Shown piece after piece: positions 1-60,825 of a stretch of 60,825 nucleotides of DNA. The translations under genes and the position numbers were made by a program. Within the stretch, counting starts at the first letter, position 1; each line of letters starts with the position of its first letter. The DNA is from a virus (taxonomy: Duplodnaviria; Caudoviricetes): the IMG/VR virus record IMGVR_UViG_3300033142_000461, positions 1-60,825 of that record; one strand, written 5' to 3'. The notes under the pieces were generated by a model. The model made no database searches. It was not told where the DNA came from and saw only the letters and a program-made list of their open reading frames with translations.

Positions 1-2
1 TG

Positions 3-881
3 GGTGATCTAGATTTAGTTATTAGGTCCTCTGTAACTGGTTCTGTTGTTGAGAATATTGTGCATCAAGCAGAATGGAATACAGATAGACTTGATGGTTC
101 AGGAGATGCATTTAATATTTCTGGATATCTATTAGATACAACTAAAGACAATATTTACTGGATTGATTATCAATGGTTGGGTGCTGGTAATGTTAGGTTC
201 GGTGTTGAAATTGCTGGTGAACGTATTACATGCCACTCATGGAATAATTCTAACGTAAATAATGTATCATATATGCGTACTGGTTCACTACCTATATGTG
301 TTGAACAAGAAAATACTGGTTCTGTTGGTTCAATTTCTGAACTGAGATGGTTCTGTGGAACTGTAAAATCAGAAGGTTCTTTTATGCCTCACATGGGTCA
401 ATTTAATATGGCTGGTGATGCTTTAAAAGCTGTTACTGCTGCTGGTGGTCGTGTACCATTAATGTCAATACGTCCTCGATTAAATTATCAAGGAAAGACA
501 AATAAGATAATGATTCTGCCAAATCAATTCTCTGGTATGGCAGTTGATACGGCAACTAAAGCATTAGATGGATATGTACGAGTAGAGTTATGGAAGAATG
601 CTGTTCTAACAGATTCAACATGGTTGACTACAGTATCATCAAACTCCGGTGCAGAGATTGATACAGGAGCAACAGCTTTATCTGGTGGTCGAAGAGTAGT
701 ATCGATGATGATGAAAGGAAACGATTTCCAATTAATGGGTGAATTATTTAACTATCTACATGAAAACCTAATCAATAAACAAGATGGCACACAACAGCAT
801 TATACTATTGCTGTTACTCCAATGACTGGTGTTGACTTGTCTATTGCCGGTTCATTATCTTGGAATGAAGTGAGAGACTAA
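3..881 (+). CDS. Hypothetical, probably virion-associated beta-rich protein (5' truncated by window edge)
   Basis: Frame is open from position 3 to TAA at 881; lies next to the late structural genes; no motif recognised. Confidence 0.55.
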   Translation, partial: GDLDLVIRSSVTGSVVENIVHQAEWNTDRLDGSGDAFNISGYLLDTTKDNIYWIDYQWLGAGNVRFGVEIAGERITCHSWNNSNVNNVSYMRTGSLPICVEQENTGSVGSISELRWFCGTVKSEGSFMPHMGQFNMAGDALKAVTAAGGRVPLMSIRPRLNYQGKTNKIMILPNQFSGMAVDTATKALDGYVRVELWKNAVLTDSTWLTTVSSNSGAEIDTGATALSGGRRVVSMMMKGNDFQLMGELFNYLHENLINKQDGTQQHYTIAVTPMTGVDLSIAGSLSWNEVRD

Positions 882-884
882 TAA

Positions 885-1550
885 ATGTCATGGGCTTCAT
901 TATCATATGGACATTGGAGTTACTGGGATCTTCAACATAAGATAACAGTAGACTACATTACCAGACTTATTTACGTCAATGATGGCGTGACTGAGTTTGA
1001 TATAAAGATAGATTTATATTCAGACCTCAAAGAACTATGGTCATTAGACCCAACAGATTATAGATATAATCGATTCAGGCCTCCGGTTCGTGTAATAGGT
1101 GGTGATGCTACGTCCGCTGGTCAGTTCGCTGGTGATATCTACTTCATGCAGAATGGTTGGAGGATCGTATATGATCCAACCAAGACATCTGTAACTGGTG
1201 TACTATTCTCCGACGATTATGATACTCCTTGGTTATATAGTGGTGATATGTCGCCTGTATATCCTGCACAGGTATCATCACTTGTAACTGCTGTTCAACC
1301 TACTCTCGAAGGTCTGGAGATTCCAACTCCTACCGAGACCGCTGAAGCTGTTAGAACAGAACTTAATGTTGAGATGTTACATTTGTTAACACTATACAAC
1401 GGACTAACTCCAGCACAACAAGACGCATTAACAAATATGCCTGATAGTGTTTGGGATAAACCAGTATCAGAGATGACAACAAGTGGTTCTATTGGTGAAT
1501 GGGTTGCCAAGAAACTTCTATCTCTCAAGAAATACATTGGTCTAAAATAA
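885..1550 (+). CDS. Hypothetical protein, probably structural
   Basis: 221-aa ORF tightly packed behind the previous gene. Confidence 0.55.
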   Translation: MSWASLSYGHWSYWDLQHKITVDYITRLIYVNDGVTEFDIKIDLYSDLKELWSLDPTDYRYNRFRPPVRVIGGDATSAGQFAGDIYFMQNGWRIVYDPTKTSVTGVLFSDDYDTPWLYSGDMSPVYPAQVSSLVTAVQPTLEGLEIPTPTETAEAVRTELNVEMLHLLTLYNGLTPAQQDALTNMPDSVWDKPVSEMTTSGSIGEWVAKKLLSLKKYIGLK

Positions 1551-1560
1551 CTAAATTCTA

Positions 1561-1567
1561 CTAAATA
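1561..1567 (+). promoter_or_regulatory. T4-type late promoter (CTAAATA variant) for the lysis cassette
   Basis: CTAAATA 19 nt before the ATG at 1586, followed by GAGG RBS; same variant precedes gp23. Confidence 0.55.
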
Positions 1568-1585
1568 GTATATAAAGAGGTAGAT

Positions 1586-1870
1586 ATGTCGGAAGAAGAA
1601 AATCAAGAAAAAACACTAACTGCTTTCCAGAAGGCTGATGATTGGTGGGCGAAACATAATATAGGCACAAGGTTCGCTTTGATTACTATGATTGCTCTCT
1701 ACGCCTCTCTAGTGTTTGCGTATCTCTTTAACAATGATATGACTAACATTGTACCCGTTATGGAAATCGTTGGTTGGATTTCATTCGCAGGATTCATATC
1801 CATTACACTTGGTGCTAACGGATTGGATAAGATCAAGGACATTATTTTAGCAATAAAGATGAAGAAATAA
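1586..1870 (+). CDS. Putative holin (two transmembrane segments)
   Basis: 94 aa, two hydrophobic helices, basic C-terminus, directly upstream of spanin-like genes. Confidence 0.5.
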   Translation: MSEEENQEKTLTAFQKADDWWAKHNIGTRFALITMIALYASLVFAYLFNNDMTNIVPVMEIVGWISFAGFISITLGANGLDKIKDIILAIKMKK

Positions 1871-1873
1871 ATT

Positions 1874-2374
1874 ATGATTGGATTTTTAGCATTTATACCG
1901 AAGATATTCACAGCCATAGGAAACGCTCTTGTATACGCATCAAAGCATCCTAAAGAAGCTGCTCTTGTCGTCCTACTTGTACTATTGTGGTTTAGTTACA
2001 ACGGAAAAGAGGATATGAGAGAAACTATATCAGAACAAACGATTGATATAGCGGCATACAAAGACGAAATAACGAATCTTGGTGGAATCACTGCCACGAA
2101 AGATGAGATTATCAAGGCCAGAGATGAAACTATCACAGACTTTAAAATTGTCATAGGCAAAATAAAGGTTGAACTTGGTGAACTAAAAGGAAAAGCTGAC
2201 GACCAAAGAAAACGTATTGCTGATAGTAGCGCTGAAGCGGTTAGACTACAAAACGAATTGAATAAAGCGACCAGTGGTGTACTCTTTACAGATATACCTA
2301 TTACAAGCGATTGTCCTGCAGCGGACACTGTAGATTGGGCATTAGAAACAATCCTTGAGGGAGTACAGAAATGA
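1874..2374 (+). CDS. Putative inner-membrane spanin (Rz-like)
   Basis: N-terminal TM segment (AALVVLLVLLWF), long coiled coil, C-terminal Cys. Confidence 0.6.
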   Translation: MIGFLAFIPKIFTAIGNALVYASKHPKEAALVVLLVLLWFSYNGKEDMRETISEQTIDIAAYKDEITNLGGITATKDEIIKARDETITDFKIVIGKIKVELGELKGKADDQRKRIADSSAEAVRLQNELNKATSGVLFTDIPITSDCPAADTVDWALETILEGVQK

Positions 2375-2553
2375 AAACAGTAAAAGAATTTATCGATGGT
2401 GATATGATAGTTGAATCTCTAAATACTAGTGGTGGTATGTCCGATTTGATTAAAGCACTTAGAAAAGAATTAATTTCCGGTAAGCAAATAACACTTATCG
2501 CAAAAGCTAACTCTAATACAAAGGTTAGTTGGAATATAAGTAAAGACATATGA
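2371..2553 (+). CDS. Small protein with capsid-targeting-like N-terminus (MKTVKEFIDG)
   Basis: First seven residues MKTVKEF identical to ORFs 54127 and 54372. Confidence 0.55.
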   Translation: MKTVKEFIDGDMIVESLNTSGGMSDLIKALRKELISGKQITLIAKANSNTKVSWNISKDI

Positions 2554-2882
2554 AATATATATTAACTATATTACTGGTACTGTCTGTCATCGGATGTACA
2601 GAGAAGATTGTCTATAAGGACAGAATCGTAACAAAAGAAACTATTGTAGAAGTTCCTATGATTGTTGCAGCGGAGTGTGAAGAACCTCCTGCATTTAATC
2701 CTGTTCCTACAATGATTCACTCTTTGACGATAGAAGATAAAGGAAATTATGAGAAAATTGTGAAAGCACTTCTTATTTCCAATCTTCAATCAGAACACGA
2801 TGTTTCTGTCTGTAAAGGTCATTTAGACGCATACCGAAAAGAAAAGATAAATACCGATAATACTAAACCAGGACAAGATTAA
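2550..2882 (+). CDS. Putative outer-membrane spanin lipoprotein (Rz1-like)
   Basis: Signal peptide with lipobox VIG-C, Pro-rich segment, further Cys residues. Confidence 0.6.
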   Translation: MKYILTILLVLSVIGCTEKIVYKDRIVTKETIVEVPMIVAAECEEPPAFNPVPTMIHSLTIEDKGNYEKIVKALLISNLQSEHDVSVCKGHLDAYRKEKINTDNTKPGQD

Positions 2883-3562
2883 TGAAAACCACATTTAGAA
2901 CAAAGAGTACGCCGATTGTTGCGAATGGTTCAACTACCAAAGACATCGGCGGTACAGCAAATGTCGCAACTAAACACACATTTCAAGTTGTTGCGGATAA
3001 AGGCACAACAGAACTAATCTCTGCTGGCGACTTTGCAGCAGATACCGGTTTCACGAAAGGAACAGGTTGGACTATTGCAGATGGCGTTGCTTCTTGTGAT
3101 GGTACACAGACAGCAGATAGTCTATTGACACTAACCACTCCCGTTACAACAGTTGCTAGTACAGTATACCTAATTGAATTTGATGTTGTAACCATCACCG
3201 CAGGTAATGTCGCAGCACAGTTTGACGGCATAGAAGTTATTGCTGACCAGTCAGAAGCGGGAACGTACAGGGTACTAGTGGCAGCTGCTGATACATCTGG
3301 TGAAGTTGATATCGTTGCTGATGACGAATTTGTTGGTTCTATTGATAATCTATCGCTGAGCGCTGTGGCAACAACTGGCGTAATTACCATATCAGGTAAA
3401 GTTGACAGACAAGACCCTGTCTGTACATACGCAGTAATGGGAACTATCGACCTATCATCAACAACTGTACTATTCTGGGAAGGTTCTGTCGAATCATTTG
3501 AATTTGGTGCCGGGGCAACATTAGATGGTAGTATTACTGTAGTATCAACTTCAACTAGATAA
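2882..3562 (+). CDS. Putative virion structural/decoration protein
   Basis: Thr/Ala/Gly/Asp-rich beta-type sequence immediately upstream of gp13. Confidence 0.5.
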   Translation: MKTTFRTKSTPIVANGSTTKDIGGTANVATKHTFQVVADKGTTELISAGDFAADTGFTKGTGWTIADGVASCDGTQTADSLLTLTTPVTTVASTVYLIEFDVVTITAGNVAAQFDGIEVIADQSEAGTYRVLVAAADTSGEVDIVADDEFVGSIDNLSLSAVATTGVITISGKVDRQDPVCTYAVMGTIDLSSTTVLFWEGSVESFEFGAGATLDGSITVVSTSTR

Positions 3563-3573
3563 GGTAACACAAT

Positions 3574-4752
3574 ATGCCTATCGAATCTGTCAATCAACTT
3601 AGAGATTACTGCCTAGAGAGACTTGGGTCTCCTGTAATCAATATCGAAGGAGATGATGCTCAATGGAAGAGTAGAATCAATGACGCCATTCAATTCTTTG
3701 TTGAACGACATTATGATGGTGTGGAAGAAGTATTCTTCCGAAAGACTGTATTTCCAGAAGACGCTAAAAACGGATATGTAACAATCGATGGAGATATTGT
3801 TGCTGTTACAGAGTATTTCAAACGCGGCGAGACCGGTATGTCATCTGAAATTTGGGATGACGCTGAATGGAACTATATGGATGAGGTTAACCGACATGGT
3901 GGATTCTCTTCTAGTTCATACGGTCTTGTTGACTATTATCTAACAAGAACATATATAAGTCTATTAAATGATTTATTTGGTTCATCACATCACGGTTACA
4001 ATTTCAATAAAGGAACAAATAGATTCTATCCTAAAAGTTCGTTCACAAGTGTTGGTTCTTCTGACCTTCTAGGAACTACGGAAGACTACGGTGACTGGAC
4101 TTCTACGAACTCTACCATCAGTGTTAATGATGCTGAATGGATAAACGGAGAACTAACAGGAATGACTCTTACAAGTGATGCATCTGGTGCATTTGACATC
4201 ACACAGAGTAAAGTTACAGATCATTATGTTTCTGGTACATATACCTCTACCATAATCTTAAAGAAAGGAACATACACAGGTAATGTTGTATTAAAGATTC
4301 TTGACCGTGATGATTATGAATTGGGTAGAGAAATAATTACTCCTACTACCAAGTGGGACCAATATTTTGTATCTGGTACTGCTGATGGATACAATATTAA
4401 TGATTTGAAAGTTGTAATCGAATCCGAAACTGATGCTATTGGTGTCGGAGAGACAATTCTGTTCCATGGTATCACACTATACAAGAACTCATACATTGTT
4501 GTTAAAGGATATAAAGCTGTTTCGGAAGACGATACAGATATTCTTGACGACCCTTGGATGAAGAGATACGCTACAGCAATGATTAAACAACAATGGGGAA
4601 ATAACACCAAGAAATATGACGGTGTACAACTACCTGGCGGCATCACAATGAAAGGTACAGAAATCTATCAAGAGGCCACAGAAGAAATCGCTCTACTAGA
4701 GAGTGAATTTGCCCAACGTTATGAAATGCCTGATATGATCTATATAGGTTAA
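3574..4752 (+). CDS. gp13: Neck protein gp13 with an internal inserted domain
   Basis: YCLERLGSPVINIE, HYDG, WMKRYATAMIKQQWGNN-KKYDGVQLPGG motifs; synteny. Confidence 0.92.
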   Translation: MPIESVNQLRDYCLERLGSPVINIEGDDAQWKSRINDAIQFFVERHYDGVEEVFFRKTVFPEDAKNGYVTIDGDIVAVTEYFKRGETGMSSEIWDDAEWNYMDEVNRHGGFSSSSYGLVDYYLTRTYISLLNDLFGSSHHGYNFNKGTNRFYPKSSFTSVGSSDLLGTTEDYGDWTSTNSTISVNDAEWINGELTGMTLTSDASGAFDITQSKVTDHYVSGTYTSTIILKKGTYTGNVVLKILDRDDYELGREIITPTTKWDQYFVSGTADGYNINDLKVVIESETDAIGVGETILFHGITLYKNSYIVVKGYKAVSEDDTDILDDPWMKRYATAMIKQQWGNNTKKYDGVQLPGGITMKGTEIYQEATEEIALLESEFAQRYEMPDMIYIG

Positions 4753-4756
4753 TACC

Positions 4757-5431
4757 ATGGCAACCTCTAAGTATTTCAACCTCTACCAGTCTGGCCACAC
4801 AGGCGAACAAGATATGTTGCATAACATGTCCAAAGAGTGTATCCAGATTAATGGCCTTGATTGTTACTATCTTCCTCGTACTCTTGTTAAAGAAGACTCC
4901 TTATTTGGAGAAGATGTACTATCAGAGTTTAATACAACCTACGAAATAGAAGCTTATGTGGAGTCATTTGATAATTATGAAGGCAGTGGTGATTTATTGG
5001 CATCGTTCGGACTTAATGTAACGGATGAACTTAATCTTACCGTTGCAACACGAAGATTCACCGAAGTAACATCAATGAAAAAACCTTTAGAGGGTGACCT
5101 TATATATTTTCCGCTAGGAAAAGCGTTGTTTGAAATTAAATTTGTGGAAGATGAACAGCCGTTCTATCCACTAGGAACTCTACCTTCATATTCTTTAAGA
5201 TGTAAGTTATATGACCACAGTCATGAGACTATTACTCCACTATCTGCGGTAGACGGGTTACTTACTACAGATGATGATATTAATGCGGCATATGATACAC
5301 CAACATCGACAACAGATGGTACAACAGAACCAACAACTATCGATGACCCATATGCCAATAATGATGAGATCGAGACAGAAGCTATAAATGTTATTGATTT
5401 CTCAGAATCCAACCCATTTGGAAGTTTTTAA
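4757..5431 (+). CDS. gp14: Neck protein gp14
   Basis: YYLPR...LFGED, PLEGDLIYFP, FEIKFVE, DFSESNPFG motifs. Confidence 0.93.
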   Translation: MATSKYFNLYQSGHTGEQDMLHNMSKECIQINGLDCYYLPRTLVKEDSLFGEDVLSEFNTTYEIEAYVESFDNYEGSGDLLASFGLNVTDELNLTVATRRFTEVTSMKKPLEGDLIYFPLGKALFEIKFVEDEQPFYPLGTLPSYSLRCKLYDHSHETITPLSAVDGLLTTDDDINAAYDTPTSTTDGTTEPTTIDDPYANNDEIETEAINVIDFSESNPFGSF

Positions 5432-5434
5432 TAA

Positions 5435-6220
5435 ATGTTTGATACAGGTACAGGTTCTACACATTTCTACCATGGTTCAGCACGTAAGATTGTAGCTGCA
5501 TTTGGTTCTATGTTCAACAAAGTTGTTGGAGCTAGATATGATAGCGATGGAAACATTGTGAAGAAATTCGCGGTGCCGATTGCTTACTCAGGACAACAAC
5601 ACTACATTAAGAAACTAAGACAAGACCTATCTGAAAATGCTGTTGCTATTGATACTGTGTTGCCTAGAATGTCGTTCTCCCTTGAGTCATTAATATACGA
5701 CCCAACACGACAATTACATCCTGCAAGTTATATGAAGGTCAATGACCCTAACGACTACAGTATCTTACACAAGAGATGGAATCCAGTACCATATACATAC
5801 TACTTTAATGTTGGTGTTTACTCAAAGAACATGGAAGACGGTCTACAACTAATTGAACAAATAGTTCCTTGGTTCTCTCCTTCTTTCAATATGCCAGTAA
5901 TAATGGTTGATGATGTGACAATAGATGTTCCTGTTACACTTACAAATGTTACATTCGAAGATAACGATATGGAAGGATTCACCGAAAACCGTATGTTAAC
6001 TTGGAATATATCATTCGAAGCAAAAGGACTGTTCTTCAAACCTATCAATACTCCTACTGTTGTTGATACCGCTATCATTGATATGCATGATGATTCTGAG
6101 TTCTCAGAACCTGTAGAACTAGGAACAATAACAGAATTAGATCCTGTATACATTGTTACAGAAGATAAATATAATATCGCTGACGATGACGGATACCTCA
6201 TCGTAGCTACTGAAACTTAA
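5435..6220 (+). CDS. gp15: Tail sheath stabiliser/terminator gp15
   Basis: FYHGS-RK-V-AFG-MFN, LPRMSF, PVPY, QLIEQIVPWFSP motifs. Confidence 0.92.
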   Translation: MFDTGTGSTHFYHGSARKIVAAFGSMFNKVVGARYDSDGNIVKKFAVPIAYSGQQHYIKKLRQDLSENAVAIDTVLPRMSFSLESLIYDPTRQLHPASYMKVNDPNDYSILHKRWNPVPYTYYFNVGVYSKNMEDGLQLIEQIVPWFSPSFNMPVIMVDDVTIDVPVTLTNVTFEDNDMEGFTENRMLTWNISFEAKGLFFKPINTPTVVDTAIIDMHDDSEFSEPVELGTITELDPVYIVTEDKYNIADDDGYLIVATET

Positions 6221-6230
6221 AGGTAATAAA

Positions 6231-6926
6231 ATGGCAATAAAGCGTATAAGAGATTTAGACGAAAACACCACAGCTGATGATACAGACTTAGTTCTTACAG
6301 AAAGCGCGTCAGGCACCACATTAAAGACTAAGTTGATTAACCTTCTTAAGCGCGTATTCGCTTTCGAAGATGTATGGGAAGATTATGTTGTTGCTTTGGA
6401 TGCATCAAACACACTTTCAGCTAATAACTCACCCACAATGGAAGAATTCAGAAGTGGTATATACGCACTCAGATATCCTGTAGACATTAAAGAACATGAA
6501 GCATTCTTCACGTTTCACTTTCACCACGATATGAAACCTGATACAGATATGCATATTCACTGTCACTTTACAACAAATGATGAATCTCCGACAGGAAATG
6601 TAAAATGGAATGTTGATTATATGTATGCTAGAGGGTATGAAGCTGATACGTTCCCTGCTCCTACAACACTATCCGTTGTTGCACCTGTCGGCGCACAATA
6701 TTCTCATCAAATCACCGATGATGAGGCTATGATTATTTCTGCCACAGCAAATGATTTGGAACCAGATGGTCTTCTTATGGGTAGAGTATACAGAAATACA
6801 GAAGACATTGAAGATACTTGTGATTCTGACACTTTCTTACTATATGTAGATATTCACTACGTTAAGAATCGCGTTGGAACAACAGAAAGAAATCGTCCAT
6901 TCACTTCTGGTGGATTTGGTGCATAA
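6231..6926 (+). CDS. Putative virion fibre/decoration protein
   Basis: N-terminal MAIKRIRDL...D...T-K segment resembling fibre N-termini; late operon. Confidence 0.45.
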   Translation: MAIKRIRDLDENTTADDTDLVLTESASGTTLKTKLINLLKRVFAFEDVWEDYVVALDASNTLSANNSPTMEEFRSGIYALRYPVDIKEHEAFFTFHFHHDMKPDTDMHIHCHFTTNDESPTGNVKWNVDYMYARGYEADTFPAPTTLSVVAPVGAQYSHQITDDEAMIISATANDLEPDGLLMGRVYRNTEDIEDTCDSDTFLLYVDIHYVKNRVGTTERNRPFTSGGFGA

Positions 6927-7318
6927 TGCTTACATATAAACAACGTCTATCAGAACTCAAGGTCACAAAGAACCAGTTGAATCAATTGGAGAAGACTTTG
7001 GATTCGTTGTTCAAAGAACTCAATATCGATATTGTGTTCACCAATCATTTCCTCGATAGAGTCAATGATGAACGTAATGTTGAACAGATTAAGGTTCGTG
7101 AACTAAGAGACTTGTTCAGAAAAGAATTTGCCAAATATAAGAACGAATTCAAAGGAATGACACCAGGCCTACAGGCCATACTAAAAGACCTTGAGACAAA
7201 TGTGAATGTGCCGTTTGTTATCAAATGGGACGAGAAGAATAAAGAACTTGACCTTATCGGAAAGACTGTTATGAGAAAGAAAAATTTCAAGTCTAGCAAC
7301 AAAGAATACAAAGTCTAG
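6926..7318 (+). CDS. Hypothetical protein with capsid-targeting-like N-terminus (MLTYKQRLSE)
   Basis: CTS-like start ending L-S-E; body has FTNHFLDRVND...KTVMRK. Confidence 0.6.
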   Translation: MLTYKQRLSELKVTKNQLNQLEKTLDSLFKELNIDIVFTNHFLDRVNDERNVEQIKVRELRDLFRKEFAKYKNEFKGMTPGLQAILKDLETNVNVPFVIKWDEKNKELDLIGKTVMRKKNFKSSNKEYKV

Positions 7319-8058
7319 TGTTATCGTTTAGAGAATTTAATGAAGATTTAACCTATGAGGATTGGGAACTCGCCCTATCCTATGTGGAGAGTGATTATCT
7401 TAATGAAGGACTACTTGATAACTTCAAGATTCCTGCGAAAATTGCTAAATTGTTCAATACAATAAAGAAAGAAATTGGCATCATCATTGATAAGTTCAAA
7501 CTCAATATTAAAGATGCGGTTAATGCTTTTAAAGAAAGACACGTATTCGGTATATTGAAGGGAGTTGGATTCAGCTTTAAATCCCTATACAGACTATACT
7601 TGGATGCATATAATCTTATTGTGAAAGGTCTATTCAAGACATTTGAAGATATTCACAAGACTAAGATTTTTCAAAAGATTCAAAAAGGTACCATTAAGAT
7701 TGATGAGGTATTGGCGAAATATCCTATACTAAAGAAACTTACTGGCCCTATTGTTGCCGGATTATTACTATATATCTGGTTGAATATGTCCTTTATAGGC
7801 GACCTTGAGTATGATATGAACATTGTAAATATGTTCTCAGCATTACAAGGAAACTTCTCCGTTGAGGACCTATTCGGAAGTAAAGATGGATTGTTGTTGA
7901 TTACACTATTCGGTAGTGGTATAACATTGGGTTTATCTGCGCCATGGCTCGGAAAAACTGTACTAAATATGGTACTGGCTCTTGTATATACAGGACTCAA
8001 ATATTCAAAATCAGACAACAAATTGATAAATAGATTACACAGCTACATAAACAATTAA
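7318..8058 (+). CDS. Hypothetical protein with CTS-like N-terminus and C-terminal hydrophobic helices
   Basis: GTG start overlapping upstream TAG; MLSFREFNE...YLNE. Confidence 0.55.
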   Translation: MLSFREFNEDLTYEDWELALSYVESDYLNEGLLDNFKIPAKIAKLFNTIKKEIGIIIDKFKLNIKDAVNAFKERHVFGILKGVGFSFKSLYRLYLDAYNLIVKGLFKTFEDIHKTKIFQKIQKGTIKIDEVLAKYPILKKLTGPIVAGLLLYIWLNMSFIGDLEYDMNIVNMFSALQGNFSVEDLFGSKDGLLLITLFGSGITLGLSAPWLGKTVLNMVLALVYTGLKYSKSDNKLINRLHSYINN

Positions 8059-8069
8059 AAGGTATACAA

Positions 8070-8411
8070 ATGAAGACATATAAGGAATTCCTTGCGGAAG
8101 CAAAATTAGCAGAAGAACAATCTTACAAAGAGTTTTTCACAGCCGCACTAAAGAAGTTTGGTGTAACAGAGCCAGACCAACTGGAAGGTGACAAGAAGAA
8201 GGAATTCTTTGATTATGTGGATGCGAATTGGGAAGGCGAGAACGAAGTTGACGAAGCAGCTAAATGTGACGATGACGAAGAACTGACCGAAGAAGACGAT
8301 GACAAAGAAGAAAAGTCTGATGATGACGATGATGATTCGGAAGACAAAGAAGAAAAGTCTGATGATGACGATTCAGAAGATGATGACGAAGAAAAAGAAG
8401 ACAAAGAATAA
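8070..8411 (+). CDS. Internal head/core protein with T4-type capsid-targeting sequence and acidic tail
   Basis: MKTYKEFLAE closely matches the T4 internal-protein CTS; GATAAATA late promoter at 8025-8032; Asp/Glu-rich tail with a 42-nt-period duplication. Confidence 0.75.
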   Translation: MKTYKEFLAEAKLAEEQSYKEFFTAALKKFGVTEPDQLEGDKKKEFFDYVDANWEGENEVDEAAKCDDDEELTEEDDDKEEKSDDDDDDSEDKEEKSDDDDSEDDDEEKEDKE

Positions 8412-8421
8412 AACCTTTTAA

Positions 8422-8446
8422 TGAGGACCTTCGGGTCCTCAGTTTT
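8422..8446 (+). terminator. Rho-independent terminator-like hairpin
   Basis: TGAGGACC-TTCG-GGTCCTCA followed by GTTTT. Confidence 0.75.
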
Positions 8447-8460
8447 GTTATGGTATTATA

Positions 8461-10486
<2,026 letters not shown>

Positions 10487-10552
10487 ATATAAATACAAGT
10501 TTTAATAAATATATCTGTAAAGATTAATAATCAAGAATTTTAGGAGAAATAT

Positions 10553-12268
10553 ATGGGATTCAGTTTAAGCCCTTCTATCGATGTACAAGAGATAGACCTA
10601 ACAACATCTGTACCTGCTGTTGCAACCTCTATCGGTGGCATTGTTGGGGACTTTGAGTGGGGTCCTGTTGACGAAAGACGTATTATCGCATCAGAAGATC
10701 AACTAGTAAAAGTGTTCGGATTGCCGAACAACACAAACGCGAAAGATTGGTGGTCAGCTGCTAACTTCCTTGCGTACTCTGGTAACCTTAACGTTATTCG
10801 TTCTATTGATGCTGCTGCTATGAACGCATGTGCAAAATGGAACGCTGATGAGACAGTACCAACTACACCACAACAAATAAAGAATCAAGACGCTTTTGAA
10901 GCTGCAACAATCACTGATGCTGCTGTTATCGCAAAGTATCCTGGTGTTTACGGAAACAAAGTTACCGTTTCAATGATTGGTTTCGATGAAATTGCATACG
11001 AAGAGACTGCTGGTGATGTGTGGGACAATTGGAATTACAACAGTAGTTTCGAATATGCTCCTGATACAGCGGGTGATATTTGGATTGTTGTAATGTATGA
11101 TGGTGTTATCGTTGAAAAATACACAGTTAGTTCAAACGTTGATGCGCTTGACTATCTAGGAAACACTAACTATATTGAAACAGTAGTAAATCGTAAATCT
11201 GAATATATTTGGATTGATGCTTCTAATCTATTAGTTGATGCCCTTGCTGCAGACCTAACAACCGCTACGCCAGACTTAGTTCCGGATTTGTGGTATCTTG
11301 GTGACGTATTAAATGTTTTGATTGATGGATATATCAATACAGCTGTTGCTCATAACGGACACAACTTTGTACTTACACAAGGTTTAGATGACGCTCCTGA
11401 TGACGCTGCATTGCAACTGTCTTGGGACATTATGGCAAACCCAGAAGAATTTGATGTTAATCTTCTTATTACTGGTGCTGCTTCTGTAGCTGTTGCTCAA
11501 TATGTAGTACAGAATGTTGCTGAAGTTCGTAAAGATTGTGTTGCTTTCTTCTCTCCACAAGAAACAAACGTTGTTTCTGATGGTACTCCTGCGGTATCTA
11601 TTGTTGGTGCTAAACCTGCGATTGCTACTACATACGGCGTTATGGACGGTAACTACAAGTATCAGTTTGACAAATACAATGATGTATATCGTTGGTTGCC
11701 ACTGAACGGCGACATCGCTGGTCTATGTGCGCGAGTTGATGACACAAATGACCCATGGTGGTCACCTGCTGGTTACAACCGTGGTCAAATCAAGAATGTT
11801 CAGAAGTTGGCTTTCCAACCTACTAAAGCACAAAGAGATGAACTATACAAGAACGGTATCAACAGTGTAATGACTACTAAAGGTGATGGTACTCTTCTTT
11901 ATGGAGATAAGACATTCACAATTAAACCTAGTGCATTTGGTTATATCAATGTTCGTAGATTGTTCATTGTTATGGAAAAGGCGATTGCGACTGCTTCTAA
12001 GTACTCACTATTCGAATTCAATGATGCCTTCACACGTAATCGTTTCTACAATATGGTAGAACCTTTCCTACGTGACATCAAAGGTCGTAGAGGTGTATAC
12101 GAATATGCCGTTGTTGTTGATGAACGTGTTAATACTCCAGAAGTTATTGACCGCGGTGAATTCCGTTGTGACATCTATATCAAACCTTCTCGTTCTATCC
12201 AGAACATTAGTTTGAGTTTCATTGCCACTAAGACTGGTGTTGATTTCGATGAAATTATTAACGCTTAA
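10553..12268 (+). CDS. gp18: Tail sheath protein gp18
   Basis: SP..EIDLT, WGPV, PWWSPAGYNRG, INVRRLF, FEFND; AATAAATA late promoter at 10504. Confidence 0.97.
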   Translation: MGFSLSPSIDVQEIDLTTSVPAVATSIGGIVGDFEWGPVDERRIIASEDQLVKVFGLPNNTNAKDWWSAANFLAYSGNLNVIRSIDAAAMNACAKWNADETVPTTPQQIKNQDAFEAATITDAAVIAKYPGVYGNKVTVSMIGFDEIAYEETAGDVWDNWNYNSSFEYAPDTAGDIWIVVMYDGVIVEKYTVSSNVDALDYLGNTNYIETVVNRKSEYIWIDASNLLVDALAADLTTATPDLVPDLWYLGDVLNVLIDGYINTAVAHNGHNFVLTQGLDDAPDDAALQLSWDIMANPEEFDVNLLITGAASVAVAQYVVQNVAEVRKDCVAFFSPQETNVVSDGTPAVSIVGAKPAIATTYGVMDGNYKYQFDKYNDVYRWLPLNGDIAGLCARVDDTNDPWWSPAGYNRGQIKNVQKLAFQPTKAQRDELYKNGINSVMTTKGDGTLLYGDKTFTIKPSAFGYINVRRLFIVMEKAIATASKYSLFEFNDAFTRNRFYNMVEPFLRDIKGRRGVYEYAVVVDERVNTPEVIDRGEFRCDIYIKPSRSIQNISLSFIATKTGVDFDEIINA

Positions 12269-12284
12269 TTAGAGGATTATAAAA

Positions 12285-12785
12285 ATGAATGTAACAGATT
12301 TCAAAAGTAAATTCGCTTCTCTAGCGCGTCCTAACAGATTCAAAGTTTCCGGCTTCACCGCCGGAGGTCTTGGTGAAGACTTGTCGTTCATGTGTAAAGC
12401 TGCTAACTTACCAGCAGTTACTACAGGTGTTGTAGAAGTTCCATATAACGGTCGTGTTATTAAAGTTGCTGGCGACAGAACATATGAAGAATGGACAGTA
12501 ACAATTATGGTTAACAAAGATTTTGTTACCCGTAAGGCATTTGAAGATTGGGCTAATAAAATCAACGACCCAGAAACAAATGTTGGTGCTGGAAGTCATG
12601 CCGATTATAAGGCAGACGGTATGGTTGAACAACTTGACGCAACCGGACAAGTTCTCGCAGCATACAATATTGTTGGCGCATGGCCATCACTTGTTTCAGA
12701 AGTTGAACTTTCTTGGGATTCAAACGATACCGTGTCTGAATTCACAGTGACCTTCTCATATGATTACTGGACTCGTTCAGCATAA
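12285..12785 (+). CDS. gp19: Tail tube protein gp19
   Basis: ARPNRF, AGDRTYEEW, AWP...EL.WD, EFTVTFSYDYW. Confidence 0.96.
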   Translation: MNVTDFKSKFASLARPNRFKVSGFTAGGLGEDLSFMCKAANLPAVTTGVVEVPYNGRVIKVAGDRTYEEWTVTIMVNKDFVTRKAFEDWANKINDPETNVGAGSHADYKADGMVEQLDATGQVLAAYNIVGAWPSLVSEVELSWDSNDTVSEFTVTFSYDYWTRSA

Positions 12786-12809
12786 TAAGAATCACTTTCA
12801 AGTGACCCA

Positions 12810-12835
12810 AAAAAAGGGACTTCGGTCCCTTTTTT
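12810..12835 (+). terminator. Rho-independent terminator
   Basis: AAAAAAGGGAC-TTCG-GTCCCTTTTTT. Confidence 0.88.
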
Positions 12836-12879
12836 ATTGTTTGATAAATAAAGGACAATGATAATATCAGGAAATCATA

Positions 12880-14505
12880 ATGGCACAAGTTAAATTATTC
12901 GGCTTAGAGTTCAATTTAAAGAAGTCTGAACAGATAAAACAAGAGAAGTCAGACGATAAGAATACAAAGTCATTTGTTGAAAAACAAGATAATGACGGCG
13001 CTATTGTATTAGAGGATGGAATTAATAATTCATTCTTATATAGTTTTGATGAAACCTTCGCGTCAGAAAAACAACAAATTGAGAAATATCGTATGATGGC
13101 TCTTGATGTGGACGTTGATTGGGCCGTTGATGATATTGTAAATGAATCTTTCACATTTGATAGTGCTGAGAAGGTTGTAGAGGTAGACCTTACAAACACC
13201 GAACTCACAGAAAATATCAAAACAAAAATTACAGACGAATTTGACCATGTATTAAATCTCCTTGATTTCAATAATAAAGGTGATGAGATTTTCAGACGTT
13301 GGTTTGTTGACGGACGTATCTTTACACACAAACTAGTCAATACAAAGAAGCCGGCAGAAGGTATTAAACAGCTAAGATTTGTCGACCCAGTTAATATTAA
13401 GAAGGTTGTTGAACAAAACTTTGTTGAGGAAGAAGGTGTACGGGTATATAAGGAACCTACAATTTATTATGTGTATAAAAAACATAGTGAAAATGTAATA
13501 GGTGATACTATTCAAACCACAATGATTAAGGTACCTGAAAAGGCCATAACATATGTACACTCTGGTATCAAAGACCCAAAATCTGGTAGCGTTCTATCAT
13601 ACCTACACAGAGCAATCAAACCACTTAATCAACTCAACATGCTTGAAGATGCGACCGCTATCTATAAGATTGCACGTGCTCCCAGTCGTAGAGTGTTCTA
13701 TGTAGATATTGGTAACCTTCCAAAGTCACAAGCCGAGCAGTATATGCGCGGTATCATGAACAACTACAAGAACAAGATGGTTTATGATTCATCAACAGGC
13801 GAGATGAAAGAACAAAGAAATCATATGTCTATGTTGGAAGACATTTGGTTGCCACGTAGAGAAGGTAGTCGTGGTACAGAGGTATCTACACTTGATGGTG
13901 CTAGTGGTTTCTCTGAGATGGATGAAGTAATATACTTCAAGAACAAACTATTCAGAGCTCTACAAATTCCTAAATCACGTATCGAAGAAGGCGCACAATT
14001 CAATGTTGGTCGTTCTAGTGAGATTTCCCGTGATGAGGTTAAGTTCAACAAATATGTAGGCAAACTACGTAAGAAGTTCTCTGAGTTGCTTAGAGATATT
14101 TTGAAGACACAACTATTACTCAAAAAGGTTATCACCTATGATGACTGGCACGAAATTAAGAATAGTATAAACTTCGACTTCAATACAGATTCATACTTTG
14201 CCGAACTTAAAGAGACCGAGATACTAACCAGTAGATTAGAAGTACTTGCAGAGATAGATCAGTACGTAGGAAAGTATTACAGTCTGCTTGATGTTAAGAG
14301 GGATGTATTGAAACAATCTGACGAACAAATAAAAGAAACCCAAGATCAGATAAATAAAGAAGAAGAAGAAGGTTTAATTGGCGACGGTGATGACGAAGAT
14401 GGTGAAGATGAAGACACCGAAGATAAAGAAGCAGCACCAATGCCAGTACAGATTGTTGACCCAGACGAACAAACAAAAGAAAAAGATGATAAAGAGGATT
14501 CATAA
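12880..14505 (+). CDS. gp20: Portal protein gp20
   Basis: WFVDGR, YLHRAIKPLNQL, RRVFYVDIGNLP, EDIWLPRREG; GATAAATA promoter at 12843. Confidence 0.98.
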   Translation: MAQVKLFGLEFNLKKSEQIKQEKSDDKNTKSFVEKQDNDGAIVLEDGINNSFLYSFDETFASEKQQIEKYRMMALDVDVDWAVDDIVNESFTFDSAEKVVEVDLTNTELTENIKTKITDEFDHVLNLLDFNNKGDEIFRRWFVDGRIFTHKLVNTKKPAEGIKQLRFVDPVNIKKVVEQNFVEEEGVRVYKEPTIYYVYKKHSENVIGDTIQTTMIKVPEKAITYVHSGIKDPKSGSVLSYLHRAIKPLNQLNMLEDATAIYKIARAPSRRVFYVDIGNLPKSQAEQYMRGIMNNYKNKMVYDSSTGEMKEQRNHMSMLEDIWLPRREGSRGTEVSTLDGASGFSEMDEVIYFKNKLFRALQIPKSRIEEGAQFNVGRSSEISRDEVKFNKYVGKLRKKFSELLRDILKTQLLLKKVITYDDWHEIKNSINFDFNTDSYFAELKETEILTSRLEVLAEIDQYVGKYYSLLDVKRDVLKQSDEQIKETQDQINKEEEEGLIGDGDDEDGEDEDTEDKEAAPMPVQIVDPDEQTKEKDDKEDS

Positions 14506-14675
14506 TGGAAAGTAAGTATAGTTTCGATTCAGCGTCAAAATTCAAAGATATTGTTAACGCTAGATTGAGTAAAATAGCCCACAACAAGATTGGTGATTTT
14601 AAGAAATTGCTATCGAAAACAATTTTTACAGGTAAAAAAGATGATAAAGAAGTTAATTCAAGCGATAGTGAATAA
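14505..14675 (+). CDS. Small prohead core protein (gp67-like), 56 aa, not in the ORF track
   Basis: TAATG-coupled to gp20; MESKYSFDSASKFKDIVNARLSKIAHNKIGDFKKLLSKTIF...; occupies the gp67 position. Confidence 0.55.
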   Translation: MESKYSFDSASKFKDIVNARLSKIAHNKIGDFKKLLSKTIFTGKKDDKEVNSSDSE

Positions 14676-14964
14676 GAATCATACTCAAATTAAGGAATGT
14701 GTTAATTCAATCCTTATGGAGAAGATTTCAAAAGCATTAAACGAAAAAGCAAAACAAATTCTTGTTCGTGGTGGCAAGCGTGTACGTAAATTCCAAAGAG
14801 TTAAAGGAAAACATGTAGACGCAAAAACTGGTGTTGAGAAAAGAATTACCGGTGCTCAAGCGATGAAATTCAAAAAAGCTGGTATCAAGGCTGCTCGTAA
14901 AGGTAAAGGTAAACGTTCTATAGCGAAAGTTAAGAGAAAACGTTCAATGGCTAAGAAGTTTTAA
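14641..14964 (+). CDS. gp68: Prohead core protein gp68-like (basic)
   Basis: Very Lys/Arg-rich C-terminus between gp20 and gp21; likely ATG start at 14641. Confidence 0.7.
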   Translation: MIKKLIQAIVNKNHTQIKECVNSILMEKISKALNEKAKQILVRGGKRVRKFQRVKGKHVDAKTGVEKRITGAQAMKFKKAGIKAARKGKGKRSIAKVKRKRSMAKKF

Positions 14965-14969
14965 AGGAA

Positions 14970-15635
14970 ATGAATAACATGAGACTTATATCAGAAGAGT
15001 TAAGAGAAGGTCTAAAGGTAGACTCTGTACTTAACGAAGAAACAGGCAAGAAAGAACTATACATTAAAGGTATCTTTCTTCAACAAGAACAAAAGAATCG
15101 TAACGGGCGTGTATATCCTGCTGCGGTAATGGAAGGCGCAGTTAAGTCTTACATTGATGAATACGTTACAACAAAACGCGCAATTGGTGAACTAAATCAT
15201 CCTACGTCACCAGTTGTTAACCCTGCAAACGCTTCACACCTTATCACAAACATTGTACAAGAAGGTAACAACTATATTGGTACCGCAAAGATTCTTGATA
15301 CTCCTATGGGACAGATTGTTCGTGGTCTTGTAGAAGGTGGCGTCCAACTTGGTGTTTCATCAAGAGGTGTTGGTTCTCTTAAAGAAGAGAATGGCGTAAA
15401 CGTTGTACAGAACGACTTCAAAATGTTCACTGTGGACGTAGTTGGTGACCCTAGTGCTACAGATGCATGGGTTAACGGTATCTACGAAAGTGCAGAGTGG
15501 GTATGGGATAACGGCGCTTTAGTCGAACACGAAGTCCAACAAATTGTTGATATTATGGAACAAAGTCCAGTCGATAATACAGAGGCCCAAATTAAGGCCT
15601 TCTCTACTTTTATGAGCTTAATCAAAGCAAAATAA
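14970..15635 (+). CDS. gp21: Prohead protease gp21
   Basis: YIKGIFLQ..KNRNGRVYP, GELNHP, TPMG, GVSSRGVGS, DVV.DPS. Confidence 0.97.
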   Translation: MNNMRLISEELREGLKVDSVLNEETGKKELYIKGIFLQQEQKNRNGRVYPAAVMEGAVKSYIDEYVTTKRAIGELNHPTSPVVNPANASHLITNIVQEGNNYIGTAKILDTPMGQIVRGLVEGGVQLGVSSRGVGSLKEENGVNVVQNDFKMFTVDVVGDPSATDAWVNGIYESAEWVWDNGALVEHEVQQIVDIMEQSPVDNTEAQIKAFSTFMSLIKAK

Positions 15636-15715
15636 AAATAGAGATTTTTAATTTAATAAATAATACTAAGTAATCAGTTACTTACGATTTTAACATGTTA
15701 GGAGTAATCTAAAAA

Positions 15716-16657
15716 ATGACGATGTACAAATGCCCTGACTGCGATAGTTCTACTATGGAACTCAAAGAGGACGTTCACGTTTGTCCTGAGTGCCAAAAGT
15801 CATTAACTCTTGACGAAGCCGTTGAGTTGTTTGACAAAGGCGAACTTATTGCAATCTCAGAAGAGCTAGATACAAAAGAAGAAATCAAAGATGTTGACCT
15901 TAAAGTCAATATCGCTGAAGATTTCAAATCTCTTGTAGATGGCGAAGAACTCTCAGAAGAGTTCCAAAAGAAAGCTGCGACAATCTTTGAATCTGTTGTT
16001 AACCAAAAGGTTGCAGAGATCAATGGTGTCTTTGAACAGAAACTTGAGAAAGCGCAAGCTGAATCAGAAAAAACCCTTGAAGAAGCAAAAGTAGAATATC
16101 AATCAGAACTTGAAACTAAAGTTGATGATTATCTTGACTACGTTGTAACTGAGTGGATGGAAGCAAACGAACTCGCTATCGAGAACGGTGCTAGAACAGA
16201 AATTACAGAAGGTTTCATTGATGGTATGAAGGCTCTCTTTGCAGAAGCTTACATTGATGTACCAGAAGATCGTTTTGATGTTGTTGGCGACCTTGCAGAA
16301 AAAGTTGAGTCTCTTGAAAAAGAACTTGATAGCAAGATTGACGAAAGCATTGCAGCGAAGAAGAAATTGGAAGAGTCGTATTCAGTAATGGTCTTTAGCG
16401 AGATTGTTGAAGGTATGGCAGACACCGAAGTTGAGAAGTTTAAGGAGATTGCTGAAAGTGTCGCATTTGACGACATCGAAAGTTATCAAGAGAAGCTGAC
16501 GACTCTAAAGGAAAACTTTTTCAAGAAAGAAATCACAGAAGATGTGGAAATCCTTGAAGAAGTCATTGTCGAGGATGACAAAATTGATGACGTTGACGAT
16601 AAGAAAGACACAAGTACTTCTTACGAAGACGCAATCAGAGCGGCTCTCGCTAAATAA
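15716..16657 (+). CDS. gp22: Prohead scaffolding protein gp22 with N-terminal CxxC/CxxC extension
   Basis: LSEEFQKKAATIFES, YLDYVVTEW..AN.LAIE, acidic coiled coil; synteny. Confidence 0.93.
   Translation: MTMYKCPDCDSSTMELKEDVHVCPECQKSLTLDEAVELFDKGELIAISEELDTKEEIKDVDLKVNIAEDFKSLVDGEELSEEFQKKAATIFESVVNQKVAEINGVFEQKLEKAQAESEKTLEEAKVEYQSELETKVDDYLDYVVTEWMEANELAIENGARTEITEGFIDGMKALFAEAYIDVPEDRFDVVGDLAEKVESLEKELDSKIDESIAAKKKLEESYSVMVFSEIVEGMADTEVEKFKEIAESVAFDDIESYQEKLTTLKENFFKKEITEDVEILEEVIVEDDKIDDVDDKKDTSTSYEDAIRAALAK
16650..16656 (+). promoter_or_regulatory. Late promoter for gp23 (CTAAATA)
   Basis: CTAAATA ~35 nt upstream of the gp23 ATG. Confidence 0.65.
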
Positions 16658-16691
16658 CTTTTATTTTAAAATAGCATAGGAAAATATAAAA

Positions 16692-18014
16692 ATGCAAAAC
16701 ACAATCTTAACAGAAGATGTGAAGAAGTCATGGGAGCCAATCCTTAACGAATCTTCACTACCTGAAATCAAAGACGCAACGGTTCGTAATACTGTTATGC
16801 GCCTTCTTGAAAACACAAAAGCGGAACTTAACGAAGCTGCAACTACTATTGCTGCTGACGGTACTTCTACAAACGGTGCTGCTGACAACTATGACCCAGT
16901 TCTTATCAAACTGATTCGTAGAACTATGCCTTCTATCATTGCACATGATATTATCGGCGTACAACCAATGTCAGGTCCTACTGGTCTTGTCTTCTCTATG
17001 GCGGCTGAGTATGTAGATGGCGGTGCTGAGGCATTCGGCGTTGACGCTCCTGTTGACCAAGGTAAGAACACTACCACCGAAGCTGAATTGCTTGGTGCAG
17101 ATACAGAAATCACTGCTGCAAACAACGATGGTTCTGGTACTGCTGCACTTCCAGTAACACAAGTATCTCCTTGGAAAGAAATGACCTTCAGCATCGAGAA
17201 AGCGCCAGTAGACGTTCAAACTCGCGCACTGAAAGGTACTTACACCCAAGAGCTTGCACAAGACCTTAAAGCAATTCATGGTATTGATGCAGAAACAGAA
17301 CTTGCTAACATCCTTGCTGGCGAACTTACTGCTGAAATCAATCGTGAGATGATTGCTCTTATCGATAACCAAGCGATTATCACTCCTGTTACTGACTGGC
17401 GTGGTGGTGGAGCTGGTACTGCTCCTTTAGGTACTGAACTTATGACTGTTGGTGAATTCGACCTTGAAGCAGATACAGACGCTATCGGCGAGATTGACCA
17501 AATCAAGGCACTTATGTTGTTCTTGAACAATCAGTCTGCACGTATCGCTCGTGGTACTCGTAGAGGAATGGCGAACTGGATTATCACTTCTCCTTCTATC
17601 GCTGGTGCTCTTGAGACTGCTGGTAAAGTAGACGCGATTGCTAACTTCGGCGCAGTTTCAACTCCTGCTGATGTTGGTGTTACATATGCTGGTATCCTTA
17701 ATGGCCGTTACAAGCTGTTCATCGACCCATATATGGCAACAGATATCGTTTACATGGGTTACAAAGGTGCTTCTGCATATGATGCTGGTGCATACTACAG
17801 TCCATATGTTCCAATGAGTCTTATGAAGGCAGTTGGTGAGAACGACTTCCAACCTCGTATCGGATTCAAAACCCGTTATGGTCTTGCTGTTAACCCAATG
17901 GCAGTTGCGAAAGGTTCTCGTAACAACATCAGCATCTCTGATGCTACTAGTGCAGGTAATGTTGGCTATCACGCTAACCCTTACTTCCGTAAGTTCACCG
18001 TTCTAGGATTGTAA
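16692..18014 (+). CDS. gp23: Major capsid protein gp23
   Basis: GVQPMSGPTGLVF, ELAQDLKAIHGIDAETELANIL, FQPRIGFKTRYG; likely gp21 cleavage after L-N-E. Confidence 0.98.
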   Translation: MQNTILTEDVKKSWEPILNESSLPEIKDATVRNTVMRLLENTKAELNEAATTIAADGTSTNGAADNYDPVLIKLIRRTMPSIIAHDIIGVQPMSGPTGLVFSMAAEYVDGGAEAFGVDAPVDQGKNTTTEAELLGADTEITAANNDGSGTAALPVTQVSPWKEMTFSIEKAPVDVQTRALKGTYTQELAQDLKAIHGIDAETELANILAGELTAEINREMIALIDNQAIITPVTDWRGGGAGTAPLGTELMTVGEFDLEADTDAIGEIDQIKALMLFLNNQSARIARGTRRGMANWIITSPSIAGALETAGKVDAIANFGAVSTPADVGVTYAGILNGRYKLFIDPYMATDIVYMGYKGASAYDAGAYYSPYVPMSLMKAVGENDFQPRIGFKTRYGLAVNPMAVAKGSRNNISISDATSAGNVGYHANPYFRKFTVLGL

Positions 18015-18045
18015 ACCATCCGAAATTAGAATTTATTCTAAGATT

Positions 18046-18073
18046 AAAAGGAACCTTCGGGTTCCTTTTTTTT
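18046..18073. terminator. Terminator between gp23 and the convergent HNH gene, probably bidirectional
   Basis: AAAAGGAACC-TTCG-GGTTCCTTTTTTTT. Confidence 0.88.
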
Positions 18074-18076
18074 CGC

Positions 18077-18721
18077 CTATCGTTTTATATATTCTCTATG
18101 AGACTTGATAATATTTTTTATTCCAAATTTCTCAAATCTGTTTATACCATTTTTAAGTTCTGACATATAGCACATTATAGTTGTATCTTTTCTTCCGACA
18201 ATATCAACTATATAATCAAAACTAACAATCTCCTTATTTCCATTATTCCATTCTACTTCATAGAAGTTAACCTGATTGTTTTCTTTATTAAATTTCTTTT
18301 TAGATGAAGATATTTTCTTTTTATTATCGGCCGAACGTTTCTTTCCTTTCCAAGATTCTCCTAGTTTCGATGCCTGTTGTTTCAACTCTATAGTTCTTTC
18401 TCTACCCCAAATATCCTCAGCAAGCTTGCCCTTCTTTGATATAGACATCTTCTCTTTTGTTACTTCGGAGTGTTTACGTCCCAATATTCCCATATATCCG
18501 ACACACACACCGTCACCACGACAGCGGTGTATAGATTGGTGGTCGTCAGGATGCAAAGCGATAAGATTGGAAGGATGGTGAGAACCACCACAAGATATTG
18601 GTTTAATATGATGAACGTGATAACCTTCAGGAATAGACCATTCTGGATAGAATTGTCTCCAATAAATCTCAAGATTTTTACGATAGTTTGTTTTGGTATA
18701 AATAGATGTAAGCATTGTCAT
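18077..18721 (-). CDS. Free-standing HNH homing endonuclease with NUMOD3-like repeats
   Basis: HVHHIKP..CGG.H.PSNL..L...DH..IH and GRKHSEVTKEKMS; the second ATG (18715) fits the GGAG RBS better. Confidence 0.88.
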   Translation of the reverse strand: MTMLTSIYTKTNYRKNLEIYWRQFYPEWSIPEGYHVHHIKPISCGGSHHPSNLIALHPDDHQSIHRCRGDGVCVGYMGILGRKHSEVTKEKMSISKKGKLAEDIWGRERTIELKQQASKLGESWKGKKRSADNKKKISSSKKKFNKENNQVNFYEVEWNNGNKEIVSFDYIVDIVGRKDTTIMCYMSELKNGINRFEKFGIKNIIKSHREYIKR

Positions 18722-18790
18722 ACTCCAATATGTTAATGTTAGGATTGAGAAGGTGTTTCAGCACCTTTTTGATCTGTACTAATATTTATA
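18697..18790. promoter_or_regulatory. Face-to-face late promoters with RBS-sequestering hairpin leader
   Basis: TATAAATA on + (18697-18704, towards gp3) and on - (18783-18790, towards HNH); hairpin AAGGTG-tttcag-CACCTT between them. Confidence 0.7.
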
Positions 18791-18823
18791 CAAAATCAAT
18801 TCTCTATTCTCGGCCTATGAACT

Positions 18824-19288
18824 ATGAATGAAACTAGACAAAATAATTTTCTGTTGTCCTTTGGAAAACTACCAAACGTAACATATTATACACACACAAC
18901 AACTATACCAACAATGACGGTTGGTGAGGCCAATGTACCTAGTCCTGTATTAGACTATCCTATTCCAGGAGAAAAGATTACTTTCGAACCATTCTCATAT
19001 GAATTCAACGTTGACGAAAACTATGTTAACTACCTTGAAATATATGACTGGATGATGGAGATGGCCAATCCTGACTATAGGGATGATATTCCTGATGATA
19101 AGGATATGATGTCAGACGCAACATTAACAATTCTAAACAACCAGAACAATCCTATTATCAATGTACATTTCAAAGATGTGTGGCCTACTTCTCTTGGTGA
19201 TGTTCAATTAACCACACAAGCTTCTGAAATAATCACTTGTACGGTTACACTCACATATTCAAATTTTGTACTCGAAAATTTACGGTGA
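18824..19288 (+). CDS. gp3: Tail completion/sheath stabiliser gp3
   Basis: PG.K..FE...F.VDEN..NY.EIYDW, SDATLTIL, F.D.WPTSL. Confidence 0.9.
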   Translation: MNETRQNNFLLSFGKLPNVTYYTHTTTIPTMTVGEANVPSPVLDYPIPGEKITFEPFSYEFNVDENYVNYLEIYDWMMEMANPDYRDDIPDDKDMMSDATLTILNNQNNPIINVHFKDVWPTSLGDVQLTTQASEIITCTVTLTYSNFVLENLR

Positions 19289-19327
19289 TAAATAGTATTA
19301 CTGAATTTATTATATTATGTTTTTATT

Positions 19328-19753
19328 ATGTCAAACTATCCATCTACTCAAAAAATCGTTGAGGCTCTTGATAAGAAGTTAATCACCGACCTTGGTGATA
19401 GAAACGATTACGAATCTGTATCAAGAAATGTGCCTAGTGTACATGCCGAATTTATACGTCTATCCTATGACGAAGCATTAAGACAACAAGAACTAAAAGC
19501 TGAGTGGGACAAACTGTACCGCGACAAATACGAATATTACCGTTATAACTACAAGTATGTCTTTAATAATAAGGCAGAATGTGATGTGTTTATCAATGGT
19601 GATGAGGATATCATTGCGTTTAAAAAGAAACTAAACAAAAGTAAAATAATAATGGACCATCTTGAACAGTTAACCAAGATGTTAGAAAAGATTTCATTCA
19701 ATATTCGTAACGCATTAGAAGCTAAAAAGATGGAAGGCGGAAGTTACCTGTGA
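19328..19753 (+). CDS. uvsY: Recombination mediator UvsY
   Basis: Helical protein with YEYY...INGDED...FNIRNALE pattern; between gp3 and uvsW. Confidence 0.8.
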   Translation: MSNYPSTQKIVEALDKKLITDLGDRNDYESVSRNVPSVHAEFIRLSYDEALRQQELKAEWDKLYRDKYEYYRYNYKYVFNNKAECDVFINGDEDIIAFKKKLNKSKIIMDHLEQLTKMLEKISFNIRNALEAKKMEGGSYL

Positions 19754-21231
19754 TAGATGTAGAAGTAAATTATATCAATGATGTGAATGTTGAGGTTCTA
19801 TGTGACCTTGGTATTGGTATGGAGATACAAGAATACTTCACATTCAAAGCACCAGGATATAGATTTCATCCAAAATTCAAAGCAGGTATGTGGAATGGAG
19901 ACATTAAATTGTTCAGTCCATACCGTAGAGTATTACCAGCTGGTTTATTAAGTAAACTCAAAAACTTCTGTAAACAGTGGGATTACTCCATCACCATAGA
20001 TAGTAGAGTCGATACAAAGAATGAAATTTCTCCAAAGGCAATTGGCGAATATGTAGATAGTCTTGATTTGGCCGCGCACGGAGAAAGAATAAAACCAAGA
20101 GACTATCAATATTACTCAATCTGGCACAGCATTACAAACAAACGCGCCACTGTAATTGTTCCAACTTCTGGTGGTAAGAGTTTACAAATCTATAGTACAA
20201 TCAGATGGTATCTTGACCATGAACCAAGGAAAGTTCTCCTAGTAGTTCCTAGTGTTGGTCTTGTTTCCCAGATGCACAACGATTTTATTGACTATTCCTC
20301 TATAAATGGATGGAGTACGGAAGATAATGTACATTGCATTACTGCCGGTATTACCAAAATGACAGATAAAAATATTGTTATCTCTACATGGCAGTCTATA
20401 TGGAAAATGCCTAAGACTTGGTTCGCGCAATTTGGAATGGCATACTTCGATGAGGCACACCTTGTTAAAGGAAATTCTTTACAGACTATTGGCGCCGGTC
20501 TTGTTGACTGTCCTTATAGAATAGGCACAACAGGTACCACAGGTTCTAAGATTGTTAATGAGATGGTGATTCAAGGCACACTTGGACCAATCAAGAAGAT
20601 TATCACTACCGAAGAACTTATGAATCGTGGACAGGTTGCGAAGATGACCATCAAGTGTGTCTCAATGATATATCCAGAGATTGATGCTAAAGAGTGTAAG
20701 AGCAAGACCTATCATGAAGAGATTGACTTCATCATTGCTCATGACAAACGAAACCGTATAATGATGAAGTCTCTTGGTTCTATGAAAGGAAACAAGTTGA
20801 TACTGTTCAATAAGAGGTCACACGGCAAGGTTCTTGTTAAATTAGCACAGAAACTATATCCCGACAAGAAGATTTTCTATGTGGATGGTAATACACCTAA
20901 GGCTGTCAGAGAAGAAATGCGTCACCAGATTGATGAACTATATGATTCGATATGTATATTCTCATACGGTACCAGTTCAACAGGGGTATCGATAAGAAAT
21001 CTCAACCACGTTATATTTGGTTCTCCAAGTAAGTCAGAGATACGAGTATTACAGAGTTTAGGTAGAGGCCTTAGAAAGTCTGACCGAAAAGATTCCGTTA
21101 TACTTTGGGATTTTATTGATGATTTATCTATTAAGAAGTATAAGAACTTTGTGTTGAAACATAGTATAGAGCGGTGGAACATGTACCAAAAAGAAGCGTT
21201 TGATACAGAGCTTATCAAGATTAATCTATAA
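19750..21231 (+). CDS. uvsW: SF2 helicase UvsW
   Basis: PRDYQ, PTSGGKS, DEAH, QSLGRGLR. Confidence 0.96.
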   Translation: MIDVEVNYINDVNVEVLCDLGIGMEIQEYFTFKAPGYRFHPKFKAGMWNGDIKLFSPYRRVLPAGLLSKLKNFCKQWDYSITIDSRVDTKNEISPKAIGEYVDSLDLAAHGERIKPRDYQYYSIWHSITNKRATVIVPTSGGKSLQIYSTIRWYLDHEPRKVLLVVPSVGLVSQMHNDFIDYSSINGWSTEDNVHCITAGITKMTDKNIVISTWQSIWKMPKTWFAQFGMAYFDEAHLVKGNSLQTIGAGLVDCPYRIGTTGTTGSKIVNEMVIQGTLGPIKKIITTEELMNRGQVAKMTIKCVSMIYPEIDAKECKSKTYHEEIDFIIAHDKRNRIMMKSLGSMKGNKLILFNKRSHGKVLVKLAQKLYPDKKIFYVDGNTPKAVREEMRHQIDELYDSICIFSYGTSSTGVSIRNLNHVIFGSPSKSEIRVLQSLGRGLRKSDRKDSVILWDFIDDLSIKKYKNFVLKHSIERWNMYQKEAFDTELIKINL

Positions 21232-21848
21232 GACCTACCAATCCAATCCCGCTCAACATAGGAATCAAATCTATTGTAACCAATATGTTAGGAGAGAGCG
21301 CAGCGAACGAGTCTTGCGAAGCAAGTCTTAATTGTATCTCTAATTGTACAATAGTGTATTTCGCTTCGCTCAAGTCCTCACTTCGTTCGTCCGGTCTTTG
21401 TTGTTTTTTAGCGGTTCTCTAATGATTCTTTAGTTATACCTATGGTGAACACACATAACTATCCCTATATTCCATTACGTTTTTGGAATTGCCTACCTGG
21501 GAATTAGTAAACCTCTATTAGAGATTGTGGCCGAATCATACAATAATTAATGTTAGCTAAACGCTTGATGTTCCTTTTAACACTGAGTATGATTAAGAGA
21601 GTTGCTTCATGCTTCTCCTTCACGACAACTGAGTTGCCGTCATAACTTATAGTAGATTGTGTACCATTGTTATGACACTTGCTCGAATCCAAGAGGGATA
21701 AGAGTTTGTGAATCTAGTTGAGGGACCTTGTGGGTTTCGAACTGATTACCTCATATACTGTAGATGACCCCAAGAGGTGGTGAGTTAGATATTACCTACA
21801 GACAAAACTTGTTTAGGGATAATACTACACCAGACAGCTACCTGTCAA
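21232..21848 (-). other. Long structured non-coding region: candidate replication origin and/or ncRNA
   Basis: No credible ORF; leftward TTGACA-N18-TATTAT promoter (21848-21819); multiple hairpins; GAGCGAAGCGAA/ACGAACGAAG-type motifs. Confidence 0.45.
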
Positions 21849-22003
21849 GACATTTTTTCGATGATAAATAGATACAGTCAAATCTTACCTCTGTGTAAGT
21901 GCTGATTAGAGTGGAGGAAAGACAGCTATCTTTCCTTTGCTTGACTCTATTTATACAAACGGTGACCTAAAAATTCAACAATCACATTAGGTCGCTTATG
22001 TTC

Positions 22004-22032
22004 TTGCCATAAGTGATTGATATGTATATAAT
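22004..22032 (+). promoter_or_regulatory. Sigma70-type promoter for gp55 with an IHF consensus in the spacer
   Basis: TTGCCA-N17-TATAAT; 22010-22022 reads TATCAAtcacTTA on the minus strand. Confidence 0.7.
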
Positions 22033-22061
22033 GGTAATATTAATTGATAACGGGTGAATAT

Positions 22062-22640
22062 ATGGCCGGAAAAAAGAAAAGCAATCACTATGTTGATAAC
22101 AAAGTGTTCTATACAGAAGTTAAAGAATACGTTCAACAGTGTGAAGAACTAGAAAAGAAAGGGGCAGATATAAGAGACCCCCAACAAAGACCACGAATCT
22201 CAGATTCCATCGGTCTGAAAATAATTAAAGTGTGTGAAGGTGTGATGCGCCGACCAAATTTCATTGGATATACCTTTAGAGCTGAATTCGAAGGTGATGC
22301 TATTGAGAATTGTATCAAGTACGCGCATCGTTTCGACTACATCAAATATAATTCCCCATTTGCATATTTCTCATTCATTGCCTGGCAGGCCGCCGTTCGT
22401 AGGATCCAAAAGGAAGACAAACAGTGGAAAACGAAGATGCGTTATATTATGAATGCTGGTATTGATGATGTTATGTCGGAACTACAAGAACATGATACAG
22501 GCAAAAACTTTGATAACGACTATATTGATTTCATGCAGAAAATCTATGATACAAAAGATATAGACCTGACTGTAGAAAAGAAGAAAAAGAAAACCAAGAA
22601 AGACTCCACAGAGAGTTTAGAGGGTTTGTTTGGTGACTAA
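22062..22640 (+). CDS. gp55: Late-transcription sigma factor gp55
   Basis: HYVDNK, RPNFIGYTF, DAIENC, SPFAYFS, A.VRRIQKE; C-terminal clamp motif SLEGLFG. Confidence 0.96.
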   Translation: MAGKKKSNHYVDNKVFYTEVKEYVQQCEELEKKGADIRDPQQRPRISDSIGLKIIKVCEGVMRRPNFIGYTFRAEFEGDAIENCIKYAHRFDYIKYNSPFAYFSFIAWQAAVRRIQKEDKQWKTKMRYIMNAGIDDVMSELQEHDTGKNFDNDYIDFMQKIYDTKDIDLTVEKKKKKTKKDSTESLEGLFGD

Positions 22641-22833
22641 TACTAATCCTATAGGAAATACGTTTCTATTAACCGATACCGCTGATACTTTATTAGGCCT
22701 TGAGTATGATATGAGAACATTGGATATGGATAATGAACAGTGTTTGAAACATATCGAAGACTTATTGACAGATTGTATATATAACATTACTCAATATGTA
22801 AGAGAGTCACAACATATTTACTCGGTAGATTAA
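22630..22833 (+). CDS. Hypothetical protein
   Basis: Short ORF filling the gp55-gp47 gap. Confidence 0.4.
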   Translation: MVTNTNPIGNTFLLTDTADTLLGLEYDMRTLDMDNEQCLKHIEDLLTDCIYNITQYVRESQHIYSVD

Positions 22834-22834
22834 T

Positions 22835-23890
22835 ATGGCGAAAATAGTATTACTTGGGGATACTCATTGGGGTGTCCGCGGGGACTCCAATATATTCCGA
22901 GACTTTCAATTAAAATTCTTTCAAGAGATATTCTTTAATTATCTTGTAGAGAATGAGATTGATATTGTATGGCAATTCGGTGACCTATTCGATAAGAGAA
23001 AACAGGTCAACATCATGACCTTGTCTACAGTACAGAGAGACTTCTTTAATTTCTTTGAGACACATAATGTTAAATTAAACGTGTTGATGGGCAACCATGA
23101 CCAATTCTATCGCAACACCCGCGAATTAAACTCCCTTAGAGAAGTGATTGGCAACCAATACAATAACATTTCTTTTTATGATAACAATACAAATGTTACC
23201 ATTGACGGATTAAGTGTTGATATTATACCTTGGTTGAATGAGGATGACACAGAAGGATTTCTAAGATTCATTTCTGAATCACATGCTGATGTTTGTTTCG
23301 GACACTTTGAGATGTCTGGTTTCGAGATGATGAAAGGTCATATGATTGACCACGGTATGAATAAAGATGTACTTGGTGATTATGAAAAGGTGTTCTCTGG
23401 CCACTATCACACAAAATCAGAAAGAGGCAATATCAAATATCTTGGTACTCCTTATGAACTTACTTGGTCTGATTATGACGACACAAAAGGATTCTATGTA
23501 TTCGATACCAATGATTTGAGTATAGAATTTATTGAGAATCCATATACACTACACACAAAGGTGATTTATGATAACAATGTGGAACTGGACAGTTTTGAAG
23601 TGGAATATTTTAACAACAAGTTCGTTAAAATTCTCGTCACTGAAAAAGAAGATGGTAAGAAATTTGACAAGTTTTTGGACATGGTCTATCAGTGTGCTCC
23701 GTATGATATTTCCATAACAGAACATATCGATTATACAAATGATATATCCGATGATGAACTTGATGTAGAGGATAGCATGAGTGTCTTGTTACGTAGTGCT
23801 GATAGTGTTAATGATGATAGTATTGATAATAATGTATTATCTAAACTAATCCGTGAATTATATACGGAAGCCATTTCTCTTGACACATAA
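22835..23890 (+). CDS. gp47: Recombination nuclease subunit gp47 (Mre11/SbcD-like)
   Basis: GDTHWG, GDLFD, GNHD, GHFE, SGHYH. Confidence 0.96.
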   Translation: MAKIVLLGDTHWGVRGDSNIFRDFQLKFFQEIFFNYLVENEIDIVWQFGDLFDKRKQVNIMTLSTVQRDFFNFFETHNVKLNVLMGNHDQFYRNTRELNSLREVIGNQYNNISFYDNNTNVTIDGLSVDIIPWLNEDDTEGFLRFISESHADVCFGHFEMSGFEMMKGHMIDHGMNKDVLGDYEKVFSGHYHTKSERGNIKYLGTPYELTWSDYDDTKGFYVFDTNDLSIEFIENPYTLHTKVIYDNNVELDSFEVEYFNNKFVKILVTEKEDGKKFDKFLDMVYQCAPYDISITEHIDYTNDISDDELDVEDSMSVLLRSADSVNDDSIDNNVLSKLIRELYTEAISLDT

Positions 23891-23908
23891 GATGGGTTCG
23901 TTTATAAT
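23880..23908 (+). promoter_or_regulatory. Consensus sigma70 promoter
   Basis: TTGACA-N17-TATAAT. Confidence 0.85.
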
Positions 23909-23931
23909 GGTCACACGAAAAGGAGAATAAT

Positions 23932-24132
23932 ATGTTGCCTGTATTTGAAAAAGGTTCATTATATCAGAGTTTAACGCACGGTATGGTAGAGTATTTGGGA
24001 ACAGATACATATTATGGCCAGAATACATTGAAGTTTAAATCGATTCAATATAATACAACAGAGTATTGGTTGCCTGAAAGTCTATCATTCCATTTTGGTG
24101 ACACTGATTCTCCTCAATTACTTAATGAGTAG
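23932..24132 (+). CDS. Hypothetical protein
   Basis: AGGAG RBS, downstream of consensus promoter. Confidence 0.6.
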   Translation: MLPVFEKGSLYQSLTHGMVEYLGTDTYYGQNTLKFKSIQYNTTEYWLPESLSFHFGDTDSPQLLNE

Positions 24133-24135
24133 ATT

Positions 24136-24336
24136 ATGATTAATACAGAAATAGTTAAACTTCTTGAGGAAGTAAAGGAAGAGATGTTAAGAGAGATATA
24201 TACTTCTTGTGATGAATGGTATGAACGTTATAATATTGGAATAAAGAAGTCTGTATCCATTATAGATAAAAAGATTGCCTATTACTCAATGACACCTAAC
24301 GATTTAAAGAAAGAACTTGGACTATACCATAACTAA
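24136..24336 (+). CDS. Hypothetical protein
   Basis: TAATG-coupled to gp46. Confidence 0.55.
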   Translation: MINTEIVKLLEEVKEEMLREIYTSCDEWYERYNIGIKKSVSIIDKKIAYYSMTPNDLKKELGLYHN

Positions 24337-26069
24337 TGATCCACTTTAAGATCTTAAAATATAAAAATTTTATGTCGGTTGGTAATACTCCAATCGAATT
24401 ATACCTTGACAGATTCGATAAGACACTACTAACAGGTAAGAACGGCCATGGTAAGTCACAAAACTACATCGCTCTTTACTATGCTCTATATGGTAAGGTG
24501 TTCTCTAAAGGATTAGTTCTTGCTCAAATGATTAACTCCCTCAATCAGAAGAAATTGGTTGTTGAGGTTGAGTTCTCAATCGGCAAAAATGAATACAAAG
24601 TTGTTCGAGGCCTGAAACCAAACATATTTCAGATATGGATTAATGGCACAAAAAAAGAACAAGATGCCAACATCAAGGACTATCAAAAGTTCCTAGAAAC
24701 AAACATTTTGAAGATGACTTCAAAGACTTTCAAACAAATTGTTATTCTTGGTTCTACTGCATACGTTCCCTTTATGCGTCTGTCTGCAAAGGACCGTAGA
24801 GATGTAATCGAGGACCTACTTGATATTCAATACTTCACCATTATGTCAGAACTGGCAAAGAAACGTGTTGTATCAATGCGTGAAGATATTGGTGACCTTA
24901 CATCAAAGATTAATCAACTTGATACAAGGGTTGAGGTTACTGCTTCTAAGATTGAAGAATTAAATGACCATAACGATAATGTTATTGGTAAGAACGAAGA
25001 AGAAATCTCCAAACATTCTGTAGACCTATTGGGTCTTGAAACACAAAAGTCTGACCTCTATGCGAAAACAAAAGAGATTGACTTTGAGGGTTCTAAGGCC
25101 AACCTAGGTAAACTTGTTAAACAAGGAAATGAATTGTCTTCTCTTAAAAGACAAATTCAAACCAATAGAAACAAATCACAAAAAGAGATTGATTTCTTTG
25201 ATGATATAACAGATTGTCCTACCTGTCTACAAAATGTAGAAGACGACCATAAACACCGTATCATATCCCACAACGAGGATAAGATAATCAAGTTTGATAA
25301 TGGTATCGTTAAGGCTGAGGAGAAACTTGGTGAGTTTAACAACGATATAGAAGTTGCACAGTCTATCATTGATTCATTTTCTGATTATGTTTCCCAGATG
25401 AAAACTATCGACCATCGTGTAGAACTTTTAGAAGGTGTTATTGCCAGCATCAAGAAACAGAATATTGAATTATCAGAAACAGTTGATACTTCTGAATCAG
25501 AAAAACAATTAGCGATAGACAAGAAGGAACTTGATGGTATTCGAAAGACAAAGAATGAACTGACTGATGAATTGAGATATTATACTACAGTTATTGAACT
25601 GTTGAAAGATGGTGGTATAAAAACCAAAATCATTAAGAGTTATATTCCTGTCATTAACAAGTATATACAGAAGTACCTAGATATACTTGATTTCAATATT
25701 GAGTTTATTTTCGATGAACAATTTAATGAAACCATAAAGAGTCGTGGTAGAGATATGTTCTCGTATGGTAATTTCAGTGAAGGACAAAAACTGAGAATCG
25801 ATTTGGCAATATTGTTCACCTTTAGAGAGGTGTCGAGACTCAAGAATAGTTCATCAACCAATCTATTGATCTTTGATGAGATTGGAGATAGTTCTCTCGA
25901 CCAAGAAGGATTTGATGCTCTGATGCGTATCTTGAACAGCAGTGCCGAAGACTCTAACATCTTTGTTATCTCTCATAATGATAACATGGGTGAGATGTTT
26001 AAGAATACCGTACGTTTTGAGTTAAAAAATAACTTCACAGAAATGACGTTTGTAGGGGAGTATAAGTGA
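24336..26069 (+). CDS. gp46: Recombination ATPase gp46 (Rad50/SbcC-like)
   Basis: KNFMSVGN, GKNGHGKS, CPTC zinc hook, FSEGQ signature, LIFDE, ISH. Confidence 0.97.
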   Translation: MIHFKILKYKNFMSVGNTPIELYLDRFDKTLLTGKNGHGKSQNYIALYYALYGKVFSKGLVLAQMINSLNQKKLVVEVEFSIGKNEYKVVRGLKPNIFQIWINGTKKEQDANIKDYQKFLETNILKMTSKTFKQIVILGSTAYVPFMRLSAKDRRDVIEDLLDIQYFTIMSELAKKRVVSMREDIGDLTSKINQLDTRVEVTASKIEELNDHNDNVIGKNEEEISKHSVDLLGLETQKSDLYAKTKEIDFEGSKANLGKLVKQGNELSSLKRQIQTNRNKSQKEIDFFDDITDCPTCLQNVEDDHKHRIISHNEDKIIKFDNGIVKAEEKLGEFNNDIEVAQSIIDSFSDYVSQMKTIDHRVELLEGVIASIKKQNIELSETVDTSESEKQLAIDKKELDGIRKTKNELTDELRYYTTVIELLKDGGIKTKIIKSYIPVINKYIQKYLDILDFNIEFIFDEQFNETIKSRGRDMFSYGNFSEGQKLRIDLAILFTFREVSRLKNSSSTNLLIFDEIGDSSLDQEGFDALMRILNSSAEDSNIFVISHNDNMGEMFKNTVRFELKNNFTEMTFVGEYK

Positions 26070-26806
26070 TAAAGTTATATAATGGCGATTGTCTTGACAT
26101 TATGAAGAACATACCAGACAATTCTATTGATATGGTCCTTACCGACCCTCCGTACGGAACTACCGCGTGTAAATGGGATTCTATAATACCATTGGAACCG
26201 ATGTGGGAACAACTTAAACGTATTATTAAAGACAGTGGTGTTATTGTTATGACCGCTTCTCAACCATTTACAACAACACTAATTTCTTCCAATATGGATA
26301 TGTTTAAATATTGTTGGGTTTGGGAAAAGAATTTCTCTACAAACTTTTTACATGCTAAACGTCAGCCTCTAAGAAAAACAGAAGATGTGGTCGTGTGGCA
26401 TCCTGGAACTAGTTTCTATTATCCTATAAAGACAGAAGGACATAAACCGACCCAGAGTGCTAAAGGTAGTTCTAACGGTGTACTATGGCATGGAACAAAT
26501 AAGAGAGACTATAAAGGCGGAGACACAACGAGAATGCCTACAAACATCATAAAGATTGCCGCGGAAGACCCAAAGAACAGAGTGCACCCAACACAAAAAC
26601 CTGTCGCGTTGATGGAATATTTGATCAAGACATATACTCTTGAGGGAGAAACTGTACTTGATTTCACTATGGGATCTGGTACAACAGGAGTCGCATCCAA
26701 GAATCTTGATAGAGATTTTATTGGTATAGAACTCGACCAAGACTATTTCAATATCTCCCAAGACCGTATAGAATCAACTAATCCCCTGGCCGAACTATTC
26801 GCGTAA
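26066..26806 (+). CDS. Orphan amino-DNA methyltransferase (N4-C/N6-A, beta-class motif order)
   Basis: DPPY, HPTQKP, LDFTMGSGTTG, FIGIE. Confidence 0.93.
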   Translation: MIKLYNGDCLDIMKNIPDNSIDMVLTDPPYGTTACKWDSIIPLEPMWEQLKRIIKDSGVIVMTASQPFTTTLISSNMDMFKYCWVWEKNFSTNFLHAKRQPLRKTEDVVVWHPGTSFYYPIKTEGHKPTQSAKGSSNGVLWHGTNKRDYKGGDTTRMPTNIIKIAAEDPKNRVHPTQKPVALMEYLIKTYTLEGETVLDFTMGSGTTGVASKNLDRDFIGIELDQDYFNISQDRIESTNPLAELFA

Positions 26807-26937
26807 CATATTGATTTCTAAGTCATAAACTGGACTTATGCGCCCATAGAAACATTCAGTGCTAAATCAGAAAATAATGGTTGTCATTAGGTGCAATGCC
26901 TGTATAATGATCCATATTGATTGAGAGGAGTTCTAAA
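26804..26937 (+). promoter_or_regulatory. Early promoter cassette copy 1
   Basis: IHF consensus (minus strand, 26804-26816); ATAA-N7-TTAT-N6-ATAG at 26825; TTGTCA-N16-TATAAT. Confidence 0.75.
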
Positions 26938-27327
26938 ATGAGTAAATATGTCGTAATTCACAGTGCCTTTGGTGACTTGTGTGAACCTGTCGCGTTTGTA
27001 ACGGCGACCCACTGTGAACAAGTCTATGAGAAGACCAATACCATTTCTCGCCCTTGGTGGGAGAATGAGGGTGTTGTGAAGGGTGCCAAAGAGGGTTATC
27101 GTTCAACTTCTGTCGATGACATCATAGTACAGTTCACCGATAAGGGCGAACTTGTGAGTGTTAATGTCGTAGACCATACTGGTTACAAAGAGATGCCTGC
27201 TGAGATTGAGGTAATGATTTATGTTGCCGATGGCCACATTCGTTCATTTGTGACTCTTACACGCGAGGCCGTTGAACGTGTCGCAAAAGAATGGTTCAAT
27301 AACTGCAATCACATCGACTTGTCATAA
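26938..27327 (+). CDS. Early hypothetical protein
   Basis: GAGGAG RBS, ATG at 26938; YRSTSVDD motif. Confidence 0.7.
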   Translation: MSKYVVIHSAFGDLCEPVAFVTATHCEQVYEKTNTISRPWWENEGVVKGAKEGYRSTSVDDIIVQFTDKGELVSVNVVDHTGYKEMPAEIEVMIYVADGHIRSFVTLTREAVERVAKEWFNNCNHIDLS

Positions 27328-27451
27328 GTCTGGCTTATATGCTAATAAGCACAATCATTTCAAATACTTACGAAATAGTGCTTTTAGTGGTTGACGGTGG
27401 TACCAATACCTGTATAATGATCCATATTGATTGAGATTGAGAGAGAAAAAG
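27324..27451 (+). promoter_or_regulatory. Early promoter cassette copy 2
   Basis: ATAA-N7-TTAT-N6-ATAA; TTTCAAatacTTA; TTGACG-N16-TATAAT; leader ATTGAGAGAGAA. Confidence 0.8.
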
Positions 27452-29965
27452 ATGTCAAAAATGAATTTAGATTTGCTCGCGACTATCCTTGCTGAGGAGA
27501 ACATTACTGTTACTCGCAAGAATTGTAAGACAGCAAGTTTCGACCTTTTAAATCGTGTTCTTACTATCCCTAACACTAAAGACTTTTTTGAAGACTATGC
27601 ACAGATTGCTATGATTCTTCACGAAGTTGGTCATGCCCTTTATACGGATCTAGATCGTTACATGGAGATTGGTTCTTCAATTCAGAAACGATTCCCACAT
27701 GCTCGTATGTTGTGTAACATTCTTGAAGATGTTCGAATTGAGAAAAAGATTCGTGCGAAGTTTAAGGGTGCTGCGTCTTTCTTATACAAGACTAACAAAG
27801 AACTTTTCGACAATGACTGGTTCGGTACTCCTGAGATGGTTGCTGATTACGGTCTCCTTGATCTGATCAATGTTCACTACAAAGTTGGTCCTATGTCAAC
27901 TATCAAACTTCCTGAGTCAGGTAATGAACTCATCAAGTTAGTTGAAAACATGGACACTATGGATGATCTTGAAGACACTTGTGAAGCGTTTGTTGAACAA
28001 TACGAAAAAGAGAAAGAACAAGAACAACCTCAAGAGCCAATGCGCGCTGAGGATGAAGAGAACGAAGACGACCAGTTAGAAGATGATTCTCAAGATGATG
28101 ATGATTCTGATACAGATGAACCAGAAGAAAATCAATCAATGCCTGATTTTCCTACTGATGATGAAGAAGATGATTCGGATGATTCTGGTGATTCTGTCGA
28201 TGATGATGATTCTGATGAGTGTGAAGACGGTGAATCAGATTCGGATGATTCTGGTGATTCTGTCGATGATGAATCTCCTGATGAGGACGATGATTCGGCA
28301 AAGGTTGATGATTCTGATGCCGAAGACGAAACTACCGATGAAGAGTCTGAACTTGATAAGACCGAAGGTGATAGTGATGATGAGTCTGAGGAAGACGAAC
28401 TTGAAGACGAACACAAGGCTGATGAGTTAAATGATGGCCGTGAAGGTTCGGTTGATATCGGTACTGGCGAGTCTCAAGAATCATACGATGAGAATTTTGA
28501 TGAGGCGATTGACTTTGAAGAAAATTCAAATGAACCGAAACGATTCACTGTTCATACTCGAATTCCTTCTTATAAAGAATTTGTTGCCTCTGGTAACATT
28601 GTAGAATATAAAGATGTTATCAATGCAAACTGGTGTCCTTCTAAAGGTCACCCAGCTCCTACCAAAGAACAAATCGATTCAAATTATAAAATTAGTGATT
28701 ACACTATTACTTATATTAAAGATGAATACAATCGTCTTTCTGAGGCTTTTGTTCCTTTTAAATCTTCACTTAAAAGTACTGTCGCTCAAATGGTTAATGA
28801 ATTTGAACGTTCAAAGACTGCCGATGTTCGTAGTCGTACTAAAGTTCACAAGACTGGTAAGCTTGATGTTACTCGCCTTCACAACCACAAAGTTTCTGAT
28901 AACATTTTCCTGAAACGTGAGACTGTGAAAGAAGGCAAGAATCACGGTATCGTTATGATGATTGATGCTTCTATTTCAATGCGTGACAAAATTCAAGAGA
29001 TGATGAAACAGGTAATCACTACCGCGTTATTTGCTAGAAAGGTTAATATTCCTTTTGAGGCATATACTTTCACTACTCCTGAATTGCCTGTTGAACCTAT
29101 CGATGAAGGTTATGAAGAGATTAGTAAAAAAGGTCTCTATCATATGTCTGGTAATTATGTTCGTGGTAGAGTAGCCCAAGTTCTTTCTTCCGAGATGAAC
29201 AATAAAGATTGGAATGATGCACTGTTTCAACTCTATATGTTTGGTTTCGAAACAAAAGTACTTACTAAAGATGAATTTGCTAACAGTGATTTCTATGAAC
29301 TTGGTGGTACTCCTCTTTATCAAGCATCGATGATGTCTATTTCTATCGTTGAACGTTTTATCGAGAGATACAATGTACAGATTCCATCACTTCTGTTAAT
29401 GACTGACGGTGCTGGTACTAGTCCTAAGATTGGTTACGATTGGAATATTACCGAACATGTTAACTCTTATGATATCATTTCTAGTGTTGTGGACATTGAT
29501 ACTAATAAGACCTACAAGATTTCAGATATTAACAAAGAGATTGTGAAAAGCGACCGATGGGGACACACCCAACGTTATGTTGATACCTTTAGTCGTTATC
29601 ATGTTGCCCTTGAAATTCTTAAGCAACGTGTTCCTGAAATCAACCTGATTGGTTATTTCATTGTTGCTACTAAGAGAGATACACAAGACTTCAAAAAGTG
29701 TTTCAATACTACTACCGAGAAAGTTACAATGGGCAACATCAAGAAAAGCGGTGTTCTCGCTGGTAACGCGATTGGTTATGATGAGATGTTCATCATTTAC
29801 GGCGTTAGTCTTGAAGATGAGTCTGCTGATATTGAAGACCAACTTGAAGGTGTTAAAAAGGGTTCTTACAAATACAAGCAACTCCTTATGCAACAACTCC
29901 AGACTGGAAACTCTTCAAAGAATCTGGTCAAGAAAGTTGTTGAGGTCATTTCAACCGCAGCTTAG
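27452..29965 (+). CDS. VWA-domain protein with N-terminal HExxH domain and acidic linker (CobT-like partner of the AAA ATPase)
   Basis: HEVGH, NILEDVRIE, MIDAS DASISM, GGTPL, MTDG. Confidence 0.85.
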   Translation: MSKMNLDLLATILAEENITVTRKNCKTASFDLLNRVLTIPNTKDFFEDYAQIAMILHEVGHALYTDLDRYMEIGSSIQKRFPHARMLCNILEDVRIEKKIRAKFKGAASFLYKTNKELFDNDWFGTPEMVADYGLLDLINVHYKVGPMSTIKLPESGNELIKLVENMDTMDDLEDTCEAFVEQYEKEKEQEQPQEPMRAEDEENEDDQLEDDSQDDDDSDTDEPEENQSMPDFPTDDEEDDSDDSGDSVDDDDSDECEDGESDSDDSGDSVDDESPDEDDDSAKVDDSDAEDETTDEESELDKTEGDSDDESEEDELEDEHKADELNDGREGSVDIGTGESQESYDENFDEAIDFEENSNEPKRFTVHTRIPSYKEFVASGNIVEYKDVINANWCPSKGHPAPTKEQIDSNYKISDYTITYIKDEYNRLSEAFVPFKSSLKSTVAQMVNEFERSKTADVRSRTKVHKTGKLDVTRLHNHKVSDNIFLKRETVKEGKNHGIVMMIDASISMRDKIQEMMKQVITTALFARKVNIPFEAYTFTTPELPVEPIDEGYEEISKKGLYHMSGNYVRGRVAQVLSSEMNNKDWNDALFQLYMFGFETKVLTKDEFANSDFYELGGTPLYQASMMSISIVERFIERYNVQIPSLLLMTDGAGTSPKIGYDWNITEHVNSYDIISSVVDIDTNKTYKISDINKEIVKSDRWGHTQRYVDTFSRYHVALEILKQRVPEINLIGYFIVATKRDTQDFKKCFNTTTEKVTMGNIKKSGVLAGNAIGYDEMFIIYGVSLEDESADIEDQLEGVKKGSYKYKQLLMQQLQTGNSSKNLVKKVVEVISTAA
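28172..28272 (+). repeat. 35-nt direct repeat (period 66) in the acidic linker
   Basis: GATTCGGATGATTCTGGTGATTCTGTCGATGATGA at 28172 and 28238. Confidence 0.85.
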
Positions 29966-29971
29966 AGGGTC

Positions 29972-30102
29972 ATTAGTTCTGCTTATGACCCAATAAGCAC
30001 AATCATTTCAAATACTTACAAAATAGTTGCGAAAATGGTTGACCGAGGCACCCAGACCTGTATAATGGTACCATAAATTGAGATTGAGAGAGAAAAGAAA
30101 TT
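29972..30102 (+). promoter_or_regulatory. Early promoter cassette copy 3
   Basis: ATTA-N7-TTAT-N6-ATAA; TTTCAAatacTTA; TTGACC-N16-TATAAT; leader ATTGAGAGAGAA. Confidence 0.8.
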
Positions 30103-31332
30103 ATGTCTAAACAAAGAGTTACAGAGCAAGAGTTTGTTGATTTGATCGTCAGCGCTACTGGTCGTACCGATTTTGGTCGTGGTGAGGTTCAACAGTTCGC
30201 TCGCGACAATAACGTTTCACTGCCTTGTATCATTGACCGCGCTGACGGTCCTTACGCTCAGGGCGAGAAGGGACGCCGAAATTTCGGCGATGTAGATAAT
30301 GTTGTCTCTATGCCTGCCGCATCGACTCCTGCGACTCCTGCGACTGTCCCTGCTGCAAATGAGGCGCCTGTACCAGTTGCAGCTGCGAAACCCGCACTTT
30401 CCCTGCGTCAAGCAGAGAATTCTAATAAGATTGTAGTTCCCCACAAAGATCCTCTGTATGTTCCTTTTGGTGAGTATTCAGATATCATCAAAGTGATGCG
30501 CTCAAAACAGTTCTTCCCTATTTTTGTTACTGGTCTATCTGGTAATGGTAAAACTATGGGTATCACCCAAGCGGCCGCAAAACTTAATCGTCCTCTTGTC
30601 CGTGTTAACTTTACTGTTGAGACTGATGAAGACGACCTGATTGGTGGTTTCCGTTTGATTGACGGCGACACTGTGTTTGTCTATGGTCCTGTGATTGAGG
30701 CGATGAAACAAGGCGCTATCTGTGTTCTTGATGAGGTCGACCTTGGCGGTGACGCTGTGATGTGTATGCAATCAATCATGGAAGGTTCTGGTTACTACAT
30801 CAAAAAGACCGGCGAGTATATCGAACCTAAAGAAGGTTTCAATATCATCGCTACCGCGAACACCAAGGGTCAAGGCGACTCGACAGGTAAGTTTGTCAAT
30901 GCTCGTGTTATGAATGAGGCATTCCTTGAACGTTTCCCACTGTGGATTGAACAAGAATATCCTTCAAAGTCTGTAGAAAAGAAGATTCTTGGTAACGTGC
31001 TCAAGTCTAAAATGACTCCAACTACCGAGTCAACTGATTTTATCGACTCGCTTGTTACTTGGGCAGATAGTATTCGTACTGCTTTCTTCGCTGAAGGTTC
31101 TGATATGGACGATGTTATCACTACTCGCCGTCTTGTAATGATTATCACTGCTTACACCATCTTTAATGATAAACTCAAGTCAGTTCAGAAAGCTGTGAAT
31201 CGTTTCGATAGTGATGTTGCCGAGACAATGATGAATTGGTACAAAATTGCTTCTGATGATGTTGAGAGTGCTACTGTTCCAGATGAAGATGCTGGTGACA
31301 ATGGCGAACCATGGAAATCTCCTAACTTCTAA
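30103..31332 (+). CDS. MoxR/CobS-like AAA+ ATPase
   Basis: GLSGNGKT, ETDEDDLIGG, LDEVD, ATANTKG, NEAFLERF, TRRL. Confidence 0.92.
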   Translation: MSKQRVTEQEFVDLIVSATGRTDFGRGEVQQFARDNNVSLPCIIDRADGPYAQGEKGRRNFGDVDNVVSMPAASTPATPATVPAANEAPVPVAAAKPALSLRQAENSNKIVVPHKDPLYVPFGEYSDIIKVMRSKQFFPIFVTGLSGNGKTMGITQAAAKLNRPLVRVNFTVETDEDDLIGGFRLIDGDTVFVYGPVIEAMKQGAICVLDEVDLGGDAVMCMQSIMEGSGYYIKKTGEYIEPKEGFNIIATANTKGQGDSTGKFVNARVMNEAFLERFPLWIEQEYPSKSVEKKILGNVLKSKMTPTTESTDFIDSLVTWADSIRTAFFAEGSDMDDVITTRRLVMIITAYTIFNDKLKSVQKAVNRFDSDVAETMMNWYKIASDDVESATVPDEDAGDNGEPWKSPNF

Positions 31333-31381
31333 ATAACATAGACACGGTCCTTACCCTCTCTCTCTCAATTAGGGCCGTGTC
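31329..31381 (+). ncRNA. Candidate late antisense hairpin RNA 1
   Basis: CTAAATA, then 11-bp stem GACACGGTCCT/AGGGCCGTGTC with loop containing CTCTCTCTCTCAATT. Confidence 0.55.
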
Positions 31382-31426
31382 GATAATTTAAACAAATGAG
31401 AGAACAACAAAGGAAATATAGATAGT

Positions 31427-31657
31427 ATGAAAATTGAAGTGAATGAAAATGGTTATTGGTTGGGATTTTGGTTTATTATGTTGACCGCGTTTCTCGGTAC
31501 AATCGGATATGGAACATCATATTGGAAAGATTACAATACAAAGATGGTCACGATGATTGTTGAGAATGGAGTTGACCCAATCGCTGCTAATTGTGCAATG
31601 CAAGATGATTATGGAGATAATCCTTCTTGTATCATTATCGCCAACAAAGCTAAATAA
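31427..31657 (+). CDS. Small membrane-anchored protein
   Basis: One TM segment; AAGGA RBS-like element upstream. Confidence 0.6.
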   Translation: MKIEVNENGYWLGFWFIMLTAFLGTIGYGTSYWKDYNTKMVTMIVENGVDPIAANCAMQDDYGDNPSCIIIANKAK

Positions 31658-31767
31658 AAACACTGTCAACCTTGTGACATCTCTCTCAATTTAAAGCAAG
31701 GTTGACCAACGGGGTCCTTCGGGACCTCGCAGTTTCTAAAGAGAAGACTTCGGTCTTCTCTTTTTTT
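31650..31767 (+). ncRNA. Candidate late antisense sRNA 2 with own terminator
   Basis: CTAAATA; 10-bp stem GTCAACCTTG/CAAGGTTGAC with loop containing CTCTCTCAATTT; UUCG hairpin 31710-31729; terminator. Confidence 0.6.
31738..31767 (+). terminator. Rho-independent terminator
   Basis: AAAGAGAAGAC-TTCG-GTCTTCTCTTTTTTT. Confidence 0.9.
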
Positions 31768-31789
31768 ATATGATACCGTATAAAATGTA

Positions 31790-31818
31790 TTGACACCGAC
31801 ATCAATATAGGTTATACT
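31790..31818 (+). promoter_or_regulatory. Sigma70 promoter for the clamp/clamp-loader operon
   Basis: TTGACA-N17-TATACT. Confidence 0.8.
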
Positions 31819-31851
31819 GGTTAAACAATTTTACATAATGAAGGATAAAAT

Positions 31852-32547
31852 ATGAACCTAAGTAAAGATACAGTAGCGATTTTAAAGAACTTCGCAGCAA
31901 TCAACGGGAACTTTTTCTCTCCTGGTGACACCAAAGAGATTAAGACCTGGACAATCAAGAAGAACATTTTCGCTAAGGCCAATCTTGACGAAGCAATTCC
32001 ATCCGAGTTACCCATCTATGACCTCAATGAGTTACTATCTGTTGTGGACTTCTACAAAGACGGGGCAAACACTCTAATCGACCTCAAAGATACCTATGCG
32101 GTAATCTCTGACGGCGGCACCAGCAAAATCAAATACGCATATACCGAGAAAGAATTACTTTCGTATCCTGACAAAGACCTTGTTATCGATGATTACAATG
32201 TATCATTCGACCTGACCAAAGATGACATCTCTGGTATCATGAAGGCTGCATCTGTACTTGGCGCACCTGATATTCAAATCAAAAACAATGATGGTTCAAT
32301 CGATGTTATTGTTTACGACAAGAAAGTTCCGAACGGTTCAACTTATGAAATGAATCTTGGTGATGTTGATGCTGGCTTTCAGTTTGAGTTGCAGTTGAAG
32401 ATTGAGAACTTGAAGATTATGACTGACAAGGATTATACTCTTTCTATTGCCGACGGCAAACCTCTTATCTTCCTTAAATCTAAGGACGATGTTATCGAAT
32501 ATTTCATTGCTATTGAAAGGGATTCTGTACTCGGTTCTGGAGAGTAA
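31852..32547 (+). CDS. gp45: Sliding clamp gp45
   Basis: LSKDT.AILKNFAAIN, IYDLNELL, YFIAIE. Confidence 0.95.
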   Translation: MNLSKDTVAILKNFAAINGNFFSPGDTKEIKTWTIKKNIFAKANLDEAIPSELPIYDLNELLSVVDFYKDGANTLIDLKDTYAVISDGGTSKIKYAYTEKELLSYPDKDLVIDDYNVSFDLTKDDISGIMKAASVLGAPDIQIKNNDGSIDVIVYDKKVPNGSTYEMNLGDVDAGFQFELQLKIENLKIMTDKDYTLSIADGKPLIFLKSKDDVIEYFIAIERDSVLGSGE

Positions 32548-32550
32548 TAC

Positions 32551-33510
32551 GTGAAAGAAATCAATGAAAAGCATAAAATATGGATTGAGAAATATCGTCC
32601 AAATTCCATTGATGATGTTATACTTCCTGAATCTCAAAAGACGATGTTCAGGAAGTTCGTTGAAGACGGAGACTTCCCTAATCTATTATTGTCTGGCGGT
32701 CCTGGTACCGGTAAGACAACCATGGCCAAGGCGATGTGTAATGAGTTAGGATGGGACTACATCATTCTCAACGGTTCTGAGTCGAGCGAATCGGGTATCG
32801 ATGCCATACGAAACATGGTGGTGCCATTCGCTACATCTATGTCGCTTGATAATCCAAACTCAATGAAGGTCATCATCATCGATGAGGCCGACTATCTGAA
32901 TCCACAGTTTGTACAACCTGCGCTTAGAAACATCTTTGATAATCTTATGGGTTCAGCCAGATTCATTCTGACTTGTAACTACCCACACAAGATTATTGCA
33001 CCTCTTCGCGAATCTCGTTTAACCAATATCGAGTTTAAAGTTGGTGCAAAAGATGCTCCATTAATGATGGCGCAGTTGATGAAACGTGTTCAATTCATTT
33101 TGAAGAATGAGAATGTTGAATTTGATAACGGTGTTATTGCTGAGTTTATCAAACGAAACTTTCCAGACAACAGAAAGATTATCAACGACCTTCAACGATT
33201 CTCCACTACTGGTGAAATTGGTAGTTCAATCTTTAATGAAACCTCGGAGACATATGACGACCTTATTAGTTACTTGAAAGGTAATCAGTTTGGAGATATG
33301 CGAAAGTGGGTGTCTGAGAATTCACCTGATTTGACCGAACTGAATCGTTACATCTATATGAAAGGTGTCTCTATTATGGAACCGTCTTCGGTACCACAGT
33401 CGATTCTTATCATGAATGAATACTCATACAAGTCTGCCTTTGTTGCTGACCAAGAAATCAATACTGTTGCAATGTTGACAGAGATAATGTCTAACGTGGT
33501 GTGGAAATAA
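32551..33510 (+). CDS. gp44: Clamp loader ATPase subunit gp44
   Basis: WIEKYRP, GPGTGKTT, IIDEADYL, FILTCN. Confidence 0.97.
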   Translation: MKEINEKHKIWIEKYRPNSIDDVILPESQKTMFRKFVEDGDFPNLLLSGGPGTGKTTMAKAMCNELGWDYIILNGSESSESGIDAIRNMVVPFATSMSLDNPNSMKVIIIDEADYLNPQFVQPALRNIFDNLMGSARFILTCNYPHKIIAPLRESRLTNIEFKVGAKDAPLMMAQLMKRVQFILKNENVEFDNGVIAEFIKRNFPDNRKIINDLQRFSTTGEIGSSIFNETSETYDDLISYLKGNQFGDMRKWVSENSPDLTELNRYIYMKGVSIMEPSSVPQSILIMNEYSYKSAFVADQEINTVAMLTEIMSNVVWK

Positions 33511-33511
33511 T

Positions 33512-33847
33512 ATGAACGAATATAAACTTATAACCGATGATTTATTATTGGTAAATAAAATACTTTCAGAATCGGAAGGATTGAATGTATATTTTATGAA
33601 TGGTCCTGTTTGTCTGTCTGTTGATAATAAACCGATAGCGGCACAGACAATATTAATTCCTATATTAGAAGAACAGAATAATAATGAATTTATAACTGAA
33701 CAAATAATTGATGTTATTCACAAAGTTCTTGATGGTGATGATGTTAATTCTATCTATCTGTATTCTTATCAAACGATGTGTCATTTCAATACCGGTGATG
33801 CCGAGGTAAATTGCGGACTAAAGTTGAGATTTGGTATTGATGATTGA
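33512..33847 (+). CDS. Hypothetical protein
   Basis: AT-rich ORF inserted between gp44 and gp62. Confidence 0.5.
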   Translation: MNEYKLITDDLLLVNKILSESEGLNVYFMNGPVCLSVDNKPIAAQTILIPILEEQNNNEFITEQIIDVIHKVLDGDDVNSIYLYSYQTMCHFNTGDAEVNCGLKLRFGIDD

Positions 33848-34334
33848 ATTCGACCTGTTTGGTGATGAGATTGTAGAGGAAGAAACATTCGATGAAGAAG
33901 AATGGGCCGAAAACTACAAGAAACTACAAAAGAACAAATACTCACCATTTGATTTTGGTAATGACCTGTCATTCACCAAGAGAAACATCTTAGAGAGTGA
34001 GGGTTATTCGGAAGAGTGTGTAAAGAATCTAAAGAATAATCTCTTTATGATTAACCGTATATTCTCCCAATACCCAGACACAATTCTATGGGCAAATGAG
34101 ATGAATCAGGCTGGCGCCATTGACCCTATCGCTTTATACAACTTCTACTTCTATGGTATCAAAAGGAAGAAGAGGTTCGCTAAGTGGGGCAAACCTAAGA
34201 AACAGGAGAACATTGATGTTGTGATGGAGTTTCTTGGTTACTCAAGGCGCGCTGCTAGTATGGTAGTTGACTTGTACACAAAGGAAGACATTAAAGATAT
34301 GAAAAAACGACTGGACAAAGGTGGTAAAAAGTAA
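33840..34334 (+). CDS. gp62: Clamp loader small subunit gp62
   Basis: FMINR.FS...DTI..ANEMN, KRFAKW, GYS, KGG. Confidence 0.92.
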   Translation: MIEFDLFGDEIVEEETFDEEEWAENYKKLQKNKYSPFDFGNDLSFTKRNILESEGYSEECVKNLKNNLFMINRIFSQYPDTILWANEMNQAGAIDPIALYNFYFYGIKRKKRFAKWGKPKKQENIDVVMEFLGYSRRAASMVVDLYTKEDIKDMKKRLDKGGKK

Positions 34335-34370
34335 CATTTAATAAATAAGTTCCATATTATAATAACAAAA

Positions 34371-34811
34371 ATGATGGAACTTAATATGAATGGTAATATT
34401 CTTGAACAAGATGAATTTGTAGACTGGAACATTGATATGATGTTAGAGGTCTCCCTTCAAAAGGAAGACGACTTCTTAAAGATTATGGAAACACTAACCA
34501 GAATCGGCATACCAAACAACAGAACAAAGTCTCTATACCAATCCTGTCATATATTACATAAACGTGGTCGTTATTTTATTGTCCACTTCAAAGAGTTATA
34601 TGCCCTTGATTATCCTCAAGGCGAACATACCATCTCTGTTGAAGACATTGGACGAAGAACTACCATAGCACGTATGTTAAATGAATGGGGACTATTAAAG
34701 ATTGAAAATAGTCTCGACAACCACGACAGAACCAGATATAATGTCAAAGTAGTAAAATATTCTGACAAGAAGAACTGGGACCTAAAGCCGAAATATACGA
34801 TAGGTTCTTAA
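34371..34811 (+). CDS. regA: Translational repressor RegA
   Basis: DDFLKIMETLTRIGI, LYQSCHILHKRGRYFIVHFKEL, W.L.PKYTIG. Confidence 0.96.
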   Translation: MMELNMNGNILEQDEFVDWNIDMMLEVSLQKEDDFLKIMETLTRIGIPNNRTKSLYQSCHILHKRGRYFIVHFKELYALDYPQGEHTISVEDIGRRTTIARMLNEWGLLKIENSLDNHDRTRYNVKVVKYSDKKNWDLKPKYTIGS

Positions 34812-34841
34812 TTATGAAATAACTTGAGGCAAAACTATATA

Positions 34842-35375
34842 ATGAATAACACTGAATACTTGGAACAATCTGCTCGTACCGCGGCATCGTCACTACACCG
34901 CATCTTTGATGACCAGACTATTATTGGTACTCTTGAGAATGCTGTGAAGTATGGCCAAGAGGTTGACAAAATCAAGAAAGGTCTGTATTACGGAAAACAT
35001 TGTAACATCTCCACCGGAGATGATGGTACTGTACTTAATAATTCTATCGTTGATAACGTAGACATTGATATTCTACACGGCGTTCTTGGTGTCTTCACCG
35101 AGTCGGTAGAAATGATCGAAGCAGTACTCAAGACAATGGAACATCCACCAACACACGAAATGTATCAGAAGATGGACGATGTGAACATGGTCGAAGAGAT
35201 TGGTGATATGGAATGGTATCTCGCAATGTTGTATCGTTCACTTGAAACATATCCAGAAGTCGCAAAACAAATCAACATCGACAAACTCCGCGCAAGATAC
35301 CCCGGCAAGTTCACTACAGAAGACGCTATTAACCGAGACACCGATACCGAACGTACCATCTTAGAGAACGGATAA
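34842..35375 (+). CDS. MazG-like all-alpha NTP pyrophosphohydrolase
   Basis: LHGVLG..TE..E, EEIGD..WY, NIDKLRARYP. Confidence 0.85.
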   Translation: MNNTEYLEQSARTAASSLHRIFDDQTIIGTLENAVKYGQEVDKIKKGLYYGKHCNISTGDDGTVLNNSIVDNVDIDILHGVLGVFTESVEMIEAVLKTMEHPPTHEMYQKMDDVNMVEEIGDMEWYLAMLYRSLETYPEVAKQINIDKLRARYPGKFTTEDAINRDTDTERTILENG

Positions 35376-35698
35376 TGAGTTGGACATACATAGCAAGTCC
35401 TTACAGTCATGATGATGACGATATTGTTCTGTCAAGATTTAAAGCGGTAGAGAAGTTCACAGCAAAATGTTTGAGAAATAGACAATTTGTATATTCTCCG
35501 ATTGTACATTGTCATGAAATTGCCGCTGACGAAGAGTTGCCAAAAGATTTTGAATTTTGGGGTGGATATAATCGCGCAATGTTAGCGACCGCTTCTAAGA
35601 TGATTGTGTTGTGTCTTGATGGTTGGAAAGAAAGTGTTGGTGTGCAAGGCGAAATTGAATTTGCTGAACTATGTGGTATTGAAATAGAATATGTATGA
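35375..35698 (+). CDS. DUF1937-like protein (nucleoside deoxyribosyltransferase-like fold)
   Basis: YIASPYS, SPIVHCH, GWKESVGVQGEI. Confidence 0.75.
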   Translation: MSWTYIASPYSHDDDDIVLSRFKAVEKFTAKCLRNRQFVYSPIVHCHEIAADEELPKDFEFWGGYNRAMLATASKMIVLCLDGWKESVGVQGEIEFAELCGIEIEYV

Positions 35699-35972
35699 AC
35701 AATCAAAACTTGAATCAACTATAGAGACTTCTCTAAACATTGGTTCAGGTTTTATACTTGCTTATTCAACATGGTTATTCGTAATCATTCCATTGATAGA
35801 AAAAGGTTATCTTTCTATAGATGACTCCCTTATCATCACAAGTATCTTTACCGTTATAACATTTGTTCGTAGTTATTTCTGGAGAAGAATGTTCACAACC
35901 AAAAAGATTCATCTTATCGCTGAGTGGTTACAGGCCGAGTGGTACTATTTTAAAAAAGGAGGTTTTAAATGA
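35691..35972 (+). CDS. Small membrane protein
   Basis: QS.LES..E...NIGSG...RSYFWRRMF; two TM segments. Confidence 0.7.
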   Translation: MYEQSKLESTIETSLNIGSGFILAYSTWLFVIIPLIEKGYLSIDDSLIITSIFTVITFVRSYFWRRMFTTKKIHLIAEWLQAEWYYFKKGGFK

Positions 35973-36226
35973 ACGAATTACCAATTTTAGATTTGATAGG
36001 TTGGGTTGGATTTGCTGGCCTTGGATTGTTTTACTGGTTAGTAGGTTCTGGCAAAGTATTACAAGCATACATCTACGGAACAATCGGTGCCTTGGCATGG
36101 TTAGTTGTAGGCATTGCAACCCAATTTGGATATGCGTCAGAACTTCCATCTTTGATTACAATGGAGATTATGGTAGTGCTTATGAATATACGCGGTATTA
36201 TTAATTGGAGAAAAAGTTCAAAATGA
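35969..36226 (+). CDS. Small three-TM membrane protein
   Basis: Hydrophobic; C-terminal NIRGIINW. Confidence 0.65.
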   Translation: MNELPILDLIGWVGFAGLGLFYWLVGSGKVLQAYIYGTIGALAWLVVGIATQFGYASELPSLITMEIMVVLMNIRGIINWRKSSK

Positions 36227-36792
36227 AAGTAGTTGGAATATCTGGCAAAGCCAGAAGCGGAAAAGATACTGTCGCTGATTTGTTAATGGCAAAATATGCC
36301 GAACAGAGCGGCATCACTCACAAGTATTCATTTGCAGACCCAATAAAAAAGGCTTGTTCAGAATTGTTTGGTATCAATATTCAAATGTTCTATAGTGGTA
36401 ATAGAGAACTAATTTTACCAGAACACGGACTATCTATTCGTCAAATCATGCAACGATTCGGCACAGAATGTATGCGTGGTCATTTTGGTGAAGATTTTTG
36501 GATTAAGAAAGCGGAGTGTGAGTTCGAACGCATTAAAGAAATTTCTGAGAATGAACAATACGCACCGGTGAGTCTGATTGTTATACCAGATGTTCGATAC
36601 TGTAACGAGGCAGACTTGATACGTAAATACGGCACCATTATACACGTTGATAGAGATGATGTACCAGACGAAGTAGGAGACACAGGACATACCTCTGAGG
36701 TTGGTATTGCAAGACACATGGACGATATTATGATTGATAACAACGGAACTCTTGAGGATCTGATTGAGAAAGTGTATGATCTGGATCTATGA
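36223..36792 (+). CDS. Deoxynucleoside monophosphate kinase (T4 gp1-like)
   Basis: GISGKARSGKDT, FADPIK, RQIMQRFGTE, DVRY.NEA, H.SE, NNGT. Confidence 0.93.
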   Translation: MKVVGISGKARSGKDTVADLLMAKYAEQSGITHKYSFADPIKKACSELFGINIQMFYSGNRELILPEHGLSIRQIMQRFGTECMRGHFGEDFWIKKAECEFERIKEISENEQYAPVSLIVIPDVRYCNEADLIRKYGTIIHVDRDDVPDEVGDTGHTSEVGIARHMDDIMIDNNGTLEDLIEKVYDLDL

Positions 36793-37364
36793 ATTTAGAA
36801 ACGTACAAAATACATTGGTGCAGATTTTCAGATTATCACAAATTTTGTGACCAACTTGCTTTTTATGGTGGTTGTTACGGATTAGTATTTAATGAAAATA
36901 TGCCCGAATCATATCAATATCCTTATGAATTTGAGGAGTGTGTATATATAGGTGAATCAGCTGGACATTATATTGATAAACAACATGGTCATAATCAAAG
37001 ACCTAGAAGCCATATACATAAAAGGATGACCCAGCACCATAAACCACTAACAACTGGTGACAACGGTTCCGAATCGCATAATCGTATTATTGAAATGTAT
37101 GGTTATGGAGAAGATATGTTAAATGGAACATTAACAGATAAACCTTTATGGTTAGCATTAATTGTTCCTAATCCAGATTGGCATCAAGACGGATTTATGA
37201 AGACGTGGGTTATGTATGAAGAGTCTCGCCAAATCGCCGAATATATTATGAAGTGGGGCAAGACTCCTTTAGGAAATCTTGACAGAGATTCTAATAAAGA
37301 TCCATATAGTTATAGTTCACAAGAGTTATTACTTAATCAAAGTTTAGAAGAACTGTTTGTATAA
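36789..37364 (+). CDS. Hypothetical protein, possibly divergent GIY-YIG-like, with C-terminal clamp-binding-like motif
   Basis: GCYGL...VYIGES...KRM..H; ends SLEELFV. Confidence 0.45.
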   Translation: MNLETYKIHWCRFSDYHKFCDQLAFYGGCYGLVFNENMPESYQYPYEFEECVYIGESAGHYIDKQHGHNQRPRSHIHKRMTQHHKPLTTGDNGSESHNRIIEMYGYGEDMLNGTLTDKPLWLALIVPNPDWHQDGFMKTWVMYEESRQIAEYIMKWGKTPLGNLDRDSNKDPYSYSSQELLLNQSLEELFV

Positions 37365-37367
37365 GTC

Positions 37368-37397
37368 TTGACCTACACCCAACCGATGGTATATAAT
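37368..37397 (+). promoter_or_regulatory. Sigma70 promoter for gp43
   Basis: TTGACC-N18-TATAAT. Confidence 0.65.
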
Positions 37398-37428
37398 GTA
37401 CCATCGGTTTAAATTATGAGAACAATAA

Positions 37429-40026
37429 ATGAGTAGATTTTACTTAAATGTAAAAAGATATGGTCGCAATCTCCTAGTTAGAGAATATAACAACGGAGAG
37501 GTTATAAATTACAAGCATCCATATAAACCAACACTGTATGTAGAGACAGACAAACCATCCGAGTACAAAGGATTCTTAGGCGAGAATGTCGCGCCTGTTG
37601 ATTTTGGTTCTATGTCTGATGCCACTGACTTTGTGAAATCGTACAAAGATGTTCCTGGTTACCGTATTCACGGACAACAGGACTATGTACTACAATACCT
37701 TGCTGAAGAATATCCTGATGAAATTGAATTCGACTCTTCAAAGATTCGTGTAGCTAATGTCGATATCGAAACCGCCTCTGAGGGTGGATTCCCTTACGCT
37801 GACGAGGCGAACTATGAAGTAAACGCCATCACTCTATATGATAACATTGATGACACCTACTACGTGTGGGGTCTTGGTGAGTGGCAACTAAAAGATACTG
37901 AACTAGATTTTATTACCTACGACAATGTTGAGTATGTCCATTGTAAAGATGAAGCAGACCTATTCATTCGTTTCATCAACCATTTCCATACCAAACAGTA
38001 TGTGGTGTTCACAGGTTGGAACATTAACAACTTCGATATACCATACATCATTAATCGTGGTCGTAAGATCGTTGGTGAAAAGATTGTAAACAAATTATCT
38101 CCTTGGGGAATCATCCAAGAGAAGAACAGCAAAGGCAAGTTTGGTAAAGAGACCATCACTTACGACATCTACGGTGTATCGATACTTGATTACATCGAAC
38201 TGTACCAATACTACTCTCGCGCCACATTAGATTCATATTCACTTGACTCTGTAGCGAACCATGAACTTGGTGAGAAGAAACTGGACTATAGTGACCTTGG
38301 TTCTATTCACACAATCTACAAGACCAACTTCCAAACATGGATAGACTATAACATCAAAGACGTTAGACTTGTACAAAGAATTGAAGAGAAGAATAAATTC
38401 ATAGAACTGGTATACAGTCTATCATACTATCCAAAGATTAACCACAATGATGTGTTTGCAACTGTAAAAACTTGGGACTCTATCATTCATTATACTCTAC
38501 TTGAGAGAAACATTATCGTTCCTCCTAAAGAGTACTATCATAAAGAATCATTTGGTGGAGGTTATGTAAAAGAACCTATACCTAATATCTATGATTGGTT
38601 GGTCTCTGTCGATTTGAATTCCCTATATCCTCACCTGTTGATTCAGTATAACATTTCACCAGAAACATTAATTACCTCTGATGATTTGCCACAAGAAATC
38701 AAGGCACTTATCGCATCAATCAAATTTATGAATGATGAAAAAGGTAACAAGATGATGCCTATGGAGATTCTCAACAAAGAGAAGAACATAGACCTGTTGA
38801 AAGAGTACAACATTTCAATGGCTGCCAACGGCGCATGTTATCGTAGAGACAAGAAAGGATTGTTCCCAGAACTTATGGAGAGTTTATACAAAGTTCGTAA
38901 GGCAGACAAGAAAGAGATGCTTCGTTGGGAATCTATCCTTGAGGCAGGCGATAAGACAGATGCAGAGTTTGTCAAAAATTGTAAGGCGAACATTTCAAAG
39001 TTCAACAACAACCAATTGGCAAAGAAGGTACTGCTGAACTCTCTTTATGGTGCCCTTGGTGCACCGTACTTTAGATATTTCAATATTCAAAATGCCGAGG
39101 CAGTTACCCTATCAGGACAATTATCAACCAGATGGGCTGGCGATAGACTGAACATTTTCTTTAATGAGATATTGAAGACCGAAGGTAAAGATTATATCGT
39201 GGCAGCGGACACAGATAGTCTATACATCACACTCAATGAACTTGTGAAGACCGCATTTAAGAACAACGATGATGAAATTAAAATTGTCGATGCGCTTGAT
39301 GGCTTTATGAAAAAGATTGTTGAACCAAAGATTTCAAATATCTATGATGAACTTGCTGACTATATGAACGCATATGAAAACAAGATGGTAATGGAAAGAG
39401 AAGTTATTGCCTCTAAGGGATTCTGGACTGGCAAGAAACGATACGCTTTGAATGTATGGGACTCTGAGGGTGTTCGTTATGAGAAACCAAAGATGAAGTA
39501 CATGGGACTATCTGCGAAATCTTCTGCTACAAATACATTCAGCAGGCCAAAACTTGTAGAGTTATATAAATTGGTAATGGAGTCCGATAATAAAACTATT
39601 ATCAAGTACATTGAGGAGTTTAACAAAGAGTGGAATAATATATCTATTGATGACATTGCAATACCAAAAGGAATCAATGGCGTTAAGAAATACTCTGACC
39701 AGAACGGTATGCCGATTAAGGGCGCACCGAAACATGTTAAGTCTGCCCTTGCTCACAATAGACTCATTAAAAAACTTGGACTAAATACCATTGAACCTAT
39801 CTCTGATGGCGACAAGATTAAGTTTATCGAGTTGAAATCTCCCAACCCTATAGGTTCAGAGGTGATTGGATTTAAGAATCACTTACCTGATGAGTTTGAC
39901 CTTGAACAATATATTAATCGTGATTTGATGTTTGAAAAAGGGTTTCTTGACCCCGCTCGAACTGTTCTCGACCCACTGAATTTGAAACACAAAGAAGAAG
40001 CTACACTTGAAGACCTATTTGGATAA
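37429..40026 (+). CDS. gp43: Family B DNA polymerase gp43 (uninterrupted)
   Basis: DIET exo I, DLNSLYP, K..LNSLYG, DTDS, KKRY; ends TLEDLFG. Confidence 0.98.
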   Translation: MSRFYLNVKRYGRNLLVREYNNGEVINYKHPYKPTLYVETDKPSEYKGFLGENVAPVDFGSMSDATDFVKSYKDVPGYRIHGQQDYVLQYLAEEYPDEIEFDSSKIRVANVDIETASEGGFPYADEANYEVNAITLYDNIDDTYYVWGLGEWQLKDTELDFITYDNVEYVHCKDEADLFIRFINHFHTKQYVVFTGWNINNFDIPYIINRGRKIVGEKIVNKLSPWGIIQEKNSKGKFGKETITYDIYGVSILDYIELYQYYSRATLDSYSLDSVANHELGEKKLDYSDLGSIHTIYKTNFQTWIDYNIKDVRLVQRIEEKNKFIELVYSLSYYPKINHNDVFATVKTWDSIIHYTLLERNIIVPPKEYYHKESFGGGYVKEPIPNIYDWLVSVDLNSLYPHLLIQYNISPETLITSDDLPQEIKALIASIKFMNDEKGNKMMPMEILNKEKNIDLLKEYNISMAANGACYRRDKKGLFPELMESLYKVRKADKKEMLRWESILEAGDKTDAEFVKNCKANISKFNNNQLAKKVLLNSLYGALGAPYFRYFNIQNAEAVTLSGQLSTRWAGDRLNIFFNEILKTEGKDYIVAADTDSLYITLNELVKTAFKNNDDEIKIVDALDGFMKKIVEPKISNIYDELADYMNAYENKMVMEREVIASKGFWTGKKRYALNVWDSEGVRYEKPKMKYMGLSAKSSATNTFSRPKLVELYKLVMESDNKTIIKYIEEFNKEWNNISIDDIAIPKGINGVKKYSDQNGMPIKGAPKHVKSALAHNRLIKKLGLNTIEPISDGDKIKFIELKSPNPIGSEVIGFKNHLPDEFDLEQYINRDLMFEKGFLDPARTVLDPLNLKHKEEATLEDLFG

Positions 40027-40091
40027 CATGCTGTTGTAATGGCACGTTATTAATGAAATGAACATGAAACATGCTATTGTAATAGCATATT
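40025..40091. repeat. Two tandem palindromic elements upstream of the ClpP-like gene
   Basis: AACATGCTGTTGTAATGGCACGTT (40025) and AACATGCTATTGTAATAGCATATT (40068). Confidence 0.7.
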
Positions 40092-40101
40092 AGGAGATTT
40101 G

Positions 40102-40839
40102 ATGAGCAAAAAACAAAAACAAGAAAAACAAGAAGAACAGAATGATAATATTGTCAATAGCAAGTATCATACTCTTGTTGTCACGGAAGTACCTGAACAG
40201 AAGGTACCTGTAGGCGAAGAAGGTCTATTTGGAATGATACCCGCAAGAAAACATTTCAAGTTATATGTAGGAGATTTTGGAGAAGATGGACGTGGTACAC
40301 ACGCTATCATCGATAAACTCCGTCAGTCTACAGACAGTGCTGATACTCTTGAATTATCTATCAATAGTAATGGTGGATATGTTAACGAATTGAAAGTTTA
40401 TCACAACATGGTCACTGATATGTTCAACGGCAAGACCATGACTGTTCTTGATTCGTGTGGATTCTCTGCTGGTGCTATTATGTTCCTTATGGGTGATGAA
40501 CGTGTTGTTTATGAATCTTCTGAATTAATGTTCCATACATACTCGACAGTATATTGGGGCAAATCTGGAGACATTGGAGAGGCGCATCGTCACTCTGAAA
40601 CAAACCTACAACCATATTTCTACAGTATGTTGGTTGACGAAGGTTACATGACTAAGAAAGAATTCAAACAGATGTGTCTTGGTAAAGATTTCTGGTTAAG
40701 TACTCCTGAGATGTGTGAAAGAGGTATTGCAACACACGTAATGGTATATGGCCATAAGATTGCCGCGAAACATTACATGAAACTTGTTGATGGTAAGTGG
40801 GACTTTGAAAAGGTTCTTGCGAAGACATATCCACAATAG
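40102..40839 (+). CDS. ClpP-like serine protease
   Basis: INSNGG, FSAG (Ser), LMFH (His), DFWL (Asp). Confidence 0.85.
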   Translation: MSKKQKQEKQEEQNDNIVNSKYHTLVVTEVPEQKVPVGEEGLFGMIPARKHFKLYVGDFGEDGRGTHAIIDKLRQSTDSADTLELSINSNGGYVNELKVYHNMVTDMFNGKTMTVLDSCGFSAGAIMFLMGDERVVYESSELMFHTYSTVYWGKSGDIGEAHRHSETNLQPYFYSMLVDEGYMTKKEFKQMCLGKDFWLSTPEMCERGIATHVMVYGHKIAAKHYMKLVDGKWDFEKVLAKTYPQ

Positions 40840-40912
40840 GAGTAATATAAACTAAAATAGGAACGTCTTCGGTCATAAATATCCTTATCTTCTATAACAT
40901 AAGGATTACCGA

Positions 40913-41686
40913 ATGACGAAGAAAAAAAGAGTTTCACGCAAAGCTCGTCAGCAACGCGAACTGGAACAGATTCAAAATAACCAAGACACTCAACAAGCCT
41001 ATAATGACGGCTCACTTAAAAAAACATTCTCGGTCAAAGACATTGGAAATGTTAGACCAAAAACAGACCACCAACGAGATGCGTTCCAGCATTTCTTCCA
41101 AGGCAACAATCTTCTACTAAAAGGGTCCGCCGGTACGGGCAAGACCTTCATCGCTCTATACCTCGCACTACAAGAGGTTTTCAGACAAGATTCTCTCTAC
41201 AAAAAAGTCGTTATCGTTCGTTCAACTCTTCCTGTTAGAGACATAGGTTTTCTTCCGGGTACAGCTGATGAGAAGATAGAACAGTACGAGGCACCATATC
41301 GTGGACTATGTGATGAACTATTTGAGTTCAGAAATAGTTACGACAACATGAAGAAGTCGGAATATATAGAGTTTATATCCACATCATTCATACGTGGTAT
41401 TACTCTACACGATTCTATTGTTATAATGGATGAAGCCCAAAATATGACTTGGGATGAAATCAGTTCAACAATGACCAGAGCAGGGGAGAACACCTCCTAT
41501 ATCATTTGTGGTGATACTAAACAGAGCGACCATCATAAACAATCTGATAGATGCGCCTTGGGCAATCTCCAACAGGTATTGGAACTAATGGAATCGTTCG
41601 GTATCGTTGAATTCGACCGAGATGATATAGTTAGGTCTGGTTTCGTGAAAGACTTCATAGTGGCATCGGAAGACGCCGGTTTCTAA
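40913..41686 (+). CDS. phoH: PhoH-like ATPase
   Basis: GSAGTGKT, IGFLPG, FIRGIT, DEAQN, TR.G, GD..Q.D, DIVRS. Confidence 0.95.
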   Translation: MTKKKRVSRKARQQRELEQIQNNQDTQQAYNDGSLKKTFSVKDIGNVRPKTDHQRDAFQHFFQGNNLLLKGSAGTGKTFIALYLALQEVFRQDSLYKKVVIVRSTLPVRDIGFLPGTADEKIEQYEAPYRGLCDELFEFRNSYDNMKKSEYIEFISTSFIRGITLHDSIVIMDEAQNMTWDEISSTMTRAGENTSYIICGDTKQSDHHKQSDRCALGNLQQVLELMESFGIVEFDRDDIVRSGFVKDFIVASEDAGF

Positions 41687-41800
41687 TAAGTTCTGCTTAT
41701 AACCAAATAAAATCTTTTCATATCAATAGCTTGTGGGAGTCTTGACACTCCCACAATCACCTGTATAATGGAACTATAAATTGATGAATTGGAGAGAGAA
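41686..41800 (+). promoter_or_regulatory. Early promoter cassette copy 4
   Basis: ATAA-N7-TTAT-N6-ATAA; IHF TATCAAtagcTTG; TTGACA-N16-TATAAT with a 10-bp inverted repeat around the -35. Confidence 0.8.
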
Positions 41801-42370
41801 GTGGGTACACGAAATCTAACTATCGTGGTTGTTGATGGAAAAACAAAAGTTTCACAATATGGCCAGTGGGATGGATATCCTGATGGTAATGGAGTACAAG
41901 TACTTGAATTTCTACGCAATGTAGACCTGTCATCATTCAAAGACCAATCAAAACTTGTACATAGTCTGACCGGAGACGAAATCGAACAAATTAACAAATA
42001 TCACGAAAAAGACTGGCGGGATGGATATCCTCAGTTGGATCGTGATTGTGGTGCCGATATTCTTGATATGGTTGTCAAGTTTGAAGGAAAGATTGATGTT
42101 GTTCTCGACCTAGAATTCGCTTATGAAGGATTGTTTTGTGAATGGGCATATCTTATTAATCTTGATAATGACACCCTTGAGGTCTATAAAGGTTTCACCA
42201 AGAAGGAAGACGTAATCACAGAAGGTCGATGGTTAACCAAAGATATTCCTGATGACGCCATGGGTTCTGATGAATATGGTCCAATCAAGATACTCAAGAA
42301 ATACGACCTCGAATGTCTACCGACAGATGAACAGTTTCTTTCTGACCTTATGCCAGAAGAAGATGAGTAA
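41801..42370 (+). CDS. Early hypothetical protein (MGTR...WDGYP family)
   Basis: GTG start; QYGQWDGYP, CEWAYLINLD; paralog at 43028. Confidence 0.75.
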   Translation: MGTRNLTIVVVDGKTKVSQYGQWDGYPDGNGVQVLEFLRNVDLSSFKDQSKLVHSLTGDEIEQINKYHEKDWRDGYPQLDRDCGADILDMVVKFEGKIDVVLDLEFAYEGLFCEWAYLINLDNDTLEVYKGFTKKEDVITEGRWLTKDIPDDAMGSDEYGPIKILKKYDLECLPTDEQFLSDLMPEEDE

Positions 42371-42558
42371 TGTGGCACGTTAAACGAAATGATAGTGGAT
42401 GGGACATTTGTTGTTTCGTCCACAATTTCAATGGAGTCTTCACCAAATTTGCTAATGAAGATGATGCTAATGAATGGTTGAGAAAACACAACAAGTTAGC
42501 TCCAGATCACATTAACTATTTTTGTGAGTGGGTTGAAGATGATAGAGAAATTTGCTAG
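42370..42558 (+). CDS. Hypothetical protein
   Basis: TAATG coupling. Confidence 0.5.
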   Translation: MWHVKRNDSGWDICCFVHNFNGVFTKFANEDDANEWLRKHNKLAPDHINYFCEWVEDDREIC

Positions 42559-42776
42559 GTAACGTTATGAAAATTATGAAAATTATGAAAGAATTGAAAT
42601 TTATTGGTTTGCTCTTTGTCGGCATCATCTTAAACGCGATATCATTAAGCATATACCAACAGTATCACGATATCGGTGCTGATTACTGGACGTTTGAATA
42701 CCTCGGCACCCTAATACTTGTATACGCTACAATGGGTGTGTATTGGGGAGTTGTATTTAATGAATCTAACGACTAG
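42552..42776 (+). CDS. Small membrane protein
   Basis: Two TM segments; start codon uncertain. Confidence 0.5.
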   Translation: MLGNVMKIMKIMKELKFIGLLFVGIILNAISLSIYQQYHDIGADYWTFEYLGTLILVYATMGVYWGVVFNESND

Positions 42777-42778
42777 AA

Positions 42779-42896
42779 ATAAACCCTGCTTATACACCCA
42801 TAAAATCTTTTCATATCAATAAGTTACGATAACGCTTGACGGTGGTACCCATACCTGTATAATGGTACCATAAATTGATGAATTGAGAGAGAATTT
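42779..42896 (+). promoter_or_regulatory. Early promoter cassette copy 5
   Basis: ATAA-N7-TTAT-N6-ATAA; IHF TATCAAtaagTTA; TTGACG-N16-TATAAT; leader AATTGAGAGAGAA. Confidence 0.8.
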
Positions 42897-43025
42897 ATGA
42901 CTTATTTACTTGTTTGGAACGATGAAGTTATCGATGAAACCGATGATTTTACTGATGCTATGTACTTGCAGGGTGAGTATTCCCTTGCGTATGGTGGTGT
43001 AGTTACTATCTCGGAGGACGAATAA
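42897..43025 (+). CDS. 42-aa acidic early peptide (not in the ORF track)
   Basis: MTYLLVWNDEVIDETDDFTDAMYLQGEYSLAYGGVVTISEDE; first ORF after cassette 5. Confidence 0.65.
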   Translation: MTYLLVWNDEVIDETDDFTDAMYLQGEYSLAYGGVVTISEDE

Positions 43026-43027
43026 TC

Positions 43028-43570
43028 ATGGGTACTTCATGTTACATCGGCGCGAAATACGACAAGGAAGTGGTTGGTTCTGACGAAATCGTTGGTTCTT
43101 ACTGTCACTATGACGGATATCTATCAGGCGTTGGAATGACTCTCCTAGAGAACTGGAACGGTGATCAGGCATATGCCTTAGCGTCACACGGTTATTTCTC
43201 TGGAATCGTTGAGTCGTTGAAGGAACTTGGTTCCCCTAAAGACCAACACGCGAATTCTGATTCAGCAGAGTATTTCAAGACCGAAGGTGACTTCTTGGAA
43301 CGTGCTGTAAAGAATAATGGTTGTGAGTTCGCCTATCTTTATATTGATGGCCAATGGAATTATTTTGTACTTGATTCTAATGTTATTGCTAAAGATCATG
43401 GCATCCTTGAGGGTTCTGTTTTTCTTCCTGAACTGCGTCACTCTGTTAGATACTTTACCGAAGCGCGAGAAAACTACGATGTTGATTCTCAACCTTATAA
43501 AGATTATTCTGAATATATTGAATTCTACTCCAAGAAAGTTGATGAATATACTCCTAAAGAGGCATCATAA
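43028..43570 (+). CDS. Early hypothetical protein (MGT...YDGY family)
   Basis: YCHYDGYL, CEFAYLY; paralog of 41801. Confidence 0.75.
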   Translation: MGTSCYIGAKYDKEVVGSDEIVGSYCHYDGYLSGVGMTLLENWNGDQAYALASHGYFSGIVESLKELGSPKDQHANSDSAEYFKTEGDFLERAVKNNGCEFAYLYIDGQWNYFVLDSNVIAKDHGILEGSVFLPELRHSVRYFTEARENYDVDSQPYKDYSEYIEFYSKKVDEYTPKEAS

Positions 43571-43666
43571 TGAATACAGTTATATTTGTGGTTTTAATTG
43601 CGACCATCGTCTTATTTAAAGATGTATGTGGTACTTCTCTTTTTGATAAAATTAAAGGTCAATAAA

Positions 43667-43930
43667 ATGTCTGAAATTAATTTACAAGCTTCCGATATCC
43701 GTGAGTTCTATGAGGATCTCTATGAGATTCAAAAAGACCGAGTAAAAGATTACTCATTGGTCGAGAACGTTTCTTCGGCCACTGTTCCTGAATGGAAACA
43801 GTTGATGTGGGGCGAAGGTTTGCTCGTTTCTGAGGAACGTTGTGGTTTTTCTGCCTACAATCTGTACTTTGCTTATCCTGAGTTTGTTGATGGTTATGAG
43901 AATGATGGTGGTGAACGTTACTATGCCTAA
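43667..43930 (+). CDS. Hypothetical protein
   Basis: Probable start MSEINLQ. Confidence 0.55.
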   Translation: MSEINLQASDIREFYEDLYEIQKDRVKDYSLVENVSSATVPEWKQLMWGEGLLVSEERCGFSAYNLYFAYPEFVDGYENDGGERYYA

Positions 43931-44114
43931 TTCAGTTGGTGTTTCTATTGACATTGATATGGATGAAGTCAATCAACATATCGAAGAACAAGAGCAACTA
44001 AAAGAAAAGATCTTTGATGGTGTCACCGACCCAGATGATAAAGATGATGTATTCGGTACAGTCATGGGAAATCTCATGAACATGATGAAAGAGGAATCCG
44101 AGAAAAATGGATAA
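43923..44114 (+). CDS. Hypothetical acidic protein
   Basis: Probable start MPNSVG; overlaps both neighbours. Confidence 0.5.
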   Translation: MPNSVGVSIDIDMDEVNQHIEEQEQLKEKIFDGVTDPDDKDDVFGTVMGNLMNMMKEESEKNG

Positions 44115-44505
44115 AAATTTATATATGATTCGTGGTCTTCCTGGTTCAGGAAAGACCACCTTGGCAGAAACTCTAGCAGCTCTACGTGACGTTGCAGCAA
44201 TGGCCGCTGATGACTTCTTCTACCGTGATGGTGTATATGAGTTTGACGCTAGCCTATTGCATCACGCTCACCAAGATTGTCAGGTTCGATGCAAGAACGC
44301 TATGTTTGTTGGTATTAAGAATATTGTGATTCATAACACATTCACTACCGATAAGGAAATGAAACCTTATCTTAAATTTGCTGAAGAGTTTGGTTATCGT
44401 GTAACTACAATGATTGTTGAGAATCGCCACGGATGCAAATCTGTACACGGCGTACCTGATGAGACAATGGAAAAGATGCGTGATAGATTTTCGGTACAGC
44501 TATGA
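44107..44505 (+). CDS. P-loop kinase (AAA_33/polynucleotide-kinase-like)
   Basis: IRGLPGSGKTT, ADDFF, AH..C, NTFT, HGVP. Confidence 0.88.
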   Translation: MDKNLYMIRGLPGSGKTTLAETLAALRDVAAMAADDFFYRDGVYEFDASLLHHAHQDCQVRCKNAMFVGIKNIVIHNTFTTDKEMKPYLKFAEEFGYRVTTMIVENRHGCKSVHGVPDETMEKMRDRFSVQL

Positions 44506-44753
44506 TTTTACTCTTACACATAATTGGACTAATTGCCTTGTGGTTTTATGTCGCACACAAGAATGATGTATGGTACGTATTTGGTATTGTAATAGGAAAG
44601 TATTACACCGAACCAACATTCATTACATATGATAATGAATTTCTTACAATAAAATCTGCCTGCGGAAGACACACTGATATGTATCAAGGTTTAGTTGCTA
44701 AATCTGTTTACAAGGCACTTATAAAATCTAACATTAAGGTAGAAGAAAAATAA
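44502..44753 (+). CDS. Hypothetical membrane-anchored protein
   Basis: N-terminal hydrophobic segment; ATGA overlap. Confidence 0.5.
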   Translation: MILLLHIIGLIALWFYVAHKNDVWYVFGIVIGKYYTEPTFITYDNEFLTIKSACGRHTDMYQGLVAKSVYKALIKSNIKVEEK

Positions 44754-44818
44754 TGTTTATCAAACAAACAATTCCTGCTACCGGTAAAAATGATTACAGA
44801 ATGGTATAAGGATTTATA

Positions 44819-45253
44819 ATGAATAAGGATTATGGACCTAAAGCTTTTGAAAAAGTGTGGGTAAAGTTACTCAACGGATTTAATGAAACAAAAATATTCT
44901 TCTTTCATGACAAGTCCAAAACAATAATCAAGTACATCAAAGGGGATAAACTATTCGGTGTAGAGATGTACCGATGTCATTTTGAAATAGAAAAATGGCT
45001 TAACCATTTTCAACACTACTTGGATACAGGAACATTTGACACTAATGCTTACTGGATTGAATACAGTTCTGTTAGCGATGACGAAGAGTTTACTAGTAAA
45101 TATTCATCAGAAGTAAATGCTATTCCAATGGTGCTTAAAAATAAAGTATGGAGTGTCCATAGTACAGAAATGAATAAGTTCATGAAAGCTGAACGCGCTG
45201 CAAAAGGTGACATAGGATTTAAACAAGTCGGCCGGCCGCTGAACGAAAAGTAA
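44819..45253 (+). CDS. Hypothetical protein
   Basis: 144-aa ORF with AAGGA RBS. Confidence 0.55.
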   Translation: MNKDYGPKAFEKVWVKLLNGFNETKIFFFHDKSKTIIKYIKGDKLFGVEMYRCHFEIEKWLNHFQHYLDTGTFDTNAYWIEYSSVSDDEEFTSKYSSEVNAIPMVLKNKVWSVHSTEMNKFMKAERAAKGDIGFKQVGRPLNEK

Positions 45254-45269
45254 TATTGAGGTATTTAAA

Positions 45270-45575
45270 ATGAAGTATATTATAGATTATAACGCCACCA
45301 TTGGTGACTCTTTTGCTGATGGTATGGTTGTAAAGATTGTTGACGACTGGATTGAGGATGGTTCTTGTAATATTGTCACCTCTACCGGACTTATCATTGA
45401 TGCTTTTCGTGCTGCGGTGAAACAGGGAAAAGTATCTAGTGAAGATATTGTTATCAAATTCCGAGGAGAAGAACTTCCTGTCGATAGCCGCGGCAAACTT
45501 GACCATTGGCCAGCAGGATTTCATGATACCCAAGACAAACTTCTTACCATTCTACTAGGATGGGAAACAAAATGA
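45270..45575 (+). CDS. Stand-alone DUF3696-like protein
   Basis: LPVDSRGKLDHWPAGFHD C-terminal motif. Confidence 0.55.
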   Translation: MKYIIDYNATIGDSFADGMVVKIVDDWIEDGSCNIVTSTGLIIDAFRAAVKQGKVSSEDIVIKFRGEELPVDSRGKLDHWPAGFHDTQDKLLTILLGWETK

Positions 45576-46015
45576 ATTGGGAAACGATGTACAAGAATCA
45601 ATGTATGGGAAATCTAGGCGAACGTCTGGTTGCCAACTACTATAATGGTCAAGGCGCCGGTGTGATGTTCTCTGAGGATATGTACGATAGTCAGAAAGAC
45701 TTGATTATTAATGGTGTCACCAACGTTGAGGTGAAGACTCAAGTACCATACTACACGAAGAATCTTTTGACTGTTAAACAGAATCAATTGAATAAATGTT
45801 TGAATGTTGATATTCTGTTATTCGTTGTTGTACCTCTAAGGGGATATGATAACGAAAATGCCAGATTAATGGAACCGATGGACCGCAGCAATTATGTTGA
45901 GTATGGAAAAGACTTTGGTTCTATGGTCGGATGGAATATGAACAATATGTTGACTATTGAGACCTATGGTGATATGGTTACCAAACAATTACAAGATTTA
46001 TATGTGAGAGAATGA
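45572..46015 (+). CDS. Putative PD-(D/E)XK nuclease
   Basis: GNLGE...DLII....VEVKT. Confidence 0.55.
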   Translation: MNWETMYKNQCMGNLGERLVANYYNGQGAGVMFSEDMYDSQKDLIINGVTNVEVKTQVPYYTKNLLTVKQNQLNKCLNVDILLFVVVPLRGYDNENARLMEPMDRSNYVEYGKDFGSMVGWNMNNMLTIETYGDMVTKQLQDLYVRE

Positions 46016-46239
46016 TGCGATTTATTAAGTTTGTAAATTTCTTTAAACGTGACCAACTTGTATACCAATTAATGGAAAATCACCAGCGCGTAGTTGACCA
46101 TAATAAGAGAATGTCTGAATTGTTATACGATATAAAGGATGATATTCCATATATGGCAACGTTAAACGGTGTTAATCCAAGCGAAGAAATGCGAGCTCGT
46201 ATAGAAGCAGCGCTTTATGATGTAAGGAATATGAAATGA
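46012..46239 (+). CDS. Hypothetical protein
   Basis: ATGA overlaps on both sides. Confidence 0.5.
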   Translation: MMRFIKFVNFFKRDQLVYQLMENHQRVVDHNKRMSELLYDIKDDIPYMATLNGVNPSEEMRARIEAALYDVRNMK

Positions 46240-46532
46240 TTGAATTTTTAATAGTAGCTCTCGTAACAGTAATTGCATTTGCCGCTTTTTATGTTCTTGT
46301 GGCATGGCTTGCGGTATGTGTATTTGGACTACTTCCGGGTTTAGATTGTAAAGAGATAAGAAGATTATATAAGGAACACAAAATGAAAGAATCAAAGAAA
46401 AAGACATCATACTTTGTTAAGCCTATCGGTAAAAAGTATTTCTTAGAGGTATCAAAAGAGGTATATGACTCTAAAGGAGATAAAGAGGGTATCATCTCTC
46501 GCGCGGTGCCATGTCCTAGGACAGAACTATAA
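46236..46532 (+). CDS. Hypothetical membrane protein
   Basis: Long hydrophobic N-terminus; an internal start near 46384 is possible. Confidence 0.45.
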   Translation: MIEFLIVALVTVIAFAAFYVLVAWLAVCVFGLLPGLDCKEIRRLYKEHKMKESKKKTSYFVKPIGKKYFLEVSKEVYDSKGDKEGIISRAVPCPRTEL

Positions 46533-46566
46533 ATAGTATCACACTTAAACGATACTAGGTATACCG

Positions 46567-46779
46567 ATGAAAACAATAAAAGATTTATTAACAGAAGCAA
46601 AATGGCCTGATGTAAAAGGTTGGAAAGTTTCTGTTTTCAACACCGGCGCAAGATACACCAAAGGCAATGTATCTGTTTTGTTTGATGAGTTCGGTTACGT
46701 TATAGATGAAAAAGGTAAGAAAGAGAAAGAGGTCAAACTGAATAAGGCTGACCCATCAAAGATTTTGAAAAAGTTTTAG
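46567..46779 (+). CDS. Putative internal head protein (CTS MKTIKDLLTE)
   Basis: TATAAATA late promoter at 46528-46535; similar to the C-terminal half of ORF 54663. Confidence 0.7.
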   Translation: MKTIKDLLTEAKWPDVKGWKVSVFNTGARYTKGNVSVLFDEFGYVIDEKGKKEKEVKLNKADPSKILKKF

Positions 46780-46785
46780 AAATAT

Positions 46786-46859
46786 GCCCGGTTAGTTAAG
46801 TGGTATAACAATTGCCTTGTAAGCATTTGTCGGAAGTTCGATTCTTCCACTGGGCACCA
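46786..46859 (+). tRNA. tRNA-Thr(TGT)
   Basis: Acceptor GCCCGGT/ACTGGGC-ACCA, D arm GTTA/TAAC, loop CT-TGT-AA, T arm GGAAG-TTCGATT-CTTCC. Confidence 0.9.
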
Positions 46860-46871
46860 AATTAGAAATAC

Positions 46872-46949
46872 GCCTTGTTAGGAATTCCTGCTTTTCCAGC
46901 TGTCTTTTAAAGACAGATGACAGCGGTTCGAATCCGATACCGGGCACCA
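46872..46949 (+). tRNA. Atypical tRNA-like gene; best-paired anticodon TTA (alternative register Lys TTT)
   Basis: Cloverleaf with encoded CCA and TTCGAAT T loop; stem CTGTC/GACAG, loop TTTTAAA; D loop lacks GG; mismatches in acceptor and T stems. Confidence 0.6.
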
Positions 46950-46960
46950 AATTAGAAATA

Positions 46961-47044
46961 GCTGAGATGTTAGAGACAAAGGACCTTTACTCCGAGTCGC
47001 AAGACTAAGACCTCTATAGGGGTCGTGACTTTCATCATGGCAGC
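46961..47044 (+). ncRNA. Candidate structured RNA in the tRNA cluster
   Basis: Follows the same ATTAGAAATA spacer; GCTG/CAGC and GATG/CATC closing helices; AGTC-GCAA-GACT and GACCTC-TATA-GGGGTC hairpins. Confidence 0.4.
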
Positions 47045-47107
47045 GCTACAACAACAGAATAGGAGATAGTATTATGCAACATTAGATAACTACAAAGGAG
47101 TAAATCT

Positions 47108-47401
47108 ATGTCGCGTACATACCGTAAACGTGCGGAAACGTTTGAATCATATTATTCATATTGGTTCGATGCTGGTCTTTGGGATGACGAAACAGAACTA
47201 AACGAAAGAAGATACCGTTATAAGACGAGATCTGATAAGTGGTTCAGTTACAATCTTCCAAAAGGGTTCCGTAATTCTGTAAATAGAAAAAGAAGAAGAG
47301 TTGACCGTCACGAAATCTATAAGGCGATTAACTTTGAAGACTACCCCGAACAATGTTCTATGTGGAACTGCAAAGACAACAATTCTTGGGGATACTGGTA
47401 A
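47108..47401 (+). CDS. Hypothetical basic protein
   Basis: AAGGAG RBS; MSRTYRKR start. Confidence 0.65.
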   Translation: MSRTYRKRAETFESYYSYWFDAGLWDDETELNERRYRYKTRSDKWFSYNLPKGFRNSVNRKRRRVDRHEIYKAINFEDYPEQCSMWNCKDNNSWGYW

Positions 47402-47412
47402 TGAGGAATATT

Positions 47413-47646
47413 ATGCCAATTTATGCTTATCGCTGTACAAATGAAGAATGTGACCATACAACCGAGTCCATTCGGAAATATGATGAAGCTGATGATGAAC
47501 TATTGTGTACTGAGTGTACACATCCTATGGAAAGATTCATTGACGGCGCGCCTGTATCAATCTTCAAAGATGGTACAAGTGTTCCGTTGACAAATTCGAT
47601 GTTGTCTAAACGCCGCCGTTTTGGAACAAAGAAGTCTGGCGATTAA
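47413..47646 (+). CDS. FmdB-family zinc-ribbon protein
   Basis: MPIYAYRC...C.H..E...CTEC. Confidence 0.8.
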   Translation: MPIYAYRCTNEECDHTTESIRKYDEADDELLCTECTHPMERFIDGAPVSIFKDGTSVPLTNSMLSKRRRFGTKKSGD

Positions 47647-47647
47647 T

Positions 47648-47800
47648 ATGAATTGGTTTGATAATTTAAAATTTGAACTCGATGAGTCTGGTAACATCTT
47701 TGTTGAAGATGTTGATAAACCTTGTTTCTCGCCGAAACAACTTTTTGAATATCTATATGATGGGTGGAAAGATGAACAACAGTCCAAGACCAAACAATAA
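47648..47800 (+). CDS. 50-aa hypothetical protein (not in the ORF track)
   Basis: MNWFDNLKFELDESGNIFVEDVDKPCFSPKQ... fills the gap. Confidence 0.45.
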   Translation: MNWFDNLKFELDESGNIFVEDVDKPCFSPKQLFEYLYDGWKDEQQSKTKQ

Positions 47801-48092
47801 CTGGCGTAATGACGGACCTAGAACAAAGAGGGTTCGCACACATAAGAAGTTCAAACGTAAGTTATGGTACTGGAGAATCTTCGATGAGACATATGGTTGT
47901 CTATTTTCAACATATCGTCACGAAAATTCGCACTTCCATCTAACACGAAGATATACCGGTTATGCTGGTTATGATTGTGATAGAGGTCGTTGGGTGTGCA
48001 GACCAGACAATTCCGAACCTCCAATGATTCGAAAGAACTGGAAATATCGCATGTACGACCCCGATAGACCACGCCATGGTCGCACTTACTAA
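47772..48092 (+). CDS. Hypothetical basic protein
   Basis: Probable start MNNSPRP. Confidence 0.5.
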   Translation: MNNSPRPNNNWRNDGPRTKRVRTHKKFKRKLWYWRIFDETYGCLFSTYRHENSHFHLTRRYTGYAGYDCDRGRWVCRPDNSEPPMIRKNWKYRMYDPDRPRHGRTY

Positions 48093-48098
48093 AATGTC

Positions 48099-48159
48099 TT
48101 GACATTCCAGGCCATTTAGTCTAAGATCTATAAATAGAGTTAGGAAAGATAGACTTTCC
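48099..48159 (+). promoter_or_regulatory. Tandem sigma70 and late promoters plus G-ATAGA-C hairpin upstream of nadM
   Basis: TTGACA-N17-TAAGAT; TATAAATA at 48129; GGAAAG-ATAGA-CTTTCC at 48143-48159. Confidence 0.7.
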
Positions 48160-48190
48160 CAACCACAAACACGTTCACGGAGGGTTTCCA

Positions 48191-49189
48191 ATGAACAAAA
48201 AATTTAACACCGCTGTGGTGATCGGTAGATTTCAGATACCGCACAAAGCACACGCCGAACTAATCAAATACGCAAGTGAAGTTGCTGATGAGGTTTTAGT
48301 CCTTATTGGTTCAACAAACCAACCGCGTACATTCAAAAATCCTTTCACATACGCCGAACGAGTTATGATGCTCGATGGGTCTGTTCAACGTCCAAGTATC
48401 ACCTATCGTGGTATCGAAGACCGTTCATACAACATTCAACAATGGCTGACGGCCGTTCGTAAAGTTATCGATACGAATACTACCGGTAAAGTTGTTCTTG
48501 TTGGACACCACAAAGATGAAAGTTCATTCTACCTTGATATGTTTCCAGAAATGGCAACAGATGAGTTTCCAAATGTAGATGACCTGAATTCCACCTCTAT
48601 TCGTACCGAGTATTTTGAATTCGGTACAATCTCTGTCGTACTGCCAAGTGCTGTTCGTTCTTTCCTAAAGAAATTCAAAGATACAGACGACTACAAAAAT
48701 CTGTGCGAAGAACAACAATTCATACAGTCTTACAAGTCAGCTTGGTCTAAAGCACCATACGCACCTACATTCGTTACTACCGATGCTGTTGTCATTCAAT
48801 CGGGTCACATTCTACTTGTTAAACGCAAGGCGAATCCCGGCAAAGGCCTATGGGCACTTCCTGGCGGATTCGTTAATCAGGATGAGACACTACAAGATTC
48901 TATGATTCGTGAACTTAGAGAAGAAACAAAGATCAAGGTACCTGTACCTGTTCTTGAGGGACACATTAGGTTTTCTCAAGTGTTTGATTCTCCTGAACGT
49001 TCACTTAGAGGTCGTACAATTACAACTGCTTATCTCATTGAACTGCCGCCGGGAAAACTTCCAAAGGTTGTTGGTTCTGATGATGCAGAAAAGGCAAAGT
49101 GGACTCCATTGAACGATGTATTCAATATGCGTAATCGTCTATACGAAGACCATGCTGATATTATTATTAAAATGACTGGAGGTATCTGA
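48191..49189 (+). CDS. nadM: Bifunctional NMN adenylyltransferase / Nudix ADP-ribose hydrolase (NadM-Nudix, KVP40 NatV-like)
   Basis: GRFQ.PH.AH, KNPFT..ER, S(T)SIR, Nudix box LPGGFV...ET......RELREET. Confidence 0.95.
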   Translation: MNKKFNTAVVIGRFQIPHKAHAELIKYASEVADEVLVLIGSTNQPRTFKNPFTYAERVMMLDGSVQRPSITYRGIEDRSYNIQQWLTAVRKVIDTNTTGKVVLVGHHKDESSFYLDMFPEMATDEFPNVDDLNSTSIRTEYFEFGTISVVLPSAVRSFLKKFKDTDDYKNLCEEQQFIQSYKSAWSKAPYAPTFVTTDAVVIQSGHILLVKRKANPGKGLWALPGGFVNQDETLQDSMIRELREETKIKVPVPVLEGHIRFSQVFDSPERSLRGRTITTAYLIELPPGKLPKVVGSDDAEKAKWTPLNDVFNMRNRLYEDHADIIIKMTGGI

Positions 49190-49190
49190 T

Positions 49191-49433
49191 ATGATTAACA
49201 ATATGAATACCGATTCTCTAATTCGACAAACTGTTAAACGTTTACAATCTCTTGAAAGACAGATGCTGAGCGAACAACAGTTTATTAAAAATGAAGTATG
49301 TGAATTTGATGCTGTAGGTATGTCCTTTGCTATTCAACAAATTCACGACATAACAACCAAGTATGAACGGAGACTTGTTGACTCCGATGGTGTTAATATC
49401 ACCATGAACTATGGCAACAACCAAAAAGACTGA
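49191..49433 (+). CDS. Hypothetical protein
   Basis: GGAGG RBS; between nadM and nadV. Confidence 0.55.
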   Translation: MINNMNTDSLIRQTVKRLQSLERQMLSEQQFIKNEVCEFDAVGMSFAIQQIHDITTKYERRLVDSDGVNITMNYGNNQKD

Positions 49434-49445
49434 TAGACGGTCTTT
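49425..49445 (+). promoter_or_regulatory. G-ATAGA-C hairpin upstream of nadV
   Basis: AAAGACTG-ATAGA-CGGTCTTT. Confidence 0.6.
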
Positions 49446-49476
49446 ATTTTAAACTATAACATAGGGGTACTATGAT

Positions 49477-50862
49477 ATGAATACACAAAATTACAACCCA
49501 ATAGCGGATACCGATTCTTACAAGCCATCACAATGGCTTCAATATCCTCCAGGAACAGAATACATCTACTCATACGTTGAGAGTCGTGGTGGAGAATACG
49601 ATAAAACTGTATTCTTTGGACTACAGATGTTCATCAAGCAATATCTGTCTGTTCAGATTAAACCATGGATGATTGAAGAGGCCGCTGAGATGTTCAAAGC
49701 ACACGGCATTCCATTCAACAGAGAAGGCTGGGAATATATCGTCAATGAACTTGATGGTAAGATTCCTCTTGAAATCAAAGCAGTACCGGAAGGAACTGTT
49801 GTTGACACCAAGAATGTACTTGCGACCGTTGTGAATACAGACCCAAAATGTTTCTGGGTGACCTCATACTTTGAGACTGCTATTCTACGTGCGATTTGGT
49901 ATCCAACAACTGTAGCAACACAGTCAAAGATTGTGAAGAACAAAATCTCTATCGCAATGGACATCTCTTCTGATGACATCGAGAAAGCAGGTCTTGCCTT
50001 CAAACTGCACGACTTTGGTGCTCGCGGTGTTAGTTCAATGGAGAGCGCCGCTATCGGTGGTCTTGCTCACCTTGTGAACTTCATGGGCACTGATACTATC
50101 TCCGCTCTGATTGCAGGACGTAGATTCTACAATGCACCTATGGCTGGATTCTCTATCCCTGCGACTGAACACAGTACCATTACCTCATGGGGTAAGGATG
50201 GCGAAGAGAAAGCATACAGAAACTTTGTAGAACAATATGGTGGAACATACCCTATCATTGCTTGTGTTATTGATTCATACAATGACCGAAACGCTGTTGA
50301 TAATATCATCGGAAACAGAATGAAGGAAATGATTCTGCAATCTGGTTCTATGTTCGTTGCTCGACCTGATAGTGGTGACCCTGTTGAGGTTGTTATCGAC
50401 ATTCTCAAATCGCTGTGGAAATCATACGGCGGAGAAATCAACAACAAAGGATACAAGGTGCTTGATAATGTTCGCGTTATTCAAGGCGATGGTATCAACC
50501 CTACCTCTCTTGGTCAGATTGTTGATGCAGTTATCGAGAATGGTTTCTCTATCGACAACGTTGCTTTTGGTATGGGTGGCGGTCTTCTGCAACAAGTAGA
50601 CCGTGATACTCAACAGTTTGCTATGAAGTGTTCCGCTATCAAGGTTGGTGATGAATGGAGAGATGTATTCAAGACACCTGTTGGTGACCAGAGTAAGGCA
50701 TCTAAGAAAGGTATTCTTTCTCTGAACCTCAACGATGGCAAGTATCAAACACTTCCATACTCCGTTGGTGCCGAAGGCGACCAGCTGAAAACAGTATTCC
50801 GTAATGGTGAACTGATTCGTGAATATGACTTTGACGAAGTTCGCGCAAATTCAAACAAATAG
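49477..50862 (+). CDS. nadV: Nicotinamide phosphoribosyltransferase
   Basis: TDSYK, LHDFGARG, PATEHS, RPDSGDP, QGDGI, FGMGGGLLQ. Confidence 0.97.
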   Translation: MNTQNYNPIADTDSYKPSQWLQYPPGTEYIYSYVESRGGEYDKTVFFGLQMFIKQYLSVQIKPWMIEEAAEMFKAHGIPFNREGWEYIVNELDGKIPLEIKAVPEGTVVDTKNVLATVVNTDPKCFWVTSYFETAILRAIWYPTTVATQSKIVKNKISIAMDISSDDIEKAGLAFKLHDFGARGVSSMESAAIGGLAHLVNFMGTDTISALIAGRRFYNAPMAGFSIPATEHSTITSWGKDGEEKAYRNFVEQYGGTYPIIACVIDSYNDRNAVDNIIGNRMKEMILQSGSMFVARPDSGDPVEVVIDILKSLWKSYGGEINNKGYKVLDNVRVIQGDGINPTSLGQIVDAVIENGFSIDNVAFGMGGGLLQQVDRDTQQFAMKCSAIKVGDEWRDVFKTPVGDQSKASKKGILSLNLNDGKYQTLPYSVGAEGDQLKTVFRNGELIREYDFDEVRANSNK

Positions 50863-50873
50863 GAGAGAATAGT

Positions 50874-51074
50874 ATGACTGTTGTAATTGTGGACGAAAAA
50901 CCTGACTATAGTGTTATCAAGAGAGTCATTTGTAATAACTGTGGTATCAAATTGGAGTATACTCCAGATGATGTTACAAAGGAATCAAGAATGGATTACA
51001 CCGGTTCTAGTGATACATATAGTTTCATTAACTGTCCGAAGTGCAAGAAAGACATTACTGTATCTGTTCGATAG
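50874..51074 (+). CDS. Zinc-ribbon protein
   Basis: CNNC...CPKC. Confidence 0.75.
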   Translation: MTVVIVDEKPDYSVIKRVICNNCGIKLEYTPDDVTKESRMDYTGSSDTYSFINCPKCKKDITVSVR

Positions 51075-51083
51075 GAGATTATT

Positions 51084-51878
51084 ATGTTTGAAGAATGTAC
51101 AAGTAAGTCATTCGCTAACGGTAAAGTATACCTGCTTAAGGATGAGCAGGGTTACCCTATCGAAGTTACCGATACGTTTCTACCTTTCTACACAAAGGAT
51201 GCTGTAGGAAAGAATCAGAACGCCTTGGAAGATTATGACCTTGGTTCAAGAGATGAACGATGGATGGTAGGTGTTTCTACTATGAGCGGTTGTCCTGTAC
51301 GATGCAAGTTCTGTGCCACAGGCAAACTCAGAAAATCGAGAATGTTGACCGCTGGTGAGATTGTCAGACAAGTCGAGTTCGTTTTGGATAAGAATTTCTG
51401 TAAGATTCCTTCTGATGCTAAAGAGTTCAAGATTAACTATACCCGCATGGGAGAACCTTTCTTGAATATCGAGGCAGTTAAACAAGCAATCGATATCATC
51501 GATGAACGATATGGTGCTGAGAATGTTCATCACTATGTCAGCACTATTGGTATCGAAGGTGCCGACTTTAGTTGGATTAAAGAGAATGTAACCCTTCAAT
51601 TCAGTGTACACTCCTTTGATGAAGAGTATCGTGATTGGTTAATTCCTTATCGTAAAAAGATGAAAGTTTCTGAAATGGGTGATGTCAGAACTGATAGTAA
51701 ACTAAAGACCACCTTGAATATGACTATGCTTAGAGAAGAGGACTTTGATATTGTCAAGATGAAGCAATACTTTGACCCCAAAGAGTTCTTTATTAAGATT
51801 AGTCCTGTGAACCCAAACGATGTTGCTGAAGAGAATGGCATCTCGGATGGAATTATAACTCAACAAAACCTTGTATAG
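51084..51878 (+). CDS. RlmN/Cfr-like radical SAM enzyme, lacking the C-terminal segment
   Basis: GCPVRCKFCATG (CxxxCxxC), EIVRQV, MGEP, VST.G, SVH. Confidence 0.88.
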   Translation: MFEECTSKSFANGKVYLLKDEQGYPIEVTDTFLPFYTKDAVGKNQNALEDYDLGSRDERWMVGVSTMSGCPVRCKFCATGKLRKSRMLTAGEIVRQVEFVLDKNFCKIPSDAKEFKINYTRMGEPFLNIEAVKQAIDIIDERYGAENVHHYVSTIGIEGADFSWIKENVTLQFSVHSFDEEYRDWLIPYRKKMKVSEMGDVRTDSKLKTTLNMTMLREEDFDIVKMKQYFDPKEFFIKISPVNPNDVAEENGISDGIITQQNLV

Positions 51879-51888
51879 GAGAACAACT

Positions 51889-52029
51889 ATGGAAAATTCT
51901 GTAGAACAACACATCAAGAATCAACTTGATGGAGAAGGATATGACTACGCTGTGGCGATTGCCACCCAAGCAGAGATTGATGCTGGTGCTGCCTGTGGCC
52001 AATTGTCTATTATCGAAGAAAACTTGTAG
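51889..52029 (+). CDS. 46-aa peptide carrying the RlmN C-terminal catalytic motif AACGQL (not in the ORF track)
   Basis: Own AGGAG RBS; MENSVEQHIKNQLDGEGYDYAVAIATQAEIDAGAACGQLSIIEENL. Confidence 0.85.
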   Translation: MENSVEQHIKNQLDGEGYDYAVAIATQAEIDAGAACGQLSIIEENL

Positions 52030-52031
52030 TT

Positions 52032-52060
52032 AAAATGCTCCCTTTATTGGGGGCATTTTT
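52032..52060 (+). terminator. Rho-independent terminator
   Basis: AAAATGCTCCC-TTTATTG-GGGGCATTTTT hairpin with T tract. Confidence 0.75.
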
Positions 52061-52071
52061 GTTTGTACTGT

Positions 52072-52173
52072 ATAAATATAACTTATACCCATATAGAAAA
52101 CTTATGTGCTTAAGTGGTTGACTCCATTGGTCATACCTGTATAATTGGTACTTAACTGTGAGAACAAGAACAA
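52072..52173 (+). promoter_or_regulatory. Early promoter cassette copy 6 (shortened)
   Basis: ATAA-N7-TTAT-N6-ATAG; TTGACT-N16-TATAAT; no GAGAGAG leader. Confidence 0.7.
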
Positions 52174-52665
52174 ATGACGAAAATTAAAACTGTGTACCTT
52201 GATATGGACGGCGTTCTGGCTGACTTTGTTGCCGGATATAACAACATTTATGGTACGTTCAAGGAAGGCGATGTGGTGAGTGACGATTTCAAAGAGGGGT
52301 TCGCAAAGGACAACTTCTTCCGTTTCTTGCCTTTGATGCCGAACGCTAAGAAACTTGTGAAACTTCTTGAGACATATGATGTCAATATCGAGATTCTAAC
52401 CTCGGTTGGCAAATTCAACTCAAAAGATGTATCGGTTGACAAAGTAATGTGGCTCAAGAAGCACTTCCCACAATTAGTGTCAAAATTCAACTACGTGACT
52501 AAGAGTAATGACAAGGCCAGATGGGCCTCGGAAGACACTCTTCTTGTTGATGACCGTATCAAGTGTGTTGTCCCTTTTGAGAAGAAAGGCGGCAACGTGA
52601 TCCTATATAAGGCAAAGTCTTTCAGCGCAAATGCCAAGACTATCGATAAATTACTGAATAAATAA
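52174..52665 (+). CDS. HAD-superfamily 5'(3')-deoxyribonucleotidase (NT5C-like)
   Basis: LDMDGVLADF, ILTS, K..WL, LVDDR. Confidence 0.9.
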   Translation: MTKIKTVYLDMDGVLADFVAGYNNIYGTFKEGDVVSDDFKEGFAKDNFFRFLPLMPNAKKLVKLLETYDVNIEILTSVGKFNSKDVSVDKVMWLKKHFPQLVSKFNYVTKSNDKARWASEDTLLVDDRIKCVVPFEKKGGNVILYKAKSFSANAKTIDKLLNK

Positions 52666-52668
52666 ATA
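52657..52668 (+). promoter_or_regulatory. Late promoter for the CTS gene array
   Basis: AATAAATAAATA ~25 nt before ATG 52693. Confidence 0.65.
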
Positions 52669-52692
52669 GATATAACTATTAAGGGTATATCT

Positions 52693-52899
52693 ATGAGTAA
52701 AACAATTCAAGAATATTTGAACGAGGCATACGATGTCAAGTTCAAAGGTAAAGATACAACAATGGAAGTCAACTCGACTGTCCGTTCACTAATGTTCACC
52801 ATCAAAGACAAGAAAGGTGATATCCTTGGCTTTCATATGATCAAGGGTAAAGAAATCAAAGAACTACTAAAATACATCGATGACGAAATCGTTCTGTAG
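52693..52899 (+). CDS. Putative internal head protein (CTS MSKTIQEYLNE)
   Basis: CTS-like N-terminus. Confidence 0.7.
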   Translation: MSKTIQEYLNEAYDVKFKGKDTTMEVNSTVRSLMFTIKDKKGDILGFHMIKGKEIKELLKYIDDEIVL

Positions 52900-53192
52900 T
52901 GAAATCATTCAAACAACATCTCAATGAAAAGATGAAGTGGGAACAGAAGTGGTACAAACACATGTACACTAATGTCCATTCTCCTAAACCACAAAAGATA
53001 TACTCTTATCATTCTCCTGATGGTAGATTCGATATTACCATATCCGGCGATTCCCCTACAGGTGTGCATAAACCAAACGATAAAAGAACTTATTGGATGG
53101 TGTGGGATAACGAGAATAAGAAACCTGGTATGGCTACAACATTCACAACCTATAAAAAGGCAATGAAGGCTGTAGAGGATAGATATTACTAG
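52899..53192 (+). CDS. Putative internal head protein (CTS MKSFKQHLNE)
   Basis: CTS-like N-terminus; TAGTG coupling. Confidence 0.7.
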   Translation: MKSFKQHLNEKMKWEQKWYKHMYTNVHSPKPQKIYSYHSPDGRFDITISGDSPTGVHKPNDKRTYWMVWDNENKKPGMATTFTTYKKAMKAVEDRYY

Positions 53193-53818
53193 TGTTAAAA
53201 TTTAAACAGTACATCTCTGAGAAGATATACAACTCACACAATATGGACTATAGTGTCCTTATGGGTGAGATAGTTGATGCTTCAAAGAAACTCGGTACAA
53301 CCTCTATTATATATAGGGGTTTTTCTACATCCGGCGCTGGCGGAATGATGAAGGTTACCAATGAACGAGAGGGATTCTATGGCTCACTTGATGACAACGC
53401 AAAACAATTACTTAAACAACTCGGTGTTAAGAATCCATACTTCGCGACCCGCAGCAAACTCAAAGCGGGTATGTTTGGTTCTGTCTACATCTTGGTACCC
53501 TCTGGCAAATTCTCTGCATATCAATCAAAATCCCACAGCGACCTGTTATCCGGATTCAGAGATACCGATGATGATATCAATACTATCGCAAAGACGTACC
53601 AGAAAACTCTGAAATCTGTTAACGATATGGAAATAATCTTTGATGGTAAAGAATACTATTTGATTGATATTGGTTGGGTCTTGAATAACATAGACCGTGG
53701 TAACAAGTTTCAGAAGTTTACCAAGGATAAGATAAATACATACAAAGATTTATACAATGCCCTTAAAAGTATTAAGTCATTCTATGATTGGAAAGAAAAA
53801 CAAAGAGAAAAGAAATGA
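53192..53818 (+). CDS. Putative internal head protein (CTS MLKFKQYISE), possible ADP-ribosyltransferase-like fold
   Basis: CTS; IYRG...FATRS...A.MFG.VY...EIIF. Confidence 0.6.
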   Translation: MLKFKQYISEKIYNSHNMDYSVLMGEIVDASKKLGTTSIIYRGFSTSGAGGMMKVTNEREGFYGSLDDNAKQLLKQLGVKNPYFATRSKLKAGMFGSVYILVPSGKFSAYQSKSHSDLLSGFRDTDDDINTIAKTYQKTLKSVNDMEIIFDGKEYYLIDIGWVLNNIDRGNKFQKFTKDKINTYKDLYNALKSIKSFYDWKEKQREKK

Positions 53819-54117
53819 AGTCATTTAAAACATTCAATGAGGCTGCAAAGGACGAATATAGTCTATATCATGATAGTCTCACGTCCGCTGTTCAAGAAGT
53901 TGAACGATTTGTGCAACGTAAAGGGTTCTCTATGGACGATGAAGAAGCCGCTGAGAGAATTGGTCTAGGTCCACGTAAACCTTCTAAAGGTAAGACAAAC
54001 AAGTACACATTGACTCTATACAAGAATGGTAAAGAACAACGCAAGGCGATTCATTTCCAAGTCTATAATCGTGGTACCAACAACAATACCTACGAACTCA
54101 ACGCTTACATTTCATAG
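53815..54117 (+). CDS. Putative internal head protein (CTS MKSFKTFNE)
   Basis: ATG at 53815; ends QVYN...YELNAYIS. Confidence 0.7.
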   Translation: MKSFKTFNEAAKDEYSLYHDSLTSAVQEVERFVQRKGFSMDDEEAAERIGLGPRKPSKGKTNKYTLTLYKNGKEQRKAIHFQVYNRGTNNNTYELNAYIS

Positions 54118-54126
54118 GATATCACG

Positions 54127-54375
54127 ATGAAAACAGTTAAAGAATTCTTGGCCGAAGGCAAATATCAACAACAATGGAAAAGAAAACCTATCAAGGTAGG
54201 TAAACTAGAACTTGTTGTTAATGATAATGACGTACACTCCATTGTTAAGAATGGAAAAGAAGTAGCGACATTTGCTTTCGACTCTGGTAGTGATTCGTTT
54301 TGGGTAACAGACAAAACAAAGAAAGGTCAGACATCATATGAAACAATTGACGATATAGTAAAGGCATACAAATGA
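54127..54375 (+). CDS. Putative internal head protein (CTS MKTVKEFLAE)
   Basis: CTS-like N-terminus. Confidence 0.75.
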   Translation: MKTVKEFLAEGKYQQQWKRKPIKVGKLELVVNDNDVHSIVKNGKEVATFAFDSGSDSFWVTDKTKKGQTSYETIDDIVKAYK

Positions 54376-54662
54376 AAACAGTAAAAGAATTTCTATCAGA
54401 AGCTGAAACTAAAGAGGATGTTGTATACCTATTCGTAGGGAAAAATCATCCCGGTTTGAGTGTATCGCCAGGAAAATACAAGATTGTGAATATAGTTAAA
54501 AAGTCTTCAAAGTTGTTTGAGGTAGAATTCAAGGCGAAAGGAAAATCAATATATTTTGATTCTGATGGGTCATTACCAAAAACACTAAAGATTAAGAACG
54601 GAGCAAATATGCCTGTTGGCATTGTAATGGCGCTTGGTATCTTGGAAAGGAGTATCAAATAA
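54372..54662 (+). CDS. Putative internal head protein (CTS MKTVKEFLSE)
   Basis: CTS-like N-terminus. Confidence 0.75.
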   Translation: MKTVKEFLSEAETKEDVVYLFVGKNHPGLSVSPGKYKIVNIVKKSSKLFEVEFKAKGKSIYFDSDGSLPKTLKIKNGANMPVGIVMALGILERSIK

Positions 54663-55163
54663 ATGAAATCATTCAAACAGTATAACGAGGCCAAATTTGA
54701 TGGCATCAGCGGCGGAGAGAAAAATAATCCACTAAAGACTAAAAAGAAACTTGTTGTTAAAGTTGATGGATCTGATATTTTTGTTCCCTTAGATGATGAT
54801 GGTTTATGGTATCTACATACAGACGGAAAAGAACATTTCGGCGCAAATGCAAGACACAGTACAGGATATTTCAAAACAAAATCAGCTGCACAATCAGCAA
54901 TAAAGAAATATCAGAAATCTGGTATAAATGAGGCCAAAAGTAAACTATCCGTTGCATACGATGTAAAGGGATGGGAACTAGAGTTTGTAATGGGTGAACC
55001 TGTTTATATGAAGAAGAACAAAAAGGTTTCTGTGGCTTTTGATGACAACGGATATGTTGTTAGTAAGAAGAACAAGATGGGCAAATGGATTCATGGCGAA
55101 GCAGGTGTTCTACTTGGTAAAGGTGCCATTGATTTTGAAAAGGTTCTAAAAGGAATTAAATAG
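54663..55163 (+). CDS. Putative two-domain internal head protein (CTS MKSFKQYNE; internal I-N-E site)
   Basis: CTS; second half resembles ORF 46567 (DVKGW...VS..FD..GYV). Confidence 0.7.
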   Translation: MKSFKQYNEAKFDGISGGEKNNPLKTKKKLVVKVDGSDIFVPLDDDGLWYLHTDGKEHFGANARHSTGYFKTKSAAQSAIKKYQKSGINEAKSKLSVAYDVKGWELEFVMGEPVYMKKNKKVSVAFDDNGYVVSKKNKMGKWIHGEAGVLLGKGAIDFEKVLKGIK

Positions 55164-56053
55164 TGCATAGTTTCGAAGAATACATCACAACTCCTGAACA
55201 ACTTGACGAAAAGTTATTATTAATAAATCAAGGCAAACGTTACGGTCAGGTTGTGTTCCTTGCCGGCGGTGCTGGTTCAGGTAAAGGGTTTGCTTCTTCC
55301 AACTTTATGAACATTCACGACTACAAGGTACGTGATGTTGATGAAGTCAAGAGATTGTTCCTAAAAATCGCCAAAGAGAAGAACAAGTATCCAGAATTGA
55401 AAGGCCTGAACCTCAAGAATCCTAAAGATGTAAGCAAATTACATGACTTTATTGTTAAGATGGATTGGAAGAATAAGACAATGGGTAATATGATACAGCA
55501 GATGTCAAACCCTGAGACTCTTCCTAATATACTGTTTGATATAACATTGAAGAGACCATCATATGCGAATAAGGTTTTGCCTCAACTAATTGAACAAGGT
55601 TATAAACCAGAGAACATTCATCTTGTATGGGTTCTAACTGATTATAAGATTGCTGTACAACAGAACAGAGAAAGAGAACGTGTTGTACTTGATGATATAC
55701 TTCTTAATACACATGAAGGTGCTGCAAAGTCAATGTGGGATATTATCGGCAAAGGAAATTTACCAAAAGGTCTTAACGGCGGCATCTATGTCATTCTAAA
55801 CAACAAACAGAATACTATATTCTTCAAGAAAGATGATACAAAGGATTATCGCAAGTCGAAAGATGATGATTCAACAGAAGTCCGAAAAGGTTCTGGTTCA
55901 GGAAAGACGATCATTAAAGACTTCAAATATCTCGTCTACAAGAAACCGGGAAAGAAGGCTGAAACCTCAGCAAGAATCAAACTGCAACTATGGCAGTGGA
56001 TCACAACAAATATACCTATGACGAAAGACACCTCTACCATCTGGTGGTCGTAG
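55163..56053 (+). CDS. P-loop kinase (zeta-toxin-like) with CTS-like N-terminus
   Basis: MHSFEEYI...LDE; FLAGGAGSGKG, DVD, LFDIT, A..QN..RER. Confidence 0.7.
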   Translation: MHSFEEYITTPEQLDEKLLLINQGKRYGQVVFLAGGAGSGKGFASSNFMNIHDYKVRDVDEVKRLFLKIAKEKNKYPELKGLNLKNPKDVSKLHDFIVKMDWKNKTMGNMIQQMSNPETLPNILFDITLKRPSYANKVLPQLIEQGYKPENIHLVWVLTDYKIAVQQNRERERVVLDDILLNTHEGAAKSMWDIIGKGNLPKGLNGGIYVILNNKQNTIFFKKDDTKDYRKSKDDDSTEVRKGSGSGKTIIKDFKYLVYKKPGKKAETSARIKLQLWQWITTNIPMTKDTSTIWWS

Positions 56054-56059
56054 AAACTC

Positions 56060-56088
56060 TTGACATCTCCAGCGTCAGCTGATAGGAT
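56060..56088 (+). promoter_or_regulatory. Sigma70 promoter
   Basis: TTGACA-N17-TAGGAT. Confidence 0.65.
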
Positions 56089-56112
56089 GGTGGTATAGAT
56101 TGGAGAAATATT

Positions 56113-56319
56113 ATGAAATTTACTGTTACACACTACGAAAAGTACGTTGAGGGTTCGACCACAACTACCTACAATTCTTTTGAAGAACTGGAGTCACGTT
56201 ACTCTATGATTCGTGATATGTACGAAGGAGACTCTGCGGAAGAACTGGTTGACGGTGAATCTGCTGAATACGTCTACGATATGTACATCGACCTAGTGGT
56301 TGAAGCTCACGACTCATAA
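56113..56319 (+). CDS. Hypothetical acidic protein
   Basis: GGAG RBS. Confidence 0.6.
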   Translation: MKFTVTHYEKYVEGSTTTTYNSFEELESRYSMIRDMYEGDSAEELVDGESAEYVYDMYIDLVVEAHDS

Positions 56320-56437
56320 GCCTCGCTTATACCCATATAGAAACATTCAGTGCTAAATCGTTGATTTAATTGACGAAAGTGGTTGACGGTGCCTCCGATT
56401 CCTGTATAATGGACGTATAAATTGAGTTGAGAGAGAA
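56316..56437 (+). promoter_or_regulatory. Early promoter cassette copy 7
   Basis: ATAA-N7-TTAT-N6-ATAG; IHF consensus on minus strand 56354-56366; TTGACG-N16-TATAAT; leader TTGAGAGAGAA. Confidence 0.8.
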
Positions 56438-56689
56438 ATGATGAACAAGACGATTAATTGTTTTATTGACAACATGGGTTCGAATTTTTTACGTGAGCTC
56501 GTAGCGCAAACTGTTCCCGAAAAGACTGTTATTTTAAACGGTGATAAATGGTTTGATACTCGGACTGGCCGACCTACTATTTCAATTACTATTCTCGATT
56601 GTGATAAGTCTTTGTTTTCGAAGATAAAACAACGAAAATTTATCAAAGACTTGAAACTCACTGGCAACATTAAGAATTTCGGGGCATAA
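56438..56689 (+). CDS. Early hypothetical protein
   Basis: First ORF after cassette 7. Confidence 0.6.
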   Translation: MMNKTINCFIDNMGSNFLRELVAQTVPEKTVILNGDKWFDTRTGRPTISITILDCDKSLFSKIKQRKFIKDLKLTGNIKNFGA

Positions 56690-56691
56690 TT

Positions 56692-56829
56692 ATGAAGAAG
56701 TCGGATATACAATCAGCAATCGATGAAGCACAAGAACGCATTTATTGGGCACAAGAGTCCGATAACGAATCAGAACTCGAAGAACTCTACAACGAACTAG
56801 ATAATCTGTATCGTCTTCTGGAGTCTTAA
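56692..56829 (+). CDS. 45-aa acidic helical peptide (not in the ORF track)
   Basis: MKKSDIQSAIDEAQERIYWAQESDNESELEELYNELDNLYRLLES fills the gap. Confidence 0.55.
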   Translation: MKKSDIQSAIDEAQERIYWAQESDNESELEELYNELDNLYRLLES

Positions 56830-56830
56830 T

Positions 56831-57034
56831 ATGAATACCGCAAAACTAAGAGACCAAGCACTATCGCTCCGTGACTCTCCTTCAACGTTTGATATGATAG
56901 AGGCCGTTACTTCTATGGTCGCTGCAGCGAATGAGATTGACCGTCTGCGAACCGAACTACAGATTTCAGAAAAGGAACGTAGTGATATGAGTTGGGCAAT
57001 AGATGGTCAACTCGGCCACCAAGGAGGTGCGTAA
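56831..57034 (+). CDS. Hypothetical protein
   Basis: AAANEIDRLR motif; GGAG RBS. Confidence 0.6.
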   Translation: MNTAKLRDQALSLRDSPSTFDMIEAVTSMVAAANEIDRLRTELQISEKERSDMSWAIDGQLGHQGGA

Positions 57035-57225
57035 TGGAAGAAGAAAAACGTTTAATGCATAAGACTGTCACTATTAAAAAGTATATTGGTGACCAGTACA
57101 ACGAAGAGGGTGTAATCAGAGGTTACGACCCCGCAAGCAAAAAATGGTGGGTGACCAATCTGAATATGCCTTATCAAGGCACAGTCTCAGCGTGGTTCTC
57201 CGAAGAGGAATTGATAGTAAAATGA
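57034..57225 (+). CDS. Hypothetical protein
   Basis: AGGAGG RBS, TAATG coupling. Confidence 0.6.
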   Translation: MEEEKRLMHKTVTIKKYIGDQYNEEGVIRGYDPASKKWWVTNLNMPYQGTVSAWFSEEELIVK

Positions 57226-57449
57226 AAGAAATTCGATTAAACGGCATGACCTTTGTTGATGTTAAGTGGTACAACAATGTAGGCATCGTCACCGTACAGG
57301 AGGTCGTCACCGGCGGTACCAAACACTACATTGGTGTCTGCAAGAACGGAAACACCGAGGAAGACGATATCCGTAACATCATGGCATGGGGTTCTCGTTT
57401 CTATCCTGAGAGTTACGCCACATATCTACACGAACTTACTCCTAAGTGA
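57222..57449 (+). CDS. Hypothetical protein
   Basis: VGIV...YIG...EEDDIRNI..WG.RF. Confidence 0.65.
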   Translation: MKEIRLNGMTFVDVKWYNNVGIVTVQEVVTGGTKHYIGVCKNGNTEEDDIRNIMAWGSRFYPESYATYLHELTPK

Positions 57450-57568
57450 TAAGTCCTGCTTATATGTCTATAAGCACAATCATTTCAAATACTTACGTTA
57501 GCTGGTTGACGGTGGTACCAAGACCTGTATAATGATCCGTACCGATTGAGAAAAGAGAGAGAGAAATC
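57449..57568 (+). promoter_or_regulatory. Early promoter cassette copy 8
   Basis: ATAA-N7-TTAT-N6-ATAA; TTTCAAatacTTA; TTGACG-N16-TATAAT; GAGAGAGAGAA leader. Confidence 0.8.
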
Positions 57569-57730
57569 ATGAGAGAATATATCGCGTTTTACAAGAACAA
57601 AAAGATCGAAGTGTCGGCCGAGACTATTTATTCTGCTCAGTGCAAAGCTGCTGAGATTTTCAAAGCAAAGAAAAGTTACGATGTGAATGTTGTGCTTTGT
57701 GATGTTCCTGTTGACCCTGCTTCACTTTAG
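57569..57730 (+). CDS. 53-aa early protein (not in the ORF track)
   Basis: MREYIAFYKNKKIEVSAETIYSAQCKAAEIFKAKKSYDVNVVLCD...; first ORF after cassette 8. Confidence 0.7.
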   Translation: MREYIAFYKNKKIEVSAETIYSAQCKAAEIFKAKKSYDVNVVLCDVPVDPASL

Positions 57731-57739
57731 AGAGTTATT

Positions 57740-57922
57740 ATGAACGATATGAAACTTAAATTAGATGACCCAGTTCATGTATTCGATATGACCGGTAAAA
57801 TGAAGAAGACTGCTCATTACGCAGGCACTCCTCATGATAAACCAATGGTATGGTCTGATGGTAAAACATCACATACCGGGCAACATGCGGAAATCGTATT
57901 TCGTGTAGAGAAAATTAATTAA
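57740..57922 (+). CDS. Hypothetical protein
   Basis: HYAG...VWSDGKTS. Confidence 0.55.
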   Translation: MNDMKLKLDDPVHVFDMTGKMKKTAHYAGTPHDKPMVWSDGKTSHTGQHAEIVFRVEKIN

Positions 57923-57923
57923 T

Positions 57924-58280
57924 ATGAACGATATGAAACTTGAAGATTATCGAGATATATACAGCGACTTTTATAAAGACGCTATGGGTTTCCGTCCCCG
58001 TCATGTTGATACTTCTGATTGGACTGTTGAACAGTTTGAGGAAGAGTTTAATCATCTTCAACTCGTTTGTGATGAGAACGGAGAAGCGGAGATTCTCCGT
58101 CAAGAAGAATCCAAGGCTGTTTTTGAATCAAAGGTATCAGAACTCATTGAGTCTGGTGCCGGAGACCGTTACACCGCAATCTCTTGGTTGAAAGAGGCCG
58201 AGAATGCTGTGGGTGAAACGACTGGTTATTTTGAATACTGTATGGATTTGCCATACGGTTATCTGAAAGAGGTTGCATAA
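57924..58280 (+). CDS. Conserved-looking phage early protein
   Basis: YSDFYKDAMGFRPR...GAGDR.TA..W...LPYGYL. Confidence 0.7.
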   Translation: MNDMKLEDYRDIYSDFYKDAMGFRPRHVDTSDWTVEQFEEEFNHLQLVCDENGEAEILRQEESKAVFESKVSELIESGAGDRYTAISWLKEAENAVGETTGYFEYCMDLPYGYLKEVA

Positions 58281-58603
58281 TGATTATTTCAAAAGAGTTT
58301 GATGCTGCGTTTAAATCTTGGTTTGAGTCTTGTAAGACTATGGTCGAGAATGACCGAAAGAACGAACAGTTTCCTGACCTGAACAAAACTATCTATATCG
58401 CCGGTGGCCGAAAGTATGCCAAGATTGTGACCTGTTATGTCACAGGTGATGCTGAGTCTGTTTGGGCGTTTGTCGATACTACTAATGGTGACGTATTGAA
58501 GCCAGCATCGTGGCGCGCACCAGCTAAACACGCAAGAGGGAACATTTTCGACAAAGATAATGGCCTCGGTTCAATTGGTCCTTATGGTCCTGCATATCTA
58601 TAA
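58280..58603 (+). CDS. Conserved-looking T4-like hypothetical protein
   Basis: GRKYAKI...AFVD...GDVLKPASWRAPAKHARGNI...GPAYL. Confidence 0.75.
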   Translation: MIISKEFDAAFKSWFESCKTMVENDRKNEQFPDLNKTIYIAGGRKYAKIVTCYVTGDAESVWAFVDTTNGDVLKPASWRAPAKHARGNIFDKDNGLGSIGPYGPAYL

Positions 58604-58612
58604 GAGATTATT

Positions 58613-59203
58613 ATGAAATTTAAAAAGAAAGATGTTGTAAAATTTGCTATTGATTCTGACTTAGGTGCTTTTAGTAGTTATGACATCGATGAAGACTTTT
58701 TCACCATTGATCATATTGTCAATGATGGCACCGGACCATTCGAACGTTATGATTATTGTGTACGAAATGACAGAACAGGCGAATCTGAATATTTTACAGA
58801 GGCAGAACTTATAAGTGCTAAGGAATATTTCGCCGGCAAACGAGTTAATGTTCCTAGTAATACTGAAAAAGACCTGTTGGACCGTATCCATCTGTTAGAA
58901 CAGAACTACAACAAACTAAAACGAGATGTTGAACAATTAAAAGGACCAGAAAACCCAGCAGATGGACTCAACAGAGAACAGAATTACATACGTGCAAATT
59001 TCAAGGCTGGCGCATCGTTCGAGCTCGATGGTGATCAATATGTCACTGTAGTTCAAACTGGACAAGATTTGTATGTATTCGGTGGTCAGAATGGAAATCC
59101 ATTCGAACTATATCAAGATCTTCCAGAATCCAGAGATGCGATGATTGAATATCTTGAACAACACGAAGCTGTTGTGGTTGAACTTTTAAAGGTCGTTATT
59201 TGA
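58613..59203 (+). CDS. Hypothetical protein
   Basis: 196-aa ORF with central coiled coil. Confidence 0.6.
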   Translation: MKFKKKDVVKFAIDSDLGAFSSYDIDEDFFTIDHIVNDGTGPFERYDYCVRNDRTGESEYFTEAELISAKEYFAGKRVNVPSNTEKDLLDRIHLLEQNYNKLKRDVEQLKGPENPADGLNREQNYIRANFKAGASFELDGDQYVTVVQTGQDLYVFGGQNGNPFELYQDLPESRDAMIEYLEQHEAVVVELLKVVI

Positions 59204-59472
59204 TGGATAAAAAAGAACTAAAGGGTTATTCCCAAGCGATTGAGAACCTCGCCTACTATATGAGAATAGGTGGCGAAGATGCGGCAGAAAACGAGAACAT
59301 TGATATTAGTTCTCCTGAAGCTTTCTATGAGTCGTTGACGCCAGAACAACGCGAAGAAGAAATCAAACTTTCTAAAATCGTAACGGTTATTTCCGATACA
59401 TATGATGTTGATATTACTAACGTTGTAGAGGATGCTGTTTACGAAATGAATTTACAGGATTATAATGTATGA
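59203..59472 (+). CDS. Hypothetical acidic protein
   Basis: TGATG coupling. Confidence 0.55.
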   Translation: MDKKELKGYSQAIENLAYYMRIGGEDAAENENIDISSPEAFYESLTPEQREEEIKLSKIVTVISDTYDVDITNVVEDAVYEMNLQDYNV

Positions 59473-59484
59473 GGGATAAAATTG

Positions 59485-59922
59485 ATGAACGATAAGAAAC
59501 TTGTATTGAAGAAAGGTTATACCCTTGAGGTAACATCTTGGGAGAATGATGCTGACAATTATCGCACACAATCTATGACATTTAACGACAAAGATGTTGC
59601 TCTTGCTGTGTTGGATATGTGTAAGTCCATTTTTGTTAGTTGTAATAACGGCGTTGGTGGTATTGGTAATATGATGGATGATGAATATGAACTAGCAAGT
59701 CCCATTATGCTTGAGTATATGAAAAATCATCCTAAAGTTTGTGAGTCGTTTGACCCAGAAAAATGGTCCTTTGATAAAACCAAAGACGAAGATTTGGTAG
59801 GTATGTGTAGTGAATTAAATTATGCACTGATGGGAGGTTCTGAATATTACTACTCTCGCGTATTTGAGAGTGGTGTTATTACTTACTCGCCAGAAGATGT
59901 TTATTGTGAGATTGTACAGTAG
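59485..59922 (+). CDS. Hypothetical protein
   Basis: GYTLEVTSWENDADNYRT...RVFES. Confidence 0.65.
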   Translation: MNDKKLVLKKGYTLEVTSWENDADNYRTQSMTFNDKDVALAVLDMCKSIFVSCNNGVGGIGNMMDDEYELASPIMLEYMKNHPKVCESFDPEKWSFDKTKDEDLVGMCSELNYALMGGSEYYYSRVFESGVITYSPEDVYCEIVQ

Positions 59923-59931
59923 GAGAAATTT

Positions 59932-60123
59932 ATGAGAAAACCATTTCCTAATGAAAAATGGGTATTAAAAGATGATAGTCCTTGGCCTAGAACCGATATT
60001 GAACCTGTACTAGTAACAGATGTTAGAGATGGTTGGGTTAGATATGATGTTAGTAAAAACCTCTTTACGGACCAAAGACTTGAGATTGAATCATTCATAC
60101 AATGTTATACCTTTTATGAGTAA
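59932..60123 (+). CDS. Hypothetical protein
   Basis: AGGAG RBS; SPWP...DVRDGWVRY. Confidence 0.6.
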   Translation: MRKPFPNEKWVLKDDSPWPRTDIEPVLVTDVRDGWVRYDVSKNLFTDQRLEIESFIQCYTFYE

Positions 60124-60129
60124 TAAAAT

Positions 60130-60246
60130 ATGATATGCCCAGAATGTGACACCATGATGGAATCACTAGGTTATGGTGATGAGAAATGTCCTGAATGTGG
60201 ACATATTGAATATGCTTATCCTGATGAGGAGGATGCAGATGAATAA
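60130..60246 (+). CDS. 38-aa zinc-ribbon peptide (not in the ORF track)
   Basis: MICPECDTMMESLGYGDEKCPECGH... Confidence 0.6.
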   Translation: MICPECDTMMESLGYGDEKCPECGHIEYAYPDEEDADE

Positions 60247-60814
60247 GAGATGGCTAACAAGCGACCTACATTTTGAACACAAGAATATTCTGGCATATTG
60301 TCCAGAGACTCGTCCATATCAATCCCTTGAGGATATGAATATGGACATTGTGAACACAATGAACGAATATATTAAACCAGATGACACCCTGTTTGTTCTT
60401 GGTGACGTTTGCCTTGGTGGTGTGAAGAATCTACATTGGATGGAAAAGGTCAATGGAAACAAGCACCTAATCATCGGCAACCATGACTATGTTCGTAGTA
60501 ATATGGAAGAATATCTTCGTGTATTCAAGACTGTGGAAGGATACCGAGAGTTTGGACATCATATGTCTATCTGTTCACACTATCCTGTTCATCCGCAACA
60601 ACTTGGTTCACGATATGCCGTTAATATTCACGGACATCTTCATGACACGATTATCCCTGATGTTCGATACATTAACGTGTGTTGGGACCATAATCGTCGT
60701 CCTGTTGAATGGTCGGAGATTGTTGACTACTATGAATCAGTTGTGAAGAAGACCAAGAAAGACAAATGGGACAACGGAACTGTGTTTAAGGCAAGCATGG
60801 AACAACTAATCTAA
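60239..60814 (+). CDS. Calcineurin-like metallophosphoesterase
   Basis: SDLHF.H, LGD, GNHD, SHYP, HGHLH; start MNKRW after GGAGG RBS. Confidence 0.92.
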   Translation: MNKRWLTSDLHFEHKNILAYCPETRPYQSLEDMNMDIVNTMNEYIKPDDTLFVLGDVCLGGVKNLHWMEKVNGNKHLIIGNHDYVRSNMEEYLRVFKTVEGYREFGHHMSICSHYPVHPQQLGSRYAVNIHGHLHDTIIPDVRYINVCWDHNRRPVEWSEIVDYYESVVKKTKKDKWDNGTVFKASMEQLI

Positions 60815-60825
60815 CATAAATAAAG

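Follow-up and report, generated by a model that had tools for sequence, protein, structure and literature searches.

What would make two hairpins with unrelated stems, lying 3' of the gene for a CobS-like AAA+ ATPase in a T4-like phage, display the same pyrimidine-rich loop, and why does that loop mirror, in antisense, the ribosome sites of early genes? The initial annotation of the window (i.e., the whole 60,825-nt stretch of phage DNA analyzed) had read the two hairpins as small RNAs made from late promoters and blocking in trans the translation of early genes through their common leader. The structures at the locus are as follows.

31341-31381, + strand: hairpin H1, 11-bp stem, loop 31352-31370 carrying the CU tract and CAATT.
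31397-31404, + strand: GA box TGAGAGAA, 15 nt past H1, 7 nt of it complementary to the H1 loop.
31427-31657, + strand: ORF76, a small predicted protein between H1 and H2.
31665-31706, + strand: hairpin H2, 10-11-bp stem, loop 31676-31695, a variant form.
31710-31729, + strand: stable 8-bp hairpin with a UUCG tetraloop.
31738-31770, + strand: intrinsic terminator with 11-bp stem, UUCG loop, and T-run, closing the early unit of cassettes 1-3.

Folding against shuffled sequences confirmed that these are two stable hairpins with unrelated stems and a common loop sequence. H1, with 10 Watson-Crick pairs and one G-U pair around a 19-nt loop, folds at −19.1 kcal/mol (z = −4.9), and H2, with 10 Watson-Crick pairs and a closing U-G around a 20-nt loop, at −15.2 kcal/mol (z = −4.2); equally stable shuffles numbered 0/200 in each case. 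The minus-strand folds are weaker (H1, −15.4, z = −2.3; H2, −15.2, z = −2.6), and this lower stability, together with the G-U pairs, indicates a sense-strand RNA. The UUCG hairpin and the terminator annotated 3' of H2 were also recovered (−14.6 and −14.7, respectively), the terminator stem occupying 31738-31763 ahead of the T-run. Folded as a single RNA, 31662-31769 takes up three hairpins, keeps a loop free, and ends in a U-tail (−44.5 kcal/mol); it combines an intrinsic terminator with an unpaired seed, as looked for in an sRNA gene. The GA box overlaps a 9-codon upstream ORF (31396-31425) and occupies, relative to H1, the position seen in 7/9 relative lineages. For ORF76, no PHROG or Pfam family was found. 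Two other roles for the hairpins were rejected, namely, stimulation of stop-codon read-through or frameshifting, as the frame past the cobS stop closes after 3 codons, and service as an RNase III site, as the H1 and H2 stems are too short.

The sequence common to both loops is the 12-mer TCTCTCTCAATT, one base longer than annotated. Within it, CTCTCTCAATT occurs exactly three times in the window, in the two loops on the + strand and at 42881-42891 on the − strand; with up to one mismatch there are 6 matches against 2.1 expected, a number reached by 2 of 100 shuffles. All four overlapping starts of CTCTCTC on the + strand fall within the H1/H2 loops, and seven of the eight GAGAGAG starts on that strand fall in the leaders of promoter cassettes (exception, 21292). 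Both the CU and the GA tracts are low-complexity sequence. Eight such cassettes, each consisting of TTGAC-N16-TGTATAAT plus a leader, are present in the window (26901, 27411, 30059, 41762, 42856, 52138, 56403, and 57526), and the loop complement lies at the ribosome site of five of these eight sigma-70 promoter/leader units. Those that bear full or partial complements are listed here.

27391-27451, + strand: cassette 2, sigma-70-like promoter TTGACG-N16-TATAAT plus leader, preceding an 837-aa gene (ATG at 27452); GA-tract ribosome site 27436-27446, antisense to both loops over 11 nt.
30039-30102, + strand: cassette 3, promoter and leader of the CobS-like AAA+ ATPase gene; 30083-30093, 11 nt complementary to both loops; 30074-30083, antisense over 10 nt to the H2 loop on its 3' side.
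41742-41800, + strand: cassette 4, promoter and leader with GGAGAGAGA; 8-nt complement, partial.
42836-42896, + strand: cassette 5, promoter and leader; 42881-42892, complementing the loop 12-mer exactly over all 12 nt.
56383-56437, + strand: cassette 7, promoter and leader; 56427-56436, 10 nt complementary to the loops.
57506-57568, + strand: cassette 8, promoter and leader; 57554-57564, (GA)n tract of 11 nt, antisense to the H1 loop.

The annotated complements behind cassettes 2, 3, 5, and 7 were recovered, including the perfect 12-nt match of cassette 5, and that of cassette 4 is partial. Stretches of at least 10 contiguous bases complementary to H1 occur at five window sites (27436-27446, 30083-30093, 42881-42892, 56427-56436, and 57554-57564), all of them 1 to 9 nt upstream of a start codon. 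Shuffled-loop controls averaged 0.94 such sites and had at most 10. The leaders themselves are nearly unstructured (−0.4 to −6.8 kcal/mol).

The early unit that contains H1 and H2 begins at cassettes 1-3 and is closed by the terminator stem 31738-31763. No terminator was detected on the + strand between these cassettes and position 31738, save one weak match within cobS. The 11-nt complements at 27436 and 30083 are on the hairpins' own unit. Together with the terminator and the gp45 promoter, H2 makes up one composite.

The same CU loop recurs on unrelated GC-rich stems in distant T4-like relatives (CobS 43 to 50% identical). It was found at 8 of 80 distant cobS loci, with differing, GC-rich stems, and in an unbiased loop-pattern scan of IMG/VR 20 of the 24 matches were the same loop, again on differing GC-rich stems. 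A scan with the H1-type loop 14-mer gave at least 117 matches, and among the 80 inspected, 4 lay in weak AT-rich stems and none was family-like. Three hairpin calls (L047, L048, and L085) were rejected as 7-nt CT runs in coding sequence. Covariation was assessed on nine distinct members; since MAFFT alignments (A2-A4) left the stems out of register, the structural alignment was taken from the covariance model. In this model-fitted alignment, where the fitting itself favors pairing, 88/88 cells are paired, 9/10 pairs have changed on both sides, and 32 cells are compensatory; the covariation score was matched by 0/500 shuffles, and slid controls paired in 29 to 44% of cells.

H1 is a full-length member of the family (model R2, 45.8 bits, E = 4e-9 to 5e-10). 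H2 matches the model in the loop core only (11.7 bits, E = 1.2), the lineage designated L093 scores 13.6 bits, and by these scores H2 is a variant form of the family, as L093 is. Searching the window with model R2 returned H1 only, so that CU-loop hairpins are not dispersed there; the complete 165.6-kb genome of relative G007 has one copy. The family as defined here has a covarying stem of at least 10 bp, a 19- to 26-nt loop with a CU tract ending in CAA(UU), and a position closing an early unit that opens with a gene behind a complementary GA-tract leader; the window element shows these features, H2 in variant form. In 8/9 relative lineages the hairpin is directly followed by a T-run (7 to 8 T in the next 10 nt), indicating that it is there the early unit's own terminator. 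This is not so in the window, where H1 is followed by 4 T and H2 by 1 T and a separate terminator comes after H2. No Rfam 15 family matched the window locus or five relative loci at E values up to 1, the sole hit being the unrelated Ocean-VII (17.4 bits against a cutoff of 53.5). Sequence comparison places H1 and H2 in a conserved RNA element, not described before, that certain uncultured T4-like phages share as a group.

Is the relation between loop and leader conserved along with the hairpin? The first gene of the unit bears a complementary leader in 8/8 relative lineages and in the window, in all of which an anti-site and the ribosome site that it complements are therefore found on one transcript, the arrangement known from icaR. 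The longest perfect loop-leader complement measures 8 to 14 nt, with duplex energies of −18.7 to −22.7 kcal/mol. The same pairing is found in an independent gene context, the DnaB-like helicase unit of G012, and the L093 lineage pairs via another flank (leader GAGAGAGGTCA, loop TGACCTCTCTC). In G007 and G008 the leaders have a GUG facing the loop's CAC, and complementarity overall reaches past the low-complexity tract (AAUUG/CAAUU, GUG/CAC, and GGUCA/UGACC). Sorted by cobS leader type, the hairpin is present at 9/19 loci with a GA-tract ribosome site and at 0/59 without a GA tract, an association across 78 loci that is confounded by shared ancestry and counts duplicates. In eight lineages (10 loci) with a GA-tract ribosome site, no anti-site hairpin was found within ~2.4 kb downstream. 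In the lineages with the hairpin, the loop has kept its antisense relation to the GA-tract ribosome site.

The covariation of loop and leader that the initial annotation had put forward as a check did not materialize in lineage-specific form: in an own-versus-cross matrix own pairs were no longer than cross pairs, loop and leader both being conserved rather than covarying. In G007, five sites have at least 10 complementary bases, three of them at ribosome sites; shuffled-loop controls gave a mean of 3.2 and a maximum of 17, and the count is thus not above controls. A sliding duplex scan of the same genome that took in stem bases along with the loop lacked specificity and was not used further. 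RNAcofold gave ddG values of −1 to −13 kcal/mol, indicative only because loop-to-strand pairing cannot be modeled without stem opening. A helix of 11 to 14 bp inside a closed 19- to 23-nt loop would be topologically strained.

Closer relatives of the window phage did not emerge from the searches. Megablast of 30000-33000 against named phages gave no match, CobS relatives in the protein search were all distant (<60% identity), a single-protein CobS scan returned none in IMG/VR and one distant match in JGI metagenomes, and gp45 relatives (33 to 35% identity) lacked synteny. Several candidates were set aside: G001 and G005 (CobS 46 to 48%), which lack the hairpin, the gp45 synteny, and the GA-tract cobS leader; G002, of the same clade and with GA-tract cassettes, which lacks the cobS region and has 0 loop copies in 77 kb; and Melnitz, the nearest named phage, in which gp45 directly follows DUF3310 without a hairpin. 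Among sequencing runs, none of RNA was found to contain the stretch, and one DNA run sharing 5% of words matched short conserved cobS pieces only, none at the hairpins.

The reading of the hairpins as late RNAs hinges on two motifs.

31329-31335, + strand: CTAAATA, late-promoter-like, overlapping the cobS stop TAA (31330-31332); predicted start 31341.
31650-31656, + strand: second CTAAATA, overlapping the ORF76 stop TAA (31655-31657); predicted start 31662.

These do stand ahead of both hairpins, 5 nt from H1 and 8 nt from H2, and the same variant does precede the major head gene (16650-16656), as had been annotated. In the available text on phage Aeh1, CTAAATA starting at −12 is a published late-promoter variant (PMC1524935), a spacing that gives the two predicted starts above. 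TAAATA is moreover strand biased in the window (38 on + versus 12 on −) and precedes many late genes, often at or past stop codons, and a gp55-type late sigma factor is encoded. H1 and H2 could accordingly be the 5' hairpins of separate late transcripts that silence the early regulon in trans during late infection, although we regard this as unlikely, and likewise the products that it would entail, i.e., a ~430-nt ORF76 mRNA and a ~105-nt small RNA of H2, UUCG hairpin, and terminator, whose three clean hairpins, U-tail, and free loop would suit such a role. Over the whole window CTAAATA is not enriched (8 against 12.8 expected), and both copies overlap TAA stops in AT-rich spacers and may therefore be incidental. 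No TAAATA was found within 45 nt upstream of the hairpin in any of nine relative lineages (0/9), in seven of which a late promoter lies instead 3' of it. Nor do H1 and H2 need a late promoter, since both sit within the early unit. What stands of the original late-sRNA proposal is that the loops are antisense to a common GA-tract leader, which is kept in relatives; its late promoter is not conserved, although, as the Aeh1 spacing fits both starts, the late part may be a lineage-specific addition in the window phage.

Placement of the late promoter in the relatives points to another possibility, a local cis element in which the loop pairs with the GA box 15 to 22 nt downstream, as a pseudoknot or long-range helix in read-through transcripts, and so governs how the following gene is translated, which is ORF76 in the window and a 111-aa late gene in the relatives. 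GAGAG lies at +16 to +22 past the hairpin in 7/9 relative lineages and at +17 after H1. Those seven relatives have a TATAAATA-type late promoter between loop and GA box and a GGAGAGAA ribosome site at the downstream gene, a layout that matches the T4 gene e-type precedent exactly, as far as the available text describes it (PMC3014915). We nevertheless judge both the pairing and the ensuing control to be quite unlikely. H2 and the L093 and G012 lineages lack a downstream GA box; the gene e-type layout is absent from the window, where the TAAATA motif precedes the hairpins and the ribosome site of ORF76 is not the GA box; with the motif upstream of H1, both transcript classes would carry the loop; and the loop's CAAUU, which in relatives does not match the GA box, would go unexplained. 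Distinctly unlikely in our estimation is that a protein or enzyme recognizes the CU loop on a hairpin that stabilizes the 3' end, with the leader complementarity incidental, and as doubtful is each candidate binder, be it a pyrimidine-binding host factor or a phage RNA-binding protein. Conservation of the loop without lineage-specific leader covariation would fit such a site, as would the eight lineages that keep the GA-tract ribosome site without the hairpin and the RegA-type translational repressor encoded in the window. Yet complementarity extends beyond the low-complexity tract and the hairpin occurs only where the unit's leader has a GA tract (9/19 versus 0/59), and we know of no candidate protein for the CU loop. 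That the hairpins are nonfunctional remnants of inverted cassettes, or DNA inverted repeats for recombination, is hardly credible. The minus strand of the H2 loop does read as the leader minus one repeat unit, TAAATTGAGAGAGA, and the cassettes resemble recombinogenic PeSL elements as characterized in the available text (PMC4122927); however, the minus-strand likeness to a cassette stops at the loop borders, the stems covary and stay paired across distant phages, the G-U pairs favor a sense-strand RNA, and the element is single copy with its position kept in relatives. The remnant reading is thus disfavored by the comparative data. With the same loop on covarying, unrelated stems, and its complement in the early leaders of distant relatives, chance is an unlikely explanation, and so is inverted-cassette debris.

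To the explanation that we prefer we give about an even chance: an operon-terminal anti-Shine-Dalgarno loop, made with the early transcripts, that pairs with GA-tract leaders and damps their translation. The strong hairpin at the 3' end of the early unit displays, in its large loop, a CU tract (CUCUCUC...CAAUU) mirroring the GA-tract Shine-Dalgarno leader AAUUGAGAGAG that the unit's first genes have in common with further early genes behind cassettes. The hairpin would form the tail of early mRNA made from the sigma-70 cassette promoters, and its loop, being unpaired, would pair with the unstructured leader and cover the ribosome site, with less initiation on leader-bearing early mRNAs as the predicted outcome. 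This may happen within the same molecule (in cis), or in trans via a nuclease-resistant 3' fragment that outlives the mRNA body. In the window phage, the element is present in duplicate and has lost its own T-run, with a separate terminator after it, and the CTAAATA before each copy suggests that the 3' part (~105 nt; H2, UUCG hairpin, and terminator) may additionally be made late. What the analysis shows is how the RNAs fold, that their covarying stems are conserved, that loop and leader are complementary, and where in the unit the element lies; pairing in vivo, repression, and timing are inferred.

A bolder version, which we hold to be possible but rather doubtful, is that a stable 3' fragment of the cobS-operon anti-Shine-Dalgarno RNA, boosted late in the window phage, switches off in trans the whole regulon of early genes tagged with the group's private GA-tract leader. 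If true, this would be the first trans-acting riboregulator of the early-to-late program in T4-type phages, an RNA counterpart of RegB/RegA. In T4, early genes are shut off posttranscriptionally by proteins, RegB cutting GGAG ribosome sites and RegA repressing translation. A conserved loop mirroring the ribosome sites both of its operon and of further early genes would supplement this T4-type shut-off with control by RNA. With a leader of ~25 nt and a hairpin of ~45 nt, the system is small, portable, and sequence defined, and hence testable in reporters even though the phages are uncultured; it could also serve as a compact translational control part. For annotation, the CU-loop hairpin flags where early units end in phages of this group.

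How does the element compare with known systems? Hairpin loops that target Shine-Dalgarno sequences are known from the C-rich loops of Staphylococcus aureus RNAIII, from 3'-UTR-derived sRNAs, and from the c4 antisense RNA of phages P1 and P7. The likeness lies in pyrimidine-rich loops acting on ribosome sites, in an RNA cut from or cotranscribed with an mRNA, and in the terminator U-tail; there is no sequence or structural homology, the CU loop is larger (19 to 23 versus 6 to 9 nt), and we know of no chaperone dependence of the CU-loop element. Described terminator-loop or anti-Shine-Dalgarno elements in phages were absent from the literature searched, in which icaR was the only match. To our knowledge, anti-Shine-Dalgarno control between 5' and 3' UTRs has so far been described for single bacterial genes such as icaR, and the CU-loop element would be a phage case of it.

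T4 itself, according to the available text of one source, had no trans-acting regulatory RNA characterized as of 2010, but its e, soc, 49, and I-TevI genes have ribosome sites masked in early transcripts (PMC3014915). The CU-loop element shares with these the sequestration of a ribosome site by RNA-RNA pairing in a T4-type phage and, in 7/9 relative lineages, a late promoter between loop and GA box. As described there, however, the T4 structures are local hairpins that silence late genes early (PMC3014915), whereas the CU loop has its main complement at early genes, 1.2 to 4.3 kb upstream, and a hairpin loop supplies the pairing strand. PeSL elements, in the available account, are repeated composite cassettes with an early promoter adjoining stem-loops or terminators (PMC4122927), a build that the cassettes of the window resemble. 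Their stem-loops are there short and of terminator type, with no conserved loop and no complementarity to leaders stated in that text (PMC4122927), and they are dispersed, unlike the single- or double-copy CU-loop hairpin. Closest is icaR of S. aureus, in which, in the text available, a pyrimidine-rich motif in the 3' UTR pairs with the gene's own Shine-Dalgarno region and blocks initiation (PMC3868564), so that, as here, the target is at the 5' end and the anti-site at the 3' end of one unit. That system, by the same account, involves a single bacterial gene, a UCCCCUG motif, and RNase III cleavage (PMC3868564); the CU-loop element belongs to a phage operon, carries its motif in the large loop of a terminator or terminal hairpin, has a predicted pairing, and has been kept throughout a group of phages, with matches to several further early leaders.

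Sequence and folding bore out both hairpins proposed in the initial annotation, H1 and H2, along with the UUCG hairpin and strong terminator that follow H2.

Features of the window
26881-26916, 27391-27451, 30039-30102, 41742-41800, 42836-42896, 52118-52173, 56383-56437, 57506-57568: the eight cassettes, near-identical early promoter/leader
30103-31332: CobS-like AAA+ ATPase (phrog_249, PF07728)
31341-31381, + strand: H1, 11 pairs, 19-nt loop, -19.1 kcal/mol, z -4.9 (fold)
31665-31706, + strand: H2, 10 pairs plus a closing U-G, 20-nt loop, -15.2 kcal/mol, z -4.2 (fold)
31710-31729, + strand: UUCG hairpin (fold)
31738-31763, + strand: terminator, then T-run (fold)
31790-31818: sigma-70-like promoter of gp45, 3' of the 31738 terminator
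31852-32547: sliding clamp gp45 (PHROG match)

No shuffle was as stable as H1, H2, the UUCG hairpin, or the terminator (0/200 each), and the minus-strand folds of H1 and H2 were weaker or less exceptional. TCTCTCTCAATT is common to both loops, and CTCTCTC on the + strand of the window is confined to them.

Terminator-like sites on the + strand within 21000-40900 occur only at 21313, 21909, 31013, 31738, and 36003. The 31013 site, within cobS, is a weak match of 6 pairs, so the next terminator after cassettes 1-3 is the strong one at 31738, and H1 and H2 therefore belong to the 3' part of an early unit read from these cassettes. Its order is cassette 1, cassette 2 with the gene for an 837-aa protein (phrog_459, without Pfam family), cassette 3 with cobS, H1, the small gene ORF76, H2, and the terminator. 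A 9-codon upstream ORF (31396-31425, ATG AGA GAA ... TAG) overlaps the GA box 3' of H1 and stops one base before the ORF76 ATG; it may couple termination to reinitiation at ORF76.

The window (60,825 bases) is an entire IMG/VR record (completeness estimate, 34%) from an uncultured T4-like myovirus, without a DNA-level match to any named phage and with CobS identity below 60% to each of 503 matching phage records. PHROG matches include structural genes (neck, sheath, tube, portal, prohead protease, scaffold, and major head), uvsY, a uvsW-like helicase, the gp55 late sigma factor, gp46/47, the clamp loader, RegA, and DNA polymerase; elsewhere lie MazG, PhoH, a dNMP kinase, a ClpP-like protease, and an NAD salvage pair (48191-49186 and 49477-50859; cytidyltransferase/NUDIX fusion and nicotinamide phosphoribosyltransferase, respectively). 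Nearly all genes are on the + strand, the sole sizeable minus-strand gene being a homing/HNH endonuclease-like ORF (18077-18718) flanked by the major head gene and by a second tube-like gene (18824-19285).

Each cassette consists of TTGAC-N16-TGTATAAT and a leader, ATAAATTGAG(A)TTGAGAGAGAAA-ATG, and seven of the eight + strand GAGAGAG starts fall within cassettes. The claim that the loops are antisense to a shared early ribosome site held for five leaders, which carry 10 to 12 contiguous complementary bases 1 to 9 nt 5' of the start codon (shuffled loops, mean of 0.9 to 1.3 such sites). The window's leaders are almost unstructured on folding. That of cassette 5 (42869-42899) is able to self-fold through 8 A-U-rich pairs (-4.0 kcal/mol), which would leave the GA tract within a 15-nt loop while the stem takes in the start codon; contact between this loop and that of H1 or H2 is therefore conceivable. 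Several cassettes have GGTACC in the spacer and just 3' of the -10 box, and related cassettes in other IMG/VR phages have canonical GAGGAG or AAGGAG ribosome sites.

No close relatives of the cobS/hairpin locus were found in IMG/VR or JGI metagenomes. A 77-kb record of the window's clade, G002, has about 10 cassettes with (GA)n ribosome sites; its cobS region is absent, and no loop copy was found. Scanning for CobS by alignment yielded 80 distant loci (42 to 55% identity), eight with a long GC-rich hairpin 3' of cobS whose loop is CCTCTCTCACTCTCTCTCAATT (CCTCTCTCTCAATT in lineage L093-95). The double-tract loop itself, sought in an unbiased scan of IMG/VR, matched 24 loci, comprising 18 cobS-type hairpins, 2 hairpins 3' of a DnaB-like helicase gene, and 4 CT-rich loci without a hairpin. 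The order in the 18, based on cobS loci, is cobS, DUF3310, small hairpin, CU-loop hairpin, T-run, TATAAATA, GAGAG box, a gene with ribosome site GGAGAGAA, and gp45. The small companion hairpin is very stable and GC rich, often with a UNCG-like tetraloop; it precedes the CU-loop hairpin in relatives and follows H2 in the window (31710-31729).

In every hairpin-bearing lineage, the unit begins with a gene preceded by a sigma-70-like promoter and by a GA-tract leader to which the loop is complementary (duplex energies, -18.7 to -22.7 kcal/mol).

Longest contiguous loop-leader complement
L076: 14 nt
L115: 12 nt
L093: 11 nt, via a different flank (GAGAGAGGTCA with TGACCTCTCTC)
Window: 11 nt
G012, helicase unit: 10 nt
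G007, G008, G011: 9 nt apiece
L106: 8 nt

Some G007 and G008 leaders read GAGAGTGAG, facing CAC of the mid-loop; in G007, the number of long complements was not above that of shuffled loops. For 78 cobS loci, each with its 5' end complete and 700 nt or more of downstream sequence (three false hairpin calls removed by inspection), the hairpin was present in 9/19 having a GA-tract ribosome site versus 0/59 lacking the tract, which is not an independent test because the loci are related and partly duplicates. Eight distant lineages with GAGAGAG at cobS (L046, L047/48, L049, L057/59, L058, L060, L066, and L078) had no CU-loop or other anti-site hairpin in their flanks (2.4 kb), so this ribosome site either predates the hairpin or is spread more widely. 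The covariation of loop and leader expected among related phages was not seen, own pairs being no longer than cross pairs. The relatedness of the loci, the lineages with the GA tract alone, the G007 count, and this result for own pairs all tell against a simple account.

Stems differ wholly from lineage to lineage. In an alignment fitted to a covariance model (R2; two-member seed, rebuilt from nine members), 88/88 cells were paired, against 29 to 44% in slid controls, although such fitting favors pairing; both sides changed in 9/10 pairs, and 0/500 shuffles matched the covariation score. The stems also fold independently of the model (-17 to -30 kcal/mol). R2 matched H1 at 45.8 bits and a single copy in G007 (complete genome, 165.6 kb), whereas neither G001, likewise complete, nor G002 had a match at E < 0.1. 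For H2 and the L093 type, the match was to the loop core only (11.7 and 13.6 bits, respectively), so both are single-tract variants. That the hairpins are debris of the cassettes, which resemble PeSL-type mobile regulatory cassettes, is very improbable; a protein-binding site in the CU loop is less far-fetched, if still unlikely.

CTAAATA was indeed present 5' of H1, H2, and the major head gene, as annotated. In phage Aeh1, CTAAATA beginning at -12 has been published as a late-promoter variant (PMC1524935), and that spacing predicts one start at the first base of H1 (31341) and another three bases 5' of H2 (31662). Both hairpin-adjacent copies overlap stop codons; TAAATA is strand biased (+ 38 versus - 12) and is found 5' of many late genes, frequently at a stop codon or just past one. 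Among the relatives, by contrast, TAAATA lies within 45 nt 5' of the hairpin in 0/9 lineages. There, a T-run directly follows the hairpin in 8/9, and TAAATA 9 to 12 nt 3', then GAGAG at +16 to +22, in 7/9. H1 retains the GA box at +17 (TGAGAGAA, 31397-31404) and has neither T-run nor downstream TAAATA, so the window's arrangement is derived; what is conserved is the tail of the early unit rather than a gene for a late small RNA. In 7/9 lineages the GAGAG box begins directly after the TATAAATA late promoter (L128, ~436-470; likewise L132, L127, L129, L131, L135, and L140), where it would fall in the melted region and be mostly missing from the late transcript. Local structure joining loop and GA box, akin to the masking of T4 gene e (PMC3014915), is improbable, if marginally less so than protein binding.

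The most economical reading is that the early unit carries at its 3' end an anti-Shine-Dalgarno loop, which would reduce initiation by pairing with GA-tract leaders, functional steps that we infer throughout. Pairing could be intramolecular or could occur in trans, between a stable terminal fragment and all leader-bearing early mRNAs; the latter is close to the idea of the initial annotation but needs no late promoter. According to a 2010 T4 review, T4 had no characterized trans-acting regulatory RNA (PMC3014915). The CU-loop element, the form it takes as a terminal hairpin with a large loop, its conservation within a T4-like group, and its link to a private GA-tract leader were not found in a literature search and are new relative to Rfam, no family of which matches the hairpin. 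Anti-Shine-Dalgarno pairing is itself control of a known kind, and the intramolecular option would resemble icaR of S. aureus, for which such pairing has been demonstrated (PMC3868564).

Follow-up and report, generated by a model that had tools for sequence, protein, structure and literature searches.

A split RlmN-like radical SAM protein and its separately encoded cysteine-loop peptide in a predicted phage NAD-salvage block

The gene block at the locus

Annotation of the window, the 60,825-nucleotide stretch of viral DNA analysed here, reveals a compact series of plus-strand genes preceded by a promoter-like site and followed by a terminator. The site, TTGACA-17-TAAGAT at 48099..48127 (+), is a consensus match only (10/12) lying just 5′ of the first gene, and it is a possible start of a transcription unit; a scan of the window gave 17 such sites against 14.3 expected from shuffles. 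The first gene (48191..49189, +) encodes a NadM-like bifunctional NMN adenylyltransferase/Nudix protein of 332 aa (CTP_transf_like, E 1.8e-11; NUDIX, E 2.1e-20). Between it and the gene for a 461-aa nicotinamide phosphoribosyltransferase, NAMPT (49477..50862, +; NAPRTase, E 4.4e-55; NAMPT_N, E 6.6e-29), is an 80-aa ORF (49191..49433, +) that found no match in family searches. There follows a gene for a four-Cys zinc-ribbon or rubredoxin-like protein of 66 aa (50874..51074, +). Its matches to DUF7479 (E 1e-4) and to zinc ribbons are all below cutoff; it also matches phrog_2834 (E 2e-14) and, weakly, the DVU_1557 redox protein family (E 0.0016). No homologue of it adjoins the radical SAM genes in the other loci examined.

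The last two genes of the block lie directly 3′ of the zinc-ribbon gene. ORF1 (51084..51878, +) encodes a 264-aa RlmN/Cfr-like radical SAM protein, referred to here as the core. After a gap of 10 nt, and in the +1 frame relative to ORF1 in frame 0, the gene for a 46-aa Cys-loop peptide (51889..52029, +) begins with an ATG at 51889. The AGGAG ribosome-binding site of this second gene (51877..51881, +) overlaps the TAG stop codon of the core (51876-51878) and is situated 7 nt before the ATG. An intrinsic-terminator-like hairpin of 11 pairs with a T-tail (52032..52059, +) closes the block. The preliminary description of this DNA had reported an ORF of this length with CxxxCxxC and MGEP motifs but no RlmN/Cfr C-terminus, followed by a separate small ORF with its own AGGAG, a +1 frame and a terminator; every one of these statements was verified.

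The NMNAT-Nudix gene, NAMPT, the core and the peptide form a single strand-consistent block between the promoter-like site and the terminator. NARP2, reportedly present in about 1.1% of phage genomes (bioRxiv 10.1101/2024.02.11.579819), is recognised by NAMPT and NMN adenylyltransferase being encoded together, as they are in the window on the same strand. We predict that the block is a NadM–NAMPT (NARP2-type) NAD-reconstitution operon. The described NARP2 consists of two enzymes, whereas in the window NAMPT and NMNAT-Nudix stand directly upstream of a radical SAM pair in the same predicted unit, a pair that may take part in this pathway. The words 'radical' and 'RlmN' do not occur in the searched texts of three papers on NAD and phages (bioRxiv 10.1101/2024.02.11.579819, PMC13464706 and PMC11662467).

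Pfam annotation of the window shows that the genome carrying the pair is that of a distant T4-like myovirus. A crAss-like identity, prompted by the occurrence of the closest core homologue in Kehishuvirus, was dropped on this basis. A tRNA-Thr gene is found 4.3 kb upstream in the window.

The core and the peptide as counterparts of RlmN segments

The textbook examples of class A radical SAM methylases are RlmN and Cfr, which depend for catalysis on two Cys residues carried by one chain; Cfr is a major antibiotic-resistance enzyme. RlmN is the C2-methyl synthase of 23S rRNA A2503 and tRNA A37, and Cfr is the C8-methyltransferase of 23S rRNA A2503. The loop Cys of RlmN takes a methyl group from SAM and becomes a thiomethylene radical. 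Two publications (PMC5130265; bioRxiv 10.64898/2026.02.27.707579) describe how Cys355 of RlmN receives a methyl group and goes on to form a covalent adduct, which is then resolved by a second Cys; the RlmN C118A and Cfr C105A variants remain cross-linked. The mechanism given in the preliminary description matches this account. According to the second of these sources, Cfr has Cys105 and Cys338 in one chain together with an N-terminal RNA-binding domain (bioRxiv 10.64898/2026.02.27.707579).

The core contains the cluster motif C70-x3-C74-x2-C77 (SGCPVRCKFCATG) and MGEP at residues 122-125, and its chain ends short of the terminal helix, strand and Cys loop of RlmN and Cfr. It matches RlmN TIGR00048 with E 8.6e-21 but lies well below the curated NCBIfam cutoffs (74.3 bits versus 290 for TIGR00048, and 47.7 versus 550 for the Cfr family TIGR04432), with only residues 56-198 aligning. 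The core profile (A1) matches the RlmN structures 6fz6, 4pl1, 5hr6 and 3rf9 (E 1.8e-31 to 1.1e-25) and Cfr 9p0p (E 3.9e-22). An AF2 model of the core has a pLDDT of 91.3, and a Foldseek search with this model places RlmN at ranks 1-10 (TMq 0.63-0.68) and Cfr at rank 11. The barrel, CxxxCxxC, MGEP and S-x-H...R are common to the core and RlmN (PDB 3RF9/3RFA, 4PL1, 5HR6/5HR7, 6FZ6), and the core belongs with Cfr (PDB 9P0P) to the same class A mechanism family and fold. Unlike Cfr, the core has neither Cys. In the profile-to-PDB alignment, Gly63 occupies the column of the resolving Cys (position −7, seven residues ahead of the first cluster Cys; 'kwkigvS' against 'RTTVCVS' of 6fz6), a column filled by Ala in 4pl1, the E. 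coli C118A entry. The only invariant Cys residues in the A1 alignment are the three cluster ligands, and no other conserved Cys was seen there.

The core differs from RlmN in further respects. The only Pfam matches are Radical_SAM and a weak one to Fer4_12; the N-terminal, RNA-binding RlmN_N domain (PF21016) was not matched, while the control P0386 was positive, and Pfam gave no SPASM, twitch or RRE domain. Alignment of 77 sequences shows that the substrate-side beta extension is rebuilt in the split family, whose specific features include a conserved insert at 33-46 and new invariant residues T120-R121 and K238. Position 15, an invariant Lys in relatives, is Val in the window core. The net charge of the window core is −8 (pI 5.1) and the median for the peptides is −6, whereas RlmN-like proteins stand at +10. 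On average, however, the core's close homologues are mildly basic (median pI 8.2), so that charge argues strongly against an RNA substrate only for the window protein.

The peptide (MENSVEQH...AIATQAEIDAGAACGQLSIIEENL) has an acidic tail and a single Cys, Cys36, within AACGQL. It is homologous to the C-terminal segment of RlmN, which comprises the final helix, a strand and the Cys loop; this segment, with the loop sequence xACGQL, is conserved in the phage pair but resides here on a separate product. A search of the peptide profile against PDB sequences gave nothing meaningful (best E 0.7), and profile–profile comparison was therefore required to establish the relationship: the peptide profile falls on columns 312-350 of a 371-column RlmN-like profile (hhalign probability 92.4%, E 5.2e-7), of which the core profile spans columns 69-329 (E 6.3e-52). 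A single Cys is present in 103 of 120 peptides. The 25-codon peptide core is under purifying selection, with a median pN/pS of 0.25 and pN below pS in 528/528 pairs drawn from 33 lineage representatives; the tails are variable and acidic, and nothing is conserved outside the docking segment. We conclude from these comparisons of sequence that both pieces are homologous to RlmN, that they tile its profile cleanly and that, as described below, the split and Gly(−7) are conserved.

Conservation of the split and loss of the resolving cysteine

The search for homologues called for in the preliminary description, which had named a fused ORF as the observation that would speak against a split, gave a clear result. 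Among 80 related viral loci, a separate plus-strand peptide ORF is present in 79, Gly is at position −7 in all 80 and none is fused. In a second set of loci, searched with a peptide HMM, the peptide is present everywhere except in L108, which shares its contig with the sole miss of the first set (L086), and in L120, whose contig ends some 0.9 kb after the core. C-terminal fusion is likewise absent from all 168 G(−7) proteins (120 close homologues and 48 representatives), each of which is without the resolving Cys. No true fusion occurs among 216 G(−7) loci, the one row that was flagged (L178) being a chance internal CGQ. The family comprises 1957 proteins from one search, and its split members occupy at least 33 phage lineages, whose hosts range from Bacteroidota to Proteobacteria; cultivable carriers of the pair include Pectobacterium phage Arno162, Yersinia phage P778 and Vibrio phage D479. 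A split so consistently kept far exceeds what chance would give. Literature searches of openly available main texts found no description of this family.

The proximity of the two window ORFs, 10 nt apart in frames 0 and +1, would suit a single gene broken by a sequencing error or a recent frameshift, or one read by programmed frameshifting. This explanation, which we consider scarcely credible, is refuted by the wider family. Stand-alone peptides number 299 on record, and the peptide is under purifying selection; in the window its gene has its own ribosome-binding site and start codon. Across 33 lineages the peptide gene is adjacent to the core in 19, lies 0.2-2.6 kb downstream in 13 and is upstream in one (L129); its frame varies between loci and other genes may intervene. 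Judged on these sequence features, the split is a conserved architecture and not a frameshift. The total absence of C-terminal re-fusion suggests that a free peptide matters, and would suit a consumed and an exchangeable peptide alike.

The preliminary description had also placed Gly at the position of RlmN Cys118, and the wider comparison confirms it: in the 77-sequence alignment all split representatives (34/34) have Gly in the −7 column, while the fused phage relatives (33/33) and the RlmN-like proteins (10/10) all have Cys. The fused phage relatives, or 'mini-RlmN' proteins, are about 310 aa in length, phage-borne and without RlmN_N, and include members from Stenotrophomonas phages BUCTxx99 and ANB28, Vibrio phage PS17B-2 and Salmonella phage Arash. 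In contrast to the split pairs, they are single chains with Cys at −7 and a GGCGQLW loop, and they form a clade separate from the split family.

Co-occurrence of the split with the loss of Cys118, expected if the two were a coupled design, stands only in one direction. Every split member is without the Cys; the loss extends to fused enzymes as well. In a quick tree, whose branches have SH-aLRT support only, Cys(−7) disappears at the root of a wider clade in which fused enzymes also fall, namely I/V/N(−7) proteins with SNCGQ and T(−7) proteins with AACGQ. For this reason the loss probably predates the split, and both the coupled design and a joint origin of the two changes are rejected by this tree. 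The wider clade also holds a CPR/DPANN branch without any Cys loop, for which no Cys-loop peptide was found within 4 kb in 13 loci or in 5 whole genomes (incomplete MAGs).

Genomic context and possible reactions

NAD-salvage genes, counted as NAMPT, NadM-like, isochorismatase, NAPRTase, PRPP synthetase and NAD kinase, occur within 3-4 kb of the core–peptide module in 12 of the 33 split-type lineages and are absent from the flanks in the other 21. In several loci (L092, L094, L133, L169 and L062) they directly flank or sandwich it. Such genes are also near the mini-RlmN proteins, in 9/33 lineages, and among related proteins there are fusions to isochorismatase domains (P0348, P0379, P0391) and to a Nudix domain (P0333). 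Genes can cluster in phage accessory regions without sharing a pathway. The RNA target proposed in the preliminary description, A2503 or A37, gained no positive support: RlmN_N is absent, the beta extension has been remodelled, the window's own core and peptide are acidic, and gene context indicates NAD salvage instead. A nucleotide is the more likely target, over rRNA or tRNA.

Our preferred reading, held tentatively and short of an even chance, is that the pair constitutes a two-chain RlmN-type enzyme with a trans-acting Cys-carrier peptide, tied to phage NAD reconstitution. The splitting off of the key Cys, the missing second Cys and the position in the NAD block lead us to infer that it probably carries out an undescribed reaction. 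The 264-aa core would carry the [4Fe-4S]/SAM site of a class A-like radical SAM enzyme, and the 46-aa peptide would add what the core does not have, a final helix, a beta strand and a flexible loop bearing the single Cys, and would dock onto the core by strand complementation. The peptide Cys would be methylated, and 5′-dA radical chemistry would then put CH2 on an electron-poor ring carbon of the substrate. Because the module ends a predicted NadM–NAMPT operon and the association recurs in many unrelated phages, the enzyme may have as its substrate, or work in parallel with, a nucleotide of NAD metabolism that contains adenine or pyridine, and not 23S A2503 or tRNA A37. Fused relatives too are without the resolving Cys, so the most likely course is that a different base frees the adduct; the product would then be methylated, and the free peptide would serve as a Cys carrier that can be exchanged. 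Of all the steps this is the least certain. The role of the system is probably in counter-defence.

Such a family, large and naturally split, breaks both rules of the RlmN/Cfr mechanism, since one Cys has its own small gene product and the other is gone. Whether the intermediate is resolved without a second Cys or kept as the product, the result would be new. Phage NAD+ reconstitution is a current topic in phage counter-defence, and recurrence of the module inside NAMPT/NMNAT loci suggests an unrecognised third activity linked to it. At 264 + 46 aa the system is small, and it lends itself to direct testing.

The second of these outcomes is the one that the preliminary description favoured. In a widened form of that idea, with no residue to resolve it, the adduct would persist, leaving a nucleotide or an RNA permanently joined to the peptide through an S-CH2 link to adenine (or pyridine), and the core would be recycled by binding a fresh peptide. 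All split members are without Cys(−7) and have no alternative conserved Cys, the cross-linked RlmN C118A and Cfr C105A variants offer a published precedent, and the peptide gene, adjacent to the core in most lineages, has never been re-fused to its C-terminus. Vibrio phage D479 has two tandem peptide copies within one ORF, as a stoichiometric reagent would predict; it is the only case of multiple copies, sought as a sign of consumption, that was seen, and of nine longer peptide-bearing proteins the five inspected each proved to have one unit preceded by an upstream extension. Against this reading, the quick tree has Cys(−7) lost before the split, and the fused enzymes that share the loss would then be suicidal; the fused phage proteins with both Cys also occur in an NAD context, which suggests a similar product. 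The variable, acidic tails, with nothing conserved past the docking segment, also count against a consumable peptide, as does P0259, in which the peptide is apparently tethered to the N-terminus of the core (folded with no alignment, this natural fusion yielded a model too poor to use, at pLDDT 44.5). We therefore regard a consumable peptide as rather unlikely, and slightly less likely still in the specific form of a single-use peptide whose Cys the core methylates and converts to the thiomethylene radical, and which is then welded by an S-CH2 bridge to the adenine or pyridine ring of a nucleotide (NAD, ADP-ribose or an ADPR-derived immune signal, for instance) or to RNA. If true, it would amount to a natural peptide–nucleotide conjugation chemistry beside phage NAD-rebuilding genes, in which the trapped C118A intermediate of RlmN has become a biological end product.

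The pair could instead be a two-piece RNA methyltransferase in which another base takes the place of the Cys. It would introduce m2A or m8A into 23S rRNA or into tRNA (A37) of host or phage, perhaps to adjust translation or to guard tRNA against anticodon nucleases. The closest characterised relatives are all RNA methylators. Flanking tRNA genes in 7/32 representative loci, together with RNA ligase, RtcB or PNKP genes near the modules of L012, L133, L093 and L018, lend an RNA-related role some likelihood; the window has its own upstream tRNA-Thr gene, and the fused relative of the Stenotrophomonas phages is located among tRNA genes. Against this, NAD-salvage genes are closer to the module, and more often so, than tRNA genes, and relatives are fused to isochorismatase or Nudix domains. 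The RlmN_N domain is missing, the window core and peptide are acidic, and the invariant Lys is lost along with the rebuilding of the beta extension, an element that in Cfr holds A2503 (bioRxiv 10.64898/2026.02.27.707579). On balance we judge RNA methylation improbable. The Cys-carrier reading is preferred more clearly still to a RiPP-like system, in which the peptide would be both substrate and final product, S-methylated or cross-linked at Cys36 for instance, and the core its maturase. The peptide is homologous to the C-terminal segment of the enzyme family itself, including the strand that completes the barrel; it has no leader/core organisation, its variable ends are short, and Pfam finds no SPASM, twitch or RRE domain. 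Such a system is thus very unlikely, for all that a short conserved peptide gene adjoining a radical SAM gene is what it would predict. Also in its favour is a second radical SAM gene, present in 9/33 lineages and accompanied, where the loci were read, by a small protein that ends in a Cys-rich tail.

The two genes and their relation to RlmN

The ORF listing of the window places the gene for an RlmN/Cfr-like radical SAM protein of 264 residues, the core, at 51084..51878 (+), ending in a TAG stop at 51876-51878, and the gene for a 46-residue peptide at 51889..52029 (+), in the +1 frame with its ATG at 51889. An AGGAG motif at 51877-51881, overlapping the core stop, lies 7 nt before this ATG, and the peptide gene is followed at 52032-52059 (+) by a terminator-like hairpin of 11 pairs with a T-tail, a consensus match only. 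The core carries C70-x3-C74-x2-C77 and MGEP, and the peptide ends in ...AIATQAEIDAGAACGQLSIIEENL. The ORFs, motifs, frame, AGGAG, terminator and glycine of the preliminary description were all read correctly from the sequence.

Pfam returned Radical_SAM (E 2.7e-11), a weak Fer4_12 match and nothing else for the core. The top NCBIfam model was RlmN TIGR00048 (E 8.6e-21), with Cfr models next; its score of 74 bits falls under the cutoff of 290, and only residues 56-198 are aligned. A profile of 24 core sequences matched the RlmN structures 6fz6, 4pl1, 5hr6 and 3rf9 (E 1.8e-31 to 1.1e-25) and the Cfr structure 9p0p (E 3.9e-22). The AF2 model of the core (pLDDT 91.3, pTM 0.90), in which the last 15 residues are floppy, retrieved RlmN at Foldseek ranks 1-10 (TMq 0.63-0.68) and Cfr at rank 11, then TYW1 and PFL-activase. 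Profile-profile comparisons with 15 fused RlmN-like proteins aligned the core to columns 69-329 (E 6.3e-52) and a profile of 36 peptides to columns 312-350 of the 371 (probability 92.4%, E 5.2e-7); the peptide therefore represents the final helix, the final strand and the Cys loop of the RlmN fold. Neither chain has a counterpart of columns ~1-68, the RlmN_N domain region, and in the core Pfam detects no RlmN_N, a domain that it does report for the control protein P0386. Given this homology, core and peptide probably form an RlmN-type enzyme of two chains, whose peptide chain would complete the barrel and bear the methyl-accepting Cys. A search of openly accessible papers yielded no prior description of the split family.

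Conservation of the split

A search for relatives of the core gave 2141 candidates, 1957 of them at E<=1e-3; the top 120 are all 248-288 residues long. For the peptide, 299 stand-alone relatives were found, and the 120 matches listed span 37-57 residues. Named phages with the pair are Kehishuvirus 'tikkala', Moorella phage MTATph1, Vibrio phage D479, Yersinia phage P778 and Pectobacterium phage Arno162, the peptide gene lying 0.3-0.5 kb downstream of the core in the last two. Among 80 viral-contig loci found with the core profile, a separate peptide ORF on the + strand is present in 79, and all 80 have Gly at the position seven residues ahead of the first cluster Cys (−7), the site of the resolving Cys in RlmN. 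A second set of loci was recruited with divergent family members and screened with a peptide HMM; the peptide is present in every one except L108, which shares a contig with L086, the sole peptide-less locus of the first set, and L120, where the contig ends ~0.9 kb past the core. Clustering of cores at 75% identity defines 33 split-type phage lineages, in which the peptide gene is adjacent to the core (19), 0.2-2.6 kb downstream with intervening genes (13) or upstream (one, L129). One database protein, P0259, the single case of its kind, is a putative fusion with the peptide at the N-terminus of the core.

The preliminary description had regarded a fused close homologue as evidence against the split. 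None of the 80 loci is fused, and the CGQ loop is in the same chain as the core in 0 of 168 proteins with Gly at −7. Across the 25 codons of the peptide core, median pS is 0.785 and pN 0.195, with pN<pS in 528 of 528 pairs. This selection and the conservation of the split exclude a frameshift, a sequencing error or a pseudogene as its cause.

In Vibrio phage D479 (L005), a 93-residue ORF at 2303-2584, overlapping the end of the core gene, repeats the docking segment and Cys loop twice in tandem. P0256 (601 residues, 61% identical to the core) apparently carries an intein at the position of the cluster motif, as judged by intein-type NCBIfam matches. On one viral contig, L019, ARAGORN places a tRNA whose anticodon has four bases (catc) at 3914-3994, immediately 3' of the peptide gene.

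The missing resolving cysteine and the fate of the adduct

According to PMC5130265, a first SAM methylates Cys355 of RlmN, a 5'-dA radical converts this group to a thiomethylene radical, which leads to a covalent RNA-protein adduct, and a second conserved Cys resolves the adduct; the mechanism given in the preliminary description agrees with this account. In the profile-to-PDB alignments 'RTTVCVS' of RlmN lies under 'kwkigvS' of the family, so Gly63 occupies the resolving-Cys place, as had been proposed. In an alignment of three groups, the −7 residue is Gly in 34/34 split enzymes and Cys in 33/33 fused phage and 10/10 RlmN-like proteins. More widely, Gly is found in all 120 close homologues (best 120 of 1957) and in 48 representatives. 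Cys is found in 30 representatives, the loop being present in 20 and most of the remaining ten being fragments, and a third set combines I/V/N/T/M/L with a fused SNCGQ-type loop. In the alignment of 24 cores the only invariant Cys are the three cluster ligands. A single Cys is present in 103 of the 120 peptides among the matches listed.

A tree of 76 core regions (quick search, SH-aLRT support, midpoint root) resolves two clades, each with support 99. One, of 24 rows, contains all proteins with Cys at −7 but one, 23 in number, together with a Ser protein (P0353); the other, of 52 rows, contains none. Within the latter, a group with Gly at −7 (support 95) unites the phage split enzymes, a CPR/DPANN branch and two fused AACGQ proteins with Thr at −7, and a fused SNCGQ family has I/V/N there (support 100). 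Viral contigs contain nothing close to the SNCGQ family, the best matches reaching 27-36% identity. The CPR/DPANN branch comprises 13 loci (L171-L183) in MAGs of Parcubacteria, Saccharibacteria, Woesearchaeota and others; its proteins keep Gly at −7 and stop directly after the last barrel strand, and no Cys-loop peptide was found within 4 kb in the 13 loci or in five whole genomes, which are incomplete MAGs. This branch is a cellular sister of the split family, RlmN-like with neither catalytic Cys.

By this quick midpoint-rooted tree, loss of the Cys is probably older than the split. The co-occurrence anticipated in the preliminary description thus holds in one direction: no split enzyme retains the Cys, but many enzymes without it are unsplit. 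Unless all of these are single-turnover enzymes, the clade must free the adduct by another route, which lowers the odds that an adduct is the end product of the split family. A stable peptide conjugate, the product originally suggested, would best explain why the peptide is never re-fused; with Cys-less unsplit enzymes in the same clade we consider it unlikely. For the two-chain enzyme the methylated product would instead leave via a replacement base and the free peptide would serve as an exchangeable carrier, the weakest step of the scheme.

Genomic neighbourhood and the probable target

By its gene content (gp20 portal, gp23 capsid, gp15, gp19, UvsY/UvsW, gp44/45, RegA), the window belongs to a distant T4-like myovirus, whose capsid protein is at most 42% identical to those of known phages. 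The core is preceded on its strand, with short gaps, by a NadM-like NMNAT+Nudix gene (48191-49189), an 80-residue ORF, NAMPT (49477-50862), the two enzymes being assigned by Pfam, and, directly before the core, a 66-residue four-Cys zinc ribbon with two CxxC pairs (50874-51074, +). The region's best promoter-like sites, consensus matches only, flank the block from NadM to the peptide (48099-48127 and 52118-52145). The zinc ribbon, which weakly resembles a family of small redox proteins (E 0.0016), might supply electrons to the radical SAM cluster in the manner of a rubredoxin; a homologue beside the module is not conserved in other loci.

Pfam annotation of 32 lineage representatives revealed NadM-like and NAMPT genes directly upstream of the module in L133 and L169 and one on each side in L092 and L094, a NadM-like gene upstream in L062, and, near the module, Nudix and NAMPT (L013), NAMPT (L095, L153), isochorismatase and NAPRTase (L129), PRPP synthetase (L165) and NAD kinase with Macro (L012). 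Such NAD-gene neighbours occur in 12/33 split lineages, 9/33 lineages of the fused two-Cys phage family and 1/18 lineages of the fused enzymes with Thr at −7. NARP2, the NAMPT and NMNAT pathway of NAD+ reconstitution, is reported in ~1.1% of phage genomes (bioRxiv 10.1101/2024.02.11.579819). Natural fusions join RlmN-like relatives to isochorismatase (P0348, P0379, P0391), Nudix (P0333), thioredoxin-reductase-like (P0354, P0357, P0389) and beta-lactamase-family (P0371) domains. Context and fusions suggest that the split pair is tied functionally to phage NAD reconstitution or counter-defence, and that its target is more probably a nucleotide than rRNA or tRNA.

RNA should nevertheless be kept in mind as a target, since tRNA genes flank the module in 7/32 representatives and RNA ligase, RtcB or PNKP genes in four. 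Against it, the window core is acidic (net charge −8, pI 5.1) and the peptides have a median net charge of −6, versus +10 for seven RlmN-like proteins; the close core homologues (best 120 of 1957) are mildly basic, with a median pI of 8.2. Moreover, the beta extension said to hold A2503 in Cfr (bioRxiv 10.64898/2026.02.27.707579) is the part altered in the split enzymes. In the alignment of 34, 33 and 10 sequences, features invariant in the split enzymes alone include Val15 (Lys in all relatives), a conserved insert spanning 33-46, the T120-R121 pair that immediately precedes MGEP, and K238.

In 9/33 split lineages the module has beside it another radical SAM gene, an unrelated one that encodes ~295 residues and has weak MoaA/viperin/HxsC-like matches. 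In the loci read, its partner is a protein of 100-150 residues with a Cys-rich tail (...DPCGRGG....C). This pair separates core from peptide in L147 (4779-5977), L165 (4793-5995), L164 (4683-5881) and L016 (3817-5162) and is upstream of the core in L153 (2742-3985); Pfam annotation of the window finds no such pair there. The 245-kb viral contig of L169 carries a predicted tmRNA gene (602-976) near its NadM-NAMPT-core block. In the window, five of the 83 ORFs of at least 70 residues are on the minus strand, among them an HNH/NUMOD3 homing-endonuclease-like gene (18080-18721) flanked by the genes for the major capsid protein and a gp19-like tail tube protein.
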